Shown here: piece by piece, positions 1 to 64,000 of the stretch
Layout of the letters: each line of letters starts with the position of its first letter
Numbering within the stretch: the first letter of the stretch is position 1
NCBI GenBank assembly: GCA_016215335.1
Contig: JACRKE010000037.1
Location: 2,924 to 66,923, forward strand
DNA from: Candidatus Vogelbacteria bacterium
GTDB taxonomy: Bacteria; Patescibacteriota; Minisyncoccia; Phycocordibacterales; JACRKE01
DNA length: 64,000 nucleotides
Direction: 5' to 3'
Notes under the pieces: generated by a model
Database searches by the model: none
The model's input: only the letters and a program-made list of their open reading frames with translations
What the model was told of the DNA's origin: nothing
Made by a program: the position numbers and the translations under genes

Positions 1-44
1 AGTGGATTAAATACAATAATCAAAAAACACCCCTTGAGGCCCAA

Positions 45-368
45 GTGCAACCCCTGCTTTCAGAAGAAAAAGTTACAGAGGATGAAGAGCGCAAAATGGA
101 ACAAGATGAAGCGGTAGCCGAGAGTACTCCCGGAACTCCGATCGCAAAAATTCAGGAACTCGAAGCAAAAAGGTGGGCAACTCAACAAAAGCGTCACGGT
201 ATCGAGGAACAAAAATGGGCTTTTCAAAAGCAGACTGAGTCATTTAGAACTTCAATGGATTCACTAAGTGAAGAGTACAGAAAAATACTTGCCGAAGAAG
301 ACAATGTAAAGAAACAAATCAACGACACCGATTTAGCAATCCGCAATCTGGGAACGGGTCATGTCTAA
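45..368 (+). CDS. hypothetical charged coiled-coil protein
   Basis: 107-aa ORF, E/K-rich; no recognisable motif; immediately precedes 375..1661. Confidence 0.3.
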   Translation: MQPLLSEEKVTEDEERKMEQDEAVAESTPGTPIAKIQELEAKRWATQQKRHGIEEQKWAFQKQTESFRTSMDSLSEEYRKILAEEDNVKKQINDTDLAIRNLGTGHV

Positions 369-374
369 ATAATA

Positions 375-1661
375 ATGGCAGAAGAATCACAAACCAAACC
401 CGAAGACAATCTTTTGGCTGAAAGGGCCCTGGCAAGTCACGCTATGGAAGGAGAACTCCACCGACGTACAGTTACGGAAGAAGAGATCGCGAAGGTCATG
501 AATGTGAGAACGGATGGACCGACAAATATTCAAAACTTCACCATGGAACTTGCACGCCAACGTCAGCTTGCCGAAGCTGCCATGGAGGGACCAGAACATA
601 AAAAGGCCCGCGAAGCAAAGGAGCTTGAAAAACGTGCTCGGGAAGAAGCAATCAAACGCGAACAAGAAGAGAAGGAGCGCGCTCTTCGCATGAAACGTGA
701 GGAAGCCTCGGAATTGGAGAGGATTACAAGTGAGGCAAGAGAAAGGCAAAGAAAAGCGCTCGACGAAAAAAAAGCTACCGTAGATCAACTTTTGAAATCT
801 CCCTCAATGTCGATTAGGCCCGTTCGCACCTATAAGGATGATATGAGTGAGGCCATGAAGGGAGGTAATTTTTCACTTGTTGGCATGGCCATAAAGGAAG
901 ATGAAAAACGACGTGAAAAAATCGAAGAAGTAACAGAAGAAAAAAAAGAGTCACATTTGTTTGCCATTTTAAGTACTATATTAATTTTGGGAGCTTTGGG
1001 TATTGGCGGCTATTTGGTTTATACAAAAATACTCAGAGCGCCGAATTCAGTCGACAAAGCAGCGACATCCGGCTATATTGCTCCGGTATTTTCTGAAAAA
1101 GTTAACACGCTTGTGCTCGACAACAAAACGGATACGCAACTTATGGCGGCAATCAAGAGTGACGTAAGAAATATTTCAGCACCCATAGGGACGATGCAAG
1201 CGGAACGCATTGTTAACTCTGAAGTAGACAACATAGATATAACTTTTCAACGTTTCGCTTCGTTTCTAAGGTTACGTGCTCCCGCGAGTTTGGTGAGAAA
1301 TATCGATCCTGAATTTATGATAGGTATTCATTCATCCGCAGAAAGCACGGGATTCGTCTATTTAAAGCCAACAAATTACGAGACTGTGTTCGCGGGAATG
1401 CTCGAGTGGGAACCTTCAATCATGCGAGATCTTTATGGGATGTTGACCGGCAAGACACCAGACGACAGCTTGCTCAAACTAAAATTCACGGATGCAGTAA
1501 TAAAGAATGTCGACGCACGAGTTGCAAAAAATGAAACTGGTCAAACTGTTTTCATGTATTCATTCTTTACTCAAAATACACTTATAATAAGCACGAATGA
1601 AGGCACCTTTACCGAAGTTATAACTCGTTTGACGACTCCAAGACCAAGAATCCAAAGGTAG
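375..1661 (+). CDS. hypothetical membrane-anchored protein
   Basis: 428-aa ORF; charged coiled-coil N-terminal half (REQEEKERALRMKREE), one hydrophobic helix (LFAILSTILILGALGIGGYLVY), unknown C-terminal domain. Confidence 0.35.
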   Translation: MAEESQTKPEDNLLAERALASHAMEGELHRRTVTEEEIAKVMNVRTDGPTNIQNFTMELARQRQLAEAAMEGPEHKKAREAKELEKRAREEAIKREQEEKERALRMKREEASELERITSEARERQRKALDEKKATVDQLLKSPSMSIRPVRTYKDDMSEAMKGGNFSLVGMAIKEDEKRREKIEEVTEEKKESHLFAILSTILILGALGIGGYLVYTKILRAPNSVDKAATSGYIAPVFSEKVNTLVLDNKTDTQLMAAIKSDVRNISAPIGTMQAERIVNSEVDNIDITFQRFASFLRLRAPASLVRNIDPEFMIGIHSSAESTGFVYLKPTNYETVFAGMLEWEPSIMRDLYGMLTGKTPDDSLLKLKFTDAVIKNVDARVAKNETGQTVFMYSFFTQNTLIISTNEGTFTEVITRLTTPRPRIQR

Positions 1662-1763
1662 CAAAGATACCGAGCATCATGTCTCTCTGTGGACAGTCAC
1701 TTTTGGCTTTGATAGAATGCACACATTATTAACATTGTTAAATCTTAAACTTTCTTCTATTTA

Positions 1764-2144
1764 ATGACATTGGATATCACAAAGTTTCAGAAGAAACTCG
1801 AGGAAGACAAAAAAAGGCTAGAAACAGAGCTAAGTGGTGTAAGTGTCAGAGTAAACCCAAAAGATCCAGAAAACTGGGAAGCCGCTTACGACACTCCGGA
1901 CGAACTTACCGAAACACACTCGGCAGAAATAGACCCGATGGATGTCGCCGAAACAATTGGAAATTATGAAAAAGGGTTTGCCTTAAATCAACAGTTGGAA
2001 GAACAATTAAACCGTGTAAAGCACGCCCTCGACAAAATTAAGGATGGAACTTACGGCATGTGCGACAAATGTAACTCGATGATTCCCCTGGCTCGACTTG
2101 AAGCAAACCCGGCCGCAGTTACGTGCATGGCACATTCGAGATAG
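1764..2144 (+). CDS. DksA/TraR-family C4-type zinc-finger protein
   Basis: 126 aa; C-terminal CDKC-x17-C spacing typical of zf-DksA/TraR; coiled-coil N-terminus. Confidence 0.5.
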   Translation: MTLDITKFQKKLEEDKKRLETELSGVSVRVNPKDPENWEAAYDTPDELTETHSAEIDPMDVAETIGNYEKGFALNQQLEEQLNRVKHALDKIKDGTYGMCDKCNSMIPLARLEANPAAVTCMAHSR

Positions 2145-2169
2145 GGAAAAGTACATAGTATGTAGCGAA

Positions 2170-2208
2170 CCCCTATATACGATATACTATTTACTATATA
2201 CTAATTCA
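2170..2208 (+). promoter_or_regulatory. conserved upstream motif CCCCTATATAC-N9-TTTACTATATACTAATTCA abutting the comM ATG
   Basis: Near-identical blocks precede pilB (rc of 49981-50020), yidC (rc of 37429-37497), yebC (rc of 46759-46800) and the 60773 ORF (60735-60772); the TATACT -10-like hexamer ends 6-7 nt before the ATG. Confidence 0.55.
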
Positions 2209-3912
2209 ATGCTCTCCAAAGTCTACTCTGCACAGGTGCATGGCCTAGATGCCATGATCGTCACCGTGGAAGTAGACATTTCCAAAAGCCTCAAATCTTT
2301 TACGATAGTGGGCCTGGGGGACAAGGCGGTCGGAGAGGCTAAAGACAGAATATCTGCGGCTATTAAAAATTCAGACTTTCCGTCACCGCACAAGGGTAAC
2401 AAGAAAACGGTAGTGGCACTGGCGCCGGCTGACGTTAAAAAGGAGGGGACGGTTTTTGACCTCGCGATAGCGCTCGGACATCTTCTTGCCTCCGGCGAAG
2501 TTATTTTCGACACCGATTCTAAAATTTTCGTCGGCGAGCTTGCGCTTGGTGGGGAAGTGAGACCCGTACGCGGAGCTCTTATGATAGCGCGTCTCGCAAA
2601 ACAGTTGGGTTATAAAGAACTTTACTTGCCGGAAGCAAACGCACTCGAGGCGGCAATAATTGACGGGGTCAAAATTTTCCCATGCGTAAATTTGAAGCAA
2701 GTAGTCGGACATTTGACGGCAAAGAAGACAAACGTCCGAAAACCAGAAGCTAAACAAAGAGCCTTGCTTCCAAATACATCTGCCTGCCCGTCTGGCAGGC
2801 GAGAAAGCAAGACTTCTAAGTCAGTTTTCGGAATTTCGCCTTCTTTCATGAGCAGTGAAATCACCCCCGCACCTCTGACCAAAATTAAATACAGAGAGAA
2901 CAAAGCGGCGCTCGACTTTTCAGACGTACGCGGCCAAGAGTCGGCAAAACGAGGGCTTGAAATCGCGGCGGCAGGAAGACACAACATCGCGATGTACGGA
3001 CCGCCCGGGACCGGTAAAACCATGCTCGCCAAGGCTTTTCTCGGCATTTTACCTTCGCTTTATTTTGATGAAGTTTTGGAAGTTACGGGAATTCATTCTG
3101 TGGCGGGGCACTTGGAGGATGGCCTAATCACCGAACCGCCATTTCGTTCCCCGCACCACAGTTCTTCGCACGTAGCTCTCATCGGAGGTGGAGCAAACCC
3201 AAAGCCGGGAGAAATTACGCTCGCGCATCGGGGTGTACTATTTCTTGACGAGTTTCCGGAGTTTGACAGGAGAGTAATCGAGTCTCTGCGCCAACCCCTC
3301 GAAGACAGAGTGGTGCATGTGTCGCGGGCAAAAGGCTCTGCCAAATTTCCGGCCAATTTTATTCTTATCGCGGCCATGAATCCCTGTCCATGCGGCAACA
3401 AAGGGATGAGCAACAAAATGTGCAACTGCACAATCGGCGCTATCCAGAATTATGAAAAGAAAATGTCGGGCCCCATTATGGACAGAATAGACATTTGGCT
3501 TGAAGTGCCACACATTGATTACGAAAAACTTTCTGATGTAACCCTGAAGGGTGAAATATCTAGTAAGGTACGCGAAAGAGTGAAGGAAGCACGAGATATT
3601 GCGATCGCACGGTTCCAAAAAACCCGCCTGTCGAACGGTGAAGTTGGCCTGCCGAAGGGGCTGGCAAATTTGGAAAAAAGCGCAAACAGCGACATGGGGG
3701 TGAAAGAGCTTGAACAGTTTGCCAAATTATCAGCAGATGTCTGCAAGCTCCTGAATGAATCGGCGAGAAAACTTGATCTGTCCGCCAGGGGATATCACAG
3801 GGTAATTAAATTAGCCAGAACCATCGCCGATCTAGGAAAGAGAGAGGAGATTAGTGGGGGTGACGTATTGGAAGCCCTGCAATTTCGTCCAAGGTCACTT
3901 TCGAATATATGA
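2209..3912 (+). CDS. comM: YifB/ComM family Mg-chelatase-like AAA+ ATPase
   Basis: Lon-like N-terminal domain (MLSKVYSAQVHGLDAMIVTVEVDI), Walker A GPPGTGKT, Walker B LFLDEFPEF, Cys-rich segment and C-terminal YifB-type domain. First ATG at 2209 lies directly after the conserved upstream motif, so the 2098 ORF start is read-through. Low-complexity linker between the Lon and AAA domains. Confidence 0.8.
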   Translation: MLSKVYSAQVHGLDAMIVTVEVDISKSLKSFTIVGLGDKAVGEAKDRISAAIKNSDFPSPHKGNKKTVVALAPADVKKEGTVFDLAIALGHLLASGEVIFDTDSKIFVGELALGGEVRPVRGALMIARLAKQLGYKELYLPEANALEAAIIDGVKIFPCVNLKQVVGHLTAKKTNVRKPEAKQRALLPNTSACPSGRRESKTSKSVFGISPSFMSSEITPAPLTKIKYRENKAALDFSDVRGQESAKRGLEIAAAGRHNIAMYGPPGTGKTMLAKAFLGILPSLYFDEVLEVTGIHSVAGHLEDGLITEPPFRSPHHSSSHVALIGGGANPKPGEITLAHRGVLFLDEFPEFDRRVIESLRQPLEDRVVHVSRAKGSAKFPANFILIAAMNPCPCGNKGMSNKMCNCTIGAIQNYEKKMSGPIMDRIDIWLEVPHIDYEKLSDVTLKGEISSKVRERVKEARDIAIARFQKTRLSNGEVGLPKGLANLEKSANSDMGVKELEQFAKLSADVCKLLNESARKLDLSARGYHRVIKLARTIADLGKREEISGGDVLEALQFRPRSLSNI

Positions 3913-3961
3913 GCGCGAGCAGAATCAGATGTTTGTTTTTGTAGAAGAGATTAAACATTTT

Positions 3962-5239
3962 CTAGAATGGGTTTCTAGCTCCACGAACCTCAAAATGAAG
4001 ATGGGGGCCCGTTGATTTGCCAGTATTACCCAATAAACCGACAGTCTCTCCCTGCGCGACCCTGTCTCCGACTCCAACTGAACTCCTTAACAAATGAGAG
4101 TACAAAGTTTGGGTGCCGTTATCGTGGCTTACCACAACATAGTTGCCATAACCTCCATTCCATCCGCCTTGTCGACTTACAATGACCGTTCCCGCGGCAG
4201 CAGCCTTTATCGGGGCACCAGAACAACGGCACTCCGAAGCCAAGTCAACGCCATTGTATCCGTGCAATCCCTGTGTACGCCTGCCACCAGGCAAAGGATT
4301 CGCATAGTATCCGTTATAAGTAGGGCCGTTTATATCGTGCGCAGGATTATCTTTAACAGAGTCTTTTGAAACCCTATTTTTCGGAGGAGTCAAAACTACA
4401 ATCTCTCCGTCAGGAACCAATATTTCATCTCCTGCGCTAAGTCCATCTTGGATCACTTCTGAATTGAACAGTAAAATTTCGTCCGGATCCGCTTTGTACT
4501 TCGCCGCAATGCCACTAACTGTTTCACCCTTTTTGACAATATGTCTGACTCCGGTAACGGGCAATATGGTAAGAACCTGTCCCTCGGTCAGTTTTGAATT
4601 ACGGGAGAGATTGTTCGCCCAAAGCACTGTGTTTACCGAAACATTAAACGTCTTCGCTATCTCTCTCACACTGTCTCCGGCGCGTACCGTATACAAAGAT
4701 ATTTGGTCCGACCCCGCATAATCTCCTATGACATCAGCGATAGTTCCAAGGGGGCCGTCATCCGGAAGAAGAGAACCGCCGATAACACTTATATCTCCGC
4801 CGCCCATGGCGACAATTGTATTCGGGTTCTTTTCCGGATTAAGCAACGGCAAAGTTTGAGAATTGTTTCTCAAAATGGTTGACGGAGCGGCCTCCGCTTC
4901 ATGAAAAAGTTTAAAAAATGCGCGAGCCGGAATAGTGACCGCGAAAACCAAGACAAGAACGCTAAAAACAAAAAAACGCCTGTTCTCTCGAACCGGTGAG
5001 CAGAGGGAGTATATTTTGGCCTTAAGGGAGCTCGTGACGCTCCGGCTGGCCTTGGAATCTATAGATAAAATAAGCCTAATTATTTGGGTATTTTCTGAAT
5101 TCTTGAGTTTAAGCCTTCTGACTCTGAACCGGCCAAACCCCAAGAAATGCAACTGTACTTCCGTCCCTCTATCATAGCATGAATGGGCATGAATGAGAAC
5201 TCTAAAACACATTATCCTGTGGATAGGGGATTTGGTCAA
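3962..5239 (-). CDS. LysM-domain M23 family metallopeptidase
   Basis: Two LysM repeats (YTVRAGDSVREIAKTF..., HIVKKGETVSGIAAKY...) and a C-terminal M23 signature (HxxxD...GNTGKSTGPHLHFE). TM helix RRFFVFSVLVLVFAV near the N-terminus. True start uncertain: no ATG between 5212 and the TM segment, so the start may be internal or non-ATG. Confidence 0.75.
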   Translation of the reverse strand: MTKSPIHRIMCFRVLIHAHSCYDRGTEVQLHFLGFGRFRVRRLKLKNSENTQIIRLILSIDSKASRSVTSSLKAKIYSLCSPVRENRRFFVFSVLVLVFAVTIPARAFFKLFHEAEAAPSTILRNNSQTLPLLNPEKNPNTIVAMGGGDISVIGGSLLPDDGPLGTIADVIGDYAGSDQISLYTVRAGDSVREIAKTFNVSVNTVLWANNLSRNSKLTEGQVLTILPVTGVRHIVKKGETVSGIAAKYKADPDEILLFNSEVIQDGLSAGDEILVPDGEIVVLTPPKNRVSKDSVKDNPAHDINGPTYNGYYANPLPGGRRTQGLHGYNGVDLASECRCSGAPIKAAAAGTVIVSRQGGWNGGYGNYVVVSHDNGTQTLYSHLLRSSVGVGDRVAQGETVGLLGNTGKSTGPHLHFEVRGARNPF

Positions 5240-5385
5240 AATTTGACACTAAAGACATACACATGTTAATATAATAATCGGATTCGCGGCTGGGCAGTCG
5301 CGAAAATTTGTTGAAATGGAGGCGCCGAGTGAACAATAATCGAAGCAAGGACAACGAGCACGCGGAAGTATCGAGAGTCGAGTGC

Positions 5386-5889
5386 ATGACTGACAATGAA
5401 TTTTCAGCATGGGAAAGAGGGGCGAGCACGGAACCCGATCCATTGAGGACGATCCACGAAGCACGCTCGGGACTGCGAGATGTCGCCAGTCAGTCCAGTA
5501 TCAAGTCGGCTGGCAGGAGAATGTTCTCCTGGAGGCTGTCAGGCAACCTCCAGTTGATTCTAGCCGTAGCTTCAATGCTCTGCACTGTCGCCATCTTGCT
5601 CTGCTTGATGAGGATCAGGGCAGAGCGTGAGATTGTGTTTGCTGTCAACGCGACACTGCGGGCCGAGCTCTCTGATACAAGAGAACAACTGGCAAAGATG
5701 GAAATGAGTGTCGGACTGTTCAAGCAGTTGAACGGACTAGAGTTCTTCAGAGCCAAGGAAGGTGCAAGGCTGTCGGCGAGAGCTGCAATCTTGCACAGCA
5801 ATCTCGATACTCTTTTCACGACGCTGTCAGATAAACAGCGTCACAACAACAGCACCGCGAGAAGCACTCCCATTCCAATAGTCAAGTAA
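5386..5889 (+). CDS. hypothetical membrane/coiled-coil protein inside a GC-rich patch
   Basis: First in-frame ATG (MTDNEFSAW...) of ORF 5308..5889. One hydrophobic segment (LILAVASMLCTVAILLCLM) followed by a coiled-coil. Local GC clearly above surroundings. Confidence 0.3.
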   Translation: MTDNEFSAWERGASTEPDPLRTIHEARSGLRDVASQSSIKSAGRRMFSWRLSGNLQLILAVASMLCTVAILLCLMRIRAEREIVFAVNATLRAELSDTREQLAKMEMSVGLFKQLNGLEFFRAKEGARLSARAAILHSNLDTLFTTLSDKQRHNNSTARSTPIPIVK

Positions 5890-5977
5890 CCCGCCGCGAT
5901 GGACGGCCGAAAGGCCCTCCGTCGCAGGCGGGCTTTTCGTTTGCGATTAACCATTCACAAGACTGTCCTCGATTTAG

Positions 5978-6135
5978 GTATCTGCTCACAACTCCGAATA
6001 AGCGTCTTTGCGAGGTACTCCGAAGCAATCTAGGTTTATCGGAGCAATACACTGGATTGCTTCGGAGTACCTCGCAAAGACAGAGCGAGATATACAGTGT
6101 ATGTTAGCCAGCACTCGTTTTTGTGAGCAGATACC
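5978..6135. other. nested long inverted repeat (outer 15-bp arms, inner 27-bp perfect arms)
   Basis: Outer GGTATCTGCTCACAA 5978-5992 / TTGTGAGCAGATACC 6121-6135. Inner GTCTTTGCGAGGTACTCCGAAGCAATC 6004-6030 / GATTGCTTCGGAGTACCTCGCAAAGAC 6054-6080. Confidence 0.7.
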
Positions 6136-6179
6136 GATTTAGGAATTGCCAGCAACAATAATCGTGCTACGATTATTGC

Positions 6180-6977
6180 ATGAAAGCACAAACTTTTTGG
6201 GAACGTTTCAGAGATCTGAATCCTTGGCACGGGATGCTCATCTCTCTCATTATCATGGTGCTTTATGGAATATGGGCGCTTGGCGATGTGCGCGGGTCTC
6301 TCACGGTACTTTTAATGGTTGTACCAGTTGGCTTAGCCCTTGACTACATCTTGCATTATTTGCAAAACACAACGCTAAAAGGCAAATTTCCGGAGTCAGG
6401 CCTCATAACTTCGCTTATAGTAACAGTGCTAATGCCTCTTCAAGTGGCACCTCCGATCGCAATCGGCTCTATCATACTTGCCATACTTTCAAAGCATTTC
6501 GTTCGCTACGGAGGAGAGCACGTCTTCAATCCGGCTTCGTTCGGGGTGGTGGTCGTATCTCTTTTCACTCCATTTCCTCTGGCGTGGTGGCCGGACGGGT
6601 ACATATGGCTTGCAATATTACTTGGAGTTGTGAACCTGTGGCGCACCCGTAAATATTTCCAAGCTATCACTTTTCTTGCAGTTTACCTTGTATTTCTATT
6701 CACCATAGTAAACGATTCGAAAATCGCCCTACTATCTCTGCCGTTCTTCTTCGCCTGTTTTATGTTGCCGGAGCCGGTAACTTCCGAGGGAGGAATCAAG
6801 GGGCAGATATTTTTCGGTCTTTCAGCCTCCGTGGGAGCGATAATCGCAACATACATTCCGGCGATTTCGATGGCATCACTGCCGGCAGGATTGATGCTTG
6901 CAAACCTTACTCGTTATTTATGGAAAGACAACTCGCCAAAGTATTCTTTAACTCCCGGATTTGTTCCGCAAAAATAG
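6180..6977 (+). CDS. polytopic inner-membrane protein, unknown function
   Basis: 265 aa with at least 6 hydrophobic helices; no family motif recognised. Confidence 0.4.
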   Translation: MKAQTFWERFRDLNPWHGMLISLIIMVLYGIWALGDVRGSLTVLLMVVPVGLALDYILHYLQNTTLKGKFPESGLITSLIVTVLMPLQVAPPIAIGSIILAILSKHFVRYGGEHVFNPASFGVVVVSLFTPFPLAWWPDGYIWLAILLGVVNLWRTRKYFQAITFLAVYLVFLFTIVNDSKIALLSLPFFFACFMLPEPVTSEGGIKGQIFFGLSASVGAIIATYIPAISMASLPAGLMLANLTRYLWKDNSPKYSLTPGFVPQK

Positions 6978-6987
6978 TACGCGCAAA

Positions 6988-7016
6988 CTAAAACAGGCCC
7001 AGTTGGGCCTGTTTTA
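6988..7016. terminator. bidirectional intrinsic terminator between convergent genes
   Basis: aaacaggccc-agtt-gggcctgttt, 10-bp stem with an A-run before and a T-run after. Confidence 0.6.
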
Positions 7017-7032
7017 GTTCGCGGAATTAACG

Positions 7033-7566
7033 TTACTTAACTGTAACCGATCCGGCCGCTCCCGGGTTTAAATGATTGTGGAAACCGTAAGTACCGGCGA
7101 CCTTAAATGTATAGCTCCAACTTGCACCGGGCTGCAGCATACCGGAATCCATATCCGGATGTTCGGAGTGAACCGGGTGCGGGTTTGAAGAAACACGAAT
7201 TGCGGCATCAGAATTGTTCTTAAACGTTAATGAATCACCGACCTTCAAGGCAAGTGACGTTACATCAAATGCGCCTGAAGAATAACTCGCGTTTATATTT
7301 TTAGCCACTTCTGCTATTACTTGAGTGTTGACTTTGACGGTTGCCGGTGCGGCATCTTCAGCCGTGGCACTTGATGTTTCGGACGGCGCACTTGACTCAC
7401 CCGAAGCTGAACCACCTCCGAGAGCGGCGTCCGAATCCTTGGTTTCTGTTGTTGGAGAAATCGGCGCCGGCTCGGGGTTTTGAGTACTATCCCCTTGATT
7501 CTTATACCAAAAACCGAGGGCTGCCAATATTACTATGACGACGACTACGATACCTGCTGTTTTCAT
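7033..7566 (-). CDS. membrane-anchored exported protein with S/A/T-rich linker and beta-sandwich-like C-terminal domain
   Basis: N-terminal TM (IVVVVIVILAALGFW), low-complexity linker, C-terminal ~100 aa with cupredoxin-like hydropathy (GFHNHLNPG) but no Cys ligand. Confidence 0.35.
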   Translation of the reverse strand: MKTAGIVVVVIVILAALGFWYKNQGDSTQNPEPAPISPTTETKDSDAALGGGSASGESSAPSETSSATAEDAAPATVKVNTQVIAEVAKNINASYSSGAFDVTSLALKVGDSLTFKNNSDAAIRVSSNPHPVHSEHPDMDSGMLQPGASWSYTFKVAGTYGFHNHLNPGAAGSVTVK

Positions 7567-7668
7567 ACTTATTATAATTTATTGTTAATGGTTCATTTTC
7601 CAATATGACAAAGATACCATAATAAAAGAGTGAATCAAGGATTCGGAACATCCCATTTCAAGGCGACT

Positions 7669-10074
7669 CTATCGTTTCAGACGAGCGAAAATGTTTTCGT
7701 CCACTTCGCGTCTGTCTTGACCGTAAATCAGACGAGACAACTCCTTTAATTTTTCGCGTACCTCAATGTTACCCCTCGGTGCAAATATGACTTTCGTCAA
7801 AAATGGGCGAGTGGGCACACCCCCGATAAGCATCTTTGTATGTCCAAAAAGATTATCTGAAGTCGTGAGATCGTGCGTGTTGAAAACCGGCTCAAACTGT
7901 TTACCTAGAGTTTCAGTATCCGGCACACCGACCCTGAAAGCGATCATGGAACCGACGTTTCCAAATATGGCATCTCTAATTTTGTCCCCCAATTGATTAA
8001 TGAACTGATTGGCGACTGTAAGACACAGACGATATTTTCTGGCTTCTGAAAGAATGGTTCCAATGGTATCCGTTGTGAAATTCTGGAACTCATCCATGTA
8101 CAGATAGAAATCTCGACGATCCTTCTCTTCCTGATCCACTCTCCCAAACGCAGCCATCATAAGTTTGCCTACAATTATCATACCTAGCAAATTTGCGTTC
8201 ATCTCGCCAATTACACCTTTTGGAAGGTTGACGAAGAGAATTTTGCCTTCATCCATAATCTTCCTGAAATCAAAAGCAGACTTCTGCTGACCGATAATAG
8301 GTCTCATATAGTCGTTGTTTACGAATTGTGTGAATTTGGAAGTTATATAAGTTGTCATGTTGGGAAGAGACCCTTCACCCGTACGCTTGGAAGCATTCTG
8401 CCAAAAACCGACAACAAGGGGATCCTTACAAAGTTCGAGTTTGCGATTACGATATTCATCGTCCGTAAACAGACGCTGGACATCGAGAAGGCTTGCGTGA
8501 GATTTCTCATACTGTGCGCACTCTGTGAGCAACAAAAGTGCGTTTCTGAAATAAAGTTCAAACATTGGACCGCCCGTGGTCTTCAAATCATAAAGCTTGT
8601 CGAAAATTGTGAGCATTTCATTCACCACAAACGATCTTTGCTCCGGGTGGTTGAGATCATACTCAAGCATATTGAGGCCAACAGGACGAGACATGTCGGA
8701 AGGGTCAAATATAATAACGTCTTCTATCCTTTCTTTTGGAACATTCGCAATCATTAGATTAAAGAAGTCAGTATTCGGGTCTATGATGCAGACTCCTTTA
8801 CCATTTCTAATATCCTGTGCGGCAAGGCTCGCGAGAAGTGCGGTCTTTCCGGATCCTGTCTGGCCAATGGAGTAAAGGTGGCGCCTGCGATCTTCGTCTG
8901 TCAGTTTTACCAGTTTTGTGTCGCCCCTGAAAACACTTTCACCTAAAATTATCCCCTCGTTCGGAAGATTCTCCGGAGGAGGGGCCTCCTTGTCCTTCAA
9001 CCATTTAACGTATGGCACCGAACTAGAAGTGGTCGGCAAGTGGAACATACTAGCCATCTCTTCGGTATTTAGAAGCATGGATTCGTCTTTCTTAAACTCT
9101 CTGAATGCGTACGAAAATATAAGCCCCCTCACATCTTTCGGCTTAATACACTCTATTGTATTTCTTTGCGGAGAAGAAAACTGAGCAAAGGCGCTGCCGA
9201 TAGAGAGAAGCAGGTCTTCGGCACGATCTTTCACGGTGGCAGCTGTTATAATTCTCAAATTAACTTCGAACAAAGGCTTCGCAATCTTCTGTTGTAGCGC
9301 CTTAATCGCATCTTCGTCGATTATGATTGGCTTTGTTTTGTCGTCATCTTTCTTGTCGTTATCGGTTGTCATGAGAAAAGATTTACCGATTTTTGCAATG
9401 TCTTTACCTCTTACGAATCTAGTGTCAATAGCCTCTGAAAGTTTCGTGCCCTTCTTTAGACTATTGATTGAACTTAGTATGGACTTTTTCGTAGAATCGG
9501 CACTTGGAATCGCAACCATTTGGAGAGAGGCGCCTTCACCTTCAGTCGCGAGCTTGCTAAATGAGCTCAAAATCGGCCCAAATGTATCGGCTTCAGCCTC
9601 TTTGTATGTACGAATTGGCAAGACGAAGCTATCTTTAAGGCGCATGTACGCCGCGGAAGCCTTGGCCCCAGGCGCAAAAATAGTGTAATCAGAAATCTCC
9701 TCAATCTGCGCATCTAGAAATACTCCCTGTATCTGTCTGGCCGCGAATTCTACGTATTGCTTTGGCACGGCAACGTAGAAAAGGATGTCTTGCGTTTTAT
9801 TCAAAACTGAAACCTCGAAAACAAATGGTTGCTTAATGGCCGCAAGAGCTGCGAAAACTTGTTCCGATAGCATTATCTGCTTTGTGAGTTCATTTTTTTC
9901 TTTAGCGGCCTCATCGCCCTCATTTCTCGGCAACCTGAGAGAGAGCAGTCTCAAATCAAGCATCTCTTGGGCAACCTTCGAACCGCCTTTTTTTGCTTTG
10001 AATATCAGATACGCGACCAGGAGCAACAGTGCGACCGCGACCAAAATATATAAATAGAGCGAAATTTGAGACAT
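7669..10074 (-). CDS. type IV secretion coupling-protein-like ATPase (VirD4/TraG/TraD-like)
   Basis: N-terminal TM helix, Walker A GQTGSGKT, Walker B-plus motif LYMDEFQNF...ARKYRLCLTVANQFINQL typical of TraG/VirD4 (DE...RK...Q..Q), 801 aa. Confidence 0.55.
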   Translation of the reverse strand: MSQISLYLYILVAVALLLLVAYLIFKAKKGGSKVAQEMLDLRLLSLRLPRNEGDEAAKEKNELTKQIMLSEQVFAALAAIKQPFVFEVSVLNKTQDILFYVAVPKQYVEFAARQIQGVFLDAQIEEISDYTIFAPGAKASAAYMRLKDSFVLPIRTYKEAEADTFGPILSSFSKLATEGEGASLQMVAIPSADSTKKSILSSINSLKKGTKLSEAIDTRFVRGKDIAKIGKSFLMTTDNDKKDDDKTKPIIIDEDAIKALQQKIAKPLFEVNLRIITAATVKDRAEDLLLSIGSAFAQFSSPQRNTIECIKPKDVRGLIFSYAFREFKKDESMLLNTEEMASMFHLPTTSSSVPYVKWLKDKEAPPPENLPNEGIILGESVFRGDTKLVKLTDEDRRRHLYSIGQTGSGKTALLASLAAQDIRNGKGVCIIDPNTDFFNLMIANVPKERIEDVIIFDPSDMSRPVGLNMLEYDLNHPEQRSFVVNEMLTIFDKLYDLKTTGGPMFELYFRNALLLLTECAQYEKSHASLLDVQRLFTDDEYRNRKLELCKDPLVVGFWQNASKRTGEGSLPNMTTYITSKFTQFVNNDYMRPIIGQQKSAFDFRKIMDEGKILFVNLPKGVIGEMNANLLGMIIVGKLMMAAFGRVDQEEKDRRDFYLYMDEFQNFTTDTIGTILSEARKYRLCLTVANQFINQLGDKIRDAIFGNVGSMIAFRVGVPDTETLGKQFEPVFNTHDLTTSDNLFGHTKMLIGGVPTRPFLTKVIFAPRGNIEVREKLKELSRLIYGQDRREVDENIFARLKR

Positions 10075-10089
10075 TATTTTAGCACAATC

Positions 10090-10533
10090 TTAGTTAATCA
10101 GATTATGATTTTTGAGCTCATCATAGAGCTTGTCCACGAGGGCATCATGAAATGCGTCCAGTATAAATGGGTCTTCTTCCACAACCTGCTTGATTGTTTG
10201 GCTGATTCCTTTTTCAAAGATAGTGGCCATAAGAGCGTTAATCTTAGCCACAGCATCGTTGTCTAGAGTATCCAAATAAGTCGGTCTCTTGGCTTTAACC
10301 ACGGGTGCGACTTTGGACGAAGCGGACGGGCTAGTTGTGGGCGGGGTGATACTCATTGCCTGGCCCATTACCTCTCCGATTTTTTCAGCCACAACATGAC
10401 GTACCAGCTCTTTTTCCTCGACTATGCCATGTCCAGCTTCAAGCATTCTCCTTTTCTCCTCAATCTGCCTAGACAGCTCGGCTATCTCAGCCTCCACATT
10501 TCCGCGATTTATTTGATCAGTCATAATATCCAT
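10090..10533 (-). CDS. hypothetical coiled-coil protein
   Basis: 147-aa ORF immediately downstream of the VirD4-like gene; no motif. Confidence 0.3.
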   Translation of the reverse strand: MDIMTDQINRGNVEAEIAELSRQIEEKRRMLEAGHGIVEEKELVRHVVAEKIGEVMGQAMSITPPTTSPSASSKVAPVVKAKRPTYLDTLDNDAVAKINALMATIFEKGISQTIKQVVEEDPFILDAFHDALVDKLYDELKNHNLIN

Positions 10534-10647
10534 TTTAGCACGACAAAAGAAGAAAAAGTGTGGACAGCAAAAAAGATTTCCCCAAAATATGCATTGACTA
10601 TGGTTGGAATAAGCAGGACAATTGGTACATATTCATATCTTTTATAA

Positions 10648-12558
10648 ATGACGGACAGACCTACAAATAGTTCCACGGAGTTGGAAGATTGGTACAACCC
10701 GATGAAACATACTCTCGATCAGCTTCGAGAGAGAATGGCTTTTATAAGAAAGCGCCTAAAAGACGTGGGGGAAATGTCCAAATTGGAACTTACTAACAAA
10801 GACGAAATTGAGGCAGATTTAAAAAGAGAACTCGAAGTTTTAGAAAAAGCCGAAAAAATAAGGACGGTTTTTGCATCAGACCCAGGACAGGTGAGAGAGA
10901 CCGTAAGCGACTCCGCAAAGCCCGCCTCACCAAAAAATGCGACAGGTCCATCGGAAAGTGCTAAAGCAAACCCACTCGTCGACGTACCTGAGTACAAGGA
11001 GGAAACAAGTGTATCCGGGATTTCACCTGAATCAGAGGACGGCGATGCCGAAGTACCGGAAGAAATACTAATTAAGCTCGACGAACTTGATTCGGCAGAA
11101 GAGGAGATCGAGACACTGGCGCTAAAAGCCGACAAAATTTCCAATAAAAGTAGCACGAGCGAACTACTGTCTACCGCTGGCCAACTCTCGGACAAAGTCA
11201 CCGCCTATCGAACCCTCACGGCGGCACTAATTGAACTCGCGGACAAATCGCCAAATGTAAGTGAAAGACTCCTCCAGATTATAGAAGACTCGAGCGAGAG
11301 GTCTGCCTTGGTGGAAAAATTGTACACAAAAAGACACGGGAGACTCCTCCTGATACTAACGGAAATTGCCGAGCAGGAATCAAAAAAAGCACCGACAGAA
11401 GAGGCCGCGCCAGAAACTAAAACGCCGAGTGAGCTTTCGAACCAAGAAGCTCTTAGACGACCTGTTGCAGATGTTTTAAAAGGAGAAACGCCCGAGACCG
11501 AGAATCGAACGCAGTCACCTGAAGAAAAAGCGCCCACGGAGGAAGAAAAATTGGAGGTCTTGCTCAAAAGAGTAGGTTTTACCGAACTCGAGGAAAAATT
11601 TGACCCAATCCTTGTGGAAATATCCGGACTTAAGCCGGGAAGTGACGAGAGGAAGGCGAAGCTTATGGATTTTGTGATTGATTACTACGCCAGCCAAGGA
11701 AAAGTGCTAGGAGGAGCTCAAAACGAAGCGGAAAGAGAATTAATAAGCCAACAGTTCAAAATTATTGATGAAGCGTTACAGGAAGTTTGGAATGATAGTT
11801 TTGAAACGAAAGCAAAATCAGAAACAGCGGAGAGCGCGGGACCTGACGATCTAGCTCACCCAACAGAAGAGTTGTCTGCCCTAACACCTGAAGAAAGGTT
11901 AGAGATAGAGAGCGACGCCGAAGAAACAGAAAAGTTTCTCCTGCAACTTATGGAGGAGATGTCTACCGCAATCGAAAATAAGCTGACAAAGACTTGGCAC
12001 GCGGCTGAATCATCGAAAAAACCAGAACCGGAGAAGGATGATTTATATTTAGAATATGAAAAAGCGCTAATAGAGGCAGAATCAGAACTTTCAGCCGCAC
12101 TTTCAGGAGTGGAGCAAAATCCCAAGTTCAGGAAGTATAATGATCTGCTCACTCGAATAAAGTTTGCTCTAGAACAGACCCGGGCATTAAGACTAAGGAT
12201 TGAGGCCTTGAGAGAGAGTAGGGGCAGTGAATCACACAAAAAACCAGAATCAAAAGAGGAGAGGCTCCAAAATTTAAAGACCAGATCTAGCTCGATTTTG
12301 GATCAGTATTTTTTGGCAAAAGTGCCTGAAGCAAAAACTCTGAAACATGACAAAGACTACTGGGAGGAAGTCCTGGCCACACTGATCTCACTTGTTTCAG
12401 CAATTGATGAAATTGACGAAGCAGGGAAAGAGGAAAACGAAGAGATTAGAGCTATCGCGAAATATTATATAGATATAGCCAATTTCCATAAAGCTGTTAT
12501 GGAAGCGGAAAGAAGAAACCGTGAAGACAAAAATACCTACCAAGGTTTGTTGGACTAA
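10648..12558 (+). CDS. large acidic coiled-coil protein
   Basis: 636 aa, strongly E/K/D-rich, heptad-like periodicity, no enzymatic motif. Confidence 0.4.
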   Translation: MTDRPTNSSTELEDWYNPMKHTLDQLRERMAFIRKRLKDVGEMSKLELTNKDEIEADLKRELEVLEKAEKIRTVFASDPGQVRETVSDSAKPASPKNATGPSESAKANPLVDVPEYKEETSVSGISPESEDGDAEVPEEILIKLDELDSAEEEIETLALKADKISNKSSTSELLSTAGQLSDKVTAYRTLTAALIELADKSPNVSERLLQIIEDSSERSALVEKLYTKRHGRLLLILTEIAEQESKKAPTEEAAPETKTPSELSNQEALRRPVADVLKGETPETENRTQSPEEKAPTEEEKLEVLLKRVGFTELEEKFDPILVEISGLKPGSDERKAKLMDFVIDYYASQGKVLGGAQNEAERELISQQFKIIDEALQEVWNDSFETKAKSETAESAGPDDLAHPTEELSALTPEERLEIESDAEETEKFLLQLMEEMSTAIENKLTKTWHAAESSKKPEPEKDDLYLEYEKALIEAESELSAALSGVEQNPKFRKYNDLLTRIKFALEQTRALRLRIEALRESRGSESHKKPESKEERLQNLKTRSSSILDQYFLAKVPEAKTLKHDKDYWEEVLATLISLVSAIDEIDEAGKEENEEIRAIAKYYIDIANFHKAVMEAERRNREDKNTYQGLLD

Positions 12559-12591
12559 GGTGAAATAAATTTAAGCGACTATGAAGCAGTT

Positions 12592-14220
12592 GTGGGATCA
12601 TTGTTAGAGGCTAAAAAAATGGTGGATCTCGCGGATAATGAAATAGACCAAATTGAACGACTGCACAGAGGAGACCTTTCCCCAAAATACAGTGGGCCGG
12701 GCGGAGAAGAAGAACTCCGCGTTGAAATTTACAAAAGAAAGGAGACTCTGAGAAGCATCGTGGAGCGAATCGAGAATAGGCAATTGTGGCTCAAGGGTTT
12801 GGTTGACGAGGCAAAAGAAAAACTGCAAAAAACCCGAGAACAAAAAGAGAAGGCAACTGACGAAGCATTAAAGCAGATGGGCCGCAACAGCGAAGGCCGT
12901 TTAAAAAGGATTGCCGGACACGTTGGAAAAGAGTTCGCAGAAACAATCTCCGATATGGCGCTCGCCGCAAAGAAGGGCATGGAAAAGTTGGGCTGGAAAG
13001 GCCGGGCGGGTGTTTCGCTCGCGTTGGTGGGACTTGCAATGACAGGAAGTCTGCTTGGGGGAACAACTGGTGCCGGACTCGTGGCGGCATCTTCTATGGG
13101 GGGACTCGCAATGCGAATGAGTAGTGCTCTTGCAATGTCTGTTGTGGCGCATAGCGTAAGCGGCAGATTTACAGATGACAAAATTTGGAGGGGGGCAGCC
13201 GCTATCGGTGGCGGAGTGGTATCATTCTTTGTGCTACCCGAGATCGTTAAATACGGCATGCATGAATCAGGCTTAAGCGACTGGTTGGGAAGTCAATTTG
13301 ATCATGTTAGACACTGGTGGAACGGAGATGCTAACTTACCAGATACTCCCATGGTCAGGCCGGCTGGAGTGGGTCCTTCAGTACATCCCGGAACATCGCC
13401 TCATTCAATAACACCAGTTCAGCCCACAGTAACACCCACGCATCCAGTGCCACCGGTTCAATCTGCGCCAGCAAGTGTAATCCCGACTGAAGGTGACTTT
13501 GATATTGAACCTGAAACAGAAATACCGCCCGCACGAGTAGGGCCTAGCGTAGACCCCACACCAGCGCTAACCGCTGAAAAAATCCCAGAAATGCCTCCTC
13601 TGCCACCAAAACCAATAATACAGATTGAACCACCGGCACCTCCGGAGCCGAAAGTAGCTACACCCATCGAAGCTTCTCCAACTACAACTTCTCCCGAACC
13701 AGTAGTTCCCGCAGAACCTGTTCCATTGGCAAAACCTCCGGTGCCCGCCGAGGCTTTGCCTCACACAGCACATCCGGCGCCAGACGTATCTCGTATAGGG
13801 CTCGACAGGCTACACTATCCTGAAACGGCGATCGTGGGCCCAGAGGATAGTTCGTGGAACTATATCCGTGAGACTCTTAAAGCGTCAGGCGTTGGATCTC
13901 CAAGAGAGGTTGAAAATATAACCGGCAATATCGTAAGAAGAATAGAATTTCTTGGCTCGAATCCCAGCGCCTTACACGACACACTTGAAAAAATAGGCAA
14001 GGAAGGCCTAAAAGAATTGAACCTGACTGAAAATTCTTCATACAAAGAAGTCCTACGCGCGCTTGGCTATCAAGGCAATAATCCGTCTCTTAGAAATATT
14101 TACGACGGAGCCAAGGCGCCAAACATAAAAGGCCTCCTTAAGGTTGTGGGCGGAGAGGAGCAACTCAAGCGCTGGGTAATCCACGCGCACGATCTGATCA
14201 TGAGAGCGGGCCTTAAATAG
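12592..14220 (+). CDS. large coiled-coil / glycine-zipper / proline-rich protein (cassette L1)
   Basis: 542 aa. N-terminal coiled-coil; Gly/Ala-rich hydrophobic block (GAGLVAASSMGGLAMRMSSALAMSVVAHSVSG, GxxxG-like); Pro-rich linker (PVQPTVTPTHPVPPVQ); unknown C-terminal domain. Confidence 0.4.
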   Translation: MGSLLEAKKMVDLADNEIDQIERLHRGDLSPKYSGPGGEEELRVEIYKRKETLRSIVERIENRQLWLKGLVDEAKEKLQKTREQKEKATDEALKQMGRNSEGRLKRIAGHVGKEFAETISDMALAAKKGMEKLGWKGRAGVSLALVGLAMTGSLLGGTTGAGLVAASSMGGLAMRMSSALAMSVVAHSVSGRFTDDKIWRGAAAIGGGVVSFFVLPEIVKYGMHESGLSDWLGSQFDHVRHWWNGDANLPDTPMVRPAGVGPSVHPGTSPHSITPVQPTVTPTHPVPPVQSAPASVIPTEGDFDIEPETEIPPARVGPSVDPTPALTAEKIPEMPPLPPKPIIQIEPPAPPEPKVATPIEASPTTTSPEPVVPAEPVPLAKPPVPAEALPHTAHPAPDVSRIGLDRLHYPETAIVGPEDSSWNYIRETLKASGVGSPREVENITGNIVRRIEFLGSNPSALHDTLEKIGKEGLKELNLTENSSYKEVLRALGYQGNNPSLRNIYDGAKAPNIKGLLKVVGGEEQLKRWVIHAHDLIMRAGLK

Positions 14221-14235
14221 TTAACTTTCACCAAA

Positions 14236-14547
14236 ATGTTGCCATCACAAAAACAGATTAGAGAAACTATAATTAAAGAGTTAGACCTTGGACTTTTGTC
14301 GGCCGAAAAACAGACTGAAATAATAACCGGCCTTGCCGAGGAGATAATGAAGCGCGTAATGATAATGGCTATGGAAAGATTGCCGGCGGAGAGGCATGCT
14401 GATTTCAAATCACTTATAGGAGGAGACGAGCTTACGATTGTTAAATTTTTAGATGAAAATATCCCCGAGTTTCAGAAACTGATTGACCACGAAGTGAAGT
14501 CCGCCATAAAGGAATTTCAGGAATTGAGCGGTGCTCGGAAAAAGTAA
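14236..14547 (+). CDS. small acidic alpha-helical protein (cassette S1), paralogue of 15770..16078
   Basis: 103 aa. Aligns with the S2 protein (IIKELDLGLLSAEKQTEIITGL / IIIEQLGIDELPKEDQDEIVAGI; ERLPAERHADF / ERVPKDDRPKF; GGDELTIVKFL / KGDREEIKKFL; KSAIKEFQ / KKCINEFR). Confidence 0.45.
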   Translation: MLPSQKQIRETIIKELDLGLLSAEKQTEIITGLAEEIMKRVMIMAMERLPAERHADFKSLIGGDELTIVKFLDENIPEFQKLIDHEVKSAIKEFQELSGARKK

Positions 14548-14570
14548 CTAATCAAGAAAACAGTCATCAA

Positions 14571-14614
14571 ATGTGAATGCGTGGCAGTTTTGCACCGAGC
14601 ATCCACATTTTTTG
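14571..14614 (+). terminator. intrinsic terminator after S1 gene
   Basis: atgtgaatgc...gcatccacat stem followed by TTTTTT. Confidence 0.5.
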
Positions 14615-14672
14615 CTTGACTAAATATTCACAAAGCACGACAATTGTATGCATAGTTTAACTTGTCTAATAA

Positions 14673-15767
14673 ATGCCCGACGCAACATCTACTTTACAGA
14701 CTGATAATCACGAGGAAGTGCTGAAAGCTCTTGATTCGCGCCTAAAAGAAATAAAGGATCAAGCAGGACTGCATGACAATCTTGTTGCTGGAGCAAATGC
14801 TCTAAACATTAATGTTCCAGTAGCCAGTGTTCCCTTAAATTTACCGACAGTTGAATCTCCAAATATAAACTTAACTCCTAAGACGGCAGAAACCCTTGTC
14901 GAGGCCGAAAAGATAATCACAGAAATTGTACCCCCGTTACCCACGGTACCAATTTTAAATGTCTCCCCAGTTATAGAAAAAGCGCCCATAACGTTACAAC
15001 CGGAGATTTCTTTATCTAAAGCAGTAACAGCGCCACCTAATGTAACCGTAGCTCCTATCGCTAATAAGGAAGAGGTCAGAACCGAAGTTAAAACAGAAAT
15101 AGTACCCCAAAAAATAGAACAAATCGGACCGGTTATTTCTATGCCCTCGATGCGAAAGATTGATATCGCCAATCCCAATGTCGAAGAACACCAAACGGAA
15201 GTCCCCGTCGCTTCAGACTTTGTTGTTCACAAGATACCGGAAGGCAAGTCAATCGTAGTGGTGGAATTTGAAAGAGACATAGCGGCCATTGATGCAAAGT
15301 TAGATCAAATCGAAGAAGCGCAAAACAAAATGTCTGAAGAAGCGACAGCGCTCACAACAAACAAACATTCACTCGAGATTGCTAAAAGCCAAGCGATAAC
15401 TCACGAAAGGACACAAAAAGAAAAACTGTCGAGAAACATTCGAGAACTGGCACAAAATATGGTGGACGCAGTAATGACAAAAGCTCCTCAGAAAGACAGA
15501 CTAAAACTTCAAAAAGAGTACGACGGTCTTTTAGAAGAACTCCGGCTGGTTACTGAAGAGGGAATCACGGACGATTATATGCCAAAGAAAGGTGCGGATG
15601 TTGTCTCGCCTGAAACAAAAATTGATCTAAGTGACAAAACAAAGATCAAGGAAGCTCTACTGAAACAAAGAGAATCAATCGAGTCAGACAGAGATGAGTG
15701 GGTAGGGGACCCCATGAACGGGCTAGTCGCAGCCGCCTTAGTAAGTGATTCCTTGTCTATAAATTAG
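14673..15767 (+). CDS. proline-rich / coiled-coil protein (cassette L2)
   Basis: 364 aa; Pro/Val-rich repeats in the N-terminal half, coiled-coil C-terminal half. Confidence 0.4.
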   Translation: MPDATSTLQTDNHEEVLKALDSRLKEIKDQAGLHDNLVAGANALNINVPVASVPLNLPTVESPNINLTPKTAETLVEAEKIITEIVPPLPTVPILNVSPVIEKAPITLQPEISLSKAVTAPPNVTVAPIANKEEVRTEVKTEIVPQKIEQIGPVISMPSMRKIDIANPNVEEHQTEVPVASDFVVHKIPEGKSIVVVEFERDIAAIDAKLDQIEEAQNKMSEEATALTTNKHSLEIAKSQAITHERTQKEKLSRNIRELAQNMVDAVMTKAPQKDRLKLQKEYDGLLEELRLVTEEGITDDYMPKKGADVVSPETKIDLSDKTKIKEALLKQRESIESDRDEWVGDPMNGLVAAALVSDSLSIN

Positions 15768-15769
15768 AA

Positions 15770-16078
15770 ATGTCAAAAACAAAGAAGGTACTCAAGGACA
15801 TTATTATAGAACAGCTCGGCATAGATGAACTTCCCAAAGAAGATCAGGATGAAATCGTGGCTGGCATAAGCGGTAACGTCCTAAAGTCCATTACTCTCGC
15901 AATCCTAGAAAGGGTACCTAAAGACGACAGGCCCAAATTCGACAAGGTTAAAGAGAAAGGCGACAGAGAAGAGATAAAAAAATTCCTACAAAAATACGTT
16001 TCTGATCTTGAGTCTCTAGTAGAAGAAGAGACCAAGAAATGCATCAATGAGTTCAGGGCAATCGTTGCGTCGCTTTAA
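15770..16078 (+). CDS. small acidic alpha-helical protein (cassette S2), paralogue of 14236..14547
   Basis: 102 aa, starts 3 nt after the L2 stop; ~30% identity to S1 over its full length. Confidence 0.45.
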   Translation: MSKTKKVLKDIIIEQLGIDELPKEDQDEIVAGISGNVLKSITLAILERVPKDDRPKFDKVKEKGDREEIKKFLQKYVSDLESLVEEETKKCINEFRAIVASL

Positions 16079-16101
16079 AGACAAGCCACTGAATTACTAG
16101 C

Positions 16102-16449
16102 TCACAGCCCTGCCATAGCTGGACTTTTCAGAACAGATAGATCTGAAACAAGATCTATTCTTATTTTGTTGAGTGCGTTTAACACCCGCAAAGAGAAATC
16201 AGGTATTTGAGAACCTATTTTTTCCATTACCCCTCTCGGGTCTGGCTTTTCTGATTCAATCTCTTTTTTGACGAGTGCGGCCTGTTCGGGATCCATCGCT
16301 CCAACCATTTCTAGGAAAAGGCGCGCGTTCACCCTGTCGATGAGAGTTTTTTTGAACTGCCAATAGTGCATCGAGTCGTCTTTTTCGTTTACTCCTACTT
16401 CATCTAAGATGTCCACTACAAACTGCTCAATTATATTTATTTGTTCCAT
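16102..16449 (-). CDS. small acidic protein (possible divergent third member of the S family)
   Basis: 115 aa; begins INIIEQFVVDILDEV, resembling the IIIEQLGIDEL start of S2; overlaps the stop of 16437..18287 by 13 nt. Confidence 0.35.
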   Translation of the reverse strand: MEQINIIEQFVVDILDEVGVNEKDDSMHYWQFKKTLIDRVNARLFLEMVGAMDPEQAALVKKEIESEKPDPRGVMEKIGSQIPDFSLRVLNALNKIRIDLVSDLSVLKSPAMAGL

Positions 16450-18287
16450 ATTCTTTTAACGGCACCCCACATTCGCGGAGGCCATGTTACTACTGATGCC
16501 GGATTAATTAATAATTTTAGTGAAGCCACTACTCCGTAACCACTTTCCTTTGCTGCTTGAAACAATTTAGGAAGTTGCGTCATCTCTGCACCGCTCGAGA
16601 CGAATGTACCCACAGTACGTTCAACCTTGGCAACCAAACCCTCGTCAAACATATCATTCACTTTGAGTCTTGCTAAATCTCTACTAACCGCAGTCTCCTC
16701 ATGAATACTATCCAGCATATATGTTGCTGTTTGTAATTCAGCACTTGTGAGTTTCTTCTGGCCTTCAATTAGACTGCCAACCAATTCAGCTCGTTCTCGT
16801 TGTTCAATTTTATTCCTATCGCTCGTTGCGCCGGACATTTTGGTTCGCTCGCGGATTAGACTCACATTAGCTTCATGCGCGGCATGAATAAATCTAAGCC
16901 AGCCAGGGGAAATCGTTTGGTTGCCTATTTTTTCAAACTTAAAGCCTAAATTATCTGGGCTGCTCGCTATTTTTTTCACAGTTTCGAGTATTATGAGTCT
17001 TGGATCAGCCTCTCCATCTTCAAGCGCTCGCGGCTTTTTTGAAAATTCTTCCGCAGCTTCGATCATGCTATCAAGTCTTGAGACATCCGCACGGCTCGCG
17101 TTTTCTTCAATTAAACCTTTTATTCCACCGGCGACGAACATTGCCGCAGCTCCTCCGGCAACTGCACTAGGCCACCACGCCAGTGAGCCCGCAACGTCGG
17201 CAATTGTTTGTATTTTTGAGGCCACCATGCCCGCAATATCTGCTTGCGATCTACTCATCATCTCTGTGGCCTGATTCACCATTCTTGTCGCCCATTCGCC
17301 TATAATAGGCATCTGGCCTGCGGTTTGTCTTAGCGACTCCACAGAAGCAAGTTTGCTTTGAATAAAACTTGCAATATCTTGCAAGTGGGGAGCAGCTAAC
17401 TCTGTAAGCTTTGCGGCTGTAGCATTTACTGCTGCGATAGCACCCGCTTCTCCAACCAAATATCCACCAACGGCAGCGCTTGTACCGGCCACTCCGACAT
17501 TCTTTACGATCTTTCCAACTTTTGTGGTTAATACATACTCAACAATACTCATAACATCCTCACTGCTCGCGGCTTTGTTCATGAGTTTTACTGTCTCTGC
17601 GTCAAACAGTGGTAATCCATCCACCGAAATTTTCTCCAGTTTACCGACCAGATCAATCATGCCTTTCTCGCCATCATAAGTTCGCAGGATATCTTTTTTC
17701 AACCTGTCTATCTTCGCATTATGATCCACCGTTGTCGTAACCAAATCTCTGGGAGCTTGGGAAACCAGTTCAGTTTGTTCTCTCTGTGGCCTAAGAGATT
17801 CAACACCTTGGGGCGCTTCAGCTTTCATTCCTGTTTTTTGCTCTTGTCGAGCTCCTTCCGCCGGATGCTCTCTTTCTACAGCTTTGTTTGTCGCTTTTTC
17901 AAGCTCAATCCTTTGTCTGATCCTGTCCGCCACCGCCTTGAATCTGTCAGACTCTTTCGACACGTCCGGGGAAGAAACAGTTTCGGGAGTTTTTGTGTCT
18001 GATTTTTTTGGAGGCACAACTGAAGCCTCTGCGCTTTGCGCGGGCGCTTCCGATGCTTTTGTTCTCGCTTTTAATCTTTCGGGCCTCTGCTCGCGTAGTC
18101 GGCGTAATTTTGCAAACTCGTCTTCCTCTGCGCTGTCTGCTTTCACATTTGGCTGGTTGGATGCGGATAATATCTTTTTCACAGAGTCGTCTATGCCTGC
18201 CGGCATAGAGTCAGCAGGGGAGCGATCTTTTTCATCTTTTCTGCTTCGGCCACTTTGTTGTGTAAAATCTGGGATGTCTTGGCTCAT
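16437..18287 (-). CDS. large charged protein with glycine-zipper blocks (cassette L0)
   Basis: 616 aa. K/E/R-rich N-terminal third; Gly/Ala-rich hydrophobic blocks (AVGGYLVGEAGAIAAV, SAVAGGAAAMFVAGGIKG). Confidence 0.4.
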   Translation of the reverse strand: MSQDIPDFTQQSGRSRKDEKDRSPADSMPAGIDDSVKKILSASNQPNVKADSAEEDEFAKLRRLREQRPERLKARTKASEAPAQSAEASVVPPKKSDTKTPETVSSPDVSKESDRFKAVADRIRQRIELEKATNKAVEREHPAEGARQEQKTGMKAEAPQGVESLRPQREQTELVSQAPRDLVTTTVDHNAKIDRLKKDILRTYDGEKGMIDLVGKLEKISVDGLPLFDAETVKLMNKAASSEDVMSIVEYVLTTKVGKIVKNVGVAGTSAAVGGYLVGEAGAIAAVNATAAKLTELAAPHLQDIASFIQSKLASVESLRQTAGQMPIIGEWATRMVNQATEMMSRSQADIAGMVASKIQTIADVAGSLAWWPSAVAGGAAAMFVAGGIKGLIEENASRADVSRLDSMIEAAEEFSKKPRALEDGEADPRLIILETVKKIASSPDNLGFKFEKIGNQTISPGWLRFIHAAHEANVSLIRERTKMSGATSDRNKIEQRERAELVGSLIEGQKKLTSAELQTATYMLDSIHEETAVSRDLARLKVNDMFDEGLVAKVERTVGTFVSSGAEMTQLPKLFQAAKESGYGVVASLKLLINPASVVTWPPRMWGAVKRIWNK

Positions 18288-18332
18288 GAGTATATATATG
18301 TGCTAAAGTATATCACGTGTGTTTAGGCAAAA

Positions 18333-20378
18333 ATGAACAACTTATCAACAACTAATTCTAACTTGAATGAGGCTCAGCAATCAGCTGCTAATCATAAAGA
18401 CGGGCCGCTTCTCATAATCGCGGGTGCTGGCGCAGGTAAAACCAAAACCATAGCCCATCGAATAGAGAATCTCGTGGCAGGAGGCATCCTTCCTCATAAA
18501 ATTCTAGCCGTAACCTTCACAAACAAAGCAGCAAAAGAGATGCGGGAACGGATTGAGAGATTACTCTCAGAGTCCAGAGGCAGGAACCAAGAGGTAAGAG
18601 CTGATACGGGCCCCACCACAACCTACAACCTACAACCTACAACCTTTCCGTTCGTTGCCACCTTCCACGGTCTCGGCGTTCAGATTATAAAAGAAAACGC
18701 GGGAATCTTCGGAACCACCAAATATTTCACTATTTTAGACAAAAGCGAGACCCTCTCACTCATTAAAAAAGCCCTAAAAGACAAGGGCTTTGATCCAAAA
18801 ATTGAGTCACCGGGGAGACTCCAAAACTTCATTTCAGGACAAAAGAACAAGCTTGTTTCGTATGTAGATTTCAAGAAACTCGAGCCCGAAAGCTATTTCT
18901 ATGAAGTAGCTGAAAAAGTGTGGGGGAGGTATGAACAGTCTCTGAATGAGCAAAAGTCGTTCGACTTTGACGACTTGATTTTGAAGCCAGTTCGTCTCTT
19001 TCGAGAGCATCCGGACATTCTCGAGCGCTATCAAGATCGCTGGACCTATATTCACATTGACGAATACCAAGACACCAACAAAGCGCAATATGAACTATCA
19101 CGGCTTCTTTCAGACAAACACAAAAACATTTGTGTCGTTGGAGACGCTGATCAAAGTGTGTACGGATGGAGGGGTGCAGACTTTAAAAATATTTTAGATT
19201 TCGAAGAAAACTTTCCGAATTCGACCGTAGTTTTACTTGAAGAAAATTATCGCTCTACCAAAATTATTCTCGACACCGCGAATGAGATAATAAAGAAGAA
19301 CAAACTGCGTAAAGAGAAAAATCTGTTCACACGGAAAACCGGTGGAGAAAAAATCTCTGTTTATGAAGCATTCGACGAAGCGGATGAAGCAAGAAATATT
19401 GCAAAAAACATCGATACTATTTTGAAATCAGGAGTAAAGCTGGAGGAGATTGCCGTTTTGTATCGTGCCAACTTTCAATCACGTGCAATCGAAGAAGCGC
19501 TTCTTTTGCGCGGAGTTCAGTATCAAGTGCTTGGTACGAAATTTTATGACAGAAAGGAGATCAAAGATACGATTGCGTTCGTGCGTGCGTCGATGAACGA
19601 AAAAGATTACGCGTCATGGGAAAGGATTATAAATGTGCCAGCCCGCGGAATAGGGGATGTAACATTCAATAAAATTATTTCGGGGAGACTCGCGGAATTA
19701 CCGCAAAAAATGCAAGAAAAAGTCAGAGATTTTGAAAGACAACTAGTACACTTTAGAGATTTTTTACTTGTAGATAAACTCTCCGAATCCATTAAAAAAA
19801 TTATACGAGAAAGTGGTATGGAAAAGATGTACACCGAAGGGTCAGAGGAAGATGAAGAACGCCTCGAAAACCTCAAAGAACTAGTTACCATAGCCACAAA
19901 ATACGATCTGTTTCCACCGGAAGAGGCTGTGGAACGGTTTCTCACCGATACCGGACTTATGTCGGATCAAGACAGTCTGAAGGAGCGAGGAGGGGGCGTA
20001 AAACTCATGACGATTCACGCGTCGAAGGGCCTAGAATTTCGACATGTTTTTGTTACAGGGCTTGAACAAGGTTTATTCCCGCACGAGCGTCTTGAAAGCT
20101 CGAGGTCAATGGAAGAAGAGAACGAGGAAGAGCGTAGACTTTTTTATGTTGCAGTTACGCGTGCAAAAGAAAAGTTGCACTTGTCGTACGCAATATGTCG
20201 AACAATTTTCGGAAACAGACGAACCAATTTACCATCAGAATATCTGGGAGATATTAGCGAGGACGTAATTGATTTAACAAGTGCAATGGGGAATAGCAGT
20301 GGTAGGCAGTACATGTATAGTGATCCAGAGGCAGGAGATGATGTTATACAGTGGGGATGTCTTGGGGGAGGAAAGTAG
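18333..20378 (+). CDS. uvrD: UvrD/PcrA-type SF1 DNA helicase
   Basis: Walker A AGAGAGKTKT, motif Ia ATFHGLG, UvrD-family motifs through VTRAKEKL; carries an in-frame CTACAAC heptamer array (TTYNLQPTT). Confidence 0.85.
   Translation: MNNLSTTNSNLNEAQQSAANHKDGPLLIIAGAGAGKTKTIAHRIENLVAGGILPHKILAVTFTNKAAKEMRERIERLLSESRGRNQEVRADTGPTTTYNLQPTTFPFVATFHGLGVQIIKENAGIFGTTKYFTILDKSETLSLIKKALKDKGFDPKIESPGRLQNFISGQKNKLVSYVDFKKLEPESYFYEVAEKVWGRYEQSLNEQKSFDFDDLILKPVRLFREHPDILERYQDRWTYIHIDEYQDTNKAQYELSRLLSDKHKNICVVGDADQSVYGWRGADFKNILDFEENFPNSTVVLLEENYRSTKIILDTANEIIKKNKLRKEKNLFTRKTGGEKISVYEAFDEADEARNIAKNIDTILKSGVKLEEIAVLYRANFQSRAIEEALLLRGVQYQVLGTKFYDRKEIKDTIAFVRASMNEKDYASWERIINVPARGIGDVTFNKIISGRLAELPQKMQEKVRDFERQLVHFRDFLLVDKLSESIKKIIRESGMEKMYTEGSEEDEERLENLKELVTIATKYDLFPPEEAVERFLTDTGLMSDQDSLKERGGGVKLMTIHASKGLEFRHVFVTGLEQGLFPHERLESSRSMEEENEEERRLFYVAVTRAKEKLHLSYAICRTIFGNRRTNLPSEYLGDISEDVIDLTSAMGNSSGRQYMYSDPEAGDDVIQWGCLGGGK
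18617..18646. repeat. CTACAAC/ACAACCT heptamer array (4 units) in frame within uvrD
   Basis: accacaacctacaacctacaacctacaacct encodes TTYNLQPTT. Confidence 0.8.
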
Positions 20379-20428
20379 TTAGTAGTTGGTAGATAGCCAC
20401 CGCATTTTGCGGGGCCCCGCCAGAGGCG

Positions 20429-21394
20429 ATGGTAGCTAGCATGAAATACAAAAAAACAAAACTGAATGATGGGCCCCAACCAGCTACTAACCACCGACTA
20501 CTAACTACGCATCCAAAACGCTCCCTAGGGCAAAATTTTTTAACTTCAGAAGCGGCTGTCGCGAAAATTGTTGCTGCGGGCGAAATCAAATCAGATGACA
20601 CTGTTCTTGAGATCGGTCCAGGGAGGGGAGTACTCACAAAAAAACTTCTATCCCTTGCTAGAAAAGTAATAGCGGTCGAAAAAGACGACGAGCTATTTGA
20701 ACTACTCCAAAATAAATTTGCCAAAGAAATCGAAACAGGAAGGTTGCAACTTGTGCATGAGGACATCTTGAAATTTGATGAATCTAACTACAACCTACTA
20801 ACTACAACCTACAACCTAATTTCAAACATTCCATACAACATTACAGGTGCGATCCTCCGTAAATTCTTAACATCAGAACACCAACCATCAACAATGGTTC
20901 TGCTCGTACAAAAAGAGGTGGCGGAAAGAATCGTTGCGCGTGACGGAAAAGAGAGTTTACTCTCCGTAAGTGTGAAGGTCTATGGAAATCCGCAATATAT
21001 AGCTACAGTTAAGGCCGGCAGCTTCTTCCCAGCTCCAAAAGTGGACTCGGCGATAATAAAAATAAGTGACATTTCCCGCGACTTTTTCACCCACATGGAA
21101 ACCGAGCTTCAAAATAAAATAACGTCTAAGAATAACGATTTTACAGAGGGTTCCCCTCTGTATGTGGATAAGTCTGACGTGGAAAGAGAGTTTTTTGAGT
21201 TTGTTTCGGCTGGGTTTGCTCACAAGCGCAAGCTTCTATCCCGGAATTTGGCAGGATATTTTGGAGACCAGGGAGAATGGCTTCAGGCGTGCACAATTGT
21301 AAAAATAAATCCCAAATCCAGGGCGGAAAACTTAAATATTGAAAATTGGAAAATACTCTTTAACTTATCCACAAAAAACCAGAAAAATCCTTAG
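20429..21394 (+). CDS. rsmA: 16S rRNA (adenine1518/1519-N6)-dimethyltransferase RsmA/KsgA
   Basis: SLGQNFL, SAM-binding motif LEIGPGRGVLT, NIPYNIT motif; in-frame heptamer-repeat insert (YNLLTTTYNL) and extended C-terminus. Confidence 0.8.
   Translation: MVASMKYKKTKLNDGPQPATNHRLLTTHPKRSLGQNFLTSEAAVAKIVAAGEIKSDDTVLEIGPGRGVLTKKLLSLARKVIAVEKDDELFELLQNKFAKEIETGRLQLVHEDILKFDESNYNLLTTTYNLISNIPYNITGAILRKFLTSEHQPSTMVLLVQKEVAERIVARDGKESLLSVSVKVYGNPQYIATVKAGSFFPAPKVDSAIIKISDISRDFFTHMETELQNKITSKNNDFTEGSPLYVDKSDVEREFFEFVSAGFAHKRKLLSRNLAGYFGDQGEWLQACTIVKINPKSRAENLNIENWKILFNLSTKNQKNP
20784..20818. repeat. CTAACTA/CAACCTA heptamer array (5 units) in frame within rsmA
   Basis: ctaactacaacctactaactacaacctacaaccta encodes NYNLLTTTYNL; related degenerate copies at 20379-20396 and 20477-20510. 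Confidence 0.8.
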
Positions 21395-21434
21395 GTTTAG
21401 AGCCTTTTCGGTGATAAAATAGAGCTATTCTTAT

Positions 21435-22151
21435 ATGAAGAAAGAGCCGCAAAAAATGTGGCCGATATTTGCATTAGGAGCGGTGGTAGTTCTCGCCATC
21501 GTGCTTAAGATTTATACATGGATATTTTCAGGGGAGACCCTCCCGCCGGCTGAATACAAGGCAGTTGTTGGACCAGTGGGGACGAGCACTGGACTTGCTT
21601 TCAATATGGCCAACTGGCAAATCAATCCCTCCACCTCAAGCAACGAGTTTTCTAGTGTTGAGCCGATGAAAAACTTCACCGACAGCGACATTAAGAAAAC
21701 TTCCGATAATGGCAAGACGAGAATAAAAATGTACGCGACAGCTTTGAAATCAGCTCTGGCGCCGTATTCTGACCCCAAGCAGAAAAGTGCACCAGAAATA
21801 CTCATGAAAGTGTACGAAACGAACGACCCCGCCGAGCTTTCGAAACTTCTAGAAGCAAAAAATAATCACCAAACGGCACTGAACTCTCTACTTGCAATTG
21901 AAGTACCATCAGACATTGCGCGTTACCACTTAGTCTTAATCAATTCTGTAGGAAGATTACACTTTCTCGTAAATAATATGCTCAAAGTGGGGGACAAGCC
22001 AGTACTCGCGCTCACGAGCGCTAGAATCTTTGGCTCCGAAGTAAACAGATTCGCTGATGCTCTGACCGTTTTAAATAATGTTTTTTATAACAAAGGTTTA
22101 GTTTTCGAAGAGAAGGACGAGGTTAGGATTTATTTAACCGCCACCAAGTAA
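21435..22151 (+). CDS. hypothetical membrane-anchored protein
   Basis: 238 aa, N-terminal TM (IFALGAVVVLAIVLKIYTWIF), periplasmic-type remainder. Confidence 0.35.
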   Translation: MKKEPQKMWPIFALGAVVVLAIVLKIYTWIFSGETLPPAEYKAVVGPVGTSTGLAFNMANWQINPSTSSNEFSSVEPMKNFTDSDIKKTSDNGKTRIKMYATALKSALAPYSDPKQKSAPEILMKVYETNDPAELSKLLEAKNNHQTALNSLLAIEVPSDIARYHLVLINSVGRLHFLVNNMLKVGDKPVLALTSARIFGSEVNRFADALTVLNNVFYNKGLVFEEKDEVRIYLTATK

Positions 22152-22160
22152 CTTGCAGTT

Positions 22161-25100
22161 ATGAAACCTAAAGAGAATAGCGCAAAAACAGACAGACACC
22201 GAGAGAACGTAAAAAAATACGCTTTGGTGATTTTACTTACGTTCCCCCTACTCGCGCTTTATTTAAAATTTGACACCCCTAAGGTTTCAGCTAGCATAAT
22301 CGAAACCATACAGAATGGAATGACAAACTTTAATCAATCCGTGGGTAACGCAACCGGCGGAGGGAACAGTGCGACAGGAGCTTCGAATTCAGGGGTTGGT
22401 AAAGTATCTTGCTTTGAACAAACCGGTCTACCGATATCTGACAGCGAACTTGCGCCAAACAAGACTCCGAGCGCAACACCGGCAGATGGAGTTAAGGCTA
22501 CTGTTGGCGCAGTAAGAACTATCGGAGAGGGAGTTGCCGCCAGACTAAATCAGGCCGGACCGGGCATTGAAGCACTTGGCATTGTGGCATTTGGCTCTAG
22601 ACCAGCGAGCACAGCTATAGCTATGGGGTTACCACTCACGAATAAAACACTGGCCACAACCCAAGTTTCGACCATAGGAAACTTCGCCAGTCACAGCATA
22701 AGTAATGAGGCTATCAAAGTAGACGATTCAAAACCCATTCTGCCACATAGCTACTATTCCATTATGGAATCTCCGAAAGTTTTAGCGGTCGCAGTTATTT
22801 CTGATACAACAACCATATCGGAACAGATGTCTTTACTGCTTGGCGTAGTTACTGAAATCGGAAAGGAGATAAAAACATTAGGGGGAACTGCTCCGAACAA
22901 GACTGAATTCTTCCAAGGTACACAGATTATTTCGACTTCTCTCGACAATCTTTCTTCAATGTTTAGAGCTCAACCGACATCAGCCAACCGCAATTTAATT
23001 CAAAGTTCTATTACCGCTCTAACAGCATCCCTAAAAGAAACCCAAATCGCTCAAACTGATGTGAACCGCGCCCTTGCCGTAAGTGACTTGGTAATAAGGG
23101 GGGGCAATCTGCTTTCACAGATTGCTCAAGTACCCATTAGGCCGTCATCCGAGGAAATTGAATCCCTGCGTCTTTTCAATGAGAACGGTGCCACATTCAA
23201 TCAAAGCATGCAAAATATTTATGACCTAACAAATGACACTGGCAGTGGAATGCCGCTTGAAAATGCAGCCGTTTTAGCTGAAATCATAAAAATAGTTTCG
23301 GATGAATATTCGGTGGCACTCCAAACCGCAAGCGCCACAGGAAATTACAATAGCCCTGCGTTTCTCGAGGCCGCCAGACGAATGAAGGTTCTGACTGACA
23401 ACCTGACCACACTATCAAACAGGAATGTGAGTGATGATGTGGCCACAGGGGCCACCAATAACTTAATTAACGGGGGAATTATTTCCAGCAACCAAGGACC
23501 ATCAGCCCTAAGCGGTATGCAGGCAATCAATACAATCGCGCAAATGAGCGGTTCAGGGGGAGGAACACAGTCATTTACAAATATAAATAGAGCAATACAA
23601 CAGTCAGGAATGCTTTCATCGGGAGCCGGGGCCCAAATGGGCAACGCACTTCAAGCATTCGAACAAATCCAAAAGATTTTCAGTGGGAAGGGAGGGGCAA
23701 TGGGGATTCTTCAGGGCGTAAAACAGCTTAGTGGCATGTTTAGTGGTGGCTCAAGCTCAATCGGACGAGCGGTTTCCAATATGGGTTCTGGGGCAGGGGG
23801 AGGAGGACTGGGAGCGGGTGGTGGAAACACTCCGCCCCTGAACCCGTCGCCCGAGGAAGTCAATGGCCAAAGAATTGCCGCACGAGATTTGTCCGATAGC
23901 GCTGGCGGAGTGAAGGAAGACGCAGACGATGCCGGCGATAAAGCGGCGGAAGCGCCGGCGGCGGGCGAAGGTACCCCAGAAGCAGTCGACAAAAAAGGAG
24001 CAGAAAAAGAAGGCGGGGCCGGAACCGGTGGCACAAGCAAGAAAACACCTATCGCCGACAATCTGGGTGGTAGTGAAATCGGCGTACCAGTAAACGTGAA
24101 GAAAGGGACACCATATTTCAATATAGTGAAAAGCATTCGAGAGATTAGCTCGCAAGCGTGCGATTATCTCGCAGACATTGACCTTATCCAGCAACTCACG
24201 TGGGACAAGATTCACGTGCAAGACCCTAAAACTGTGAATGAGGTCGCAGAAGCGACCAAGAAAGCCGCCGAAGAATGGGAGAAGACAATGGCAGACAAGC
24301 GTAAATTGCCGGATGGTAATAAGGGCTCTTTCCGTCCAACATATGAACAGTTTGAGAAAGAGAACGTAACAGTAGCGGACGCGGCCGCCTATGACCGAGC
24401 TAAAAAAGCTTTCGAAAAAAACGCGTTCAAGGATGAACTCCAAAAAAAACTTGAAGCTGAAATGAAAAAAAGTGCCGACAAGGACGTAAGCTTTGAAAGC
24501 GTGCTCAAAATTGCGAAAGAGAAGCCGAAAGAAGGCAAAGATCAGAAAACGGCAAACGACTTTATCCAGGCTCACTCGCCCTACTTTGATCCAACCATAC
24601 TTTATGGCAAAGCCATAGAAATGGTAAAGGACACTAGAACAAAGAGGATAGAAGACGCGCAAGCCACATACCAAGGCAACTTGACAGTCCCGCCCCAAAC
24701 AAAATGCGAAGGCGCAGGAAGAAAGGTGAAAAATGCGCAAGGGAAAGAGATCTGTATACATCCTGAAATAGACGGTCCGGCAGGTGCGGTGCTTGCACTT
24801 ACTGATTACAGATGGAGGACTTCACCCATAGAACAGGCGGATTCGACGACCGGAACAAGCCAAAGAGACCACAAGGAAAGAGTGGCCGAGGCTCCAAAAG
24901 AACAGCTACCTGATTCCGGTATGCAGGATGGTGGCGACGACCGTGATCAGGATGGTAATCCCGGTGGAGACAATGACGACGGCGGCGGAAATGACGATGA
25001 CGGAGATGGAGGTGGAGACGATGGAGGAGATGATGGCGGAGGAGGAGGCGGAAATGGCGGGGGCGGTGAAGACTGGCTAAAAAAACTGCTCGAAATTTAT

Positions 25101-25886
25101 TGCAGAGCCAATCCGACAAGTCGAATATGTGGCGGAAATGGCGGCGGGGGCGGGGGAGATAATCCACCTGCTGAAGTCAAACCAGTCCTCGCACTATCAA
25201 GCACAAAAACAACGGTGAATGGTCTGCCAGCGGTAAGTTTGACATGGGCCGTGAACGGCGCAAGGTCGTGCCGAACCGATAACGCTTGGGTGAGTTACGG
25301 CAAAGGCGCGAGCGCATCGCTTACAAAAGAAAACTTGGTAACATCAGGTTCATCACTCCCGCCAAAATGCGGGAGTGGAAATGGGACATGCAGCCAAACG
25401 GTTTATGAGCCGGCGGTGTTTAAAGTGGCAGTATCGATCACATCGCCATCAGGCGTTCCGCGCGCCGACCAATCGCGCTCATTTGAAACATCACTCACGA
25501 TGGAACCGACGCTCAATCAGTCTTCCGGCAGTACGGTCTACCAAACAACTTCATTTAGGCCAAACTTAAGTGGTGTTGTCGCGGGAGACTCTGTTGTTCT
25601 AACCGTAAACGGATCCACGCTTAGAGGTGTAATCCCGGCAGGAACAGTAAGCGCTTCACTCGTCACCGATCTTATACGAGACGCTAAGAGCCTTCTCACT
25701 CCTACGAGCCCGGAGTATGAAACGTTTAATTCTCTCACTCTCTCGTCTCTAAACGAAATCCTCACTATTTCCGGAAGCACACGAAGCACGGCCACAATAC
25801 CCGCGAATACAGAATACAAAATGTCTTGCGAGAACAACGCGGGAGAGACCAAAGATTCCACAGTTTCAACAATAGCAACCCCATAG
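22161..25886 (+). CDS. giant (1241-aa) membrane-anchored surface protein with G/S-rich and D/G-rich acidic tracts
   Basis: N-terminal TM (YALVILLTFPLLALYL); long low-complexity Gly/Ser/Ala/Asn-rich region; acidic DGGDDRDQDGNPGGDNDDGGGNDDDGDGGGDDGG tract; Cys-containing C-terminal domain. Confidence 0.5.
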   Translation: MKPKENSAKTDRHRENVKKYALVILLTFPLLALYLKFDTPKVSASIIETIQNGMTNFNQSVGNATGGGNSATGASNSGVGKVSCFEQTGLPISDSELAPNKTPSATPADGVKATVGAVRTIGEGVAARLNQAGPGIEALGIVAFGSRPASTAIAMGLPLTNKTLATTQVSTIGNFASHSISNEAIKVDDSKPILPHSYYSIMESPKVLAVAVISDTTTISEQMSLLLGVVTEIGKEIKTLGGTAPNKTEFFQGTQIISTSLDNLSSMFRAQPTSANRNLIQSSITALTASLKETQIAQTDVNRALAVSDLVIRGGNLLSQIAQVPIRPSSEEIESLRLFNENGATFNQSMQNIYDLTNDTGSGMPLENAAVLAEIIKIVSDEYSVALQTASATGNYNSPAFLEAARRMKVLTDNLTTLSNRNVSDDVATGATNNLINGGIISSNQGPSALSGMQAINTIAQMSGSGGGTQSFTNINRAIQQSGMLSSGAGAQMGNALQAFEQIQKIFSGKGGAMGILQGVKQLSGMFSGGSSSIGRAVSNMGSGAGGGGLGAGGGNTPPLNPSPEEVNGQRIAARDLSDSAGGVKEDADDAGDKAAEAPAAGEGTPEAVDKKGAEKEGGAGTGGTSKKTPIADNLGGSEIGVPVNVKKGTPYFNIVKSIREISSQACDYLADIDLIQQLTWDKIHVQDPKTVNEVAEATKKAAEEWEKTMADKRKLPDGNKGSFRPTYEQFEKENVTVADAAAYDRAKKAFEKNAFKDELQKKLEAEMKKSADKDVSFESVLKIAKEKPKEGKDQKTANDFIQAHSPYFDPTILYGKAIEMVKDTRTKRIEDAQATYQGNLTVPPQTKCEGAGRKVKNAQGKEICIHPEIDGPAGAVLALTDYRWRTSPIEQADSTTGTSQRDHKERVAEAPKEQLPDSGMQDGGDDRDQDGNPGGDNDDGGGNDDDGDGGGDDGGDDGGGGGGNGGGGEDWLKKLLEIYCRANPTSRICGGNGGGGGGDNPPAEVKPVLALSSTKTTVNGLPAVSLTWAVNGARSCRTDNAWVSYGKGASASLTKENLVTSGSSLPPKCGSGNGTCSQTVYEPAVFKVAVSITSPSGVPRADQSRSFETSLTMEPTLNQSSGSTVYQTTSFRPNLSGVVAGDSVVLTVNGSTLRGVIPAGTVSASLVTDLIRDAKSLLTPTSPEYETFNSLTLSSLNEILTISGSTRSTATIPANTEYKMSCENNAGETKDSTVSTIATP

Positions 25887-25887
25887 A

Positions 25888-28347
25888 ATGAATCTCTTGA
25901 ACTCAAAATACAGGAGACTCACCATTGCAATAATCGCGCTTACACTTGTGGCATCTTTTTTCTATCTGCCTGTCCAAAATTATGGAAAGCTTTCTTTGGC
26001 GGGAGCGAACACAGCATATGCCGAAGGAGTGAAAGAAGCGGTGGAAACATTCACTGCGACAGTCTCAAAATTCACTTCGTACCTTAGTAATCCAGACAAA
26101 ATTCTTGACCTTTTGGCTGATTTGGCAAATTCCTTCTTTTCAGCTGTAGATTGGATCTTTTCTTGGGTAATAATAGTGGCCTCTGCAATTTTTGAAACAG
26201 TGGTTTATCAGTTTGTAATAAAACTTAGTACGTATTTTCAGAAAGGCGAGTTCGTGGAAAAAATATGGATCCAACTCCGTAACTTCAGTAATATTTTCTT
26301 TATATTTATCCTGTTATATATAGGCATAATGACTATAATACAGCCTATTACCAAGCAAACTTTCGACTGGGGCAAAAGAACCATAGCAGTAATAATCGCC
26401 GCCCTACTGATCAACTTCAGTCTGCCTCTCACAAAGACCGTTGTCGACATTTCGAACATTGTCGCTTATCAGTTCTACAGCAAAATGAAGAGCGAACCCG
26501 ACAAGCCGATAGGCGTGTCATTTAACCTTGAAAAATTGAGGAACGTCGACTTGAGAAAAGAGTTTATGGTCTGGAGCGTGATTGAAGCCAGAGAAGAAGT
26601 GTCAAAAAAGCTAAAAAGTCTTGTGTCTGGGAAAGGTTTGGCGGCGGGACTGAATGCCGGTGTAACCATACTTAATATTCTACTCATTGCTGTTATGGCC
26701 TACGGCATAGTATACGGGGCCTTCATAATTCTAGTTCGTTTTATCGCCGTAGTAGTGCTTGTGGCTGTGTCGCCCCTGCCCTTTCTCTTGTGGCACTTCA
26801 GACCGACACAACCGTATGCCCATATGTATATAAGAGAACTGATCGCCTCGTGTGCCGTACTGCCAGTCTTTATGGCCTGTCTTTATATAGCGCTCTTTAC
26901 TGCGAAAGAATTGCCGAGATTACTGGGCACAGGATCGGGAACGGCAGGAGCGTCAACCGGAGCGACCGGATCATTCCTGGGGACCGCTGCCTACGCCGCG
27001 GGTGCTGACGGAAGTGGTGCGAGCATAGCGATGCTAATGATAGGCTATCTTGTACCAGCAGCCATGGTAATAGGCGCAACCATAATAGCCAAACAAGTTG
27101 GTGGAAGTGTCGGCAGTATGGCGGAAGCCGCAACTAAAAAAGTGGCGGCTTACGGAACACTTGGAATTGGTGCTTACGCTGGCTCAAGAGTGGGAGGAGC
27201 GATGTTAAATAATCGTTTAGGAAATTGGGTAGACCAAAAAACCGGCGGAAGAATTACTCAATTTTCTACAAAAGCAGCAGCCATCACAAACTCCGGCCTT
27301 GCAATGGCAGGAGTAGCGCCTCTAGCTTCCACAACTGCACAAAGATTAGAGGCTAAAGAAACATCAGACAAGGCTAAAGAAAAAACAAGAGTGGATACAA
27401 GAGTTGCGGCTCTGAAAAATATGGTCAAAGCTCAGGGGCTAGAGGACAAAGGCAGAGAAGCGGAACACGCAAAGGTTATAGACTCTTTGAAAGACAAAGA
27501 AGTACAAAAAGCGTACTACAAGTCACTTGATCCTAAACAACAAAAAGCCGTGGAGGGCAGTTTGTCGCCAACAACCAAGAGTAATTTGATATCGCTCAGA
27601 AGCGCGCAGGTGAAGGATAATCCTAAGGAAATTGCAGACCACCTAAACGGCCTCAAGGGGGACGATCTAATAGAATTCTACACCGATCCAACCAAGATGA
27701 AAGACTACCAGAAACAGCAGGTAGAGAAACTACTAAGCCCTGAAACCAAGAAGGCACTCGACAGTACCCTCACCTTCAACCAAAGGAAACTTGGAAAAAT
27801 GGCGGAACTCGAGGGGAACATCGCTGGCCAAATGGCGTATTTGAAAAACACCCTCGCGAGTAACCCGACAGACCAAGAGCTATTCTTCACAAGTCTCTCG
27901 AATGAAGATGCGGCAAGTTTACTCAATCAGTTGGAAGCAAGTGGAACAGGCGGAAAAGCTCTTGCCTTGAATCTAAAGAACTCTTTAAGCAAATCGGCCA
28001 AAGGAAACGTTGGAAAAGAAGCGACAAAGATAGCAGCCGCACAGGACACAACAAGAAATTTGACAACAGCCAACAATTCTTCAGCCGCTCCTTCTGATAT
28101 TAAAAATTCGCTCCAGTGGCTATCTGAGAATTCCAAAGACAAATTATTGAAAGGGAATATGCTTTCTAAACCACACGTACTTCCACACATTAGCGTAGAA
28201 TTACTGAGAGACTTGTCCGAGATGACAGTCCAAAGAAAAGCTGTTGTTAATAATCTGATCCAGAGTGCTAAGAATCCGGGATATGCTGGCCCAATGCCAA
28301 CTTCTGACGTTCTTGATTTCGTAATGGATCATCCAGAATGGAAATAA
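25888..28347 (+). CDS. polytopic membrane protein with long coiled-coil C-terminal half (VirB6/TrbL-like candidate)
   Basis: 819 aa, 7 or more TM helices in the first ~420 aa, then a K/E-rich coiled-coil; topology resembles T4SS VirB6 proteins; no sequence motif. Confidence 0.35.
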   Translation: MNLLNSKYRRLTIAIIALTLVASFFYLPVQNYGKLSLAGANTAYAEGVKEAVETFTATVSKFTSYLSNPDKILDLLADLANSFFSAVDWIFSWVIIVASAIFETVVYQFVIKLSTYFQKGEFVEKIWIQLRNFSNIFFIFILLYIGIMTIIQPITKQTFDWGKRTIAVIIAALLINFSLPLTKTVVDISNIVAYQFYSKMKSEPDKPIGVSFNLEKLRNVDLRKEFMVWSVIEAREEVSKKLKSLVSGKGLAAGLNAGVTILNILLIAVMAYGIVYGAFIILVRFIAVVVLVAVSPLPFLLWHFRPTQPYAHMYIRELIASCAVLPVFMACLYIALFTAKELPRLLGTGSGTAGASTGATGSFLGTAAYAAGADGSGASIAMLMIGYLVPAAMVIGATIIAKQVGGSVGSMAEAATKKVAAYGTLGIGAYAGSRVGGAMLNNRLGNWVDQKTGGRITQFSTKAAAITNSGLAMAGVAPLASTTAQRLEAKETSDKAKEKTRVDTRVAALKNMVKAQGLEDKGREAEHAKVIDSLKDKEVQKAYYKSLDPKQQKAVEGSLSPTTKSNLISLRSAQVKDNPKEIADHLNGLKGDDLIEFYTDPTKMKDYQKQQVEKLLSPETKKALDSTLTFNQRKLGKMAELEGNIAGQMAYLKNTLASNPTDQELFFTSLSNEDAASLLNQLEASGTGGKALALNLKNSLSKSAKGNVGKEATKIAAAQDTTRNLTTANNSSAAPSDIKNSLQWLSENSKDKLLKGNMLSKPHVLPHISVELLRDLSEMTVQRKAVVNNLIQSAKNPGYAGPMPTSDVLDFVMDHPEWK

Positions 28348-28366
28348 ATCATAAATATACAACATC

Positions 28367-28975
28367 ATGCAAAACTTAAACATAAACGACTACTCAAGTA
28401 GACTGACCAATCTTCCACCAAAACTGAAGCAGGCGATTTTGTCTGCCGATACACAATCGGCCATCGAAAACATTCACCAAAAGTACAAGCTTCATATTGA
28501 CAAACTAGGGAACCTTGAAGACATTACTCTCGATGTGCTGTACGGGGTGATAAAGCCCCAGGAGTATGTAGACAAGCTGGAATCAACACTTGGGATTGAT
28601 CGGGCTACAGCGGCGGGAATAACGGTCGACATGAACAACTCCCTCTTCCAGCCACTTCGAGACTCACTCATGGAGATTGGCACACCGAGTAATCACGTTG
28701 AATCTGATAGGACTTCCATTTTAAATGAAATACAGAATCCCACACCCACACCCATATCCGGAAGAGTAGTAATTGATTCAATGGGGGAGCCTGAAATTAG
28801 TGCGGCCCAGAGTCAAGAGTTAGGAGTTAGGAGCCAAGAATTAGAATCCGAATCCCAACTACCAACTACTGAACCCAAAGCATTCAACTCTATAGCGGAG
28901 GAGAAGCTTGCAGGCCCAGTAGTGGCAGAAAAAATAGAGACAAGGGTTGATCCGTATTTGGAAGCGCTGAATTAG
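28367..28975 (+). CDS. hypothetical protein
   Basis: 202-aa ORF inside the T4SS-like cluster; its stop codon TAG is the first unit of a TAGGTTG heptamer array. Confidence 0.3.
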   Translation: MQNLNINDYSSRLTNLPPKLKQAILSADTQSAIENIHQKYKLHIDKLGNLEDITLDVLYGVIKPQEYVDKLESTLGIDRATAAGITVDMNNSLFQPLRDSLMEIGTPSNHVESDRTSILNEIQNPTPTPISGRVVIDSMGEPEISAAQSQELGVRSQELESESQLPTTEPKAFNSIAEEKLAGPVVAEKIETRVDPYLEALN

Positions 28976-29003
28976 GTTGTAGGTGGTAGGTTATAGGTTG
29001 TAG
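28972..29003. repeat. TAGGTTG heptamer array (reverse complement of CAACCTA), about 4.5 units
   Basis: Begins with the TAG stop of 28367..28975. Confidence 0.8.
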
Positions 29004-29076
29004 AACATACGGGCACATCAATACACAAGAGCAAACACAGTGAGCGTAGTATAATAAAATCAATCTTAGATTTAAA

Positions 29077-29484
29077 ATGCAATTTCAAGTTCCACAATTC
29101 ATCGAAGTAGAGGACAAAATAGTCGGGCCTTTTACTTTTAAACAACTGATTTTTATGATCGGCGGTCTTGGCGGAATCTATATTCTCAAAAAAATTCTGC
29201 CCGCCATGCTTGCGTATCCGCTCATGCTCGCGCTCGGAGTGTTCACGTGGGCTCTCATTTTTTACAAATACAATGACAGGCCTTTTATTCTAGCTCTTCA
29301 ATCTTGGATAAAATACGAACTTTCCGCCAAATTGTATCTGTGGAACAAGCATCCGAAACCGATTACAACCAAAGACCCAAAGAAGCCCGGTGCCGCAATA
29401 CCAACCACAATGGCACCTACAGTATCGCAGAACAAATTAAAAGAGCTGTCATGGAGTTTAGACATTCAAGATAGTGTGAAGTGA
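29077..29484 (+). CDS. PrgI-like small membrane protein (T4SS VirB3-like candidate)
   Basis: 135 aa with two hydrophobic helices (LIFMIGGLGGIYIL, AYPLMLALGVFTWALIFY), located directly upstream of the VirB4-like ATPase as in Gram-positive-type conjugation loci. Confidence 0.5.
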   Translation: MQFQVPQFIEVEDKIVGPFTFKQLIFMIGGLGGIYILKKILPAMLAYPLMLALGVFTWALIFYKYNDRPFILALQSWIKYELSAKLYLWNKHPKPITTKDPKKPGAAIPTTMAPTVSQNKLKELSWSLDIQDSVK

Positions 29485-29566
29485 TTACGAATACAGATTT
29501 ATGATTTAGGAATAAATGTACAGCTCTTAAATCTTAAATCTAATCTCCTAAATCCACCTAAAACAA

Positions 29567-30223
29567 ATGGCCGACGCAAAACAAACGAGATTAACGCAGG
29601 ATTTTGTACCTATCGAGGAGGTGCGTGATGGAATTGCCTTGCTCAAAGACGGTACAATGTGCCTTATATTGATGGCATCCTCACTCAACTTCGCCCTCAA
29701 GTCTTCAGACGAGCAGCAAGCGATCCTGCTCCAATTCCAAAACTTTTTAAACTCTCTTGACTTCAGCGTGCAATTTTACGTTCAGTCAAGAAAACTCGAC
29801 ATCAGACCATATTTAGCGACTCTTGAGGATCGTTTGGCTCTGCAGACCAACGACCTTATCAAGATTCAGATTAAGGAATACATTGGATTTATTAAAAACT
29901 TCACCGAAAACACAAGTATCATGACCAAAAGTTTTTTCTTGGTTATTCCGTATACGCCTGCCATGCTCAACGTAAAACAAAGCAAAGGCATACTGTCACA
30001 GTTCTTCGGAAAAGGTTCGACTAAAGAACAGGACGATCTGAAAAAGTTAACCTTCGAGGAGAACCGTACACAACTTGAACAAAGAGCGAGCGTGGTAGAA
30101 CAGGGACTCGCGAGAACAGGAGTGAGGACCATCCCTCTCGGCACAGAGGAGCTCGTGGAACTTTATTACAAAATATTCAATCCTGGCGAACTCGAGAAGC
30201 CGATCGCCAACAGAATACAATAA
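29567..30223 (+). CDS. VirB4-like N-terminal domain encoded as a separate ORF
   Basis: 218 aa; the stop at 30221-30223 is followed 4 nt later by the ATG of the ATPase ORF in another frame; combined length 836 aa equals a full-length VirB4. Confidence 0.4.
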   Translation: MADAKQTRLTQDFVPIEEVRDGIALLKDGTMCLILMASSLNFALKSSDEQQAILLQFQNFLNSLDFSVQFYVQSRKLDIRPYLATLEDRLALQTNDLIKIQIKEYIGFIKNFTENTSIMTKSFFLVIPYTPAMLNVKQSKGILSQFFGKGSTKEQDDLKKLTFEENRTQLEQRASVVEQGLARTGVRTIPLGTEELVELYYKIFNPGELEKPIANRIQ

Positions 30224-30227
30224 ACAT

Positions 30228-32084
30228 ATGGCACTATTCGGATTCTTGGGCAAAAAAAATACAGAGAGCGAAAAAGCAAGCGAGCCGACGACCGCGCCTA
30301 TTCTCCCGCAGCAGATTTATGAGGCGGGCCTGCTTGATCTTAAAGACGTCATCGCTCCTTCCGCTCTCAAAATCACGCCTCAAGAGCTCAATTTGGGAGA
30401 GAAAATCGCCAGAACATTTTTCGTAATTTCATACCCGAGGTTTCTTTCTGAAAATTGGTTCTCGCCAATTATCAACTTAGACAAAATTTTCGACGTATCC
30501 ATTCTGGTACACCCCATAGACACGGCTGATGTCTTGCACAAACTGCAGAAAAAGGTGGCGCAAGTGGAAAGCCAGATAGCCCTAAGAGCAGAGAAAGGTA
30601 TGGTCCGGGATCCTGTTCTTGATGTCGCCTTTCAAGACATCGAACAGTTGCGAGATCAGCTCCAGCAATCGAGAGAGCATATTTTCGATGTCGGTCTTTA
30701 CATCACAATTTACGCAGACACAATAGAAGAGCTAAACAAAACCGAGTCCGAGGTTAAATCTATCCTCGAGGCCAAATTAGTCTACATCAAGCCCGCGCTC
30801 TTCCAGCAAGAAGAAGGCTTCTCGACCGTAATGCCAATTGCAACCGACAAACTATCAGTAAACTCAAAGCTTAATTCATCACCGCTCTCAAGTCTTTTTC
30901 CATTCATCTCATTCGACTTGTCTTCTGATAAAGGTATTCTTTACGGCATCAACAGGCACAACTCGGGTCTTGTTTTATTTGACAGATTCTCTTTGGAGAA
31001 TTATAACTCGGTCGTATTCGCTAAGGCTGGATCGGGTAAGAGCTATCTCACAAAACTCGAGATTCTCCGCACACTAATGTTCGATACGGACGTCATTGTT
31101 ATAGATCCAGAGCGCGAGTACGAATACTTAGCCGAAGCTGCGGGTGGACGTTACTTTAACATTTCACTTACTTCAGAAAACCATATAAATCCGTTTGATC
31201 TACCTCCTGTGGGAGAAGGGGAAACTGCTGCTGACGTGCTTCGTTCAAACATTATTAACCTTGTTGGACTATTTCGTCTCATGCTTGGAGGGCTCACTCC
31301 GGAAGAAGATTCTATTATTGACTCTGCTGTTACTGAAACCTACGCCTTAAAAGACATCACTCCGGAAGCCGATTTCACAGGCAAAGAACCTCCGCTCCTT
31401 TCTGATATGGAACTTGTGCTTGCCGGCATGGAAGGAGGAGCGTCGCTCGCACAAAGAATGCTCAAGTATACTCAAGGTACGTGGGCGGGATTCATTAATC
31501 GCCCAACAAACGTAGACATCAACAAAAAGTTCGTAGTGTTTTCTATCCGCGATATGGAAGAAGAACTGAAGCCGGTCGCAATGTACATAGTCATGCACAA
31601 TATCTGGAACTCTGTGCGCAAAGAGCTGAAGAAGAGACTGCTTGTGGTGGACGAGGCGTGGTTTATGATGAAATCGCAAGATACCGCGTCCTTCCTATAC
31701 GGACTTGCCAAACGAGGCCGTAAATATTTCCTCGGGGTGGCTACGATCACCCAAGACGTGGAAGACTTCCTTAAATCTCCTTACGGAATTCCAATCATTA
31801 CGAACTCTTCTATTCAGGTGTTAATGAAGCAATCACCGGCATCCATTGATATTGTTCAGAAGACATTCAACCTGACAGAGGAGGAGAAATATCTGCTCCT
31901 TGAATCGGCGGTCGGAGAGGGGATCTTCTTCGCTGGGATGAAGCATGTGGCGATCAAAGTTATCGCGTCATACACCGAAGACCAGATCATTACGTCGGAC
32001 CCATCACAACTCCTGTCGATAAGAAAAGCGAAAGCTGAGTTGAAGATGGTGGAGGGTGAAGTCGGGCAGGGAACCGTAAATTAG
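30228..32084 (+). CDS. VirB4/TrbE/CagE-like type IV secretion ATPase (C-terminal ATPase part)
   Basis: Walker A AKAGSGKSYLTK, Walker B LLVVDEAWFMM, conserved VirB4 C-terminal motifs (GVATITQDVEDF). Confidence 0.75.
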   Translation: MALFGFLGKKNTESEKASEPTTAPILPQQIYEAGLLDLKDVIAPSALKITPQELNLGEKIARTFFVISYPRFLSENWFSPIINLDKIFDVSILVHPIDTADVLHKLQKKVAQVESQIALRAEKGMVRDPVLDVAFQDIEQLRDQLQQSREHIFDVGLYITIYADTIEELNKTESEVKSILEAKLVYIKPALFQQEEGFSTVMPIATDKLSVNSKLNSSPLSSLFPFISFDLSSDKGILYGINRHNSGLVLFDRFSLENYNSVVFAKAGSGKSYLTKLEILRTLMFDTDVIVIDPEREYEYLAEAAGGRYFNISLTSENHINPFDLPPVGEGETAADVLRSNIINLVGLFRLMLGGLTPEEDSIIDSAVTETYALKDITPEADFTGKEPPLLSDMELVLAGMEGGASLAQRMLKYTQGTWAGFINRPTNVDINKKFVVFSIRDMEEELKPVAMYIVMHNIWNSVRKELKKRLLVVDEAWFMMKSQDTASFLYGLAKRGRKYFLGVATITQDVEDFLKSPYGIPIITNSSIQVLMKQSPASIDIVQKTFNLTEEEKYLLLESAVGEGIFFAGMKHVAIKVIASYTEDQIITSDPSQLLSIRKAKAELKMVEGEVGQGTVN

Positions 32085-32110
32085 GGGGACAGAAAATACA
32101 CATTGGAAAC

Positions 32111-32168
32111 TTGAAACTGGAAGTTAGAAACTGGAATGGTACATTATTCAAGTTTCCATATTCCAGTT
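32111..32168 (+). repeat. cassette-boundary repeat copy A (AAACTGGAAGTTAGAAACTGGAATGGTACATTATTCAAG)
   Basis: ~40-nt unit sharing ~85% identity with copy B; lies 27 nt after the VirB4 stop. Confidence 0.7.
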
Positions 32169-32188
32169 ACCAGATTCTAAACAAAAAA

Positions 32189-32626
32189 ATGGCGAGCCAA
32201 GAGTCCGTAAAACTAGAGAAAAGAATCGAGGTCAGGTGGCCTCTTGTTTTCCTCGCCGCAATTATTTTCGATGGGATAAAGCTTTTACTGCTCGCCCTAG
32301 ATTTGATCGGCTTGCTTGGAGCGGGGTCAGCGGTGAACAGTATTTTGAGCTCAATTTCGGGCTGGATTATTTGGACTCTTTTGAAGTCGGGAGGCGCTCC
32401 AAATCCATGGAAAGATATCCAGAGTTCATTCATTTCAGGCATAATCCCGTTCTGGCACTACATAGGCCAATCGTGGATTGTGAGAAGCGCAAGGCTTCTC
32501 AAGAAATACAAGAAAATGAATGCCGAGTTTGATAAAAAGCGAGCGGAAGAGCTGAACAATCTTATAGCAGAGATAAACAGAGAATCTGCAGAAGCCTTGA
32601 GTTCACCTGAACCCCAAATAGCATAA
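32189..32626 (+). CDS. small membrane protein
   Basis: First ATG (MASQESVKLEK...). The upstream part of track ORF 32111.. is a TTG-initiated read-through of a repeat element. Two TM helices, then a charged C-terminus. Confidence 0.4.
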   Translation: MASQESVKLEKRIEVRWPLVFLAAIIFDGIKLLLLALDLIGLLGAGSAVNSILSSISGWIIWTLLKSGGAPNPWKDIQSSFISGIIPFWHYIGQSWIVRSARLLKKYKKMNAEFDKKRAEELNNLIAEINRESAEALSSPEPQIA

Positions 32627-32628
32627 CC

Positions 32629-33657
32629 ATGTTTCAAATTCAAAACCTAAAAAAATATCTGCCCGGAATATTACTTATAGCGGTGATATTGTTTGCCCTT
32701 CCGGAAAACAGTTGGGCGATAACACAATATTCAATCAAAGGAGATGTTTCCGTGGAAGCAGTACCCGAAAATCCCATTCCAAATTCAAGCGTTAAATTCA
32801 GCGTTACAGACGGTTCAACCGAGTACGAAAATTCAATATACCAGTGGACGCTCGATGGAAAAACTATCCTGAAGGGGCTCGGCCAGAAATCAGTGACTTT
32901 TGCCACCGGACGAGCGGGCAAAGTCATGCAACTTTCGCTCGAACTGCTGACCCCGAGGGGAGAGCTCGTGCAAAAAAAGTTCAGTATAAATCCCGCAAGC
33001 GTTTCAATTGTTTGGGAGACAGATAGTTACACTCCGGACTTCTACGACGGCAAGCCGTTGCCGACGGAAGGTTCCAACGTGCGTTTTATCGCTGTGCCCG
33101 AAATGTACGAGCCGAACGGCAGAAAACTCACGCCAAGCGAACTATACTTTGAATGGAGTCATGAATTCGAAAAAGATTCAGCCATGTCAGGCTACAACAA
33201 AGATGTTTACCCCTACGAGTTTTTAAACACTCTGCGTGAAGATAATTTCTCGGTCAGAGTGAGGAACTTGGATGGCAGTATCGTGGCCGATACCGCGACA
33301 TATCTTGAAGCCATAGATCCGGAAATGTACTTCTACGAGGACAGTCCTCTCCGCGGCACTATATTCAGTAGAGCGGTGAGCGGGGAGTACAATATGGGTT
33401 CGCGAGAAATTACACTCCGCGCAGAACCATATTTTCTGCCGCTCGATAACAAGAGCAGATTGGTGAATGGAATCTTCGACTGGGAGATCGACGGCAAGTT
33501 AGCCACTCCAAGCTCTGGAGACAGGTCTGCGATTACTCTCAGACAAGACAAGGCGGGCAGTGGTAGTGCTGATCTCTCGGCCAAAGTGACAACGGGAACA
33601 GTCGACGTGTCGGCAAATCTTACTGTAAACTTCAGCAAGGGAAGCGTTAGATTTTGA
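32629..33657 (+). CDS. exported protein (signal peptide)
   Basis: 342 aa; N-terminal signal (LLIAVILFALPENSWA); beta-rich composition. Confidence 0.4.
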   Translation: MFQIQNLKKYLPGILLIAVILFALPENSWAITQYSIKGDVSVEAVPENPIPNSSVKFSVTDGSTEYENSIYQWTLDGKTILKGLGQKSVTFATGRAGKVMQLSLELLTPRGELVQKKFSINPASVSIVWETDSYTPDFYDGKPLPTEGSNVRFIAVPEMYEPNGRKLTPSELYFEWSHEFEKDSAMSGYNKDVYPYEFLNTLREDNFSVRVRNLDGSIVADTATYLEAIDPEMYFYEDSPLRGTIFSRAVSGEYNMGSREITLRAEPYFLPLDNKSRLVNGIFDWEIDGKLATPSSGDRSAITLRQDKAGSGSADLSAKVTTGTVDVSANLTVNFSKGSVRF

Positions 33658-34565
33658 TCTATATGAACAGCAAAAAACATCTAAAAATTACAGGACTTAT
33701 AGTGATATTACTCTTTTCTCTTTCTATTTTTACTACAAGCTCATACGCGCTTCAGAACCCGGAAGGTCTCTCCGACAGCTCGGGCAATTCAGGAGCAAAT
33801 CTCCTCGAACCGAGCGTCGAAACAGTGCTTGGCTTCAGCTTTAATAGTTCTTTTGAATCTTTCGCTCTCAAAACATACCAGTGGCTTTTCTGGCTTGCGG
33901 AACTGCTGGCGGTCATAATGCTCGCAATGTATGGCATAGCCTATGTTTGGGGCGCTTTTGGCAGTGAGGCACTAATCAATGAATATAGAGGATACATTAA
34001 AGACATTTTAATCGGCGGCACAATACTGCTTTTAAGCTATCTCATACTAAATACAATCAATCCCAAACTTCTAACAAGTAAACTTTCCATTGAATGCATA
34101 GCAGCGAACGGCTGCAAGGGAATGACGGGGGGTGGGGGAAATAATGATGATTTGAATGTTGCGAGAGACACAACAGAGGCTAATCCGCCACAACGTTTTG
34201 TTCCACCAGTAGACAGAGGGACCGGAGATTTAATTACTGCAATGCGAACAAGTGGTATAGCGGTGAATGGAGACGTAACAAACATAACAAGTACGACAGT
34301 AGGAGGACTTAACGTATTGAACGGAGATATTACAGGAGATTTAACTGACTCGCGAGTCACTGGCACAACTCTCGATTATCGTGGGTTTGTCATCGGGGCT
34401 GACGGAAACCAAACAGTTATTTTAGCCCCGACAGAGAGATTAAATCTTTACTATAACACCTTGCCACGTTCGGGAATCACCGACTCTAGAAGTACTCCCC
34501 ACGGACTGCTTACATTTGATGAAACAAGTGGAAACTACGAATATCGTAATTCTCCAAGATTTTAA
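33654..34565 (+). CDS. membrane protein with signal peptide and two further hydrophobic helices (pilin/VirB2-like topology) plus G/T/N-rich C-terminal extension
   Basis: 303 aa; overlaps the previous stop by 4 nt; topology only. Confidence 0.35.
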   Translation: MIYMNSKKHLKITGLIVILLFSLSIFTTSSYALQNPEGLSDSSGNSGANLLEPSVETVLGFSFNSSFESFALKTYQWLFWLAELLAVIMLAMYGIAYVWGAFGSEALINEYRGYIKDILIGGTILLLSYLILNTINPKLLTSKLSIECIAANGCKGMTGGGGNNDDLNVARDTTEANPPQRFVPPVDRGTGDLITAMRTSGIAVNGDVTNITSTTVGGLNVLNGDITGDLTDSRVTGTTLDYRGFVIGADGNQTVILAPTERLNLYYNTLPRSGITDSRSTPHGLLTFDETSGNYEYRNSPRF

Positions 34566-34579
34566 CTACCCTGCATTCC

Positions 34580-35905
34580 ATGACCTACAAAAGTTTAATT
34601 ATTATAGTTCTAATCTTCCTCTCCATCGGAGCTGGGGCTGGTTGGTATTTCTTTCGGCCCGCCGCGCCGGCTCCGGACGGCGCGGCGGGTGATGCTGTTT
34701 CTGACACAGGCTATTTTCCATCCACGGGTAACTCTTCCGGCGATTCGTCGGGCAAAGGCTCGGGAGGAGCCACAATAATTAAACCTTCGGATCAGGCGGA
34801 CGGGGGTGATAATCTTAACGCAAATGTGAATGTAAATGTGCCGGTTATGCGCCAACTGGTATCGTCACCAGTTTCTGGAGCCACGATACTTACTCACGGG
34901 AGTTCAACATACGTAAGATACATCGAACAAAATACGGGACATATGAGTGAGATCGCTGCGACCGAAAAAGTCTCGAACAAAATCACAAACACAACTATTC
35001 CAAAGACTTACAAAATATTCTGGGGGCCTAAGGGAACTGCCGTCGTTGCAAAGATGTTTGGAGATGAAGGACGCATGAACATTTTGTTCGCCACAACCAC
35101 AATACCTCTTAAGGCCACCACCACGGAAGAAACCTATCGGACATTCACACCGGACTTCGGCTCTTCTATCGGAACACTAGATGGTCTTCTTCTCCCATCG
35201 ATAATAAAAAGTATCGCAGTCTCGCCGGACTCAAACAAACTTTTTTTCCTACTCAAAACCGAAAGCGGGACTGTGGGGGTAATTTCGAATTTCAAAGATG
35301 CCGTTTCAGCTAAAGCACAGATACCCATATTCCAGTCCAGATTGTCAGAGTGGCTTTCGGATTGGCCGGGGAGTGACATTATATTACTCAATTCAAGGCC
35401 GTCTTCAGGAATAACAGGCCTGACTTATTTATTAAACGCGAAAACCAAAAGAACCGAAAAAATTCTTGAAGGCATGGGTCTCACCGCAAAAGCAAGTCCG
35501 GATACCAAGAAGGTAATATTTGCCACCGGCGAGGGAAGCGGACTAAAAACTTTTCTCTATAACATCAATACAAACAAGAAGTTGGCATTTCCACTTCAAA
35601 CCTTGCCGGAAAAATGCACTTTTAGTTTCGACTCGCGTTATGCGTATTGTGGCGTACCCGCACAATTGCCTCTGGGAGAATACCCTGATGACTGGTACAA
35701 AGGCAAAATTCAGTTCAATGACGCAATATGGAAAGTGGACCTGGACAATTTAATCTCCACCGTAATTTCTCCTACCAACACATCACGTACAAGCAGAATT
35801 ATAGACGCAATAGAGTTGAAAACAGATCAAACAGGCGATCTGCTTATCTTTAAGAACAAAATAGATGACACGCTGTGGGCACTCACGCTGGAAACTGGAA
35901 GATAG
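34580..35905 (+). CDS. membrane-anchored exported protein
   Basis: 441 aa, N-terminal TM (LIIIVLIFLSIGAGAGWYFF), Gly/Ser-rich linker; stop codon lies inside repeat copy B. Confidence 0.4.
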   Translation: MTYKSLIIIVLIFLSIGAGAGWYFFRPAAPAPDGAAGDAVSDTGYFPSTGNSSGDSSGKGSGGATIIKPSDQADGGDNLNANVNVNVPVMRQLVSSPVSGATILTHGSSTYVRYIEQNTGHMSEIAATEKVSNKITNTTIPKTYKIFWGPKGTAVVAKMFGDEGRMNILFATTTIPLKATTTEETYRTFTPDFGSSIGTLDGLLLPSIIKSIAVSPDSNKLFFLLKTESGTVGVISNFKDAVSAKAQIPIFQSRLSEWLSDWPGSDIILLNSRPSSGITGLTYLLNAKTKRTEKILEGMGLTAKASPDTKKVIFATGEGSGLKTFLYNINTNKKLAFPLQTLPEKCTFSFDSRYAYCGVPAQLPLGEYPDDWYKGKIQFNDAIWKVDLDNLISTVISPTNTSRTSRIIDAIELKTDQTGDLLIFKNKIDDTLWALTLETGR

Positions 35906-35944
35906 AAACTAGAATGGCGCATTATTCTAGACTACAGATTCAAG
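35887..35944 (+). repeat. cassette-boundary repeat copy B (GAAACTGGAAGATAGAAACTAGAATGGCGCATTATTCTAG)
   Basis: Overlaps the stop codon of 34580..35905; contains a 7-bp hairpin CTAGAAT/ATTCTAG; 47 nt upstream of the MNT start. Confidence 0.7.
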
Positions 35945-35990
35945 TCTATGGCTCGTTCGGCTAGTTCAACCAATCAATTCGTGCTAACAT

Positions 35991-36287
35991 TTGGCTATGG
36001 AAGACATAAAACAATTAGAACAAAGTACGGATATATTTAAAAAATACGGCGCTAAATACGCCGCTCTTTTCGGTTCTCGCGCTCGGGGAGAGGCGGGGCC
36101 CGACAGTGATTTCGATATTTTGGTAAAACTAGAAAAACCAATAGGGCTGTTCTCATTTTCAAATTTCCAATTGGAACTTGAAGATAGACTTAAACGAAAA
36201 GTAGACCTAGTTTCAGAGGGAGGGTTGAATTCTAAAATTCGCGAATTTGTTATGCGCGACCTTAAAATTTTTTATGGACACAGATAA
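35991..36287 (+). CDS. minimal nucleotidyltransferase (MNT) antitoxin-like protein
   Basis: GSRARGEAGPDSDFDILV (GS-x9-DxD pol-beta-type NTase motif), 98 aa. Confidence 0.7.
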   Translation: MAMEDIKQLEQSTDIFKKYGAKYAALFGSRARGEAGPDSDFDILVKLEKPIGLFSFSNFQLELEDRLKRKVDLVSEGGLNSKIREFVMRDLKIFYGHR

Positions 36288-36612
36288 AGTTTACATCGAA
36301 CATATCATTGAGGCCATTGATGCGATACGGGATTATTCGAAGGATTTAACTCGTGACACGCTGAAGGACGCTGAACACCGAATGGCAAAAGACGCAATCG
36401 TTAGAGAGTTAGAAATAATAGGTGAAGCCTCTAAAAACCTGTCTGATGAATTTAAAGAAAAAGAGGAGGGAACCCCATGGCGAGCAGTTGTTGCCATGAG
36501 AAACAACTTAATCCACGAATATTTTGGGATTGACCTTGAAGACGTGTGGGACACAGTCCAGAACGATTTGCCGAAGCTCAAAATCTCACTCAAAAAATAT
36601 CTCGTTAATTAG
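36274..36612 (+). CDS. HepT-like (DUF86) HEPN toxin
   Basis: R-x4-HEY motif (RNNLIHEYF) near the C-terminus; 14-nt overlap with the MNT gene; classic HepT/MNT pair. Confidence 0.7.
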   Translation: MDTDKVYIEHIIEAIDAIRDYSKDLTRDTLKDAEHRMAKDAIVRELEIIGEASKNLSDEFKEKEEGTPWRAVVAMRNNLIHEYFGIDLEDVWDTVQNDLPKLKISLKKYLVN

Positions 36613-36625
36613 ACGCTACGCTTGG

Positions 36626-36683
36626 CGTTGAATCTTGAAGCTAGAATAGTGCATTATTCCAGTATCTAGTTTCTATTCTCCAA
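36626..36683 (+). repeat. cassette-boundary repeat copy C (CTTGAAGCTAGAATAGTGCATTATTCCAG)
   Basis: 14 nt after the HepT stop; shares the core AGAATRGYGCATTATTCYAG with A and B. Confidence 0.65.
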
Positions 36684-37428
36684 CTTCCTGTTTCCCGTCT
36701 ACACTTAACTTCTCCGCCTTCTTCTTGACGTAAAGTTCATGGGCTACTCCGACCGCACTATTAACTACCCAATATATTGAGACTGCAGCAGGTAATGTCA
36801 TCCCTATAAAGGTAATCATGACCGGAAGGAAATACACCATTTGAGTTTGCATGCTCTTCTGAAAGCTGCCGGAAAAACTCGCCGGTCCAGCTTCGACCAC
36901 CTTACTTTTGTCTAGCTTAGGGATAGAGAGCTTGGCTTGGAAAAACTGCGCGACGCCTGCGAGAATGGCAATTACAATGCTTGATTTTGTAACATCGACA
37001 AACCCAAGGAACATAAGGTTGAGCGAAGGGGGGAATGGAGTAAAAGAGTAAAGTTCGGCGGGAACAATCGCGAGGCCCTGAACAACCCAAAACAGTGCGT
37101 AAATAATTGGAATCTGGATAATCAGCGCGCCAAAGCCAGAAAATGGATTGATCCCGTGTTCCTTATAGAGCGCCATAATTTTCGCCCCTTGTTCTTGTGT
37201 GTTTCCTTTGTGTTTTACACGGATTGCCTCTATCTCCGGTTCTATCTCTTTCATTCTTCGCTGTGATTTCACGGACTTGTGCATAAGAGGGAGAGTAACA
37301 AGCCTGATTACAACTGTAACGATTATTATGGCCACACCTACGTCATTCGTGGGAAGAACTGCCGCTAGCCCGACCAAAAGGTTGTAGATAGGCTGGTAGA
37401 AAATTGTGTGAAATAGGAATGAGAACAT
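36673..37428 (-). CDS. yidC: membrane protein insertase YidC (short form)
   Basis: YidC/Oxa1 core with a 5-TM pattern, in the conserved rpmH-rnpA-yidC context. Confidence 0.8.
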   Translation of the reverse strand: MFSFLFHTIFYQPIYNLLVGLAAVLPTNDVGVAIIIVTVVIRLVTLPLMHKSVKSQRRMKEIEPEIEAIRVKHKGNTQEQGAKIMALYKEHGINPFSGFGALIIQIPIIYALFWVVQGLAIVPAELYSFTPFPPSLNLMFLGFVDVTKSSIVIAILAGVAQFFQAKLSIPKLDKSKVVEAGPASFSGSFQKSMQTQMVYFLPVMITFIGMTLPAAVSIYWVVNSAVGVAHELYVKKKAEKLSVDGKQEVGE

Positions 37429-37497
37429 GAGCTAATTAGTATATAGTAAGACCAATCAGTATATAGTATATAGTATATAGTATATAGTATATAGGGG
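37429..37497 (-). promoter_or_regulatory. same upstream motif before yidC, containing a (GTATATA)x5 tandem expansion
   Basis: rc reads TCTCCCCTATATAC(TATATAC)x4...TACTATATACTAATTAGCTC-ATG. Confidence 0.5.
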
Positions 37498-37508
37498 AGA
37501 AAATTCTT

Positions 37509-37865
37509 CTACGGTAAACCAAGTTTTGTGAGCACTCCCTCAATGTCTCGCTTAAGTTCGTCAAAGGTAGCCAAGACGGCGGGTTTTTTGAATATAAACA
37601 TAATGGTATGGCCGTCTTTCAGGTTCGGTAAAAGTCTGGCTACAATCGCACGGGCGCGACGTTTAATAAGATTTCGTCCCACCGCTGTCTTTTCTACAGA
37701 ACTACTGACAACAAAAGCGAACTTGCTTCCTTCGTTTTCTGTCTTCGTACTCTTGACCAAGAAGAGGGGGGAGTGAGTAGTTTGAAAAACTTTTTTCTTC
37801 GCCGGATCAGAACTAAAAAAAACATCGAGCTCATTCCTTCCCGCCCGATTAACCTTTGGTAACAT
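37509..37865 (-). CDS. rnpA: ribonuclease P protein component
   Basis: 118 aa, basic; RNR-like motif region (GRNLIKRRARAIVAR); position between rpmH and yidC. Confidence 0.7.
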   Translation of the reverse strand: MLPKVNRAGRNELDVFFSSDPAKKKVFQTTHSPLFLVKSTKTENEGSKFAFVVSSSVEKTAVGRNLIKRRARAIVARLLPNLKDGHTIMFIFKKPAVLATFDELKRDIEGVLTKLGLP

Positions 37866-37877
37866 AAAAGCGCTGTT

Positions 37878-38012
37878 CTAAACGGCTAATTTTTTGCGGC
37901 CCTTGCGTCTCCTTCGAAGGAGTGTCGCGCGTCCGGCTGCAGTTTTTTGACGCTCGAGAAAACCGTGTGTTGTTTTTCGTTTTTTTCGCTTCGGATTGTA
38001 TGTAAACGACAT
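37878..38012 (-). CDS. rpmH: 50S ribosomal protein L34
   Basis: Not in the ORF track (44 aa). Minus-strand translation [44 protein letters not shown] matches the L34 consensus; divergent from dnaA. Confidence 0.8.
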
Positions 38013-38175
38013 AAAGTTAGTGTATACTATTTGCACTCTGAAGACAAATAGTTTTTATTTCAAAAGTTTTTCGTAAAAAAAGTTAGACACAGGCAATCCA
38101 CAGACTTATGCACACATTTAGGTAGTTTTCCACAGGGGATAGAGGAGTATACTAAGAAAATTCTAACCATAAACT
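38013..38175. promoter_or_regulatory. rpmH-dnaA divergent spacer with DnaA-box-like 9-mers (candidate oriC segment / dnaA promoter)
   Basis: CAATCCACA 38094-38102, TTATGCACA 38106-38114, TTTTCCACA 38126-38134 (consensus TTATCCACA). Confidence 0.5.
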
Positions 38176-39549
38176 ATGCTAGAAAATAAAAAACTTTGGG
38201 ATGACGTGATTTCACAGATAGAGCTCGGAATTTCAAAGGCGAACTTTAGCACTTGGTTTAAAAACACTTATATTTCAAAGCAGGAAGATGGCATGGTGTT
38301 CCTCTCAGTGCCAAACGACTTTGTTAAAGAGTGGATTTGCAACAAATACCACAAATTTATTCTAAAGATTCTAAGGGATACCAACCCCGGTATACGCGGC
38401 GTCGAATATATAATTCACAAAGAGGACGGTTCGGCGAAACGAGTTGATATGGACGCTGAGGCAGCAGAAAATATCTTCGCCAATCAGCTCAAAATGCAAG
38501 AGATCTATATAAACAAGGAGGACAACCTGAATCCTCGCTACACTTTCGACACCTTAATCATTGGATCATTTAACGAATTGGCTCACGCGGCGGCACAAAG
38601 CGTAGTGCGCAAACCGGGCATGTCTTACAATCCCCTATTTATATACGGAGGAACGGGTCTTGGCAAAACTCATCTCATCCAGTCGATCGGAAATGAGATC
38701 AAGAAGGCTGATCCATCCAAAAAAATCTTCTACATGGGTGCCGAGAAATACGCCGTTGATCTCGTTAATTCCATAAACACAAACAAAATGCATGTGTTCA
38801 AAGACAAATACAAAAGATACGACGTCCTAATTCTCGACGATATTCAGTTCATAGCAGGCAAGGAGCGCACCCAAGAAGAGTTTTTCCATCTGTTCAACAG
38901 TTACCACGACAACAACAAACAGATTGTATTCTCCTCCGATAAACCCCCAAAGCATATAAACGAACTCGAAGAGAGACTTCGCTCAAGGTTTGAGGGTGGG
39001 ATGATTGTAGACATTTCAAGGCCGGAATTCGAGGCAAGACTCGCAATATTGAATGCCAAATTAAAACAAGTTGGGGTTTCGCTTGCCGACGAAGTGGTGC
39101 ACTATGTAGCAACATCCATCCAAGACAGCATACGTGAACTTGAAGGCTCGCTTAACTCGATTGTCTGCCAATCACAACTCAAAAAACGGCCACTGACCTT
39201 AAACGAAGTCAAAACATTAATAAAAAACAATGTTAAACCCCAAAGAACCATCTCAACAAAGGATGTAATTCAGACGGTCGCTGGCTTTTACAATATCGAG
39301 GAGAAAATTCTTTATGAAAAGAGCCGGCGGAAGGAGGTTGTAAAGCCGAGGCAAATTGTTATGTATATTTTACGAGAGGATTTCAACACCTCCTATCCAT
39401 ATATCGGCCAAAAGCTGGGCGGACGCGACCACACTACGGTCATGCATGCATACGAGAAGATCAAGCGTGAGTTAAAGACAGATAGATTACTCGAGCAAGA
39501 AATGGAACAGATAAAAAATATGCTCTACAACGAATACAGTACGGTATGA
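38176..39549 (+). CDS. dnaA: chromosomal replication initiator DnaA
   Basis: AAA+ Walker A GGTGLGKTHL, Walker B VLILDDIQF, sensor and box motifs, C-terminal DNA-binding domain (HTTVMHA). Confidence 0.9.
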   Translation: MLENKKLWDDVISQIELGISKANFSTWFKNTYISKQEDGMVFLSVPNDFVKEWICNKYHKFILKILRDTNPGIRGVEYIIHKEDGSAKRVDMDAEAAENIFANQLKMQEIYINKEDNLNPRYTFDTLIIGSFNELAHAAAQSVVRKPGMSYNPLFIYGGTGLGKTHLIQSIGNEIKKADPSKKIFYMGAEKYAVDLVNSINTNKMHVFKDKYKRYDVLILDDIQFIAGKERTQEEFFHLFNSYHDNNKQIVFSSDKPPKHINELEERLRSRFEGGMIVDISRPEFEARLAILNAKLKQVGVSLADEVVHYVATSIQDSIRELEGSLNSIVCQSQLKKRPLTLNEVKTLIKNNVKPQRTISTKDVIQTVAGFYNIEEKILYEKSRRKEVVKPRQIVMYILREDFNTSYPYIGQKLGGRDHTTVMHAYEKIKRELKTDRLLEQEMEQIKNMLYNEYSTV

Positions 39550-39857
39550 ACAGTATAAGTGTATAGTATAAATGCGTATACCTGTGGAAAAGATGTTAGT
39601 AGCACATCGAAATGTGAGGAAAAATCACTGGAGTAACGGGGGAGACGAAGACGGACGAGTGGGATAAAAATTACAGGTGGAATGCGACTGGGGATACAGT
39701 CTTTATAAATAGAGGTTTTATGAATAAGTTATACACATTGGTGATTAGAGAAAGAACGGCTATATATAAAGGTAGAACAAACTAAGTGAAGTGGTTATCA
39801 ACTTATCAACAACTTTAATAATAACAGTAAGCTAATTATTTAAATAGTACAGACACT
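39550..39857. promoter_or_regulatory. dnaA-dnaN spacer with DnaA-box-like 9-mers and AT-rich stretches (candidate oriC)
   Basis: TGTGGAAAA 39583-39591 (rc of TTTTCCACA), TTATACACA 39729-39737, tandem TTATCAACT/TTATCAACA 39795-39812; AT-rich runs tttataaatagaggttttatgaataag and taataataacagtaagctaattatttaaatag. Confidence 0.5.
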
Positions 39858-40973
39858 ATGAAAGTCGAATGCCTAAAAGAAAAACTGAGGACGGCTGCCA
39901 CAAACGCGGAAAGAGTAACCGGCAAGAATTTAGCGTTGCCGATTCTCGGTTCAATTCTTATTGAGGCCAAAGAAAAGACTCTCCTGATCCGTGCCACAAA
40001 TCTTGAGGTGGGAGTTGAATTTGAAATACCTTCAAAAATTTTAGAGAAAGGCAAAGTGGCTGTTTCGGGCTCACTCCTTAATAGTTTTCTTGGGCTGGTT
40101 GGTGACGGTGATGTTATCAAGATTGAGACCGTGAACGAAAACATGGTTCTTACAACCAGATCAAGCTCGTCCATGATTAAGTGTTTACCCTCTGATGACT
40201 TTCCAACTATTCCAAAGCTTGGCGACTCTAATGTCCTAGAATTGGACGCCGTAAAATTGGTAAACGGTCTCCGGTCGGTGGCATACGCGGCTTCGCTTTC
40301 AGACATGAAGCCGGAAATTTCGAGCGTCTACTTGTACGGAGAAGAGGACGAAATTGTTTTTGCGGCGACTGACTCGTTTCGCCTTGCCGAAAAAAGAATC
40401 AAACTTAAAAGCAGAGAACAGAAGGGAGATCAAATATCAATTATCATTCCTATTAAAAACGCGCTCGAAATCATACGTGTGCTCGAAGGCTTGAACGACT
40501 CTGTGTCTATCTACTACACAAAGAACCAGGTGTCGTTTTCGTCCGGTACGGGCGGAATCTACATCACTTCGCGACTGGTGAATGGTATATTCCCGAATTA
40601 CGGGCAGATCATTTCCAAGGATAAAAAAAGCGAAGTGGTCGTATCCAAGAAGGAACTGCTTAACGCTTTGAAACTCGCTACGGTTTTTACCGATAAATTC
40701 AATCAAGTGACATTCCGCATAATACCCGGGGAGGCGCTGTTCGAAGTAAGCTCGAGGAACAGTGACACCGGGGAGAACACAACCAAAGTTGAGGCTACTG
40801 TTGAAGGCGAAGATATCACTGTGAATTTCAACAACAAATATATTCTGGATTGTTTCAGCTCTATAGAAGAAAACACCCTTGGAATCGCGTTTAACGGTGC
40901 CCAGAGACCGATGGTGATAAGGGGGGTCGGGGATACATCATTTTTCTATCTTGTAATGCCTCTGAACCGATAG
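39858..40973 (+). CDS. dnaN: DNA polymerase III beta sliding clamp
   Basis: 371 aa, three-domain clamp pattern, typical N-terminus (MKVECLKEKL...NLALPILGSILIEA), directly downstream of dnaA. Confidence 0.9.
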   Translation: MKVECLKEKLRTAATNAERVTGKNLALPILGSILIEAKEKTLLIRATNLEVGVEFEIPSKILEKGKVAVSGSLLNSFLGLVGDGDVIKIETVNENMVLTTRSSSSMIKCLPSDDFPTIPKLGDSNVLELDAVKLVNGLRSVAYAASLSDMKPEISSVYLYGEEDEIVFAATDSFRLAEKRIKLKSREQKGDQISIIIPIKNALEIIRVLEGLNDSVSIYYTKNQVSFSSGTGGIYITSRLVNGIFPNYGQIISKDKKSEVVVSKKELLNALKLATVFTDKFNQVTFRIIPGEALFEVSSRNSDTGENTTKVEATVEGEDITVNFNNKYILDCFSSIEENTLGIAFNGAQRPMVIRGVGDTSFFYLVMPLNR

Positions 40974-40979
40974 TAAGCA

Positions 40980-41237
40980 ATGCTAAAGATTGCAGATTTA
41001 ATAAATAGATACACTAAACTTACGGTTCCTGATGGAATTTTACGCGCGAAAGTTTCAGAACTCATTATGCGGGAAATAGGTTTTGATATCCCCGTAGACA
41101 AAATAACAGTTAGAAGAAAAATTGCATTTGTAAATTGCTCACCAGCCATAAAATGTGAATTACAGATTAGAAAAGAGAAGATTCTCTCTAGTCTTATGGA
41201 CGAGTTAGGTAAAGATGCCCCGATAGACATCTCGTGA
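40980..41237 (+). CDS. small protein downstream of dnaN (DUF721/DciA-like candidate)
   Basis: 85 aa; a DUF721 gene is often found at this position; assignment by context only. Confidence 0.3.
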   Translation: MLKIADLINRYTKLTVPDGILRAKVSELIMREIGFDIPVDKITVRRKIAFVNCSPAIKCELQIRKEKILSSLMDELGKDAPIDIS

Positions 41238-41267
41238 TTCACTTGGAAGCTCGGCTTCCAAGTGAAT
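41237..41267. repeat. REP-like palindrome copy (ATTCACTTGGAAGC-TCGG-CTTCCAAGTGAAT)
   Basis: Perfect 13-bp stem; fills exactly the gap between the convergent stop codons of 40980..41237 and PBP1A. Confidence 0.8.
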
Positions 41268-43891
41268 TAATTCAAGGAAATAATTATCGCCTGAGTTGCT
41301 TCACCTTTATTCCCGATAGAATCTGTAACTACTGCTTTCAAAACATTGTTGGAGCCAATGAGACCGATGTCTTGCGGTACAAAAGTGAAACTGTACGGTT
41401 TTATGGTGCTTGATCCTATGTAGATGTTATTGAAATAAAATGAAGCTTGTGTGGTGGGGTACTGGCTCGTGGCCGTTACACTAATCGCTATTCGATCGTA
41501 TGTCCTAAACACGCTCGAAGTTCCTGGAAGATCGAATACAACTGTGGGTCTAGTTGATCTTGAGTGCGAAGTATCTACTGTGGTTGGTATCACAGAGCTG
41601 TCGCTATCAACGTATCCTTGTGCCGCAGCCCAAATTCTTACCGGTGTTTCCCATAGATTAAATTGCGGGTCGTTGCCCGGGTTTGAGGGTTTCGGTCCTA
41701 GCGGGTCATTTTTGTTTACCCAATATAAAATGGAGTGTACGCTTGGCACTACTCTAGGCTCTCTATAATCCTCGGGAGTTTCGGCTGTAGCAAGAGCTCC
41801 TGAAACCTTGTCTATTACATATTCTTGGCCGCCTTGCCATACTCCCCTTAGCACAGGTTTGATGTTTGTCGGAGTGGGTTCCGGTTTAGGAAAAGTTTCT
41901 TTGGGAAGAGAAGGCAGTAAATCTTGCATGAGAGAATTCCAGACAGGGGCCACCACCATTCCCGCCACTTTTTTGTCGATCGGCTTGTTGTCATTGTTTC
42001 CTGCCCAGATACCCACTGCTATATTCGGTGTATATCCCATAATCCAAACGTCTCTGTAATTATTGGTGGTTCCAGTCTTTGCAGCTACTGGTCGGTCGGG
42101 TATATAGAGTAGGGAATTGCTTCCAAACGCCGGAGTACGCGCTTCGTTGTCTGTTAAAATGTCTGTGATCTGTCGTGCTACCTGTTCAGAAATTGCCCTT
42201 TCCGGTTCTGATTGCCACTGCTCAAGAGTATTACCGTCTCTATCTTCTACCTTTATTATACTTGCCTCAGGATTTCTCATTCCATCGTTTGCAAACACAC
42301 TGTAGGCTTCTGTGAGATCAAGTAGTGACACTTCGCCTCCTCCAAGTACCAGCGTGAGGCCGTATCTAGCTGGGTCATCTAATCCGCGTATCCCCATTTT
42401 CTTTGCTGTCGCTATCGAATCTTTTATCCCGGCGAGGTATAGGGCCTTGATGGCGGGAACGTTTACTGACTGGGCGAGTGCATTCCTTATCGTCATTGGA
42501 CCTGTGTATTTGAGGTCATAGTTTTCAGGAGAGTAACATCTACTAGGGTTTGTGTTGCCTATTGGCCTCGAATCGTAAGTGCAGTTTGCGTTGAATTCGG
42601 TCCTTAAGTTAAAGAGAATGGTGTCTGGGGTGTAACCCTTGGCGAATGCCGTGGCGTATACGAATGGTTTGAAAGTAGAACCCGGTTGTCTGTGAGCGAT
42701 TGCGACGTTGAAATTTCCCTCGCCACCCTCTTCGAAGTAATCACGTGAGCCGACCATAACCAGTATCTGTCCTGTTTTTGGATCGACACCGACGATGCTC
42801 ATATTTTTTGCGTTGAATTTGGCCTCAAGTTCCGGTCCGAATTTGCGTGCGTTAGCTTCGGCTTTCTGTTGCATCTCCCAATCAAGCGAGGTGGTAACTT
42901 TAAGTCCGCCGTTGTCTACAACATCTTTGCCGTACTTTTCTTCAAGATACATTTTCACATACATTACAAAATGCGGGGCTTTAATTTTTCGGTTTGCAAC
43001 CGGTGCAAACTGGACATCTTCCGCTTTAGCCTGTTCTTCTTCGTCTTTAGTGATAAAACCAAGCTCTTTCATTCTACGCAATACTGTTTTCTGCCTGTTC
43101 CGGAGTGCATCTATGTGAGTACCATAGGGTGAATAGTAACTTGGGGCTTGCGGCATGGCGGCCAGATATGCTGCTTCAGCTATAGTTACGTCGTTCGCGT
43201 TTTTGCCGAAATAAGCGAGACTGGCCTCCTCAACGCCATATAAGCTTCCACCATACGGACTTTCGTTTAAATAAAGTGCGAGAATCTGGTCTTTGCCGAT
43301 AACACGCTCGAGTTTTATGGCGAGAATCATTTCAACAATTTTTCTGGATACGGACTTTTGTTGAGTGAGGAGCGAGTTTTTTATTACCTGCTGAGTAATA
43401 GTAGAACCGCCTTGGCTGAACCTGCCAGATGTTAAGTTGACCCAAGTGGCGCGGGCTAACGAGAGTGGCTCTATCCCTATGTGATGATAAAAGTTCGAAT
43501 CTTCAATGGCTACAGTCGCGTTTTTTATATTTCTTGAAATCTGGTCACCCGAGACAACTGTTCGTTGTATGTCTTGGTGCGCGTCAAAAAGCAAAATTTT
43601 TCCGGTTTTGTCATAAATCTTCGTCGACTGCGTAATTAAACGTTCATTGAACGAATTAAAGTCTGGGATAGTGAGGGTGGAGACCCATATCATAAACAAG
43701 CCACTCAAAATAAGGATGAACGCAAGCAGGGCGAAAGCGAGTTCTTTCAGATGATGCCGTGTTATTTTCTTTGTTCTGCGCCATAGTCGTTTGGACCAGG
43801 GTACATTATGTGTTGTGTGCGAAACGAAGTCTTTCATAAACTTATTAAAGAATGCTAGCATGATTTTCGGGCTTCTGATAGGTTTGAGCAA
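41267..43891 (-). CDS. class A penicillin-binding protein (PBP1A-type transglycosylase/transpeptidase) with C-terminal beta-rich extension
   Basis: N-terminal TM; GT51 motifs (EDSNFYHH, GGSTITQQV); transpeptidase SxxK (STFKPF), SVN and KTGTT motifs; ~200-aa C-terminal extension. Confidence 0.85.
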   Translation of the reverse strand: MLKPIRSPKIMLAFFNKFMKDFVSHTTHNVPWSKRLWRRTKKITRHHLKELAFALLAFILILSGLFMIWVSTLTIPDFNSFNERLITQSTKIYDKTGKILLFDAHQDIQRTVVSGDQISRNIKNATVAIEDSNFYHHIGIEPLSLARATWVNLTSGRFSQGGSTITQQVIKNSLLTQQKSVSRKIVEMILAIKLERVIGKDQILALYLNESPYGGSLYGVEEASLAYFGKNANDVTIAEAAYLAAMPQAPSYYSPYGTHIDALRNRQKTVLRRMKELGFITKDEEEQAKAEDVQFAPVANRKIKAPHFVMYVKMYLEEKYGKDVVDNGGLKVTTSLDWEMQQKAEANARKFGPELEAKFNAKNMSIVGVDPKTGQILVMVGSRDYFEEGGEGNFNVAIAHRQPGSTFKPFVYATAFAKGYTPDTILFNLRTEFNANCTYDSRPIGNTNPSRCYSPENYDLKYTGPMTIRNALAQSVNVPAIKALYLAGIKDSIATAKKMGIRGLDDPARYGLTLVLGGGEVSLLDLTEAYSVFANDGMRNPEASIIKVEDRDGNTLEQWQSEPERAISEQVARQITDILTDNEARTPAFGSNSLLYIPDRPVAAKTGTTNNYRDVWIMGYTPNIAVGIWAGNNDNKPIDKKVAGMVVAPVWNSLMQDLLPSLPKETFPKPEPTPTNIKPVLRGVWQGGQEYVIDKVSGALATAETPEDYREPRVVPSVHSILYWVNKNDPLGPKPSNPGNDPQFNLWETPVRIWAAAQGYVDSDSSVIPTTVDTSHSRSTRPTVVFDLPGTSSVFRTYDRIAISVTATSQYPTTQASFYFNNIYIGSSTIKPYSFTFVPQDIGLIGSNNVLKAVVTDSIGNKGEATQAIIISLN

Positions 43892-44016
43892 GGAAAAACT
43901 TTTGGTTTTAGCGCTTTTCTGCTTTAATTACGATAAGCGAGGAGCGCGTGGAGATGTAATCATCCACACGACGTCCGAGTCGAAATCGGAAAAAGGACTC
44001 GTGAACTTATTGAGAG

Positions 44017-45225
44017 ATGGACGACAAAGAAAAAATTGTAGATGACTTGCTTGCGCGCAGTATTGCGCTTGTTTTGCCATCTAAGGATGAGCTCAAAAAA
44101 GCATTGCTATCTGGGGAAAAATTGAGGATTTATTCCGGCTATGATGCAACTGCTCCAAAACTTCACCTGGGACATAGTACCAATTTTATTTTACTTGAAA
44201 AATTAAGGAGGCTCGGGCATGAGATTGTTGTACTTTTTGGGAACTTCACGGCTCGCATAGGAGACCCGTCTGATAAAACTGCGGCCAGAGTAAGATTAAA
44301 CGAAGAAGAAGTCGAGAAAAATATAGGAACATGGAAAGAGCAAGTTAGCCCCATCCTTAACTTTGATGATAGTGAAAATCCGGCAAGAATTGTAAGGAAT
44401 GCAGATTGGCTTTCTAAACTTACATTCGAAGATGTGATAAATTTGTCTTCCAATTTTACCGTTCAGCAGATGCTCGAGCGCGATATGTTTCAAGCGAGGC
44501 TTAAAGAAGAAAAGCCGATTTACCTACACGAGTTTTTTTATCCCCTTATGCAGGGTTACGATAGCGTACATTTGAATGTAGATGTGGAAATAGGGGGCAC
44601 AGACCAGACGTTCAATATGCTTATGGGGCGGACACTGCAACGTAAATACCACAATAAAGAGAAGTTTGTGATTTCCACAACGCTTCTCACTAATCCCACA
44701 ACTGGCAAAAAATTAATGAGCAAAAGCGAGGGCGGATATATAGCGCTGAATGACAACCCGCGCGACATGTTCGGCAAGACCATGTCGCTTCCCGATGAAA
44801 CAATAATTCAGATGTTTGTGGACTGCACTTTTGTTCCATTGTCAGAAATAGGTGAATTCGAGAAAGCAATGGACTTGGGAAATGTGAATCCTCGCGATCT
44901 TAAAATGAGACTCGCAGAGGAGATAACGCGGATTTATCATGGCGACTCAAAGGCTTGGGCTGCACGAGATGACTTCAATGCCGCTTTCAGAGATAGGGGG
45001 ATACCACAGAATATTCCTGAGTTCTCATGTAATTCAGGCACGCTATTCATAGACATCGCCACGGAAGCAAAGTTGGTTTCTTCACGGAGCGAGTACAAAC
45101 GCCTAGTGGGGGAAGGAGGAGTTAGTTTCGGTGAGGCAAAAATAGATGATTTCGCTACTGTGGTTGGTCGGGATGGAGTTTTCAAAATCGGCAAACACAA
45201 GTTTATTAAAATAGTCCTGAAGTAA
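44017..45225 (+). CDS. tyrS: tyrosine--tRNA ligase
   Basis: Class I HIGH-type motif (KLHLGHS) and KMSKS (KLMSKSEG); 402 aa including a C-terminal S4-like region. A TrpRS would be ~330 aa. Confidence 0.7.
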   Translation: MDDKEKIVDDLLARSIALVLPSKDELKKALLSGEKLRIYSGYDATAPKLHLGHSTNFILLEKLRRLGHEIVVLFGNFTARIGDPSDKTAARVRLNEEEVEKNIGTWKEQVSPILNFDDSENPARIVRNADWLSKLTFEDVINLSSNFTVQQMLERDMFQARLKEEKPIYLHEFFYPLMQGYDSVHLNVDVEIGGTDQTFNMLMGRTLQRKYHNKEKFVISTTLLTNPTTGKKLMSKSEGGYIALNDNPRDMFGKTMSLPDETIIQMFVDCTFVPLSEIGEFEKAMDLGNVNPRDLKMRLAEEITRIYHGDSKAWAARDDFNAAFRDRGIPQNIPEFSCNSGTLFIDIATEAKLVSSRSEYKRLVGEGGVSFGEAKIDDFATVVGRDGVFKIGKHKFIKIVLK

Positions 45226-45270
45226 TTAACCTAAACAAAAATGGCCCAGAGATAGCCATTTTTGTTTAGG
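45226..45270. terminator. bidirectional terminator hairpin between tyrS and the acidic small ORF
   Basis: aacctaaacaaaaatggc-ccagagata-gccatttttgtttaggtt, 18-bp perfect stem. Confidence 0.6.
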
Positions 45271-45537
45271 TTAGTCAGATTCTTCGTCGTCTATGTCTTC
45301 TTCAAAATAGTCAGTGGGTTCGTCGTTTCGATCTATGCCGTATTTACCCTTGGGCAGGCCGTCGGCTTCTTCGTCGTCATCGAGGACTTCGTCATCTGGC
45401 AGTTCAACCGGACGCTCAACTGCATCGATGCCACCTTCATCTAACTCAACGGGTTCTGCTGCTGGTTTCACCGAATCAGCCTCCTCGTCACCTGAATTAA
45501 TTTTCTTCTTCTTGTCTTCTTTCTTTGCCATATGCAA
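45271..45537 (-). CDS. small highly acidic protein
   Basis: 88 aa (MAKKEDKKKK..., D/E-rich). Preferred over the overlapping plus-strand ORF 45314..45601 because of its clean ATG start and compositional coherence. Confidence 0.3.
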   Translation of the reverse strand: MHMAKKEDKKKKINSGDEEADSVKPAAEPVELDEGGIDAVERPVELPDDEVLDDDEEADGLPKGKYGIDRNDEPTDYFEEDIDDEESD

Positions 45538-45641
45538 ATTTGTTTTAACTGCTCTTAATTCGAGGATAATTTCCTCATGTGTAATCTTTTATCAGAACTG
45601 AATATTTTATGCAACTTTAGCAGAAAGAAAATTGTGGAAAA

Positions 45642-46163
45642 TTATACAAATCTAGACTGAGCCAAACACGTCAGACCAACCGCGATCGCGTCGTACTCGT
45701 CATCATGTTTGATTTGCTTTTCTATTTTAAGAAGTTTGTGGAGCATGTCGGTAACTTGTTTTTTGTCCGCTCTGCCGTAACTCGCGACTGCCAGCTTAAC
45801 TTCATTTGGCGCGAACTCTTTAAAGGTTAGACCATTGGAACTTGCAATATAAGTAACCATGCCTTTGACCTCGGCGACATTGAGAGCTGTCTTCTGGTTT
45901 GCCGCGAAAAAAAGTTTCTCAATCGCGAGTACATTTGGCTTCCATTTTTTTATAACTTTCTCAAGTTCTCGGCCTAATAATAAAAGTCGTTCGTTGAATT
46001 CAATTTTTGGAGTGATTACACAGTCGGAGTAGAGGAGTGAATCTTTTTGGGCTATTCGTTCAAGTACGGCAATCCCCATACGCTCGTAGCCGGGGTCCAC
46101 TGCCAAAACCCGGAGGGTTTTGGGTGAGTGAGTAGTTTGTAGTGAGTAGTTCCTAGTGAGCAC
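45642..46163 (-). CDS. ruvC: Holliday junction resolvase RuvC
   Basis: LAVDPGYERMGIAVLE catalytic-Asp N-terminus and RuvC-like remainder. The annotated N-terminal ~19 aa translate the heptamer repeat array, so the real start is probably the TTG near 46106 (MAVDPGY...). Confidence 0.8.
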   Translation of the reverse strand: MLTRNYSLQTTHSPKTLRVLAVDPGYERMGIAVLERIAQKDSLLYSDCVITPKIEFNERLLLLGRELEKVIKKWKPNVLAIEKLFFAANQKTALNVAEVKGMVTYIASSNGLTFKEFAPNEVKLAVASYGRADKKQVTDMLHKLLKIEKQIKHDDEYDAIAVGLTCLAQSRFV

Positions 46164-46216
46164 GGACTTATTCTACAACCTACAACCTACAACCTACAAC
46201 CTACAACCTACAACCC
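46129..46216. repeat. heptamer tandem array: (NNNTAGT)x4 followed by (CTACAAC)x6
   Basis: Directly visible; lies in the yebC-ruvC spacer and the annotated ruvC 5' end. Confidence 0.85.
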
Positions 46217-46224
46217 GTCTTGGT

Positions 46225-46758
46225 CTATTCTGCCGCACTATGCCAAACGTCCTCAATATCCTCGTGTTCTTCGAGGAGATCCAAAAGTTCTCCAAGTTTT
46301 TCACCGTCTTCAGGCGAGAGAGGTAGTGGCGAGTTTGGCACCCATTCACCTCCGACTTTTGTAAATGCCCATGTGGTCGAACCCGAACCACCGAGCGAGC
46401 CTCCGTGTTCACTAAGCAGATGCTTTATTTCCGCATTTGTTCGATTTTTGCTGTCTGTGATACCGGTGATAATAATAGCGACACCTCCGGGTCCGTAAGC
46501 TTCGTACATTACTTCGGTTATTGATTCGCTTCCGGCACCCATGCCTTTCTGTATGGCGCGTTCGATATTGTCGTTTGGGAAATTAGACGCTTTCGCTTTT
46601 TCAATTACAGCACGAAGGCGAGGTGAGTTCCTATCGCCTTTTGCAGCTTTCGATTCCATGGCAATCTGTTTTGCAAAAACCGAAAAGATTTTGCTCTTTT
46701 TGGCGTCCTCGGCACCCTTCTTGTGCTTGATCTTTGACCATTTATTGTGACCTGACAT
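46225..46758 (-). CDS. yebC: YebC/PmpR-family transcriptional regulator (short)
   Basis: Characteristic N-terminus MSGHNKWSKIKHKKGAEDAKKSKIF; 177 aa versus ~240 typical. Confidence 0.75.
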   Translation of the reverse strand: MSGHNKWSKIKHKKGAEDAKKSKIFSVFAKQIAMESKAAKGDRNSPRLRAVIEKAKASNFPNDNIERAIQKGMGAGSESITEVMYEAYGPGGVAIIITGITDSKNRTNAEIKHLLSEHGGSLGGSGSTTWAFTKVGGEWVPNSPLPLSPEDGEKLGELLDLLEEHEDIEDVWHSAAE

Positions 46759-46874
46759 GGTTTGTATATGGTATATAGTACATAGTATATAGGAAAACTC
46801 AATATTTTATTCAGCGAGGATTAATGGGTTGGAGTTCACTATATACTATGTACAATTTACTATATACTTTCCCC

Positions 46875-47921
46875 CTATATACCCATCCGAGTTTGTTTGT
46901 CATCAGGTGCTGGAAATCCAAGATGCTCGTATCCCTTCGACGTCGCCACTCGTCCTCTCGGCGTGCGCTCGATCATTCCTTGTTGGAGTAGAAATGGTTC
47001 GTACACATCTTCAATAGTTGCTTCTTCTTCTGATGTTGCAGCTGCAAGAGTGCTGACTCCCACGGGGCCACCGTTGAACTTTTCAATAAGTACTGAAAGT
47101 ATCCTTCTGTCAGACGCAGTCAGTCCAAGCTCATCCACTTCGAGCATATTGAGCGCTTCTTTTACCGTCTTTTTGTCTAGTTTTATTTTGTGTACTTGTG
47201 CATAGTCGCGACAGCGTTTTAGAAACTGGTTTGCAATGCGCGGAGTACAACGACTGCGAGCCGCGATCTCTTTACATGCATCGTTTTCAGTATCAACACT
47301 TAAAATTTCTGCAGAACGCCTTATGATTTTCTCTACTTCATCCGGAGAATAAAACTCCATGCGAAAAGTTCCTCCGGAAAAACGTGAACGAAGCGGGGAA
47401 GAGAGTAGAGCCATGCGTGTGGTGGCGGCAATTAGAGTAAACGGCGGAAGTTCGAGCTGGATTGTGCGCGCTGATGGACCTTTGCCAATAATAATATTGA
47501 GTACGCCTGACTCCATGGCCGGGTAAAGTACTTCTTCTATGGTTTTGTTTAATCGATGTATCTCGTCAATGAAAAGTATGTCTCCAGCCTGTAGGTTCGT
47601 AAGGATCGATGCAAGGTCTCCGACTTTTTCTACGGCAGGACCGGAAGTTACCTTCATTTGAGCGGAAAGTTCTTTGGCAATTAGATGCGCGAGGGTTGTT
47701 TTGCCAAGTCCGGGCGGGCCATAGAACAAAAGATGTTCCGGCGGGTGGCCGCGTTCACGCGCCGCCTGCAGAAGAATTTTCAAATTATTTTTGATGTTTT
47801 CTTGCCCGACGTACTCTTCCCAAACGGCGGGTCTAAGCGCGCTATCAAGAAAGCGATCATCCATCTGACCTTGGTTTTTCTCTTTGCTAGAGCCGTTTTT
47901 TGGCGCGCTACTGCTTGACAT
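46875..47921 (-). CDS. ruvB: Holliday junction branch-migration ATPase RuvB
   Basis: LLFYGPPGLGKTTLAHLIA Walker A, DEIHRL Walker B, sensor motifs, winged-helix C-terminus. Confidence 0.9.
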   Translation of the reverse strand: MSSSSAPKNGSSKEKNQGQMDDRFLDSALRPAVWEEYVGQENIKNNLKILLQAARERGHPPEHLLFYGPPGLGKTTLAHLIAKELSAQMKVTSGPAVEKVGDLASILTNLQAGDILFIDEIHRLNKTIEEVLYPAMESGVLNIIIGKGPSARTIQLELPPFTLIAATTRMALLSSPLRSRFSGGTFRMEFYSPDEVEKIIRRSAEILSVDTENDACKEIAARSRCTPRIANQFLKRCRDYAQVHKIKLDKKTVKEALNMLEVDELGLTASDRRILSVLIEKFNGGPVGVSTLAAATSEEEATIEDVYEPFLLQQGMIERTPRGRVATSKGYEHLGFPAPDDKQTRMGI

Positions 47922-48279
47922 GTAAATTTTATTATGCTATTCTCGAACCAGTAACATTTATGCTCCAGAGTCTGAATCTCTAGGCGATTGAGTTTTACCG
48001 CTCACGGGTTTTGCTCTAAGGACGTTTCGGTTTCCACGCTTGTTCGCGGAAGTGCTTGGACTATCCTTAAGTTTCAACCTAACTCTTCTGTCTTTGGCAG
48101 AGGAGGAATCGCCTAGAGATTTAAATTCTCGAGTTTCCGCCATCTGGCGGATTGTAAAAAAGAACTCTTGTCCCGTTAGAGACAGTTTCCCATTATGGCC
48201 TTAGAAACGAGGTCTCAAATGGGGGCTTCTCCCACCCTAGCACTTAACTCTGTGGAAGCAAGTGGATACTAGTTCATTG
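47922..48279. other. 358-bp gene-free segment with long-range complementarity (candidate structured ncRNA, unidentified)
   Basis: 15-bp inverted repeat AATCTCTAGGCGATT 47977-47991 / AATCGCCTAGAGATT 48108-48122; hairpin CCGCCATCTGGCGG 48138-48151; no ORF with a convincing start. Confidence 0.25.
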
Positions 48280-49980
48280 CTATTTTCCAACTCCGTACAA
48301 ATCGACCACGCGGTCGAGTTCTTCAACTGATGTTATCCCTTTGAGCACTTTAAGCACTCCGTCTTGGCGCATATCGAGAATGCCTTGAGGTCTTGCCGCT
48401 ACAACAATGTCACGTTCGCTCGGGTTGTTTATAATTGCTGTCTCGACAGCTTTGTTAGAAATAATGGCTTCAAAGAGCCCAATGCGCCCTTTGTAGCCAA
48501 TGCCGTGACACGCCCCGCAAGTTTTACCATCCGCCGGCGGCACCCAAACTTTTTCAACAGTTGGAATTTTCTCCCCGGTTTCCGGCGCGATGCCTGAAAG
48601 AATTGTTTGGATAATTTTCCACTGATCAGCTGATGGTGCGACAGCGACTTTGCAAGTTTGGCAGAGGCGGCGAACCAGACGTTGCGCGATCGAGATACTA
48701 ATGGCTGAAGTAATAACTTTCGGGTTCACGCCAAGGTCAATGAGGCGGGGATAGGAGCCGGCTGCGTCGTTCGTGTGAAGTGTCGAGAACACCAAGTGTC
48801 CGGTAAGCGAGGAGTTTATAGCAATCTTCGCTGTCTCAGTGTCTCTGATTTCGCCAATCATAATTACGTCAGGATCTTGACGCAGTACCGAGCGGAGCCC
48901 TTCGAGGAATGTGTAGCCTTTCTCGTCATTCACCTGCGTCTGTTCGATACCTTTCACGTGGTATTCGATCGGGTCTTCGATTGTAATTATCTTTATCGCA
49001 GGGTCGTTGATTTTTTTCAGGCAGGCGTAGAGCGTTGTTGACTTACCGGATCCCGTTGGTCCTGTCACCAGCACCATGCCATTAGGCTTCAAAATTTCCT
49101 TGTTTAAAATGTCTAGGAGTTTGGAACCGAAGCCCATGTCTTCGAGCGCGATATTGAGTGACGCTGGGTTTAGAATACGGAGCACTATAGATTCTCCGTA
49201 CCCTCCCGGAAGTACGGAAGTACGGATTTCAAAGCTGTCGCTGTCTAAGTTTATTGTCAAACGTCCATCTTGAGCACTCTGCTTAACGTTAAGTTTCAAA
49301 CCGGAAATCAGCTTTACGCGTGAAAGCAACAGTAGATATATTTCCTTTTTGAAATCAGAAATGTCGTGGAGCACGCCGTCCAAACGAAAACGCAAACGCA
49401 CGGTCGTCTCTTGCGGTTCGAAGTGAATATCAGAGGAGTTCACCGCAATCGCACCGGCTAATATAATTTCCAAGATTTTTGAAATTCCTTGCCCCTGCTC
49501 TTTTTCAGAACCGACTATCTCTTCTATGTGTTCCTGTAAGTCTACAACGGTATGAATCTTGTCCATGAAATATTTCAGGTGTTCTGAAGATATCTCAATG
49601 AGGCCCGCCTTGGTGCTTAAAGCGTCAGACACTTCCTTGTACCTATCCCATGCTCGTTTTAGGCTCGCTGGGGACACCATGTACATAGTAACTTTGTAAT
49701 GGTCTCGGCTAAGGTCTTCAAGAATGCCGGGGATAAGTTCTCCGTGAGGCGATAATACTGCGAGGCTTAACTCTTTGCCTTGAAGTTGAAATGCTGCCAC
49801 TTCCGAGCGTCGTGCGAGTTCTTCGTCGATGACTTTAAGCGCGTCGGTATTTATGGAAGTCCTTGAGAGATCAGCATAGATAAGCTTGTATCTGGCAGCG
49901 AGGATCTGTGCCAGCTCCTCGGCCTCTTTGAGCTTGAGATCGTCTATTTTTTTTGTATTCAGTGTGTCGTCGAATGGCAT
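48280..49980 (-). CDS. pilB: type IV pilus / type II secretion assembly ATPase (PilB/GspE family)
   Basis: Walker A LVTGPTGSGKSTTL, GEIRD, tetracysteine motif (CQTC...CGAC). Start taken as the ATG at 49980 (MPFDDT...) directly after the conserved upstream motif; residues upstream of it in the track ORF translate that motif. Confidence 0.85.
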   Translation of the reverse strand: MPFDDTLNTKKIDDLKLKEAEELAQILAARYKLIYADLSRTSINTDALKVIDEELARRSEVAAFQLQGKELSLAVLSPHGELIPGILEDLSRDHYKVTMYMVSPASLKRAWDRYKEVSDALSTKAGLIEISSEHLKYFMDKIHTVVDLQEHIEEIVGSEKEQGQGISKILEIILAGAIAVNSSDIHFEPQETTVRLRFRLDGVLHDISDFKKEIYLLLLSRVKLISGLKLNVKQSAQDGRLTINLDSDSFEIRTSVLPGGYGESIVLRILNPASLNIALEDMGFGSKLLDILNKEILKPNGMVLVTGPTGSGKSTTLYACLKKINDPAIKIITIEDPIEYHVKGIEQTQVNDEKGYTFLEGLRSVLRQDPDVIMIGEIRDTETAKIAINSSLTGHLVFSTLHTNDAAGSYPRLIDLGVNPKVITSAISISIAQRLVRRLCQTCKVAVAPSADQWKIIQTILSGIAPETGEKIPTVEKVWVPPADGKTCGACHGIGYKGRIGLFEAIISNKAVETAIINNPSERDIVVAARPQGILDMRQDGVLKVLKGITSVEELDRVVDLYGVGK

Positions 49981-50020
49981 ACGAATTAGTATATAGTAAA
50001 TAGCATATGGTATGTAGGGG
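49981..50020 (-). promoter_or_regulatory. same upstream motif before pilB
   Basis: rc reads TTCCCCTACATACCATATGCTATTTACTATATACTAATTCGT-ATG. Confidence 0.5.
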
Positions 50021-50036
50021 AATACACACATGTCAG

Positions 50037-50150
50037 GAATTTTCAACTTACAATTTTGCAGTTTTCAATAAATTTTTAATTTTCAAATCTTGAATTGCGC
50101 GTGGTTTTATAACTTTACGCTGAAAATTGAAAATCGAGCCTTGAAAATTT
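50037..50150. promoter_or_regulatory. cluster of three direct and three inverted copies of ATTTTCAA in the pilB / 50223 divergent promoter region
   Basis: gaattttcaa 50037-46, gttttcaa 50061-68, aattttcaa 50078-86; inverted tgaaaattgaaaat 50121-34 and ttgaaaattt 50141-50; TTGACA-N17-TAGCAT about 50 nt upstream of 50223. Confidence 0.4.
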
Positions 50151-50222
50151 GCTCGGGACTTGTCCATTGACAGAGTACCTAAAAAAAGGTAGCATATAAC
50201 GTTTTAATTTAACACAAATTAT

Positions 50223-51035
50223 ATGCCCCAAAAATACAAACTTTTAAGTTTCGTAACAGCAGTTTTGATGCTTGTTTCCTTCGTGCGCGTAGCAGAGGCC
50301 GGAACACCTGCTTGTGGAACGTATGATCCTTCGTATGGTTACGGAGATTGCTCTACTAATCCCTCGACCGTTACCGGTACAAATAATGCAGGAATCAATA
50401 ACACTAATCGTACCGTTACCTACGACAATACCTACTACAACAATTCAAGTAACGTAATAGGAAATTTGCCTTGGGGCACGAGCAATAGTTCGTCTAATAC
50501 TACAAACACGGTATATACTCCATCAAACTATACGACTGTTACGTATTCACCAGCTCCAGCCTATGCCCCAGTAGCGAATTACGGTACTCCTAATTATGCG
50601 CCTTCTTACGGCAATATTCCTTACGGCGGGTATATGCCAACCTACAATTATGCTCCAAGTTATAACGACGGATACGGCTATAACTACGGGTACAACAATC
50701 ATAACTACTCAAACAATTCGGGCGGTAGCGACGCGCTGGATTGGATCTACGCGATTGGTTCACTTGCGAATATTTTCGGAGGTGGCAATTCGGGATATGG
50801 CGGAGGTTATGGTGGCTATGATGATTACGGTTATGGAGGCGGTTACGATGATTATGCCTACAACGGTGGTTATGATTATAATGACAGCTATTACGGTGGC
50901 TATGATGATTACGGTTATGGTGGCGGTTCAAGCTGGGATAACTATACAACGGACTATGGCACCTCTTGGAACTATGGCGGGGGATCGTCCTGGGATGACT
51001 ATACAACGGACTACGGCACTGGCTGGAACTACTAA
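50223..51035 (+). CDS. secreted Tyr/Gly/Asn-rich low-complexity repeat protein
   Basis: Signal peptide (LLSFVTAVLMLVSFVRVAEA); repeats YGYGGGYDDY and SWDDYTTDYGT. Confidence 0.45.
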   Translation: MPQKYKLLSFVTAVLMLVSFVRVAEAGTPACGTYDPSYGYGDCSTNPSTVTGTNNAGINNTNRTVTYDNTYYNNSSNVIGNLPWGTSNSSSNTTNTVYTPSNYTTVTYSPAPAYAPVANYGTPNYAPSYGNIPYGGYMPTYNYAPSYNDGYGYNYGYNNHNYSNNSGGSDALDWIYAIGSLANIFGGGNSGYGGGYGGYDDYGYGGGYDDYAYNGGYDYNDSYYGGYDDYGYGGGSSWDNYTTDYGTSWNYGGGSSWDDYTTDYGTGWNY

Positions 51036-51086
51036 ATAAATTGCGACACGATGGGTATTGACATAGTATTACTGGTGTGGTAGGGT

Positions 51087-51902
51087 ATGATTATGAAAAA
51101 TATATACATCAAAATAGCCTTATTTGTAAGCATAATTCTCGCACCCGTGGTTTCTTCGGCGAGCAATATGCTTGATCCATATCCGATAAACGCGAATGAC
51201 AATCGTTCTGTTTATAACGCATCAGTAACAACATCTCTTGCACTTGCAGGGCGTAATCAAAATCAGGTTTATACAACCATACCCGCAGTTACTCAACCCG
51301 CGCAAGTTACAATACCGGCTCAGACAATGTACACTACGAATACAGTACAAAATACAACACAGCCCGCAGCAGTTTATACTAATTACAGTAATCTATCAGC
51401 AAATTCAGGTATTCAAACTTATGTAGGCGTAGGAACAAATAACAATAGTTACGCGAACAACAATTACACTGTCGCACAGACAGCACAGCCTGTTTACGCA
51501 AACTACACAAACATTACACAGCCGAACACTGCTTCAAACAGTTGGACGTACAACCTTCCAAATCAGTCACTTGTGCCTGCATCAGTGGCGGGGAATCAGT
51601 ACGCTTTTTCTAATCAGAATCTCGTCGCCATGGATACGAGCTATAAATATAGTTACGCAAATTCTCTCCCAAGTTATTACGGAGCAGGTGCGACGAGTGG
51701 TGTGTACACAGTGTACGGAGGACAGAACTACGATGCCTCGAACATTTACAACAGGGGCTTAGCTCTCGCTACCGGCACAACTCACAATACAAACAGACCG
51801 AATATGTCAGGAGTATCATCGGGCGATTGGGTCCAAACCTCCGGGCTAGCAAACTCCAATCAGTATTCGAACAGGAGAGTGTCAGGGCATTTGCCTTGGT
51901 AA
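51087..51902 (+). CDS. secreted Asn/Thr/Gln/Tyr-rich low-complexity protein
   Basis: Signal peptide (IALFVSIILAPVVSSA); NYT / QPA-type repeats. Confidence 0.45.
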   Translation: MIMKNIYIKIALFVSIILAPVVSSASNMLDPYPINANDNRSVYNASVTTSLALAGRNQNQVYTTIPAVTQPAQVTIPAQTMYTTNTVQNTTQPAAVYTNYSNLSANSGIQTYVGVGTNNNSYANNNYTVAQTAQPVYANYTNITQPNTASNSWTYNLPNQSLVPASVAGNQYAFSNQNLVAMDTSYKYSYANSLPSYYGAGATSGVYTVYGGQNYDASNIYNRGLALATGTTHNTNRPNMSGVSSGDWVQTSGLANSNQYSNRRVSGHLPW

Positions 51903-52118
51903 AAGACTCCACTCGCACCCTTTTCTGGGTACGGATATTTTCTTGCTAGAAAATTCCTCGTGCTCGCGCCGTCGCGCTCCCAAGTCCCAGAAAAGGGTGC
52001 GAGTTCCGTCATTGCTTATTTCAAAACATCAAAAAACTGTCTTCTGGGCAGTTTTTTGATGTTTTGAAATGGGCTTATCCACATCTAAAACTTGCAAATA
52101 GACAGGGGGGTTTGTTGC

Positions 52119-52148
52119 TTGACAGTTGTCAGCTAAATGTTATACAAT
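52119..52148 (+). promoter_or_regulatory. consensus sigma70-type promoter (TTGACA-N16-TATACAAT) with an operator-like palindrome TGACAGTTGTCA over the -35
   Basis: Read directly; 68 nt upstream of the SD/ATG of the GC-rich island gene. Confidence 0.5.
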
Positions 52149-52215
52149 AGGCTTGGAAAACTAACTAATTTTGGCCGATGAAACGGCCACGACATCGAGC
52201 TCTAGGAGGGCCACG

Positions 52216-53367
52216 ATGAAGTATCTTGAGAACCTTTTCAAACTATTTGTTCTGGTTTGTATTTCCGTGAGTTCGGCTGGTGCGGATTGCCATCCGGGCC
52301 ATGTTGGCAGTGCGGGCTCGACGTCTTCGACATCGAGCCCGAGGATCGTATCCGCCGCGAAACATAAAGCGGCGCGCCAACACAGGTCGGCCCCGAGATC
52401 GCGGGTGACGGAGGCGCCCGTGGAAGCCCCTGAAGCTGTTATGCACCGCTTCTCTCGGACAAGTTTCCACGTCAGAGACGAGTCGAGTGCTGGCACCGCG
52501 GCTCGCATGATTCGCGACTGGCTTGCGGGCAAGAGCTCGTCGAGTCCAATGCGGGCGGGTGTGACTCGTGAAGAGTACGCTGAAGCGCTCGGCTGCTCTT
52601 CGCCCGAAGAGGCAGCGCAGAAGGTGGCTGGCATGCACCTATACCACGTTGACATAACTATTACCCAGGATCTTTTCGAAATGGCCTACTTGGCCGCAGA
52701 CGAGAGGGTCCACTGGGCAAGTTATCGGTCAATGCCGGAGGGGACGTGGGCCTTGTTCGACAAGGAGTCGTCCATCGGGATTGACCTTGGCGACGAGCAC
52801 GACCCAAAGCGAGGGGGGTGCTTCAACCCTTTCCGGTTCCATCCGGAGGAGGTCGAGCATCAGGAACCGCCACCTGAGCACATGCACGTCGCCAAGGGCA
52901 ACATGCCGACTCAGTGTCGGCAGCGATGCTCGGAGGGCTTCATGTCTGCTCCGCCACGCCGGGTGCAGATTCGAGAAGCTCGACCACGCTACGCATCGGC
53001 GACCTATCGGCAGCCGCCTCCAAGGTTCGTGATGCGGCCGCAGTTCAAGCGGCGGCAGTTCAGGCAGTACAGGCCGCATCAGTACCGCGGTCCGCACTTC
53101 CGCCAGGCGCCGCCGCAGATGGTGCGTACGCGCCGTGGTCCGCCCCAGCCGGGACCTCAATGGCGCGGCGTTCCACGAAGTCCGGTCTATATTCCACCCC
53201 AGGCTCGTGGCGGACCGATGAACCCCTACAGCCAGCCGTTCAATCCGGTACCCCGGTCTGGCGGTGGACCGACGAACCCTTACGGTCAGCCATTCCAAGG
53301 TCTGTCTCGAGGTGGTGGGCCGGCGAGTCCTGGCGGAGGGTTCAACCCTCTGCCACGGAACTACTAG
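52216..53367 (+). CDS. exported Pro/Arg/Gln/Gly-rich protein encoded in a GC-rich island
   Basis: First in-frame ATG, preceded by AGGAGG at 52204-52209; signal peptide (LFKLFVLVCISVSSAGA); C-terminal third consists of RGGPxNPYxQPF-type repeats; local GC far above window average. Confidence 0.45.
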   Translation: MKYLENLFKLFVLVCISVSSAGADCHPGHVGSAGSTSSTSSPRIVSAAKHKAARQHRSAPRSRVTEAPVEAPEAVMHRFSRTSFHVRDESSAGTAARMIRDWLAGKSSSSPMRAGVTREEYAEALGCSSPEEAAQKVAGMHLYHVDITITQDLFEMAYLAADERVHWASYRSMPEGTWALFDKESSIGIDLGDEHDPKRGGCFNPFRFHPEEVEHQEPPPEHMHVAKGNMPTQCRQRCSEGFMSAPPRRVQIREARPRYASATYRQPPPRFVMRPQFKRRQFRQYRPHQYRGPHFRQAPPQMVRTRRGPPQPGPQWRGVPRSPVYIPPQARGGPMNPYSQPFNPVPRSGGGPTNPYGQPFQGLSRGGGPASPGGGFNPLPRNY

Positions 53368-53405
53368 AGAACCAGAACAAGAAGTACCCGAACTATCCCA
53401 AAACA

Positions 53406-53443
53406 AGAAGCCTTGCTTCCTAATGCATTTGGAAGCAAGGCTT
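53406..53443 (+). terminator. strong hairpin after the GC-island gene
   Basis: gaagccttgcttcc-taatgcattt-ggaagcaaggcttc, 14-bp perfect stem, then aaagcctgttt. Confidence 0.5.
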
Positions 53444-53767
53444 CAAAGCCTGTTTGGCGGATAGTCCGGGCCAAACCCAAGGGCGGCGAGCACTTGCTCG
53501 CGGGTTTCAGTGGAAGGAGGACGATATGACAGCGAGAGAGCGCATGTCCCGCCCGACTTCCACTCTCTCATTAAGTTGTTGACTAAGGCTTAAAGTAAGC
53601 ATAGCCTAGTCGAGAACTTATAAGAGAATTCAACAGGACATATACAATTTCGTCTTTACGAAGCAATCGGGCCATGGCGGTCCATGGGTCTCAATTGCTT
53701 CGCGTTAGCTCGCAAAGACGTCCAAATTGTGAATCCTTCGAGCATATTAATGAGTAATTTAAACATT

Positions 53768-56700
53768 ATGAAAATAGATAAAATCTTTAACAAGCGAGCC
53801 ATCGCGCTCTTCACGTTTCTGTTTTCAATAATATTGCCACTTCAAGCGAGTGCATATGCCGCCATGAATACGGATCCGCAGGATTACCCGACAGTGGCAG
53901 TAGTTAATGTTCGCACTAACCCTGTTCCGTCACAAACTGTATGGAGCACATCTGAAACCGCGCGACCTGGTGACCCCATGAATGTCCGTATCTATTTTCA
54001 CACTGACAATGCATCCACCGAGCCGGCTCGTCAGGTACGCGCCAGGATTCAGATGCCAACTGGCAACTCGACCCAGTTCACAATTTCTGGAAGCGTTGGT
54101 GGAACAAACACTAATCTTTCGACTGGTCAATCAACTATTACACTAAACCCCGCCGAACAGCAGCATATTATAATCCGACCGAATTCAGTGAAGTGGTTCC
54201 CAACTCAAGCATCGATACAAGCCAACCAACCTGCTCCATTTCCTAATGGTCAGACAGGAGATGAAATTTTCACAAGCGGTGGAGTACTACTCGGTGATGT
54301 TCCTGGTGGGTGGCCGAATCAAGGCGCGATAGTCGCTGATTTTTGGATCAGTAATGACGCGCCCGTAGCGCCCGTTGTTACAACCAATCCCGCAACCAAC
54401 GTGACCGTGAGTTCAGCAACACTGAATGGTAATGTCACAACGAACGGTGCCCCAGGAATGACCGCATGGTTTGATTGGGGGACTGACCAAAACAACCTTT
54501 CGAATCGCACTCAAGTCATTTCGACATCGGGCGGCGTCTATTCGGCAAACTTGAACGGACTTTCCTCAAACACAACTTATTACTTTAGAGCATCCGGCAA
54601 GGCATCAGATTCAGTGCAAATTTTCAGCGGTGCTACATTGAATTTCACCACAGGTAATAACCCCGCATCAGTCTGTCCAGCAGTGACTACCTCGCCGGCA
54701 ACATCCGTCACTCAAACTTCCGCAACTATTGGGGGGTCAATAACCGGAACTTCGGGTTCGACTGTTACTCGTTGGTTTGATCTTGGTAATTCGCCTTCAA
54801 ATTTAGGACAATTTACTCAAGAGATTCCAGCAAATGTCGATGGATCAGTTTCGCAAAATCTTTTCAACCTTCAACCAAATCAGATCTATTATTACAGATT
54901 AGTTGCAAGAACATCTAATCTTTCATGTCCGGGTGCCGTGAACGGTATTATATTGGGGAACGCTTTGAACTTCACAACGGGAGCGCAAGCACAGGGCATA
55001 AGCGCCACCACAAATCCGGCAACTTCGGTAACTCAGGCTTCAGCAACCCTAAACGGTGCCACTACCTTGAACGGTAACACCAATGTTACGCGATGGTTCG
55101 AATGGGGCCCAACTCAAGGACTTGGTGTGCTTACAGCGCCACAGAATGCTTCGGACTCGAACTATCAGGACGCGATCGGCAATCTAAGCCCAAATACAAC
55201 TTACTATTTCCAAGCTGTTGCGAGAACACAAACAGGTCAAGTGGCGAGAGGTGTCATACTGCCGTTCGCTACACAGGGTACGGTTAATAGTTGTCCCACG
55301 ATAACAACTTTATCGGCTACCAACTTAACCATAAACGGTGCCACATTGAACGCGACTGTTTCGGGTATTACTGGCATTGGCCCAGGCATGTGGTTTGAAT
55401 ACGGCCCAACAACAAGCTACGGTTACACCACAACCATACAAGCTCCGCAGAATGGTCAGAACCAAGCTTTCGCCGGAAATCTGACCCCCGGCCAGACGTA
55501 TTTCTTCCGTGCCATTCTGCAAGCACCTAACTGTGCAGTTACAAATGGAGGTCAGATGTCATTTACACTTGGGCAACAAGCACAAAATCTTTCCGTTACA
55601 ACTCAATCTGCTACGAATGTAACGGTGAGTTCTGCGACGTTGAACGGTTACCTAACCGCATCGAACTATTCGAACGTCACAAGGTGGTTTGAGTGGGGCA
55701 CGAACTCTTCATACGGCAATCGCACAAACACCCAGTCCGCTTATTCCGCCGGAAATTTTAGCGATTACATTTCCGGACTTTCGCAGAACACTACTTATTT
55801 CTTTAGGGCAGTGGCACAAGATGGCAACGGGAATGTCGCCTACGGTTCACAGCTTAACTTCACCACTCCATCATCTGGCGGTAGCGCTAACTTCTATAGT
55901 TGTCCTAACTACACCATAGGAACGCTTACGGCTTCTCCAATTGATTCAACTTCCGCATACTTGAGAGGAGTTGTGAATTCAAACAGTTCGAGTGGTTATA
56001 GTTACACAACATGGATTGAATACGGTCCGACAACTTCCTACGGCATGTCCACAACTCGTCAATATAATTCTGGAGGCACATTTACCCAGTTAGTAGCAAA
56101 TCTTCAGCCCGGAGTGATTTATTATTACAGGGCAGTGGCCCAGGTTGAGAATAACGGTTACTCCGGGGGTTACTTCAACAGTTTCTTCTGCGGTTATCAG
56201 AACATCCAGTATGGAAATTCACTTACAGTGAGCACCCAAAGTCAGACGTTCGTTCCTTATGTACAGCCGGTGATTCAGCCGCAGCCTGTAATTATTCAAC
56301 AGCAAATTACGCAAAGCGTAATTACCCAACCTGCAACATCAATAACTCAAACCGCTGCCAGAGTGAATGGTGTTGCGACAATTAGTAATGTTCCCACAAA
56401 TGGATGGTTTGAGTGGGGTACGAGCGTTAACCTTGGCAGTCAGACCAACCCAGCGGATCTTGGTAACTACTCTTCAAATACTTTCTACGCGAACTTAAAC
56501 AGTTTGCAGCCAGGACAGACCTACTATTTCAGAGCGGTTATTCAAAACAAGCAAAACGGTAATACCTTAAAAGGCGACGTACTCTCGTTCCGCACCCTTA
56601 CTCCGGTTTACGTTCCACCTGTTTACGATTACACGCCACCGGTTAAACCAAGTACCGCTCCAGTAAAATTAACGATTGCAAAGGAGGCTCAAAATATCTC

Positions 56701-57628
56701 TTCTCCAAATGGAGGTATTGGATGTTCAGACGCTGTGACTGCAAAAGCAGGAAACACAATCGCGTACTACATAACAGTAAAAAATAGCGGAGGGGTAGAG
56801 GCAAATGGTGTCTTGGTTAAAGATGTAATGCCTGATTTCCTACGGTTTAGAGCTGGAAGTGATAATGCCAGATATGATGAGTCATCGAGAGAAGTTTCTT
56901 GGAATATCGACCTTCGCGCCGGTGAGACAAAGCAGCTGCAGGTTCAAGCATTAGTCGACCGCGTAACAGAGAATAAGACAGTAAAGAATACAGCATCAAT
57001 AACTTACGGCTCAACGGTAAAGCGCTCAGGTACTCCATGTTTGATAATCATGGTGGACCCCGTAACTCTCGTGTTGTCACCCGACAAAAACTCCGTAAAC
57101 GCTGGTGACACTCTTACGTACACTGTAATCTACAGAAATAGTAGTGGTGCAAAGATAAGTTCCGCTGTACTTCGAGTATTGCTTCCTGCGGACACGACAC
57201 TCATTTCTGCGGAAAAGGGAACGATTTCTTCATCTGACGGCACGATCGTTCTAACCGTTGGCGACATGCAGCCAAAAGAGGAGGGAAGATTTAGAATTAC
57301 AGTCAAGATTGGTAATACTGCAGCGGCAGGGTCAACTTTGACTGCGGTACTTGTAATGGATTATCGCGATGCTGTCGGGCAGGAACAGGCTGAAGCGCAC
57401 AGTTTTGTACCAGTATTAATCGGAGGTTCAGCTGCGACTCAGATTCTCGACTCATCCATGGAAAAACAAGGAACGGGTCTCGGAGCTCTGTTCGGTACGG
57501 GTTTCTTGCCTCAGACCTTGATTGGTTGGCTCGTGCTCATTGTGATTTTACTCGCTCTCTACTTCATTGGACGTAAGATTTTGAATCCGAATGCTGGAGT
57601 AAGTAAAACAGACGTAATCGTTAAATAA
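53768..57628 (+). CDS. giant surface protein with ~10 tandem Fn3-like ~100-aa repeats, DUF11-like repeat region and C-terminal LPxTx-like sorting signal
   Basis: Signal peptide (MKIDKIF...ILPLQASAYA). Recurrent WF(E/D)WG...Y...L.PNTTYYFRAVA.....G motif at least 8 times. C-terminus ...GFLPQTLIGWLVLIVILLALYFIGRK (LPQTL + hydrophobic + basic). Start could also be 53750 or 53684. Confidence 0.6.
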   Translation: MKIDKIFNKRAIALFTFLFSIILPLQASAYAAMNTDPQDYPTVAVVNVRTNPVPSQTVWSTSETARPGDPMNVRIYFHTDNASTEPARQVRARIQMPTGNSTQFTISGSVGGTNTNLSTGQSTITLNPAEQQHIIIRPNSVKWFPTQASIQANQPAPFPNGQTGDEIFTSGGVLLGDVPGGWPNQGAIVADFWISNDAPVAPVVTTNPATNVTVSSATLNGNVTTNGAPGMTAWFDWGTDQNNLSNRTQVISTSGGVYSANLNGLSSNTTYYFRASGKASDSVQIFSGATLNFTTGNNPASVCPAVTTSPATSVTQTSATIGGSITGTSGSTVTRWFDLGNSPSNLGQFTQEIPANVDGSVSQNLFNLQPNQIYYYRLVARTSNLSCPGAVNGIILGNALNFTTGAQAQGISATTNPATSVTQASATLNGATTLNGNTNVTRWFEWGPTQGLGVLTAPQNASDSNYQDAIGNLSPNTTYYFQAVARTQTGQVARGVILPFATQGTVNSCPTITTLSATNLTINGATLNATVSGITGIGPGMWFEYGPTTSYGYTTTIQAPQNGQNQAFAGNLTPGQTYFFRAILQAPNCAVTNGGQMSFTLGQQAQNLSVTTQSATNVTVSSATLNGYLTASNYSNVTRWFEWGTNSSYGNRTNTQSAYSAGNFSDYISGLSQNTTYFFRAVAQDGNGNVAYGSQLNFTTPSSGGSANFYSCPNYTIGTLTASPIDSTSAYLRGVVNSNSSSGYSYTTWIEYGPTTSYGMSTTRQYNSGGTFTQLVANLQPGVIYYYRAVAQVENNGYSGGYFNSFFCGYQNIQYGNSLTVSTQSQTFVPYVQPVIQPQPVIIQQQITQSVITQPATSITQTAARVNGVATISNVPTNGWFEWGTSVNLGSQTNPADLGNYSSNTFYANLNSLQPGQTYYFRAVIQNKQNGNTLKGDVLSFRTLTPVYVPPVYDYTPPVKPSTAPVKLTIAKEAQNISSPNGGIGCSDAVTAKAGNTIAYYITVKNSGGVEANGVLVKDVMPDFLRFRAGSDNARYDESSREVSWNIDLRAGETKQLQVQALVDRVTENKTVKNTASITYGSTVKRSGTPCLIIMVDPVTLVLSPDKNSVNAGDTLTYTVIYRNSSGAKISSAVLRVLLPADTTLISAEKGTISSSDGTIVLTVGDMQPKEEGRFRITVKIGNTAAAGSTLTAVLVMDYRDAVGQEQAEAHSFVPVLIGGSAATQILDSSMEKQGTGLGALFGTGFLPQTLIGWLVLIVILLALYFIGRKILNPNAGVSKTDVIVK

Positions 57629-57663
57629 TCCTTACAGCTAAAGAGGCCACCAGGATCTCATAA

Positions 57664-57707
57664 AAGCACAAAAATACCCCCCTCCGCCCATTGGCGGAAA
57701 GGGGGTA
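57664..57707. terminator. bidirectional terminator hairpin after the giant surface-protein gene
   Basis: aaaataccccctccgcc-catt-ggcggaaagggggtatttt with a flanking A-run and T-run. Confidence 0.6.
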
Positions 57708-57729
57708 TTTTTGTGCTAAACTATTTCAA

Positions 57730-58179
57730 ATGGCAAGACAAGTTATAACCAAAAGCCTAAAGGAAACACATGATGTGGCTCGCGGGTTTTACTCGTGGCT
57801 TACGCAACAACCGAATGGGTCCGGTACTGGGCATATTGTGTGTCTCAGGGGTGATCTTGGTGCTGGCAAAACGTCATTCACCCAGGGTCTCGCTCTGGCC
57901 ATGGGGGTAGAAGATAATATCACAAGCCCTACGTTTGTGCTCATGAAAAAATACAAAGGCCTTAACGAGAAAAATTTAGTTCACTTCGATGTGTATAGGC
58001 TTGAGAATTCAAAAGATCTCGAGCCTCTTCGATTTGAAGAATATGTCGGAAACTTGAACAATATAGTTGTTGTAGAATGGCCGGAGAAGATTGGCGAAGC
58101 ATTACCGGCACACGCGCATACAGTGCTTTTTAAATTTATAGATGAAAATACCAGAGAGATAACCTTGCCCTATGAGTGA
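57730..58179 (+). CDS. tsaE: tRNA threonylcarbamoyladenosine biosynthesis protein TsaE
   Basis: P-loop GDLGAGKTSF and PTFVLM motif typical of YjeE/TsaE; first ATG downstream of the terminator hairpin. Confidence 0.7.
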   Translation: MARQVITKSLKETHDVARGFYSWLTQQPNGSGTGHIVCLRGDLGAGKTSFTQGLALAMGVEDNITSPTFVLMKKYKGLNEKNLVHFDVYRLENSKDLEPLRFEEYVGNLNNIVVVEWPEKIGEALPAHAHTVLFKFIDENTREITLPYE

Positions 58180-60688
58180 CCAAAGAAAAAAAATAGTTCT
58201 TCTTGATACTCACGCGATTCTTCATCGCGCATACCATGCCCTGCCGGATTTTGCGAGCGACAAGGGAGAACCGACTGGTGCGCTCTATGGCTTAACGGTT
58301 TTGCTTCTAAAACTTATCAAAGAATTTCGGCCGGAGATAATCGTGGCATGTTACGATCTGCCGAAACTTACTTTTAGACACGCAAAGTTTGCTGAATATA
58401 AAGCTGGTAGAGCACAAGTCGAGGATAACTTAATTTCCCAAATTAGGCGTTCGAGCCAGCTTTTCGAGGCGTTTGGAATTCCTATCGTGGCGGCGCCAGG
58501 TTTTGAGGCAGATGACATGCTAGGAACCATTGTAGAAAAGTTGAAAGGTAATAGGAGTTATCAAATTATTATTGCGTCGGGAGACATGGACACTCTCCAG
58601 CTCGTGACAGACGATAATGTGGTTGTATATACTCTGAAAAAAGGTATCAACGACACAATAATTTATGACGAGAAAGGGGTAAAAGCCCGCTTCGGTTTTG
58701 GGCCTGAACTTTTGCCTGATTATAAGGGGCTTCGTGGAGATCCGACTGACAATATACCGGGGGTGAAAGGCATAGGGGAGAAGACTGCAACGGAACTCAT
58801 CCTGAAGTTTGGCACGATCGAGAAAATGTACGAAACATTAGAAAAGCACAAAACACAAACCGTACAAAAACCAAACAAAACACAAAACTCAAAAAACAAA
58901 AGTTCGTCAAAAAACCAAAACGAATTCGGATTGTCACCGAGGATTTTGGATTTATTACTTGCGAACAAAGAAGAGGCTGAATTTTCAAAAATGCTTGGTA
59001 CCATCAGACGCGATGCGCCAATTGATTTTTCGCTAGAGCTGAGTAACTTCAAAGATAATTTCAAAATTGAAACAGCCAAAAAGTTTTTAGGCGAACTATC
59101 ATTTAGAAGCTTAGTTCCGCGACTCAATGAGGTTGCGACCGGAGAAGTTAAGAAACCGCAGATGTCGACAAAACCTAATCATGGAAGCGAGCTCTCTGTT
59201 GACTGGGCAGAAAGCCCTGCGAATGCAATAGATGCTGTTGTCCGAGGCGAGACCTCGGACATGCCGATTGTTGACGTAAATTCTCAGCAGTTCAAACGTT
59301 CGGCTATTATGTATTGGCTTATTGATTCCAGTAAGACCGATCCGACAGGACAACAGATATTTGAATATACCAAAACTAACAATCTTGAAGACGCGGAAAA
59401 TTTTTTATTAAAAAAAATTAAAATCGACAAGCTCGAAGATGTGTATAAGGAAATCGAGCTTCCACTTATTCCCATTCTTGAACGAGTAAAAGAACACGGA
59501 ATGCTCGTGGATGTAGGGTATCTGAAAGAGCTCTCAGATAAATATCATATAGTTTTAAGCCAACTTGAAAAAGATATTTGGGAACTTGCGGGAGGCGAGT
59601 TTAATATTAATTCTCCAAAACAACTTGGGGAAATCATTTTCGATAAACTCGGACTGGGTGGTAAGAAAGTGAAGAAAACCGCAACAGGAAACGCTTCGAC
59701 CAAAGTGGAAGAATTGGAGAAGCTAAAAGGCACTCATCCTATTATTGAAAAGATCATGGATTATCGAGAATACCAAAAGTTACTCTCAACCTATATTGAC
59801 TCTATACCGGAACAACTCGGCAAGGATGGCAGACTCCACTCAGATTTGATTCAGACTGGTGCCGCAACGGGTAGAATGTCGTCTCACAATCCAAATCTTC
59901 AAAATATTCCCATTAAAACTGAACTAGGCAGGGTAATTAGGAAGGCATTTGTTGCGAGCCTCGGATTTGTGCTCGCCGCCTTCGACTACTCGCAAATTGA
60001 TCTACGCATGGCGGCACTGCTCTCTAGGGATCCGCTGTTTATAAAAATATTTCAAGGCAAGAATGATGTACATACGAGTGTGGCGTCTCTTGTATTTAAA
60101 GTTGCACCAGAGAAAGTGGATCGTGAGATGCGAAGACGGGCTAAAGTAATAAACTTCGGAATATTGTACGGTATGGGAGTGAATGCGCTTAAACAAAATT
60201 TAGGCACAGAGAGAAAGGAAGCCGAAGAGTTTTACAAAATGTATTTTGAACAGTTCCATGGGCTTCGAGAATATCTTGATTCTCTAAAAGAGTTTGCCAG
60301 AAAAAACGGCTACACCACAACCTTTTTTGGCCGCAGGAGATACTATCCAAAAATTAAATCCCCGATGCCTTTCGTCCGAAGTATGGAAGAACGTATGGCT
60401 ATGAACGCGCCAATACAAGGCACCTCTGCCGACGTGATTAAACTTGCCATGAGCAAGGCGGATGAAGAACTTAAAAAAGCGGGCATTGAAACTAAAGTTT
60501 TTCCACTGCTTCAGGTGCACGATGAACTAATATATGAAATAAAAAAGGGTGTAGAGAAAGAAGCTACTAAAATAATAATTAAAGCAATGGAAAGCGTGCT
60601 CGACGGGCCGGTACCACTCGAAGTACATGCATCTTTAGGCAAGGATTGGGGAACTCTCGTTGGTACTAATATAGTATATTGTACATAG
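58172..60688 (+). CDS. polA: DNA polymerase I (5'-3' exonuclease + family A polymerase)
   Basis: 5'-nuclease motifs (LLDTHAILHRAYHA, GDPTDNIPGV); polymerase motif A (DYSQIDLRMAA), motif B (RRRAKVINFGILYGMG), motif C (LQVHDELIYE); low-complexity K/N/Q/S insert between domains; overlaps tsaE by 8 nt. Confidence 0.85.
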   Translation: MSDQRKKIVLLDTHAILHRAYHALPDFASDKGEPTGALYGLTVLLLKLIKEFRPEIIVACYDLPKLTFRHAKFAEYKAGRAQVEDNLISQIRRSSQLFEAFGIPIVAAPGFEADDMLGTIVEKLKGNRSYQIIIASGDMDTLQLVTDDNVVVYTLKKGINDTIIYDEKGVKARFGFGPELLPDYKGLRGDPTDNIPGVKGIGEKTATELILKFGTIEKMYETLEKHKTQTVQKPNKTQNSKNKSSSKNQNEFGLSPRILDLLLANKEEAEFSKMLGTIRRDAPIDFSLELSNFKDNFKIETAKKFLGELSFRSLVPRLNEVATGEVKKPQMSTKPNHGSELSVDWAESPANAIDAVVRGETSDMPIVDVNSQQFKRSAIMYWLIDSSKTDPTGQQIFEYTKTNNLEDAENFLLKKIKIDKLEDVYKEIELPLIPILERVKEHGMLVDVGYLKELSDKYHIVLSQLEKDIWELAGGEFNINSPKQLGEIIFDKLGLGGKKVKKTATGNASTKVEELEKLKGTHPIIEKIMDYREYQKLLSTYIDSIPEQLGKDGRLHSDLIQTGAATGRMSSHNPNLQNIPIKTELGRVIRKAFVASLGFVLAAFDYSQIDLRMAALLSRDPLFIKIFQGKNDVHTSVASLVFKVAPEKVDREMRRRAKVINFGILYGMGVNALKQNLGTERKEAEEFYKMYFEQFHGLREYLDSLKEFARKNGYTTTFFGRRRYYPKIKSPMPFVRSMEERMAMNAPIQGTSADVIKLAMSKADEELKKAGIETKVFPLLQVHDELIYEIKKGVEKEATKIIIKAMESVLDGPVPLEVHASLGKDWGTLVGTNIVYCT

Positions 60689-60734
60689 TATATAGGGATG
60701 AAAACCTTGTAGCTCTCGAAATAATCTTAAATTT

Positions 60735-60772
60735 ACCTATATACAATTTACTATTTACCATATACTAACCCG
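60735..60772 (+). promoter_or_regulatory. same upstream motif before ORF 60773
   Basis: TACCTATATACAATTTACTATTTACCATATACTAACCCG-ATG; an oppositely oriented degenerate copy overlaps the polA 3' end at 60668-60702. Confidence 0.45.
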
Positions 60773-61492
60773 ATGATTCATATAATCCACGGAAAAGATC
60801 AATCGAAAGCTTACAAACGCTTTTGTGAAGTCTCAAAAAAGATTCAGACAGATGATCCGACTCTTGCTCTGTATAATTTTTCACCTGAAAATTTCGTCGC
60901 ATCATCACTCGATGAACTCGTGCAAGCCCAGTCACTTTTTGGTGGAGGACACTTGGTGCTCGGAGAAAATCTGCTAAGCAATACTAACTTAAGCGGGGCC
61001 ATACTTGCATCTCTCGAAAACTTGAGCCTATCACCCCATATGTTTGTGTTTTTTGAAGAAGAGCTGAACAAAGAAATCTTAGAGAAAATTAAACCACATG
61101 CCAAAGTTGAAGAGTTTACAATGGCAAAAGGTTGGGACAAAGATCTGGAGAAGCCGGTTTATGCTCTTCAAGATGCTATTGGAGCGCACGACAAAAAAAC
61201 AATTTGGGTTTCATATCAAAAAGTGCTTTATGCAGGTTTCGCTGAAGAGATGATCTTCTGGAAACTGGCAAAATATTTGAAAAACTTGCTTGTTATTCAA
61301 AGGGGAGGCGGGATGTCTGAAATCGGAACCACGAGTGAATATTATTTCGGAAAGTTAAAGGCTCAGTCGAGTAAGTTTAAAGACAAAGAGTTAATTACCA
61401 AACTGGGTGACCTGATTTCAATCTGGCATGATTCGCACAGGGGACTTTGTGACTTTGATCTGGCACTAGAGAGATGGGTACTTGGGATTTAA
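60773..61492 (+). CDS. hypothetical protein (possible DNA polymerase III delta subunit HolA-like)
   Basis: 239 aa; N-terminus IHIIHGKDQSKAYKRF is reminiscent of HolA starts; weak. Confidence 0.3.
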   Translation: MIHIIHGKDQSKAYKRFCEVSKKIQTDDPTLALYNFSPENFVASSLDELVQAQSLFGGGHLVLGENLLSNTNLSGAILASLENLSLSPHMFVFFEEELNKEILEKIKPHAKVEEFTMAKGWDKDLEKPVYALQDAIGAHDKKTIWVSYQKVLYAGFAEEMIFWKLAKYLKNLLVIQRGGGMSEIGTTSEYYFGKLKAQSSKFKDKELITKLGDLISIWHDSHRGLCDFDLALERWVLGI

Positions 61493-61595
61493 ATTTTCGA
61501 TCGGCATTTACTTATCACTAAAACGTGATAGTATGTTCACCGGATAGGAGAAGTTAAAAACTGAAACAACGACCCGGAGTCAAGTGAATTAAGAG

Positions 61596-62315
61596 GTGCT
61601 AGATGCCCATAATACTTGGAGTAGTCGCTACCTTGGTTGCCTTCTTGGTGACTGGAGCGATTCAATGCCAACAATTTACGTTGGCATCATGACAGGTGTA
61701 AGTACGGTCTACATCACTAAGGCGTGGCAACGACAGACTTCGCCCGTACTGGTAACGTGGGTGATATTTGCGTTCGCAACAGTCCTCGCACTTTGGACCG
61801 CCCTCTCGTTTGGCGAGGCGCTTTCGGTCAACGTTCCAAACTTGCTCGACATCCCAGTAACTTGGGGAGTCGCAGCAGTTCTTGTCTATCGTAGGCGAGA
61901 CATTAAGTTTTTCCCAGCAGAGAAACTTGATAAGTGGCTCACCGCTCTGTGTCTTGTTGCGACCGTGGTAGTCTTCGTAGAATGGTTGATTAGTCATGAT
62001 CACAAACACGCGAACAACTGCATTCAGGTGATAATGTCTGTCGCCTATATTCCCACGTGGAGGGGATTGTATAAGGCGGACAAAAACCCAGAAGCTTACG
62101 GTGTTTGGTGCGTCATCTTTATCGTATCAGCTCTCGCTATGCTAATGGGATTCTTGCGAGGGCAGGATGTGGCCATGAAGTACGGTATTAGGGCGACGGT
62201 GTGCGTGGGCGGAGTGCTGTTGCTCATGGTGCGCCTGGATTATTACCTTCCAACGTTCGCCCTCACAAACGGTACAATTCCGGACTGGCTAAGGAAAAAA
62301 GACATTGGTGCATAA
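61596..62315 (+). CDS. polytopic membrane protein
   Basis: The track start is probably non-ATG; first ATG is MPTIYVGIMTG near 61665; ~6 TM helices; moderately GC-rich. Confidence 0.4.
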   Translation: MLDAHNTWSSRYLGCLLGDWSDSMPTIYVGIMTGVSTVYITKAWQRQTSPVLVTWVIFAFATVLALWTALSFGEALSVNVPNLLDIPVTWGVAAVLVYRRRDIKFFPAEKLDKWLTALCLVATVVVFVEWLISHDHKHANNCIQVIMSVAYIPTWRGLYKADKNPEAYGVWCVIFIVSALAMLMGFLRGQDVAMKYGIRATVCVGGVLLLMVRLDYYLPTFALTNGTIPDWLRKKDIGA

Positions 62316-62346
62316 AGGCTAACACACGATAGAAAGGAGAGTCTCT

Positions 62347-62520
62347 ATGCAGTGTCCTGAATGTCAGGCGTACAGTGGGAATACTCACGAGACGTGGTGT
62401 CCTGGTAGAAGGAAAGAAGAAGAGGTGAAGAATTTCGGTAAAGTGCAGGCATACAGATGTCCGACGTGCCAAGCGTACAAAGGCAACGTGCACGAATCAT
62501 GGTGCCAGTATCGCAAATAG
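62347..62520 (+). CDS. small Cys-rich protein with tandem CPxCQAYxGNxHExWC motifs (zinc-ribbon-like)
   Basis: Not in the ORF track (57 aa): MQCPECQAYSGNTHETWCPGRRKEEEVKNFGKVQAYRCPTCQAYKGNVHESWCQYRK. AAGGAG SD 9 nt upstream; followed by a hairpin plus T-run terminator. Confidence 0.5.
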   Translation: MQCPECQAYSGNTHETWCPGRRKEEEVKNFGKVQAYRCPTCQAYKGNVHESWCQYRK

Positions 62521-62603
62521 GAAAGAAGCAGACGAAAGGTTATCAATCCGTGCAGGCCAGACGTAACATCTGACGGCAGAACGTCTTAGATTCTGTCACT
62601 ATC

Positions 62604-62634
62604 GACCCCGCCCAAGGCGGGGCCGTTTTCTTTA
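62604..62634 (+). terminator. intrinsic terminator after the small Cys-rich ORF
   Basis: gaccccgcc-caa-ggcggggcc followed by gttttcttt. Confidence 0.6.
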
Positions 62635-62648
62635 GTAAATTTAATTTG

Positions 62649-62721
62649 TCCGCCCACCTGGATTCGAACCAGGGACCACTTCCTTAAAAGGGAATTGCTC
62701 TACCAACTGAGCTATGGGCGG
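62649..62721 (-). tRNA. tRNA-Lys (anticodon UUU)
   Basis: Minus-strand cloverleaf: acceptor CCGCCCA/TGGGCGG; D-arm GCTC-AGTTGGTA-GAGC; anticodon loop CTTTTAA (U33, UUU, A37); T-arm CCTGG-TTCGAAT-CCAGG; discriminator A; CCA not encoded. Confidence 0.85.
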
Positions 62722-62773
62722 GAATAACAAACTAGTCAGAAAACAATACCAGAAAGTTACACTTAAGTCTATA

Positions 62774-62798
62774 CACTTGGAAGCCGAGCTTCCAAGTG
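62774..62798. repeat. REP-like palindrome copy, inverted orientation (CACTTGGAAG-CCGAG-CTTCCAAGTG)
   Basis: Same core, with loop CCGAG (the reverse complement of the CTCGG loop of the other copies); 14 nt upstream of the HUH transposase start. Confidence 0.8.
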
Positions 62799-62811
62799 AT
62801 ATGATTAAATT

Positions 62812-63453
62812 ATGAGAAACTTAGATTTTGTGGAGGGCGAATATTACCATATTTACAATCGGGGCACTGACAAAAGGTCGATTGTTGAGGATGCTTATGA
62901 TTCCAATCGTTTTGTTCAGTGCCTTAAGGAGTTGAATGTAAAGGACCCGATTGGTAGTATGTTTGAAAATTCATTTAGGAATAAAGACACATCATCAGAA
63001 CCGCTTGTTGATATCGTATGCTATTGTCTGAATCCTAATCACTACCATTTACTTCTTAGCCCTCACGTTGAAAATGGAATAGAAAAGTTCATGCATAGAC
63101 TCGGGACCGCACATACCAAATATTATAACAATAGACACAAGAGAAATGGAGTCTTGTTTCAGGGCAAGTTTAAGGCGGTATATGTAGCGGATAATGACTA
63201 TTTGCTACACGTTAGTTCGTATGTGAATATTAATGATAGGGTACACCAACTTGGAAGCTCGGCTTCCAAGTTGGTGAGATCGAGCTGGGATGAGTATGTT
63301 CTGAACAAGACTGGATTTTGTGTTAAGGATGTTGTTTTGGGTCAATTTAAAAATCCGAATGAGTACAAGAAGTTTGCGGAGGATTCCTTGAGTTCAATGT
63401 TAGACAGCAAGAAAGAACAACGGGAGCTGGATAATTTTGAGTTTGACGTATAG
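62812..63453 (+). CDS. HUH/Y1 single-strand DNA transposase (IS200/IS605 TnpA- or RAYT-like)
   Basis: YCLNPNHYHLLLSP (HuH motif in IS200-typical context) and a downstream Tyr-rich catalytic segment QGKFKAVYVADNDYLLHVSSYVNIN. The ORF continues through an internal REP-like palindrome, so the functional protein may end near 63240. Confidence 0.65.
   Translation: MRNLDFVEGEYYHIYNRGTDKRSIVEDAYDSNRFVQCLKELNVKDPIGSMFENSFRNKDTSSEPLVDIVCYCLNPNHYHLLLSPHVENGIEKFMHRLGTAHTKYYNNRHKRNGVLFQGKFKAVYVADNDYLLHVSSYVNINDRVHQLGSSASKLVRSSWDEYVLNKTGFCVKDVVLGQFKNPNEYKKFAEDSLSSMLDSKKEQRELDNFEFDV
63244..63276. repeat. REP-like palindrome copy inside the transposase ORF (CACCAACTTGGAAGC-TCGG-CTTCCAAGTTGGTG)
   Basis: 14-bp perfect stem; reads in frame as HQLGSSASKLV. 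Confidence 0.75.
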
Positions 63454-63465
63454 GTAGCTTAACAA

Positions 63466-63502
63466 CCCATCTACTTGGAAGCTCGGCTTCCAAGTAGATG
63501 GG
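63466..63502. repeat. REP-like palindrome copy (CCCATCTACTTGGAAGC-TCGG-CTTCCAAGTAGATGGG)
   Basis: 16-bp perfect stem, 13 nt downstream of the transposase stop. Confidence 0.8.
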
Positions 63503-63520
63503 TATAGGAGTTTTAACAAT

Positions 63521-63994
63521 ATGAATCACGAGCTTTGTTTGATACTGCATAACATTCGGAGCGTTTATAATGTTGGGGCGATTTTCCGTACCGCTGATGC
63601 TTGTGGTGTGGCTAAGATTTATCTAACTGGCTACACACCAACGCCACTTGATCGCTTTGGCTTGTCGCGAAAGGATCTACATAAAGCGGCGCTTGGAGCG
63701 GAAAAAAGTGTAGCTTGGGAGCAGATTAAATCACCAACCCGGCTTGTCCTCAGACTTAAGTCAGAAGGCTTAGAAATTCTTGCACTTGAGCAATCTCCTA
63801 AGTCTGTTGATTATAAAAATTCCGAATTAACCAAAAGCTCTGCATTGATTATAGGAAATGAGGTTAGGGGAGTCTCTGAATCTTTACTAGAGAAGTGCGA
63901 CAAAATTTTAGAAATCCCGATGCGGGGCAAGAAGGAGTCTTTGAACGTTTCTGTTGCTACTGGGATACTGTTGGCTCGTCTATTAAATCTGTAG
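63521..63994 (+). CDS. SpoU/TrmH-family RNA 2'-O-methyltransferase (TrmL-like)
   Basis: 157 aa; SPOUT motifs (NVGAIFRTADACG, IGNEVRGVS, ESLNVSVATGILLARL); size fits TrmL. Confidence 0.6.
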   Translation: MNHELCLILHNIRSVYNVGAIFRTADACGVAKIYLTGYTPTPLDRFGLSRKDLHKAALGAEKSVAWEQIKSPTRLVLRLKSEGLEILALEQSPKSVDYKNSELTKSSALIIGNEVRGVSESLLEKCDKILEIPMRGKKESLNVSVATGILLARLLNL

Positions 63995-64000
63995 TGCTAG

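What the first reader, a model, noticed from the sequence alone, without database searches (positions are those of the whole stretch)
53768..57628. 1287-aa surface protein built from ~10 tandem Fn3-like repeats with a C-terminal LPQTL-hydrophobic-basic tail (sortase-type sorting signal candidate)
The repeat WFEWG...Y...L.PNTTYYFRAVA....G recurs every ~95-110 aa, followed by a DUF11-like block.

The protein ends ...GFLPQTLIGWLVLIVILLALYFIGRKILNP. This has the LPxTG-like / TM / positive-charge layout of sortase substrates.

This suggests covalent cell-wall anchoring of an adhesin.
Basis: partly seen in the sequence, partly recalled or inferred. Interest (0 to 1): 0.5.

Follow-up and report, generated by a model that had tools for sequence, protein, structure and literature searches.

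The report
Membrane-anchored fibrillar surface protein, not sortase
This is a real, long surface protein of an uncultivated Candidatus Vogelbacteria (CPR) bacterium, built as a chain of ten beta-sandwich domains. Its conserved tail looks like an ordinary membrane anchor with its own signature (PxTLxGW), not a sortase LPXTG cell-wall signal.

Summary
The ORF is real: 53768-57628 (+), 1286 aa, GenBank MBI5138863.1 "DUF11 domain-containing protein", Candidatus Vogelbacteria.

**Architecture**
- Sec signal peptide.
- Conserved N-terminal beta-sandwich.
- 7 (not ~10) WF[ED]WG...TYYFRAV Fn3-like repeats.
- 2 DUF11/CLIPPER domains.
- A short disordered linker.
- A C-terminal tail, FGTGFLPQTLIGW + 14 hydrophobic residues + RK, followed by 16 more residues.

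**The tail is a genuine homology domain.**
- I collected 15 tails from related CPR proteins.
- They score 37-70 bits against a tail HMM. The next best of 2,490 ORFs scores 7 bits.

**What is conserved is not LPxTG.**
- G-W is invariant.
- P, T/S and the following L are near-invariant.
- The residue after T is always L or I, never G.
- The "L" before P is as often F.
- AlphaFold starts the membrane helix directly after the T.

**Other evidence against sortase**
- Pfam and NCBIfam sorting-signal models do not match.
- No sortase lies in the window or in the flanks of 12 related loci.
- All carriers share the same Fn3-like repeat.
- The gene is syntenic (PilB ... gene - TsaE - PolA) in many genomes.

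**Best reading:** a type I membrane-anchored stalk or adhesin-like envelope protein. A new processed sorting signal is not excluded.

The parts
53768..57628 (+). Whole gene: 1286-aa surface protein (alternative upstream ATG at 53684 gives 1314 aa)
   Evidence: ORF list. Exact product is on record as MBI5138863.1, 'DUF11 domain-containing protein', Candidatus Vogelbacteria. The 1314-aa form is in Logan SRR12113407.
53768..53860 (+). Sec-type signal peptide (residues 1-31, ...LQASAYA)
   Evidence: Basic n-region, hydrophobic core at residues 10-32, AxA cleavage motif. Orthologues P0046 and P0142 start with equivalent signal peptides. Read from the sequence; no predictor was run.
53861..54355 (+). 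Conserved N-terminal (membrane-distal) beta-sandwich domain, residues 32-196, family unknown
   Evidence: 39% identical to the N-termini of P0046 and P0142, with 43 invariant columns. AF2 model is a beta-sandwich, pLDDT 62.9, pTM 0.64. No Pfam or NCBIfam hit. No significant PDB fold match; best E=0.13.
54356..56596 (+). Seven Fn3-like repeats with the WF[ED]WG...TYYFRAV signature. Nucleotide ranges: 54356-54655, 54662-54958, 54983-55276, 55280-55570, 55574-55867, 55901-56194, 56297-56596. A Q/V/I/P-rich linker at 56195-56296 separates repeats 6 and 7.
   Evidence: Repeat HMM finds 7 copies at 115-128 bits. Pfam: Pur_ac_phosph_N 55 bits, PhoD_N 44 bits, fn3 26.9 bits, all above their cut-offs. 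Pairwise identity 22-53%. No DNA tandem repeat.
56729..57007 (+). DUF11/CLIPPER domain 1 (residues 988-1080). K972, D1019 and N1074 are invariant in four orthologues and are candidates for an isopeptide triad.
   Evidence: PF01345 at 70.9 bits in 2 stretches, TIGR01451 at 49.5 bits. Invariant columns K15, D62, N117 of alignment A6. The Lys-Asp-Asn triad of CLIPPER domains is described in PMC12617251. Bond formation was not tested.
57083..57355 (+). DUF11/CLIPPER domain 2 (residues 1106-1196)
   Evidence: Second PF01345 stretch, with weak DUF7927 and MG2 hits over the same residues. AF2 beta-sandwich with block-mean pLDDT 79-91 across most of the domain. The first-strand Lys is not conserved: K in the window protein, R in P0046.
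57431..57502 (+). Short disordered linker, including the G-rich lead-in (..KQGTGLGALFGTG) of the tail domain
   Evidence: AF2 pLDDT below 50 for model residues 265-291, which are protein residues 1222-1248.
57467..57586 (+). Conserved C-terminal tail domain (residues 1234-1273). Consensus: [FL]FGxGF[LF]PxTL[IL]GW + 14 hydrophobic + R[KR]x[YL].
   Evidence: Tail HMM scores 56.8 bits here and 37-70 bits in 14 other genes; the next best ORF scores 7.2 bits. No known sorting-signal model matches.
57503..57529 (+). Signature motif F-L-P-Q-T-L-I-G-W (residues 1246-1254).
   Evidence: Position confirmed. G and W are invariant (15/15), P is 14/15, T/S is 14/15, and the next residue is L 14 / I 1.
57518..57583 (+). 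Predicted transmembrane helix L1251-L1272
   Evidence: AF2 helix at model residues 294-315. Kyte-Doolittle 19-residue means up to 2.64. The W-to-first-basic distance is exactly 15 in 11 of 15 tails.
57572..57625 (+). Cytoplasmic tail RKILNPNAGVSKTDVIVK (18 aa); stop codon at 57626-57628
   Evidence: Translation. In homologues this part is 4-30 aa long.

Best explanation
The gene encodes a type I membrane protein that stands on the surface of a Candidatus Vogelbacteria (Paceibacteria, CPR) cell.

**Shown**
- It has an N-terminal Sec signal peptide.
- Ten beta-sandwich modules follow in series: a conserved distal domain, 7 Fn3-like repeats and 2 DUF11/CLIPPER domains.
- A roughly 25-residue flexible linker comes next.
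- It ends in a roughly 35-residue conserved tail whose core is a predicted membrane helix.

**Inferred**
- After export the signal peptide is removed.
- The tail stays in the cytoplasmic membrane as a stop-transfer anchor. P-x-T caps the helix at the outer interface, G-W sits in the interfacial aromatic belt, and R-K-x-Y lies at the inner face.
- The rod of domains, roughly 35-40 nm if extended, crosses the wall or surface layer and presents the conserved N-terminal domain outward.
- The protein therefore acts as a stalk, spacer or adhesin-like envelope component, held non-covalently by its own helix and not by sortase.
- Conservation of residues on both faces of the membrane suggests the helix also contacts a conserved membrane partner.
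For: - **Domain assignments:**
- **C-terminal model:** AF2 gives two beta-sandwiches, a disordered linker and a helix at 1251-1272.
- **Fold search of that model:** it returns integrin alpha-chain legs (Ig-like calf domains followed by a TM helix) and MSCRAMM adhesins such as SdrD, FnBPA and ClfA, at E about 1e-10 to 1e-7.
- **Tail conservation:** invariant G-W, fixed 14-residue spacing to R, conserved [RK][RK]x[YL] on the cytoplasmic side, and variable 4-30 aa cytoplasmic extensions.
- **No known sorting signal:** no LPXTG or other sorting-signal HMM match.
- **No neighbouring processing enzyme:** no sortase or other candidate next to the gene in the window or 12 loci.
- **Carriers are one family:** all 13 tail-bearing proteins that could be checked (the other two are C-terminal fragments) carry the same Fn3-like repeat, 1-7 copies. 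The tail therefore behaves as part of one protein family and not as a portable signal.
- **Synteny:** the gene lies in a housekeeping context (RuvC-YebC-RuvB-PilB-...-gene-TsaE-PolA) in Vogelbacteria, Nomurabacteria and other Paceibacterota genomes. This argues for a vertically inherited envelope component.
- **Literature:** CLIPPER/DUF11 domains typically form stalks of fibrillar adhesins (PMC12617251).
Against: - A plain anchor normally conserves only hydrophobicity. Here a specific extracellular-face motif (FGxGF[LF]PxTLxGW) is kept across distant relatives, which is what recognition signals look like.
- The tripartite layout is the same as in LPXTG, PEP-CTERM and GlyGly-CTERM signals (PMC3237569).
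- The hydrophobic core after W is short, at 14 residues.
- No experiment or proteomic data bear on whether the C-terminus is retained.
- The function of the distal domain is unknown.
- Only flanks of the relatives' genes, not whole genomes, could be inspected.
Confidence: 0.55

Rival explanations
1. The tail is a new, CPR-specific C-terminal sorting signal ('PxTLxGW-CTERM'). A dedicated, still unidentified membrane enzyme would cleave near the motif and transfer the protein to a wall or lipid acceptor, or release it. Candidates are a rhomboid-like, exosortase/archaeosortase-like or divergent sortase enzyme. This would be analogous to PEP-CTERM/exosortase, PGF-CTERM/archaeosortase or GlyGly-CTERM/rhombosortase.
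For: - The tripartite layout (motif, TM, basic) is as defined for such signals (PMC3237569).
- The motif on the outer face is strongly conserved, with a fixed register to the basic residues, in 15 tails from several CPR lineages.
- The lead-in is Gly-rich and G-W sits at the helix start.
- No existing Pfam or NCBIfam model covers it.
- Two tail-bearing paralogues lie side by side in L003, L011 and L012.
Against: - All carriers found belong to one family, the WFEWG Fn3-like repeat proteins. [quoted passage not shown]
- Genomes with one or two targets usually have the enzyme next door, but no such neighbour is conserved here. The neighbours are TsaE, PolA, HolA-like, RluF-like, RuvA, Fpg and SpoU.
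- Cytoplasmic extensions of up to 30 aa with a conserved RKxY are unusual for a discarded signal.
Confidence: 0.27
2. One reading: LPQTL is a variant LPxTG motif. A sortase would cleave after the Thr and link the protein covalently to peptidoglycan.
For: - The window protein reads L-P-Q-T followed by a hydrophobic stretch and R-K.
- CPR bacteria have a Gram-positive-like envelope, and a sortase family is detected in more than half of CPR genomes (PMC6744442).
- Other DUF11 proteins from the exhaustive search do end in canonical LPxTG signals (6 of 150).
Against: - The Gly (or other small residue) after Thr is absent in all 15 tails; it is always L or I. The Leu before Pro is replaced by F or T in 7 of 15, and one tail lacks P and T altogether (GMFGMGLIGW).
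- The invariant residues G-W lie outside the pentapeptide.
- No spacer separates the motif from the helix. The helix is predicted to start at the residue after T.
- No LPXTG HMM match.
- No sortase signature or Pfam sortase in the window or the flanks of 12 loci.
- No canonical LPxTG substrate among 1,009 ORFs of at least 80 aa in the held sequence.
- The sortase family is only 'patchily detected' in CPR groups other than Microgenomates.
Confidence: 0.08
3. The protein is the main surface-layer or envelope scaffold of these cells rather than an adhesin. In this reading it is a conserved, single-locus, membrane-anchored stalk, like archaeal S-layer stalk proteins.
For: - It is conserved at one syntenic housekeeping locus across Paceibacteria genomes.
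- The distal domain is conserved.
- Secreted low-complexity proteins always sit between it and a PilB-like ATPase.
Against: - There is no expression or abundance data.
- Repeat number varies from 1 to 7 between relatives.
- There is no S-layer homology domain, and no evidence of lattice formation.
Confidence: 0.1

Closest known systems
LPXTG sortase sorting signal (Pfam Gram_pos_anchor PF00746 / TIGR01167)
   Same: C-terminal location. Order is motif, then hydrophobic segment, then basic residues. The window copy literally contains L-P-x-T. The passenger is a multi-domain surface protein with DUF11 domains, as in some Gram-positive LPXTG proteins.
   Different: There is no Gly or other small residue after Thr in any of 15 tails. 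L and even P/T are replaceable. The invariant residues are G-W, 3-4 positions downstream. The motif is fused to the helix. The cytoplasmic part is longer, at 4-30 aa. There is no HMM match and no sortase nearby.
Tripartite C-terminal sorting domains served by non-sortase enzymes: PEP-CTERM/exosortase, PGF-CTERM/archaeosortase A, GlyGly-CTERM/rhombosortase (Haft and Varghese 2011, PMC3237569)
   Same: The signature motif lies directly at the outer end of a TM helix, followed by basic residues. The lead-in is Gly-rich. The domain is lineage-restricted.
   Different: The signature is different (PxTLxGW). The tail has been found only on one protein family, 1-2 copies per locus. No co-located or co-distributed enzyme has been identified. 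No match to the existing models.
Fibrillar adhesins with CLIPPER (DUF11) stalks (PMC12617251)
   Same: Signal peptide, tandem Ig-like stalk domains including 2 CLIPPER domains, a distinct distal domain and a C-terminal anchoring element. Domain 1 keeps a Lys/Asp/Asn set at the expected places.
   Different: The stalk is mainly an Fn3-like repeat with a WFEWG signature. The anchor is a TM tail, not LPXTG, OmpA-like or T9SS. The distal domain matches no known adhesive domain. The gene is a syntenic core gene, not a variable accessory adhesin.
Type I membrane receptors with Ig-like legs, e.g. the integrin alpha chain (calf-1/calf-2 + TM helix)
   Same: Best fold matches of the C-terminal model: two beta-sandwiches followed by a single TM helix and a short cytoplasmic tail with a conserved juxtamembrane motif.
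   Different: About 10% sequence identity. This is an architectural analogy only; no homology is claimed.

Membership tests
LPXTG sortase substrate | Conserved L-P-x-T-G pentapeptide (or a class variant with a small residue after the scissile Thr) | tested here: not met
   Over 15 homologous tails the position after T/S is L 14, I 1. The position before P is L 8, F 6, T 1. One tail lacks both P and T.
LPXTG sortase substrate | Match to the curated sorting-signal models (PF00746, TIGR01167) | tested here: not met
   There is no hit for the whole protein at E<=1. There is also none for the isolated tail or 11 homologous tails at E<=10. HMMER filters may hide very weak matches.
LPXTG sortase substrate | Hydrophobic segment followed by a basic C-terminal end | tested here: met
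   Hydrophobic segment 1251-1268, then R1269 and K1270. However, 16 further residues follow, and homologues carry 4-30 aa after the membrane segment.
LPXTG sortase substrate | A sortase (PF04203) encoded in the same genome | not testable with these tools
   None in the 64-kb window or in the flanks of relatives. The rest of the genome was not available. The literature reports sortase as patchy in non-Microgenomates CPR.
Haft-type C-terminal sorting domain (PEP-CTERM / GlyGly-CTERM / PGF-CTERM kind) | Tripartite architecture: signature motif, TM helix, basic cluster near the C-terminus | tested here: met
   FGxGF[LF]PxTLxGW, then 14 hydrophobic residues, then R[KR]. Definition taken from PMC3237569.
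Haft-type C-terminal sorting domain (PEP-CTERM / GlyGly-CTERM / PGF-CTERM kind) | Shared by several proteins of one genome that are homologous only in the tail | tested here: not met
   All 13 tail-bearing proteins that could be checked carry the WFEWG Fn3-like repeat (the other two are C-terminal fragments). There are at most 2 per locus and one in this 64-kb window. The sample is small, and database-wide tail searches failed for technical reasons.
Haft-type C-terminal sorting domain (PEP-CTERM / GlyGly-CTERM / PGF-CTERM kind) | A dedicated processing enzyme that is co-distributed with the tail, and adjacent when there is a single target | tested here: inconclusive
   No conserved candidate neighbour was found; the conserved neighbours are housekeeping genes. 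Genome-wide co-distribution could not be computed.
Fn3-like domain (Pfam fn3 PF00041 / Pur_ac_phosph_N PF16656 / PhoD_N PF16655) | Score above the curated cut-off | tested here: met
   PF16656 scores 55.0 bits (cut-off 30), PF16655 44.3 (30) and PF00041 26.9 (25). There are seven copies by self-HMM.
DUF11 / CLIPPER (PF01345, TIGR01451) | Score above the curated cut-off | tested here: met
   PF01345 scores 70.9 bits (cut-off 24.6) in 2 stretches. TIGR01451 scores 49.5 bits (cut-off 24).
DUF11 / CLIPPER (PF01345, TIGR01451) | Lys-Asp-Asn intramolecular isopeptide triad | tested here: inconclusive
   Domain 1: K972, D1019 and N1074 are invariant in 4 orthologues at positions like those described in PMC12617251. 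Geometry was not checked. Domain 2: the Lys is not conserved.
Fibrillar adhesin | A recognisable adhesive (ligand-binding) domain at the distal end | tested here: inconclusive
   The N-terminal domain is conserved. It has no Pfam or NCBIfam hit and no significant fold match. Model confidence is only moderate.

The most novel reading that the evidence does not exclude
The roughly 35-residue tail (FGxGF[LF]PxTLxGW - 14 hydrophobic - R[KR]x[YL]) is an undescribed Paceibacteria/CPR-specific C-terminal sorting domain. It would be recognised by an unidentified membrane enzyme or partner. In this reading, the conserved syntenic protein is a principal envelope or surface-layer stalk of these ultrasmall bacteria, whose envelope architecture is still unresolved.
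Probability: 0.22. Interest if true: 0.6.

Novelty: new member of a known kind. Interest (0 to 1): 0.3.

Why it matters
How CPR/Patescibacteria build and decorate their envelope, and how they attach to hosts, is largely unknown. This gene is a conserved, syntenic surface protein of Paceibacteria. Its anchoring tail is covered by no existing model.

Correcting "sortase substrate" to "TM-anchored, distinct PxTLxGW tail" avoids a wrong annotation. It also gives a concrete HMM-able motif for surveying CPR surface proteins. If the tail proved to be a processed signal, it would point to a new sorting system. If not, this is an ordinary membrane-anchored stalk protein.

Tried and rejected
- **Word-indexed protein searches.** I queried with the C-terminal 332 aa, the tail alignment A1 and the motif plus upstream alignment A3. 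They returned 2, 5 and 2 hits and missed even the self-match, so tail distribution could not be measured this way.
- **Exhaustive HMMER search with the C-terminal 332 aa.** It gave 9,037 hits dominated by giant multi-DUF11 proteins of other phyla. Only 4 of the top 150 carry the tail.
- **Metagenome scan.** It had to use a narrow pattern, [FL][FL]P[TQS]TLIGW. This gave 52 pattern matches and 3 confirmed loci, all the same small Fn3 + S/T-linker + tail protein.
- **N-terminal domain.** The fold search against PDB found nothing significant. A PDB sequence search with the DUF11 region found nothing at E<=0.01.
- **Upstream intergenic region 53423-53683.** I suspected an RNA, but there is no Rfam family and folding is no better than shuffles (z=-1.1).
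- **Recent repeat expansion or strain slippage.** Rejected: TRF finds nothing and repeats are only 22-53% identical.
- **Neighbouring ORFs as a processing enzyme.** The roughly 230-aa ORF directly downstream in L002, L006, L007 and L009 reads, by my own inspection of the sequence, as an RluF/RsuA-like pseudouridine synthase. The other conserved neighbours are RuvA, Fpg, SpoU and uracil-DNA glycosylase-like.
- **Literature.** No paper links CPR with exosortase, archaeosortase or rhombosortase, or describes this tail.

Full report
**1. What is in the sequence**

An ORF runs on the + strand to a stop at 57626-57628. It starts at ATG 53768 (1286 aa) or at an upstream in-frame ATG at 53684 (1314 aa). 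The 1286-aa product is on record as GenBank MBI5138863.1, [quoted passage not shown], from an 88.5-kb contig. The 1314-aa form was called on a Logan contig.

Residues 1-31 make a Sec-type signal peptide (basic n-region, hydrophobic core, ASAYA). Orthologues begin with equivalent signal peptides, so 53768 is the likelier start.

The window context is a CPR/Patescibacteria chromosome.
- *Genes confirmed by Pfam:* a PilB-like ATPase, TsaE, a class A PBP and a T4SS-like cluster.
- *Genes I read directly from the translations, with several matched by the Pfam lists of syntenic relatives:* dnaA/dnaN, RuvC, YebC, RuvB and PolA.

**2. Domain anatomy**

- **Fn3-like repeats.**
  - WF[ED][WYL]G occurs at residues 234, 336, 443, 542, 640, 749 and 880.
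  - An HMM of the repeat finds seven copies at 115-128 bits and nothing else.
  - Pfam places them with Fn3-like domains: Pur_ac_phosph_N 55 bits, PhoD_N 44 bits, fn3 26.9 bits.
  - Copies are 22-53% identical and there is no DNA-level tandem repeat, so the array is old.
- **N-terminal domain.** Upstream of the repeats lies a roughly 165-aa domain. It is conserved in orthologues (43 invariant columns) and predicted to be a beta-sandwich with moderate confidence. It has no family or fold match.
- **DUF11 domains.** Downstream are two DUF11 domains (PF01345 70.9 bits; TIGR01451 49.5 bits). DUF11 was recently renamed CLIPPER and shown to be a CnaA-like, often isopeptide-bonded stalk domain of fibrillar adhesins (PMC12617251). 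Domain 1 keeps K972, D1019 and N1074 invariant in four orthologues. Domain 2 does not keep the Lys.
- **Linker and helix.** An AF2 model of the last 329 residues gives two beta-sandwiches, a disordered stretch (1222-1248) and one helix at 1251-1272. Its best fold matches are integrin alpha legs with their TM helix and staphylococcal MSCRAMM adhesins.

**3. The tail**

The protein ends ...GLGALFGTGFLPQTLIGWLVLIVILLALYFIGRKILNPNAGVSKTDVIVK.

I collected homologous tails from several sources:
- species-representative genomes (loci L002-L009);
- the exhaustive HMMER search (P0046, P0142, P0146);
- the word-indexed search (P0153, P0154);
- metagenomes (L011-L013).

An HMM of the tail scores 37-70 bits on these genes (15 distinct tails counting P0146, P0153 and P0154). 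It scores at most 7.2 bits on every other ORF of at least 50 aa (2,490 ORFs) in the window and 16 loci. Those ORFs include about a dozen other proteins with C-terminal hydrophobic ends. So the tail is a true homology domain.

Column counts over the 15 tails:

| Position | Residues |
|---|---|
| G-W | 15/15 invariant |
| P | 14/15 |
| T/S | 14/15 |
| Residue after T/S | L 14, I 1 |
| Residue before P | L 8, F 6, T 1 |
| W to first basic residue | exactly 15 in 11/15 |
| Cytoplasmic start | [RK][RK]x[YL] |
| Part after the membrane segment | 4-30 aa |

One tail (P0154) reads GMFGMGLIGW, with neither P nor T.

**4. Why this is not a sortase signal**

From my own knowledge of the enzyme classes, sortases cleave after the Thr of LPxTG or its class variants, and the next residue is small (G, A, N or S). 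Here it is always L or I, and the model puts it as the first residue of the membrane helix. The constrained residues are G-W, which lie outside the pentapeptide.

- **Models.** No LPXTG model, or any other sorting-signal model, matches the protein or 11 isolated tails.
- **Sortase genes.** A TLxTC-type search and the Pfam lists of neighbouring genes show no sortase in the window or beside the gene in 12 other loci.
- **Other substrates.** No canonical LPxTG substrate occurs among 1,009 ORFs of at least 80 aa in the held sequence.
- **Literature.** A sortase family occurs in more than half of CPR genomes but only patchily outside Microgenomates (PMC6744442).

**5. Is it another kind of sorting signal?**

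The layout fits the tripartite definition used for PEP-CTERM and GlyGly-CTERM (PMC3237569), and the outer-face motif is more conserved than a simple anchor needs. Two defining properties were not found.

- **The tail is not spread over unrelated proteins.** Every carrier that could be checked has the WFEWG Fn3-like repeat, 1-7 copies. There are one or two carriers per locus.
- **No candidate enzyme is a conserved neighbour.** The gene sits in a conserved housekeeping neighbourhood: DnaN-PBP1A-TyrRS-RuvC-YebC-RuvB-PilB-(small secreted ORFs)-gene-TsaE-PolA-HolA-like. This holds in Vogelbacteria, Nomurabacteria and other Paceibacterota genomes.

The long, variable cytoplasmic extensions with a conserved RKxY also fit a retained anchor better than a discarded signal. 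My sample is small, and the database-wide tail searches failed technically. This rival therefore keeps appreciable weight.

**6. Most likely mechanism**

- **Shown:** signal peptide, ten beta-sandwich modules, flexible linker, one C-terminal helix with basic residues after it, family-wide conservation and synteny.
- **Inferred:**
  - Export is by Sec, and the tail acts as a stop-transfer anchor, giving a type I membrane protein.
  - A rod of roughly 35-40 nm crosses the wall or surface layer and displays the conserved distal domain.
  - PxT caps the helix and GW sits at the interface.
  - Residues conserved on both membrane faces possibly contact a conserved membrane partner.
  - The function is adhesion, host contact or envelope scaffolding.
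- **Confidence:** retained TM anchor 0.55, new processed signal 0.27, canonical sortase 0.08. The envelope-scaffold reading (0.10) concerns function rather than anchoring and is rated independently, so it may coexist with any of the three.

**7. Novelty and verdict**

The protein is a new member of a known kind: a fibrillar, Ig-like-repeat surface protein with CLIPPER stalk domains. GenBank already annotates it generically.

Its tail is an unmodelled, lineage-specific C-terminal domain worth an HMM. There is no positive evidence that it is processed. Taxon labels of some ENA MAGs ("Saccharibacteria") may be unreliable, because their flanks share synteny with the Paceibacteria loci.

Interest is modest at 0.3. 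The sortase interpretation should be dropped. The surface-protein observation stands, with corrections: 7 repeats, and a longer C-terminus than quoted.

Noticed in passing
window 7669-36000: A type IV secretion-like gene cluster. It includes a VirD4/TraG-type coupling ATPase (7669-10074, -) and a VirB4/TraG P-loop ATPase (30228-32084, +). It also holds an 819-aa polytopic membrane protein (25888-28347), a 1241-aa secreted protein (22161-25886) and several coiled-coil or unknown ORFs with no Pfam hit.
   Followed up: partly
window 50223-53367: Three secreted low-complexity ORFs sit between the PilB-like ATPase (48280-50046, -) and the target. They are a Y/G/N-rich 270-aa ORF, an N/T/Q/Y-rich 271-aa ORF, and a P/R/Q/G-rich ~385-aa ORF that lies in a 2-kb stretch (52001-54000) at 55% GC in a ~45% GC window. 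None has a Pfam hit. Relatives have 1-5 unannotated small ORFs at the same place.
   Followed up: partly
window 62648-63453; L016 2875-3534: An IS200-like Y1 transposase (PF01797, 36.8 bits) lies next to tRNA-Lys(ttt). A Y1_Tnp gene also sits beside PBP1A in the related locus L016.
   Followed up: no
window 36673-40973: yidC (-), dnaA (38176-39549) and dnaN (39858-40973) lie together, so the replication origin probably falls around 37.5-38.2 kb. These assignments come from reading the translations and from synteny in L016.
   Followed up: no
L003 5511-9217; L011 6565-10695; L012 6640-11070: Some relatives carry two tail-bearing paralogues side by side. One is a small ~275-aa protein with a signal peptide, one Fn3-like repeat, a ~90-aa S/T-rich linker and the tail. 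The other is a large multi-repeat protein. In L003 a P/G-rich ORF lies between them.
   Followed up: partly
L004, L008, L017, L018 (contig ends): Contigs of related genomes often end inside this gene, and P0153 and P0154 are C-terminal fragments. The divergent internal repeats probably break assemblies, so repeat counts in MAGs may be underestimates.
   Followed up: no
window 53423-53683: A 260-nt GC-rich intergenic region lies upstream of the gene, with a hairpin (~53410-53445) that looks like the terminator of the preceding ORF. It has no Rfam match, and its folding energy is no better than shuffled sequence.
   Followed up: yes

What the first reader, a model, noticed from the sequence alone, without database searches (positions are those of the whole stretch)
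61596..62640. tRNA-Lys-adjacent segment with an SD-bearing tandem Cys-motif mini-protein not present in the ORF track
Abutting the 3' end of tRNA-Lys(UUU) are:
- A moderately GC-rich segment encoding a polytopic membrane protein.
- A 57-aa ORF (62347..62520) with a duplicated CP(E/T)CQAY(S/K)GN(T/V)HE(T/S)WC motif, zinc-ribbon-like.
- A good AAGGAG SD, rare in this window, and a clean intrinsic terminator.

The HUH transposase lies on the other side of the tRNA. tRNA 3' ends are classic integration sites.
Basis: partly seen in the sequence, partly recalled or inferred. Interest (0 to 1): 0.5.

Follow-up and report, generated by a model that had tools for sequence, protein, structure and literature searches.

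The report
Rare tandem Cys-His mini-protein gene
Next to a lysine tRNA in an uncultured Vogelbacteria genome sit two real but foreign-looking genes, a frameshifted seven-helix membrane protein and a 57-residue protein with two probable zinc-binding motifs; it is a small curiosity, not a classic tRNA-inserted mobile island.

Summary
The island interpretation is only partly supported.

**No integrase-type island.**
- There is no repeat of the tRNA-Lys 3' end and no integrase.
- GC is only 1.4 sd above the window mean.
- Five distant relatives keep tsaE-polA-holA-[x]-tRNA-Lys-[y]-spoU, each with different genes in the slot. The interval is a variable slot.

**Mini-ORF (62347-62520).** It is a genuine gene.
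- Its two C-x2-C-x7-H-x3-C repeats differ mostly at synonymous sites.
- One clear 60-aa homologue (61% identity) lies in a Paceibacterota contig between a lytic transglycosylase gene and rpmE, with no tRNA or membrane gene nearby.
- Both copies keep AAGGAG + 7 nt + ATG and a terminator, in genomes whose other genes almost never have a Shine-Dalgarno (SD) sequence.
- No Pfam, NCBIfam, PHROG or PDB match reaches significance.

**Membrane ORF.**
- It belongs to an uncharacterised ~200-aa seven-helix family with 203 cluster representatives.
- It carries a +2 frameshift relative to its closest orthologue.

**Best reading.** Two independently distributed genes, probably acquired horizontally, sit in a recombination-prone tRNA-flanking slot. 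The mini-protein is probably a two-zinc CCHC knuckle protein. Its function is untested.

The parts
61591..61598 (+). Shine-Dalgarno AAGAGGTG serving ATG 61603.
   Evidence: Sequence. The orthologue in L031 has GGAGGTG + 6 nt + GTG at the equivalent place.
61603..61692 (+). Original 5' end of the membrane gene. It is now a separate 29-codon ORF, MPIILGVVATLVAFLVTGAIQCQQFTLAS*, encoding an N-terminal hydrophobic helix.
   Evidence: The first 20 residues align with the in-frame N-terminus of the L031 orthologue, VIILLGIVAALFAFGATGHV. Mean Kyte-Doolittle hydropathy is 1.62.
61663..61664 (+). +2 frameshift: two extra bases, 'CA', relative to the closest orthologue.
   Evidence: Removing them gives a gapless 236-residue alignment with L031 at 68.6% identity. 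The MAG and the Logan assembly agree here, but both come from the same reads.
61665..62315 (+). 216-aa core ORF of a seven-helix membrane protein from an uncharacterised family. GGAG lies 7 nt upstream.
   Evidence: phmmer against 1.84 billion representatives gave 203 hits at E<=1e-3, about 200 aa each. Alignment A1 has invariant W32, W148 and R176 and conserved P27, N59, D62, Y128, P130, N141, E143. No Pfam, NCBIfam or PDB sequence match. 7 helices in the low-confidence model.
62334..62339 (+). Shine-Dalgarno AAGGAG, 7 nt before the mini-ORF start.
   Evidence: Sequence. The same hexamer at the same spacing precedes the homologue in L023/L025.
62347..62520 (+). 57-aa mini-protein gene.
   Evidence: ORF. 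A 60-aa homologue, P0220, shares 35/57 residues, with pN 0.23 against pS 0.87 and differences by codon position of 15/13/32.
62353..62400 (+). Repeat 1, CPECQAYSGNTHETWC (C-x2-C-x7-H-x3-C).
62458..62505 (+). Repeat 2, CPTCQAYKGNVHESWC.
   Evidence: 12 of 16 residues match repeat 1 at only 65% nucleotide identity. 7 of the 12 conserved residues use different synonymous codons.
62606..62632 (+). Intrinsic terminator: 7-bp GC stem, 3-nt loop, T-run. It closes the two-gene unit 16 nt before the tRNA 3' end.
   Evidence: The homologue in L023 also has a hairpin plus T-run after its stop codon.
62648..62721 (-). tRNA-Lys(UUU), convergent with the mini-gene.
62812..63453 (+). Y1 (HUH) IS200/RAYT-like transposase bracketed by TTGGAAGC-N3-GCTTCCAA hairpins. 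It is context, not part of the cassette.
   Evidence: PF01797 E 4.9e-9. NCBIfam REP-associated tyrosine transposase scored 24.5 bits, below its cut-off. 5 hairpins in the window against 0.01 expected.

Best explanation
The holA-tRNA-Lys interval of this Candidatus Vogelbacteria genome holds two unrelated, genuine protein-coding genes. Both were most likely acquired horizontally into a recombination-prone slot beside the tRNA, not inserted by a tRNA-targeting integrase.

**Gene 1** belongs to an uncharacterised family of roughly 200-aa seven-helix membrane proteins. Conserved intramembrane Asn, Asp, Glu and Arg residues suggest a small-solute or ion transporter (inferred). In this genome a 2-base insertion has cut off its extra N-terminal helix, so only the conserved 216-aa core can be made, from an internal ATG.

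**Gene 2** is a self-contained expression unit of SD, 57-codon ORF and terminator.
- It encodes a mildly basic 6.7-kDa protein (pI 8.6).
- The protein has two C-x2-C-x7-H-x3-C modules joined by a charged linker.
- Each module most likely binds one Zn2+ through Cys-Cys-His-Cys: Cys3, Cys6, His14, Cys18 and Cys38, Cys41, His49, Cys53.
- Each module would display invariant Tyr and Trp side chains, making a two-knuckle adaptor that binds nucleic acid or a protein partner (inferred).

**Shown:** both genes are real and under purifying selection, they are distributed independently of each other, the SD and terminator of the mini-gene are conserved, and the signatures of integration are absent. **Inferred:** horizontal origin, zinc binding, and the binding function.
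For: **The mini-gene is real.**
- Differences between its internal repeats are concentrated at third codon positions (3/3/11, P = 0.001).
- A 60-aa homologue turned up in a back-translated motif scan, with two hits 105 nt apart.
- The homologue shares 35/57 residues, including all 8 putative ligands, both Tyr, both Trp and both Gly-Asn pairs.
- Between the two genes pN is 0.23 and pS 0.87.
- The homologue was called independently in several JGI and ENA samples.

**The two genes are distributed independently.**
- The homologue lies in L25 - SLT_2 - mini - L31 - prfA - rpsB - tsf. No tRNA was found in the 10.8-kb locus L023. No member of the membrane family was found in L025-L028.
- Eight contexts of the membrane family lack any Cys mini-ORF or any gene call at the mini-gene's position. 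The regex scan covered L014-L018. L032-L034 were judged from gene calls only.

**The two genes look foreign.**
- Both have SDs where 36-40 of about 45 native ORFs have none.
- In L025 only the mini-gene, out of 18 called genes, has a canonical SD, at identical spacing.
- The closest membrane orthologue (L031, 68.6% identity) sits on a GC-0.51 fragment where all three starts have GGAGGTG.
- The other SD-led ORFs in the window are also GC outliers: 52216-53367 at GC 0.62 and 5329-5889 at 0.52.
- Neither gene is present in five syntenic relatives, whose slot contents all differ and whose tRNA orientation flips.
- The frameshift fits decay of an acquired gene.

**There is no integration signature.** There is no att repeat and no recombinase.
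Against: - Compositional deviation is mild: GC is +1.4 sd and the dinucleotide distance is in the top 15%. The mini-gene is also 5-7 GC points above background in the other genome, so part of the GC excess is intrinsic to its Cys/Pro/Gly-rich coding sequence.
- Only distant relatives (polA 46-54% identical) could be compared. 'Absent in relatives' therefore does not date or prove an insertion.
- The organism was seen in one sample only.
- The two mini-genes have saturated synonymous divergence yet keep the identical SD. That may instead mean the SD is selected in these hosts.
- Zinc binding and nucleic-acid binding have no direct support. Single-sequence AlphaFold models were unusable (pLDDT 46 and 44), and no family or structure hit is significant.
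- The family has only two secure members.
- The frameshift could be an assembly error, although two assemblies of the same reads agree.
Confidence: 0.55

Rival explanations
1. Remnant of an integrase-mediated genomic islet that inserted into the 3' end of tRNA-Lys. The integrase and the distal att repeat have since been lost.
For: - The segment abuts the tRNA 3' end.
- It is absent from syntenic relatives.
- It has foreign-looking SDs and a higher GC than its flanks.
- The Logan assembly breaks inside the tRNA.
Against: - No repeat of the tRNA 3' end exceeds chance.
- No recombinase is present.
- The segment is only 1.05 kb.
- The two genes travel separately elsewhere and sit among housekeeping genes.
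- The assembly gap (62709 to about 62851) also spans a REP-like hairpin, which explains the break.
Confidence: 0.1
2. The genes are native, and the SD is a selected regulatory device. In SD-poor Parcubacteria the mini-gene's rare strong SD gives privileged or conditional translation. The model is rpsU (bS21) in Bacteroidia, the one strong-SD gene, which is translated when the anti-SD is free.
For: - AAGGAG + 7 nt + ATG is identical in two genomes whose synonymous sites are saturated.
- In L025 the mini-gene is the only canonical SD among 18 genes, ribosomal protein genes included, and it lies among translation genes.
- Published work on Bacteroidia shows exactly such a single-SD autoregulatory gene (PMC9976891, PMC13000453).
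- In Parcubacteria bS21 is often absent and the anti-SD motif was detected in only 48% of 16S genes (PMC9297842).
Against: - In the window other SD-led ORFs exist, and they are GC outliers. This fits 'SD = foreign' better than 'SD = special'.
- The adjacent membrane gene also has an SD, and its orthologue lives in an SD-rich context.
- The protein is only mildly basic (pI 8.6-9.0) and resembles no ribosomal protein.
- The 16S 3' ends of these organisms were not available.
- There are only two examples.
Confidence: 0.15
3. The mini-protein is a dedicated partner of the membrane protein, for example a cytosolic metal-binding or regulatory subunit of a transporter. The two would form a bicistronic functional module.
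For: - The two ORFs are 31 nt apart on the same strand.
- No terminator lies between them, and one shared terminator follows.
- In L031 a gene with a similarly placed SD also follows the membrane orthologue.
Against: - The gene that follows in L031 is a different, hydrophobic protein.
- None of the eight other family contexts has a Cys mini-ORF. L014-L018 were scanned by regex. L032-L034 were judged from gene calls only.
- The mini-gene homologue has no membrane-family gene in the stored DNA, which reaches 7.3 kb upstream and 8 kb downstream.
Confidence: 0.08
4. The mini-ORF is a chance ORF or a non-coding repeat, and the 'motif' is a DNA-level duplication.
For: No database family or structure matches it. 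It is apparently missing from the NCBI annotation.
Against: - The repeats are only 65% identical in DNA but 75% identical in protein, with 11 of 17 differences at third codon positions.
- A homologue conserves the reading frame, the start, all ligand residues and a pN well below pS.
Confidence: 0.02

Closest known systems
Small CPxCG-related zinc-finger proteins of haloarchaea (e.g. Brz; Tarasov et al. 2008, PMC2253796)
   Same: A stand-alone protein of about 60 aa built from Cys knuckles that begin with Cys-Pro-x-Cys. Such proteins are often missed by annotation. The best, sub-threshold, Pfam hit is a short match to DUF7563 over the second CPxC knuckle.
   Different: The residue after the knuckle is Gln, not Gly. 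The second ligand pair of each module is His-x3-Cys rather than a second CPxCG. The module is tandemly duplicated. The host is a CPR bacterium. No significant sequence similarity exists (E 0.003, 17 bits against a cut-off of 27).
Retroviral nucleocapsid-type tandem CCHC zinc knuckles (own knowledge; Pfam zf-CCHC PF00098)
   Same: A protein of about 55-57 residues with two Cys-Cys-His-Cys modules, each carrying aromatic residues, joined by a charged or basic linker. This makes it a plausible model for how the mini-protein could bind nucleic acid.
   Different: The spacing is C-x2-C-x7-H-x3-C, not C-x2-C-x4-H-x4-C. There was no hmmscan hit to zf-CCHC. The linker is longer and mixed-charge. Common ancestry has no support.
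rpsU (bS21) of Bacteroidia: the single strong-SD gene in an SD-blind lineage (PMC9976891, PMC13000453)
   Same: A gene for a small protein that conspicuously keeps a canonical SD in genomes whose other genes lack one.
   Different: There is no sequence relation to bS21. The protein is Cys-rich and only mildly basic. SD-led genes are not unique in the window. The anti-SD status of these organisms is unknown.
tRNA-targeted integrative islands and prophages
   Same: A location flush with a tRNA 3' end, absence from relatives, and foreign-looking signals.
   Different: No integrase, no att duplication, and a size of only 1.05 kb.
PQ-loop / SemiSWEET / PnuC-type 3+1+3 seven-helix transporters (own knowledge)
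   Same: About 200 aa, seven predicted helices, and a Pro-containing motif in helix 5 followed by a polar loop. A weak N-half against C-half profile match falls in the expected register.
   Different: No hit to the Pfam families of that clan, apart from one member at E 0.03 to LAB_N. The internal repeat is not significant (hhalign probability 5%). No usable structure model was obtained.

Membership tests
Integrase-mediated tRNA-inserted genomic island | Tyrosine or serine recombinase gene inside the element, usually next to the tRNA | tested here: not met
   Only two ORFs lie in 61493-62647. Neither hits a recombinase family in Pfam, NCBIfam or PHROGs. The Y1 transposase lies on the other side of the tRNA.
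Integrase-mediated tRNA-inserted genomic island | Direct repeat of the tRNA 3' end (attL/attR) at the distal boundary | tested here: not met
   The best local alignment of the tRNA against 61400-62620 scores 8.5-10, against a shuffle mean of 9.2 and maximum of 13. No such family appeared in the repeat finder.
Integrase-mediated tRNA-inserted genomic island | Site empty or differently occupied in related genomes | tested here: met
   Five syntenic relatives have other genes between holA and tRNA-Lys. They are distant, with polA 46-54% identical.
Integrase-mediated tRNA-inserted genomic island | Clear compositional deviation from the host | tested here: inconclusive
   GC is +1.4 sd, and 7.6% of same-size windows are as high. 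The dinucleotide distance is in the top 15%.
C4 zinc ribbon | Two CxxC knuckles supplying four Cys ligands, recognised by zinc-ribbon profiles | tested here: not met
   Each repeat is C-x2-C-x7-H-x3-C. All zinc-ribbon Pfam and NCBIfam hits are below cut-off, the best at 14.8 bits against 29.1. A ribbon formed across the two CPxC knuckles cannot be excluded without a structure.
zf-CCHC retroviral-type zinc knuckle | C-x2-C-x4-H-x4-C spacing and a profile match | tested here: not met
   The spacing is x2/x7/x3. PF00098 is not among the hits even at E<=1.
Small CPxCG-related zinc-finger proteins | CPxCG motifs in a protein of about 100 aa or less | tested here: not met
   CPxC is present twice but is followed by Gln in the window, and by Leu and Gln in the homologue. 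The second half of each module is HxxWC.
Zinc-binding protein (any fold) | Measured metal content or a confident structural model with a tetrahedral site | not testable with these tools
   The single-sequence AlphaFold model has pLDDT 46. All 8 candidate ligands are invariant in the two members.
Uncharacterised ~200-aa seven-helix membrane family (alignment A1) | Full-length profile match with the conserved motifs P..TW..F, N..N..D, Y.PT, N.E...W, Y..R | tested here: met
   phmmer gave 203 representatives at E<=1e-3. The window protein scores 197 bits against the profile. The invariant W32, W148 and R176 are present.
PQ-loop / SWEET / PnuC clan | Profile match to the clan families and a significant 3+1+3 internal repeat | tested here: inconclusive
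   No Pfam hit for the window protein. One of 43 members hits LAB_N at E 0.03. The hhalign N-half against C-half comparison gave P 0.007 and probability 5%.
REP-associated tyrosine transposase (RAYT), neighbouring gene | Y1 HUH transposase fold plus flanking REP palindromes dispersed in the genome | tested here: inconclusive
   PF01797 scores 36.8 bits, above its cut-off of 23. The NCBIfam RAYT model scores 24.5 bits, below its cut-off of 80. There are 5 palindromes in the window, 3 at the gene, against 0.01 expected.

The most novel reading that the evidence does not exclude
The tandem CCHC mini-protein is a translation-linked factor of SD-poor Parcubacteria. Its mRNA would be one of the very few with a canonical SD, so it would be translated according to how available the 16S anti-SD is. 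That would be an rpsU/bS21-like feedback loop in a lineage that often lacks bS21. The protein would act on the ribosome or on mRNA through its two zinc knuckles. Its position beside L31, RF1, S2 and EF-Ts genes in the second genome would then be meaningful.
Probability: 0.06. Interest if true: 0.8.

Novelty: new variant of a known kind. Interest (0 to 1): 0.35.

Why it matters
If the reading holds, three things follow.
- It adds a previously undescribed and extremely rare family of small tandem Cys-Cys-His-Cys proteins in Candidate Phyla Radiation (CPR) bacteria. Gene callers and the NCBI annotation tend to miss such genes.
- It shows that in Shine-Dalgarno-poor Parcubacteria a handful of genes still carry perfect Shine-Dalgarno sequences. 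That can be used as a marker of recent gene import. If the signal is instead selected, it points to a specialised translation regime in a lineage whose ribosomes are known to be unusual.
- It is a caution that adjacency to a tRNA 3' end plus a GC bump does not by itself indicate an integrase-type island.

The practical significance is modest. There are two family members and no functional data.

Tried and rejected
**Searches for relatives of the mini-protein**
- The word-indexed protein search found only the query itself. The real homologue shares no 5-residue word with it, so that null was uninformative.
- The strict back-translated motif found nothing in viral contigs.
- The relaxed motif found nothing in viral contigs. 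In metagenome contigs it gave one true homologue (L023), four chance hits in 31-37-codon stop-to-stop frames (L019-L022), and one ambiguous single-motif ORF cut by a contig end (L024).
- tblastn against phages gave nothing. Against plasmids it gave one insignificant hit in an ISL3 transposase.
- A profile scan of viral contigs gave nothing.

**Family and structure searches**
- Pfam, NCBIfam, PHROGs and PDB sequence searches with the single protein and with the two-sequence profile gave only sub-threshold noise. Examples are DUF7563, the IS1 Zn domain and KP4 toxin at E 0.07.
- Single-sequence AlphaFold2 models of both proteins were too poor for fold searches (pLDDT 46 and 44).

**Other tests**
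- Rfam on 61300-63600 found only the tRNA, with no riboswitch or leader upstream of the membrane gene.
- I first suspected that the membrane gene needed the upstream frame. I then rejected that because the wider family starts near ATG 61665. I revived it when the close orthologue L031 showed the N-terminal helix in frame.
- The internal-repeat test on the membrane family was not significant.
- Exact-protein look-ups of holA and SpoU, meant to find strain variants of the site, returned only the same sample.
- The search for related loci with the 43-sequence alignment failed because it has no stretch conserved enough to search with.
Full report
**1. What is there**

The window comes from a Candidatus Vogelbacteria (Parcubacteria/CPR) metagenome-assembled genome. 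The membrane ORF carries the NCBI locus tag HZA95_03660. A Logan contig from run SRR12113407 matches window 51950-62709 without a mismatch.

The local gene order is as follows:

| Feature | Coordinates | Strand |
|---|---|---|
| tsaE | 57691-58179 | + |
| polA | 58172-60688 | + |
| holA-like | 60773-61492 | + |
| membrane gene | 61603/61665-62315 | + |
| mini-ORF | 62347-62520 | + |
| terminator | 62606-62632 | + |
| tRNA-Lys(UUU) | 62648-62721 | - |
| Y1 transposase | 62812-63453 | + |
| spoU | 63521-63994 | + |

**2. The mini-ORF is a real gene**

*Internal evidence.*
- The two 16-residue repeats, CPECQAYSGNTHETWC and CPTCQAYKGNVHESWC, share 12 of 16 residues but only 65% of nucleotides.
- Of the 17 nucleotide differences, 11 are at third codon positions (hypergeometric P = 0.001).
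- Seven of the 12 conserved residues use different synonymous codons.
- This is the signature of selection on a translated product, not of a recent DNA duplication.

*How the homologue was found.*
- The word-indexed protein search found only the query itself.
- A relaxed back-translated pattern, C-P-x-C-x2-Y-x-G-x2-H-x2-W-C, was then scanned over the metagenome contigs.
- It gave one contig with two hits exactly 105 nt apart (L023, Ga0209542_10003125).

*What the homologue looks like.*
- It encodes MQCPDCLAYGGNPHKWWCPGAKKEEGVKTHAHVQVSRCPVCQSYKGNLHKDWCHYRREKH, 60 aa.
- 35 of 57 positions are identical. These include all six Cys, both motif His, both Tyr, both Trp, both Gly-Asn pairs and the PG..KEE.VK linker.
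- Between the two genes pN is 0.23 and pS is 0.87 (saturated). Differences by codon position are 15/13/32.
- Gene callers predicted this 60-aa product independently. It was found with the same surroundings on four contigs from different samples.
- It shares no 5-residue word with the query, which explains the null result.

*A possible third relative.* L024 (…LRCPFCDVYKGQKHYEWCK…) is cut by a contig end and has only one visible motif. I count it as unproven.

**3. No known family**

Pfam, NCBIfam, PHROGs and PDB sequence searches gave nothing above threshold. This holds for the single protein and for the two-sequence profile. The best hit is 17 bits to DUF7563, over the second CPxC knuckle only.

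Each repeat has the ligand order Cys-Cys-His-Cys with spacing x2/x7/x3. The spacing is not that of:
- a C4 zinc ribbon;
- the retroviral zf-CCHC knuckle (x2/x4/x4);
- the haloarchaeal CPxCG proteins (PMC2253796).

The protein is mildly basic (pI 8.6; 9.0 in the homologue) and rich in aromatic residues. The single-sequence AlphaFold model was unusable (pLDDT 46).

Zinc binding, with one ion per repeat, is therefore an inference from the invariant ligand pattern. Nucleic-acid or protein binding is a further inference, by analogy with two-knuckle CCHC proteins (own knowledge).

**4. The membrane gene**

*Family.*
- The word-indexed search found only the query.
- Full phmmer against 1.84 billion representatives found 203 relatives at E<=1e-3. 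All are about 190-210 aa and 25-36% identical.
- Alignment A1 shows invariant W32, W148 and R176. It also shows nearly invariant P27, F35, N59, D62, W107, Y128, P130, N141, E143 and Y173.
- No member belongs to a Pfam family, and the profile hits nothing in the PDB.
- Named members come from Paceibacterota, Buchananbacteria, Brocadiae and Geminicoccaceae. All are annotated 'hypothetical'.
- Seven helices are predicted.
- A test for a 3+1+3 internal repeat was not significant.
- Conserved polar intramembrane residues suggest a transporter. That is inference only.

*Frameshift.*
- The closest relative by far is on an 867-nt ENA contig, L031.
- Removing two bases ('CA', 61663-61664) from the window makes the two proteins align without a gap over 236 residues at 68.6% identity. 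Nucleotide differences by codon position are 59/25/141.
- The aligned stretch includes an N-terminal hydrophobic helix. In the window this helix is now a separate 29-codon ORF (61603-61692), preceded by the SD AAGAGGTG.
- The gene carries a +2 frameshift. Only the 216-aa core can be made, from ATG 61665 with GGAG 7 nt upstream. That core equals the full length of the wider family.

**5. Is it a tRNA-inserted island?**

*Against.*
- No direct repeat of the tRNA 3' end exists anywhere between 61400 and 62620. The best scores were 8.5-10, against a shuffle mean of 9.2 and maximum of 13.
- No recombinase is present.
- GC (0.498) exceeds the immediate flanks but is only +1.4 sd for the window, and 7.6% of same-size windows equal it. 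The dinucleotide signature distance is in the top 15%.
- The two genes are distributed independently of each other:
  - The mini-gene homologue sits between an SLT_2 lytic transglycosylase gene and rpmE, followed by prfA, rpsB and tsf. No tRNA was found in the 10.8-kb locus L023, and no member of the membrane family was found in L025-L028.
  - Eight contexts of the membrane family are heterogeneous and mostly housekeeping. Five were scanned for the Cys motif and have none. In the other three no gene was called at the equivalent position.

*For a variable slot.*
- Five distant relatives (polA 46-54% identical) conserve tsaE-polA-holA-[x]-tRNA-Lys-[y]-spoU.
- The slot [x] holds different genes in each: two small overlapping ORFs, an 848-aa secreted protein, two anabolic enzymes on the other strand, 596-aa and 435-aa proteins, or a 291-aa membrane protein.
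- The tRNA's orientation differs among them.
- Closer relatives could not be found. The organism is on record from one sample only.

**6. The Shine-Dalgarno observation**

*SDs are rare in both host genomes.*
- In the window, 3 of 42 long ORFs have even a 4-mer SD upstream of the longest-ORF start.
- Only 6 of 46 have a 5-mer SD before any in-frame start within their first 50 codons.
- In the 15.5-kb L025 locus, the mini-gene alone of 18 called genes has a canonical SD (AAGGAGGTG). The genes for L25, L31, S2, EF-Ts and RF1 have none.
- The AAGGAG-to-ATG spacing, 7 nt, is identical to that in the window. Both copies are followed by a hairpin plus T-run.

*Two readings remain.*

(a) **The SD marks import from an SD-using lineage.**
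- The membrane gene also has an SD.
- Its orthologue lies on a GC-0.51 fragment where all three visible starts have GGAGGTG.
- The other SD-led ORFs in the window are the GC outliers: 52216-53367 at GC 0.62 and 5329-5889 at GC 0.52.

(b) **The SD is selected.** The model is rpsU in SD-blind Bacteroidia (PMC9976891, PMC13000453).
- The SD persists across saturated synonymous divergence.
- Parcubacteria often lack bS21, and the anti-SD motif was detected in only 48% of their 16S genes (PMC9297842).

I favour (a) but cannot exclude (b). The 16S 3' ends were not available.

**7. Verdict**

- The integration interpretation is only partly supported: the slot is variable and the genes look foreign, but there is no integrase-type signature.
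- The mini-protein is a genuine and extremely rare small protein with a tandem CCHC motif that is new in its spacing. I file it as a new variant of the small zinc-finger protein kind.
- Interest is moderate to low. There are two family members, no function, and an intriguing but unresolved SD conservation.

Noticed in passing
window 62774-62798, 63248-63274, 63471-63497, 41240-41264, 53429-53447: A palindrome, TTGGAAGC-N3-GCTTCCAA with longer complementary flanks, occurs 5 times against 0.01 expected. Three copies bracket or lie inside the Y1 transposase gene. The one at 63248-63274 is in frame within the ORF and encodes part of ...QLGSSASKL.... This looks like a REP/RAYT-type system in a CPR genome.
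   Followed up: partly
L031 539-541 (ENA ERZ27279942 k141_6404209): The closest orthologue of the membrane gene has an in-frame TGA exactly at the codon of the family's invariant Trp (W148 in the window protein). It is either a TGG-to-TGA nonsense mutation or a hint that this organism reads UGA as a sense codon. The gene caller split the gene there.
   Followed up: no
window 52216-53367: A 383-aa ORF with GC 0.62 (GC3 0.67), the strongest compositional outlier in the window. It has a canonical AGGAGG SD, a signal-peptide-like N-terminus, a Pro/Arg/Gln-rich low-complexity C-terminus and no Pfam hit. The Logan contig starts just upstream, at 51950.
   Followed up: partly
window 5329-5889 and 10090-10446 (-): Two further ORFs preceded by SD motifs in this SD-poor window: GGAGG before GTG 5329 (GC 0.52) and a double AGGAG...AAGGAG before ATG 10446 on the minus strand (GC 0.46). 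SD-led starts tend to coincide with GC-rich ORFs.
   Followed up: partly
L003 12418-12491; L004, L005, L006, L009: The tRNA-Lys downstream of polA-holA lies on the plus strand in some relatives and on the minus strand in others. In L003 ARAGORN calls it 'tRNA-Stop (tta)' with the anticodon at position 35, probably a mis-registered tRNA-Lys(UUU). The neighbourhood has been repeatedly inverted or rearranged.
   Followed up: partly
L025 7620-7898: The gene immediately downstream of the mini-protein homologue encodes a Cys-less L31. A cluster mate is named 'type B 50S ribosomal protein L31'. The adjacency of a putative zinc-binding mini-protein to the zinc-independent L31 form may or may not be meaningful.
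   Followed up: no
window 62709 and about 62851 (ends of Logan contigs L002 and L029): The independent Logan assembly of the same run breaks inside the tRNA and resumes inside the Y1 transposase gene. The unassembled gap contains the remainder of the tRNA and a REP-like hairpin.
   Followed up: partly
L024 1090-1387 (minus strand): A partial ORF ending ...LRCPFCDVYKGQKHYEWCKITGEE... has one CCHC motif of the same spacing. It is followed by tightly packed small ORFs, each with an AGGAGG-type SD, an arrangement that looks phage-like. It may be a single-motif relative of the mini-protein.
   Followed up: partly
window 61514-61529: A perfect 5-bp inverted repeat, ATCAC-N6-GTGAT, lies in the holA-membrane gene spacer. 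Two imperfect direct copies of the 14-mer lie inside the membrane ORF (61713, 61999). This is probably chance.
   Followed up: no

What the first reader, a model, noticed from the sequence alone, without database searches (positions are those of the whole stretch)
62774..63502. REPtron-like unit: IS200/RAYT-type HUH transposase flanked by inverted copies of a structured palindrome that is also dispersed elsewhere
The ORF at 62812..63453 carries the IS200/IS605 TnpA / REP-associated tyrosine transposase hallmark YCLNPNHYHLLLSP (HuH) plus a downstream Tyr-containing helix region (YVADNDYLLHVSSYVNIN).

It is bracketed by two copies of the palindrome core ACTTGGAAGC-(5 nt)-GCTTCCAAGT:
- 62774-62798 (loop CCGAG), upstream
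- 63466-63502 (loop CTCGG), downstream

The loops are reverse complements, so the two copies are in opposite orientations. That is the arrangement seen when a RAYT gene sits between inverted REPs.

Further copies:
- 63244-63276, inside the ORF and in frame
- 41237-41267, exactly filling the gap between two convergent stop codons

In every copy the stem is extended by different but perfectly self-complementary flanks (13-16 bp). Structure is therefore conserved while outer sequence is not.

The unit lies next to tRNA-Lys.
Basis: partly seen in the sequence, partly recalled or inferred. Interest (0 to 1): 0.8.

Follow-up and report, generated by a model that had tools for sequence, protein, structure and literature searches.

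The report
RAYT-like gene carrying its own hairpins
A domesticated single-strand-DNA transposase gene of a tiny Patescibacteria bacterium carries copies of one DNA hairpin in its promoter, inside its reading frame and after its stop codon; the same layout recurs in most sampled relatives, with the hairpin sequence changing in step in every copy.

Summary
Four perfect copies of ACTTGGAAGC-NNN-GCTTCCAAGT lie at the stated coordinates, where 0.03 are expected by chance.

The ORF 62812-63453 is a Y1 HUH enzyme. It scores 36.8 bits on Pfam Y1_Tnp, and its closest solved fold is the E. coli RAYT-REP complex.

- **Architecture.** In 80 Patescibacteria loci chosen by protein alone, the hairpin sits at four fixed places: 37 nt before the ATG, two in-frame sites, and at the stop.
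- **Concerted evolution.** The stem top and loop differ between genomes through compensatory changes but match within a genome.
- **Promoter.** The upstream copy forms part of a conserved promoter (TTGG as -35, TGnTAnnnT 6-9 nt before the ATG), which implies a leaderless mRNA.
- **Inheritance.** Synteny at 70% identity or more points to vertical inheritance, not an active insertion sequence.
- **Dispersal.** Dispersed copies are sparse, about 3 per 100 kb. Half lie in frame inside housekeeping genes such as DnaE, GyrB and ArgRS.

The inverted orientation of the flanking copies is not conserved (25 inverted, 28 same).

Verdict: a new variant of the REP/RAYT kind.

The parts
62774..62798 (.). 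Upstream hairpin (U): CACTTGGAAGC-CGA-GCTTCCAAGTG, an 11-bp stem. The foot ACTTGG starts 37 nt before the ATG.
   Evidence: ssDNA dG is -11.9 kcal/mol, z -7.6. The TTGG of the foot lies 35-37 nt before the ATG (ACTTGG 37-39 nt) in 29 of the 56 relatives' loci where the foot was found.
62777..62805 (+). Sigma-70-type promoter built on the hairpin. The -35 TTGGAA (62777-82) is in the left arm. The TG of an extended -10 (62797-98) is the last two bases of the right arm. The -10 TATGAT is at 62800-05. Six nt separate it from the ATG, which implies a leaderless mRNA.
   Evidence: The tool scan flags TTGGAA-17-TATGAT with TG. TGnTAnnnT is present in 55 of 66 homolog loci and ends 6-9 nt before the ATG in 49 of them, against a background of 2.9% per 30 nt. 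None of 201 sides of dispersed copies has it.
62812..63453 (+). 213-aa Y1 HUH (TnpA-REP/RAYT-like) gene.
   Evidence: Pfam Y1_Tnp 36.8 bits, cutoff 23. Homologs number 2378 and representatives at E<=1e-30 number 1130. The AF2 model has pLDDT 90. The best PDB fold match is 4er8_A, the RAYT-REP complex.
62983..62988 (+). Empty S1 site (K58|D59). Many homologs carry an in-frame hairpin here that reads QLGSxASKL, but this gene does not.
   Evidence: Alignment A1 columns 70-90. S1 hairpins occur at about aa 57-66 in relatives.
63037..63048 (+). HuH motif N76-H77-Y78-H79 (AAT CAC TAC CAT).
   Evidence: N76, H77 and H79 are invariant in 120 sequences.
63220..63222 (+). Codon of the presumed catalytic Tyr137, within the motif S-x-Y-V-N-I-N-D.
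   Evidence: Y137, N139 and N141 are invariant. The residue lies at the end of helix 128-139 in the model.
63244..63276 (+). Intragenic hairpin S2: CACCAACTTGGAAGC-TCG-GCTTCCAAGTTGGTG, a 15-bp stem, in frame, coding H145 QLGSSASKL V155.
   Evidence: dG is -17.6 kcal/mol. The hairpin sits at the same position in most homologs. On 53 in-register loci, 11 of 15 pairs show compensatory changes and the covariation score is 0.358 against 0.156 in shuffles, 0/500.
63465..63503 (.). Downstream hairpin (D): ACCCATCTACTTGGAAGC-TCG-GCTTCCAAGTAGATGGGT, an 18-bp stem, starting 12 nt after the stop.
   Evidence: dG is -20.6 kcal/mol, z -10.3. No T-run follows, so it is not called as a terminator. A D copy lies 0-23 nt after the stop, or overlaps it, in relatives.
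41237..41267 (.). Dispersed copy with the same core and loop (TCG) and a 14-bp stem. It fills the gap between two convergent stop codons exactly.
   Evidence: dG is -14.7 kcal/mol.
53407..53449 (.). Two degenerate copies in inverted orientation (loops CTT and AAG). Together they fold as a 14-bp stem with a 10-nt loop, a REPIN-like doublet, in an intergenic region.
   Evidence: (I1). dG is -17.0 kcal/mol, z -5.5.
21093..21115 (.). Probable decayed copy inside ORF 20429..21394: ACATGGAAACCGAGCTTCAAAAT, 16 of 20 arm positions match. Low confidence.
   Evidence: Relaxed scan. Seven hits in all against 0.18 expected in shuffles.
7944..7966 (.). Probable decayed copy inside ORF 7669..10074 on the minus strand: TCATGGAACCGACGTTTCCAAAT. 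Low confidence.
   Evidence: Relaxed scan.

Best explanation
**What it is.** The ORF encodes a Y1 HUH single-strand-DNA endonuclease/ligase of the REP-associated (RAYT / TnpA-REP) kind. It is kept as a vertically inherited gene in Patescibacteria; this genome is a Candidatus Vogelbacteria.

**Its DNA partner.** The partner is a 23-nt hairpin with a near-universal foot (ACTTGG/CCAAGT), a lineage-specific 3-4-bp top and a 3-nt loop.

**What is shown**
- The hairpin occupies four fixed places in the gene cassette: U, S1, S2 and D.
- All copies in a genome change together, while orthologous cassettes in other genomes carry different, compensated stems.
- The U copy forms the -35 and the TG of a conserved extended -10 promoter, placed so that transcription starts at the ATG.
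- The same genome-specific hairpin occurs sparsely elsewhere, at gene 3' ends and in frame inside housekeeping genes.

**What is inferred**
- The enzyme binds the folded hairpin on single-stranded DNA, as at a replication fork, cuts beside it and rejoins.
- This would replace old copies, homogenising them and flipping loops, and would occasionally seed new ones. New copies would often land at the apex of existing hairpins, giving site-specific perfect outer stems.
- Binding or extrusion of the promoter copy would shut off the gene's own transcription.
- Because all three frames of the palindrome lack stops, copies survive in protein loops, including two loops of the enzyme itself.
For: **Enzyme**
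-.

**Architecture in protein-selected loci**
- 57 of 64 gene models carry perfect unit hairpins.
- The commonest layouts are U+S2+D (14), U+S1+D (11) and all four (9).

**Covariation in the coding S2 hairpin**
- 11 of 15 pairs show double changes, 105 cells, 0 of 500 shuffles reach the observed value, and slid controls score 0.04-0.11.

**Concerted evolution**
- Within a locus the arm is identical in 80% of pairs and the centre in 71%. Between loci the figures are 9% and 4%.
- The syntenic orthologs L162, L184 and L157 carry TTGGAGG or TTGGCGG in every copy.

**Vertical inheritance**
- Of the nine pairs at 70% RAYT identity or more, seven share at least one flanking gene and six share genes on both sides.
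- No relatives were found in viral contigs.

**Promoter**
-.

**Dispersal**
- The window copy at 41237 has the same loop.
- There are 12 copies in 374 kb of relatives' flanks, and on my reading of the listing about 8 of them share the cassette's centre.
- One genome has at least 7 copies on 4 contigs.
- 37 of 74 dispersed sites lie in frame in long ORFs. One is a clean 17-aa insertion in DnaE relative to 2hpi.

**Outer stems**
- 27% of dispersed copies extend by 3 bp or more, against 1.6% expected.
- Several outer stems look like GC-rich terminator stems.

**Precedents**
- REPs inserted in frame in subclass 2.4 tnpAREP genes (PMC6006769).
- REPs inside replication/repair and tRNA-synthetase genes, and inside target palindromes (PMC3733652).
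Against: - No biochemical or transcript data exist. Binding, cleavage and autoregulation are all inferred.
- The protein fails the NCBIfam RayT equivalog cutoff (24.5 bits against 80).
- It has no sequence-level relative in the PDB.
- Its Tyr motif is Y---ND, not the class-2 Y---NP.
- The hairpin lacks the GT[AG]G or CGTC foot that canonical RAYTs read.
- Copy number is low, about 3 per 100 kb. Homogenisation by ordinary gene conversion or palindrome-templated repair, without the enzyme, is not excluded.
- In ArgRS the hairpin-coded peptides occupy segments of the same length as in hairpin-free homologs. That looks like replacement rather than cut-and-paste insertion.
- Among diverse family representatives only 43% (S2) and 38% (S1) have a palindrome-compatible peptide, so the intragenic copies are common but not obligatory.
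- A whole-genome census and a test of RAYT presence against hairpin presence could not be run.
Confidence: 0.78

Rival explanations
1. An autonomous IS200/IS605-type insertion sequence. The two flanking hairpins would be its left and right ends, and the whole cassette would transpose.
For: - It has a Y1 transposase fold.
- Hairpins lie at both ends of the gene.
- The gene neighbourhood differs between distant genomes.
- The cassette lies next to a tRNA gene.
Against: - Each contig carries one copy.
- Flanking genes are conserved on both sides in several pairs at 69-95% protein identity.
- There is no TnpB partner.
- The Tyr motif is Y---N, not the IS200 Y---Q (PMC6006769 Table 1).
- The two ends are the same perfect palindrome in either relative orientation. 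IS200/IS605 has distinct imperfect left and right ends.
- Solo hairpins are dispersed without the gene.
- No relative occurs on viral contigs.
Confidence: 0.05
2. The hairpins are ordinary cis-regulatory structures, such as an operator, a terminator or an mRNA stabiliser, of this gene and of others. The enzyme does not act on them, and similarity among copies is kept by gene conversion or selection.
For: - The U copy is part of the promoter.
- Intergenic copies sit within about 20 nt of gene 3' ends, as REPs and terminators do.
- Copy number is low.
Against: - No T-run follows the hairpins, so none is called a terminator.
- Half of the dispersed copies lie inside ORFs.
- The hairpin sequence tracks the linked Y1 gene genome by genome.
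- A hairpin-binding ssDNA nuclease fold is encoded exactly between the copies.
- The promoter motif is absent from all 201 sides of dispersed copies, so the dispersed copies are not portable promoters.
Confidence: 0.1
3. The intragenic palindrome is a by-product of a conserved peptide (HQLGxxxSKLV) that the protein needs. The external copies would be unrelated or derived from the gene by chance.
For: - H145 is invariant, and L147, K153 and the S157/S158/W159 motif are nearly so.
- The segment has similar length in homologs without a palindrome.
Against: - The variable residues co-vary as reverse-complement codon pairs: S/A, G/A, N/V, G/P, and so on.
- DNA base pairing is maintained through double changes in 11 of 15 pairs.
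- The identical DNA sequence, loop included, recurs in non-coding copies of the same genome.
- The second in-frame site, S1, is a presence/absence insertion in a variable loop.
Confidence: 0.03

Closest known systems
REPtron / RAYT (TnpA-REP) with REP sequences; E. coli yafM and REP, PDB 4ER8 (Ton-Hoang 2012 PMC3333891; Messing 2012 PMC3479197; Bertels 2017 PMC5581495)
   Same: - A Y1 HUH fold; 4er8 is the best structural match.
- One copy in every locus recovered, with vertical inheritance.
- The gene is flanked by its own cognate palindrome.
- The same palindrome is dispersed elsewhere, mostly at gene 3' ends.
- Enzyme and hairpin co-vary genome by genome.
   Different: - It scores below the NCBIfam RayT cutoff.
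- Sequence identity to 4er8 is only 11%.
- The foot is ACTTGG rather than GT[AG]G.
- Stems are perfect and unbulged.
- Copy number is roughly 4 times lower per base than in E. coli (from my own recollection of E. coli REP counts, not measured here).
- Copies sit at fixed in-frame positions and in the promoter.
- No fixed inverted (REPIN) arrangement flanks the gene.
TnpAY1 subclass 2.4 (Bertels Group 4) of Quentin et al. 2018 (PMC6006769)
   Same: REPs flank the gene and are also inserted inside the tnpAREP gene without breaking the frame. The flanking 16-mers have low copy number, 14 occurrences.
   Different: - In subclass 2.4 the insertions lie between beta3 and alphaC, after the HuH motif, and vary in length and sequence. 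Here they lie before the HuH motif (S1) and about 8 residues after the catalytic Tyr (S2), at fixed places.
- The motifs differ: NH[IFV]H / WQ / YIxNNP there, against NHYH / FQ / YVNLND here.
- The host taxa differ: Cyanobacteria and Bacteroidetes there, Patescibacteria here.
TnpAY1 subclass 2.1 (Bertels Group 1; the 'TIRYT' of Di Nocera 2013)
   Same: The motif pattern is the closest in the published table: NH[YF]H, FQ, Y[IV]HLNP and a conserved Ser-Ser in the tail after the core. The length, about 210-240 aa, is also similar.
   Different: - Subclass 2.1 is reported as not associated with REPs; it has TIRs or nothing. It often has a C-terminal HTH or DnaA_C domain.
- This family has cognate hairpins, ND instead of NP, and a long C-terminal helix instead.
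REPs and Rickettsia palindromic elements inside protein-coding genes (Di Nocera 2013 PMC3733652; Ogata 2000, cited there)
   Same: - Palindromic repeats are inserted in frame in functional genes.
- Replication/repair genes and tRNA synthetases are prominent targets there. Here the targets include DnaE, GyrB, RecG, FtsK and ArgRS.
- Some REPs sit inside site-specific 'target palindromes'.
   Different: - The element here is much shorter, at 21-33 nt or 7-11 aa.
- Its foot sequence differs.
- A linked enzyme gene carries the same element at fixed sites.
IS200/IS605 TnpA with subterminal hairpins (IS608, ISDra2)
   Same: It shares the HUH/Tyr chemistry and fold. Hairpins sit next to the gene ends, and recognition is presumably on single-stranded DNA.
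   Different: It is not multi-copy, has no TnpB, has Y---N rather than Y---Q, has identical perfect palindromes at both ends, and keeps a conserved chromosomal position.

Membership tests
Y1 HUH transposase superfamily (Pfam PF01797) | Match to the Y1_Tnp profile above the gathering score | tested here: met
   36.8 bits against a cutoff of 23, E 4.9e-9.
Y1 HUH transposase superfamily (Pfam PF01797) | An HuH motif and a single catalytic Tyr on a C-terminal helix, with the alpha/beta HUH fold | tested here: met
   N76-H77-Y78-H79 and Y137 are invariant. The model has pLDDT 90, with a beta strand at 77-84 and a helix at 128-139. The top fold hits are 4er8, 2a6m and 2xm3.
RAYT / TnpA-REP (REPtron) | Match to the curated RayT model (NCBIfam NF047646) above its cutoff | tested here: not met
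   24.5 bits against a cutoff of 80.
RAYT / TnpA-REP (REPtron) | Class-2 Tyr motif Y---NP (PMC6006769) | tested here: not met
   The motif is YVNIND here and YVNLND in the consensus. The N is invariant, but the next residue is D rather than P.
RAYT / TnpA-REP (REPtron) | The gene is flanked by its cognate palindromic repeat | tested here: met
   U and D copies are present in the window. In 36 of 64 protein-selected gene models both are perfect, and 52 have at least U.
RAYT / TnpA-REP (REPtron) | The same repeat is dispersed through the genome at high copy number, mainly extragenic | tested here: inconclusive
   Dispersal is confirmed (41237 in the window), but density is only about 3 per 100 kb and half of the sampled copies are intragenic. 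A whole-genome count was not possible.
RAYT / TnpA-REP (REPtron) | A GT[AG]G (or CGTC) tetranucleotide at the 5' foot of the hairpin | tested here: not met
   The foot is ACTTGG in nearly all loci. GTAG follows the core only in some copies, such as the window D copy and L003.
RAYT / TnpA-REP (REPtron) | Single copy per genome, vertically inherited | tested here: inconclusive
   Each locus has one copy. Synteny is kept in several pairs at 69-95% identity, and no relative occurs in viral contigs. Complete genomes and tree congruence were not examined.
RAYT / TnpA-REP (REPtron) | The enzyme binds and cleaves its REP on single-stranded DNA | not testable with these tools
   This needs biochemistry.
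TnpAY1 subclass 2.4 (in-frame REPs in tnpAREP) | REP insertions between the HuH and Tyr motifs (beta3-alphaC), with motifs NH[IFV]H / WQ / YIxNNP | tested here: not met
   The in-frame copies lie before the HuH motif (about aa 57-66) and after the Tyr (aa 145-155). The motifs are NHYH / FQ / YVNLND.
IS200/IS605 insertion sequence | Multiple near-identical copies, Y---Q motif, distinct imperfect LE/RE hairpins, often with tnpB | tested here: not met
   Each locus has one copy, the position is syntenic, the motif is Y---N, both ends carry the same perfect palindrome, and no tnpB lies nearby.

The most novel reading that the evidence does not exclude
The cassette is a self-maintaining pair of enzyme and substrate. 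A domesticated HUH enzyme keeps its own recognition hairpin written into its promoter (as an operator), into its reading frame just after the catalytic tyrosine (as a linked master copy) and after its stop. It continually overwrites all copies from one another. The system has been kept across Patescibacteria, perhaps because the host uses it, for example at replication forks or hairpin-forming sites. As a by-product it writes 7-11-residue palindrome-coded peptides into loops of essential replication and translation proteins.
Probability: 0.3. Interest if true: 0.8.

Novelty: new variant of a known kind. Interest (0 to 1): 0.66.

Why it matters
- **An open question made more tractable.** How RAYTs and their REPs co-evolve, and why hosts keep them, is still open. 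This family offers an unusually clean case. It has a short, perfect hairpin with a readable specificity region (the stem top and loop). It also supplies many independent lineages in which every copy has switched together, several of them in syntenic position. A linked promoter copy predicts autoregulation. These features make recognition rules and homogenisation directly testable with oligonucleotides and a 213-aa protein.
- **A wider host range.** It extends REP/RAYT biology to the reduced genomes of Patescibacteria. I found no report of it there in the searchable library.
- **Annotation and alignment.** Short palindromes are written in frame into DnaE, GyrB, RecG, FtsK and ArgRS in these organisms. 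This matters for annotating and aligning the proteins and for structural work on them.

Tried and rejected
- **PDB sequence search.** A search with the family profile found only spurious RNase A hits, E 0.04 or weaker. The link to RAYT and IS608 rests on fold comparison instead.
- **Rest of the contig.** Looking up the exact protein (P0001) to read beyond the window found nothing on record.
- **Viral contigs.** They hold no relative, so a phage-borne origin is dropped.
- **Portable promoters.** I tested whether dispersed hairpins act as portable promoters. None of 201 sides is followed by TGnTAnnnT, so this is rejected.
- **Shine-Dalgarno comparison.** Comparing Shine-Dalgarno usage of this gene with other window genes was uninformative. 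With crude first-start ORF calls, only 1 of 35 ORFs showed an SD-like 4-mer. I do not use it.
- **Inverted flanking copies.** Their orientation as a defining feature is rejected at family level.
- **GyrB insertion.** The test was ambiguous because the site is a variable linker. DnaE gave the clean case.
- **ArgRS.** The comparison suggested replacement rather than insertion and remains unexplained.
- **Non-Patescibacteria hits.** Hits of the 16-base pattern with no stem extension are treated as chance. About 140 are expected in 596 Gb (my calculation).
- **Literature.** Searches for REP or RAYT in CPR/Patescibacteria found nothing relevant.
Full report
**1. The observation**

Reading 62400-64000 shows the ORF 62812..63453 (213 aa) and three perfect palindromes around and inside it.

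| Copy | Coordinates | Sequence |
|---|---|---|
| Upstream | 62774-62798 | CACTTGGAAGC-CGA-GCTTCCAAGTG |
| Intragenic | 63244-63276 | CACCAACTTGGAAGC-TCG-GCTTCCAAGTTGGTG |
| Downstream | 63465-63503 | ACCCATCTACTTGGAAGC-TCG-GCTTCCAAGTAGATGGGT |
| Dispersed | 41237-41267 | (fourth copy) |

- The core pattern is expected 0.03 times in the window. It occurs four times exactly, plus one 2-mismatch relative at 53428.
- The inverted-repeat finder reports stems of 11, 15, 18 and 14 bp with 3-nt loops.
- As ssDNA the copies fold at -11.9 to -20.6 kcal/mol, and no shuffle does as well.
- The intragenic copy is in frame: CAC CAA CTT GGA AGC TCG GCT TCC AAG TTG GTG reads HQLGSSASKLV.
- The 41237 copy shares its outermost A and T with the stop codons of two convergent genes. 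One is an 85-aa ORF after dnaN and the other is a PBP1A-like gene.
- tRNA-Lys(UUU) lies at 62648-62721 on the minus strand.
- A relaxed scan adds three degenerate copies, against 0.18 expected.

The only corrections concern stem and loop bookkeeping.

**2. The protein**

- Pfam Y1_Tnp matches above threshold: 36.8 bits, E 4.9e-9.
- The curated NCBIfam RayT model matches only weakly: 24.5 bits against a cutoff of 80.
- The identical protein is on record as a 'transposase' of a Candidatus Vogelbacteria MAG.
- 2378 homologs were found, and all the named ones are Patescibacteria.
- A profile search of 1.84 billion representatives gives 1130 clusters at E<=1e-30.
- In 120 aligned homologs N76, H77, H79, Y137, N139, N141 and H145 are invariant.
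- The AlphaFold model is confident (pLDDT 90, pTM 0.87).
- Its best solved-structure match is the E. coli RAYT bound to a REP hairpin (4er8, TM 0.67 on the target), followed by the IS608 and ISDra2 TnpA structures.
- No PDB relative is detectable by sequence.
- No homolog is truncated at the hairpin. The C-terminal part (SSW, Q178, Y185 and a long helix) is conserved.

**3. What the relatives show**

The peptide coded by the intragenic palindrome sits at the same position in most homologs. Many homologs also have a second copy of it in a variable loop before the HuH motif. The variable residues match between the two sites within each protein.

I then took 80 loci from metagenomes, selected by protein patterns only. 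In these, perfect hairpins recur at four fixed places:
- **U:** upstream, with the foot ACTTGG starting 37 nt before the ATG.
- **S1:** about aa 57-66.
- **S2:** about aa 147-159, roughly 8-10 residues after the catalytic Tyr.
- **D:** 0-23 nt after the stop, or overlapping it. In some loci the stop codon lies in the loop.

57 of 64 gene models carry such hairpins. The commonest layouts are U+S2+D (14), U+S1+D (11) and all four (9). The window gene is U+S2+D with an empty S1 site at K58|D59.

The foot ACTTGG/CCAAGT is nearly universal. The top of the stem and the loop differ between loci through compensated changes: TTGGAAG, TTGGAGG, TTGGCGG, TTGGGGG, TTGGGTG, TTAGACG, TTGGACA and others.

Two measurements quantify this:
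- **Concerted evolution.** Within a locus the arm is identical in 80% of copy pairs and the centre in 71%. Between loci the figures are 9% and 4%.
- **Covariation at S2.** I cut a fixed-offset 41-nt segment at S2 from every locus, with no reference to pairing. I kept the 53 sequences that were in register, out of 78. In these, 11 of 15 pairs show changes on both sides (105 cells). The covariation score is 0.358 against 0.156 in shuffles (0/500) and 0.04-0.11 for slid partners. This is inside a coding sequence, so a conserved peptide alone cannot explain it.

In a more diverse sample, the representatives at 50% identity, a palindrome-compatible heptapeptide occurs at S2 in 43% (6% expected) and at S1 in 38% (14% expected). 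The intragenic copies are therefore common but not universal.

**4. The upstream copy is part of the promoter**

In most loci CCAAG-TGnTAnnnT follows directly on the U hairpin.
- 55 of 66 loci have TGnTAnnnT.
- The hexamer ends 6-9 nt before the ATG in 49 of them.
- The background is 2.9% per 30-nt window.
- The TTGG of the left arm lies 17 bp upstream of the hexamer, which is the -35 position.

The consensus scanner independently reports TTGGAA-17-TATGAT with a preceding TG at 62777-62805. The geometry implies a leaderless mRNA that starts at A62812.

Where the upper stem has decayed, the ACTTGG foot, the CCAAGTG foot and the -10 persist. None of 201 sides of dispersed copies carries the -10 motif. 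The fusion is therefore specific to the gene's own upstream copy. That the protein regulates itself through this copy is an inference.

**5. Mobile element or resident gene?**

- Of the nine pairs of loci at 70% protein identity or more, seven share at least one flanking gene and six share genes on both sides. Examples are L192/L202 (95%), L115/L134 (75%) and L162/L184 (71%); L157/L162 at 69% does as well.
- Each locus has one copy.
- Viral contigs hold no relative.
- No tnpB is nearby.

This is the pattern of a vertically inherited, domesticated RAYT, not of an IS200/IS605 element. In the syntenic set L162, L184 and L157 every copy of the hairpin has switched between TTGGAGG and TTGGCGG. This shows concerted change at an orthologous position.

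The relative orientation of the loops is free. U versus D is inverted in 25 loci and the same in 28. The inverted arrangement in the window is therefore one of two equally common states.

**6. Dispersed copies**

- The window has one perfect dispersed copy, with the same loop as S2 and D, and three degenerate ones.
- Relatives' flanks hold 12 copies in 374 kb, or 3.2 per 100 kb. On my reading of the listing, about 8 of the 12 share the cassette's centre.
It returned mostly Patescibacteria loci, including Saccharibacteria, without the gene nearby. One genome had at least 7 copies on 4 contigs.
- Hits outside Patescibacteria lack any stem extension. They fit the roughly 140 matches expected by chance in 596 Gb (my calculation).

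Of 74 dispersed sites, 37 lie inside long ORFs and in frame:
- 16 read LGSxASK.
- 18 read LEAxLPS.
- Only 3 read TWKxGFQ.

All three frames of the palindrome are free of stops. The hosts include GyrB, DnaE, RecG, FtsK, ArgRS and a CCA-adding enzyme. In DnaE the copy is a clean 17-residue insertion relative to Thermus Pol III alpha. The intergenic copies mostly lie within about 20 nt of a gene's 3' end.

27% of dispersed copies extend by 3 bp or more, against 1.6% expected. Several outer stems look like GC-rich terminator stems. This suggests insertion at the apex of pre-existing hairpins, as reported for some REP families (PMC3733652). Template-switch 'perfection' of quasi-palindromes is the alternative.

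**7. Most likely mechanism**

*Shown:*
- A Y1 HUH gene is linked to a co-varying hairpin at fixed positions.
- The copies evolve in concert.
- The U copy is fused to the promoter.
- The cassette is vertically inherited.
- Dispersal is sparse, including in-frame copies.

*Inferred, by analogy with E. coli TnpA-REP and IS608 TnpA (established biochemistry of those families):*
- The enzyme recognises the folded hairpin on single-stranded DNA. It reads the ACTTGG foot plus the lineage-specific top, cuts next to it and religates.
- Repeated local action would overwrite old copies, giving homogenisation and loop flips, and would now and then create new ones.
- The gene's own DNA is the nearest substrate. 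That would explain copies in and around it.
- The promoter copy offers a simple negative feedback.

**8. Comparison with what is known**

- **REPtron.** The arrangement works like a REPtron (PMC3333891). In-frame REPs inside tnpAREP genes are already described for subclass 2.4 (PMC6006769). REPs inside replication/repair and tRNA-synthetase genes are also described (PMC3733652).
- **Where membership tests fail.** The RayT HMM cutoff, the Y---NP motif and the GT[AG]G foot are not met.
- **Closest subclass by motif.** The pattern NHYH / FQ / Y..LN. / SS is closest to subclass 2.1, which was reported as not REP-associated.
- **New relative to those reports.**
  - The host phylum.
  - The hairpin type.
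  - The fixed S1 and S2 positions: before the HuH motif and just after the Tyr, not between the two.
  - The promoter-embedded copy.
  - The documented concerted evolution at syntenic loci.
- **Literature.** I found no paper on REPs or RAYTs in Patescibacteria in the searchable library. That library is incomplete.

**9. Verdict**

It is best filed as a new variant of the REP/RAYT kind. Its interest is above average because the system is compact and widespread among the Patescibacteria sampled here, and it makes RAYT-REP recognition and co-evolution directly testable.

Noticed in passing
window 53407-53449: Two degenerate copies of the hairpin lie in inverted orientation (loops CTT and AAG) 9 nt apart. 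Together they fold as a 14-bp stem with a 10-nt loop (dG -17 kcal/mol), a REPIN-like doublet in the intergenic region before the 1314-aa ORF at 53684.
   Followed up: partly
window 7944-7966 and 21093-21115: Sequences with 15-16 of 20 arm positions matching the hairpin lie inside long ORFs (7669..10074 minus; 20429..21394 plus). They are possibly decayed in-frame copies.
   Followed up: partly
window 62347-62622: A 57-aa ORF carries a duplicated Cys motif (CPxCQAY.GN.HE.WC twice, with only weak zinc-ribbon hits). A clean intrinsic terminator follows it (CCCCGCC-CAA-GGCGGGG plus a T-run, 62606-62622), just before the tRNA-Lys gene.
   Followed up: no
window 6982-7023: An unrelated inverted repeat with 20-nt arms (CGCAAACTAAAACAGGCCCA / TGGGCCTGTTTTAGTTCGCG, 95% complementary) lies between the convergent ORFs 6180..6977 (+) and 7033..7566 (-).
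   Followed up: no
L033 5180-5800 (Patescibacteria MAG JAHIHZ010000017): A 600-bp non-coding stretch holds at least 8 ACTTGG-foot hairpins with five different stem tops (TTGGAAG, TTGGAAA, TTGGTGG, TTGGTGC, TTGGGTG). They are interleaved with a second repeated hairpin (CATAGGAGTTTCCTATG). The whole resembles a BIME-like cluster, and it shows that one genome can hold several hairpin variants.
   Followed up: no
L019, L044, L069 (ArgRS genes): Hairpin-coded peptides occur at two homologous places in ArgRS, in different reading frames (LGSSASK versus LEAQLPS). They occupy segments of the same length as in hairpin-free homologs. This looks like replacement rather than simple insertion and is unexplained.
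   Followed up: partly
L140, L145, L149, L153, L185 (3' ends of the RAYT-like gene): In some homologs the reading frame runs into the downstream hairpin and the stop codon (TAA, TAG or TGA) lies in its loop or centre.
   Followed up: no
L003 16045-17452: In the genome of the closest homolog (60% identity), a reverse transcriptase gene (RVT_1) lies next to a bAvd gene about 6 kb from the cassette. This is probably a diversity-generating retroelement.
   Followed up: no
L089 about 199-260 and L107 about 7480-7530: Two hairpin-derived peptides sit side by side in one protein: NLEAQLPSNSNLEVELPSG in an FAD-linked oxidase and PLGSSTSKLHSEVELPRK in DnaE. These are tandem in-frame copies, one of them decayed.
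   Followed up: partly
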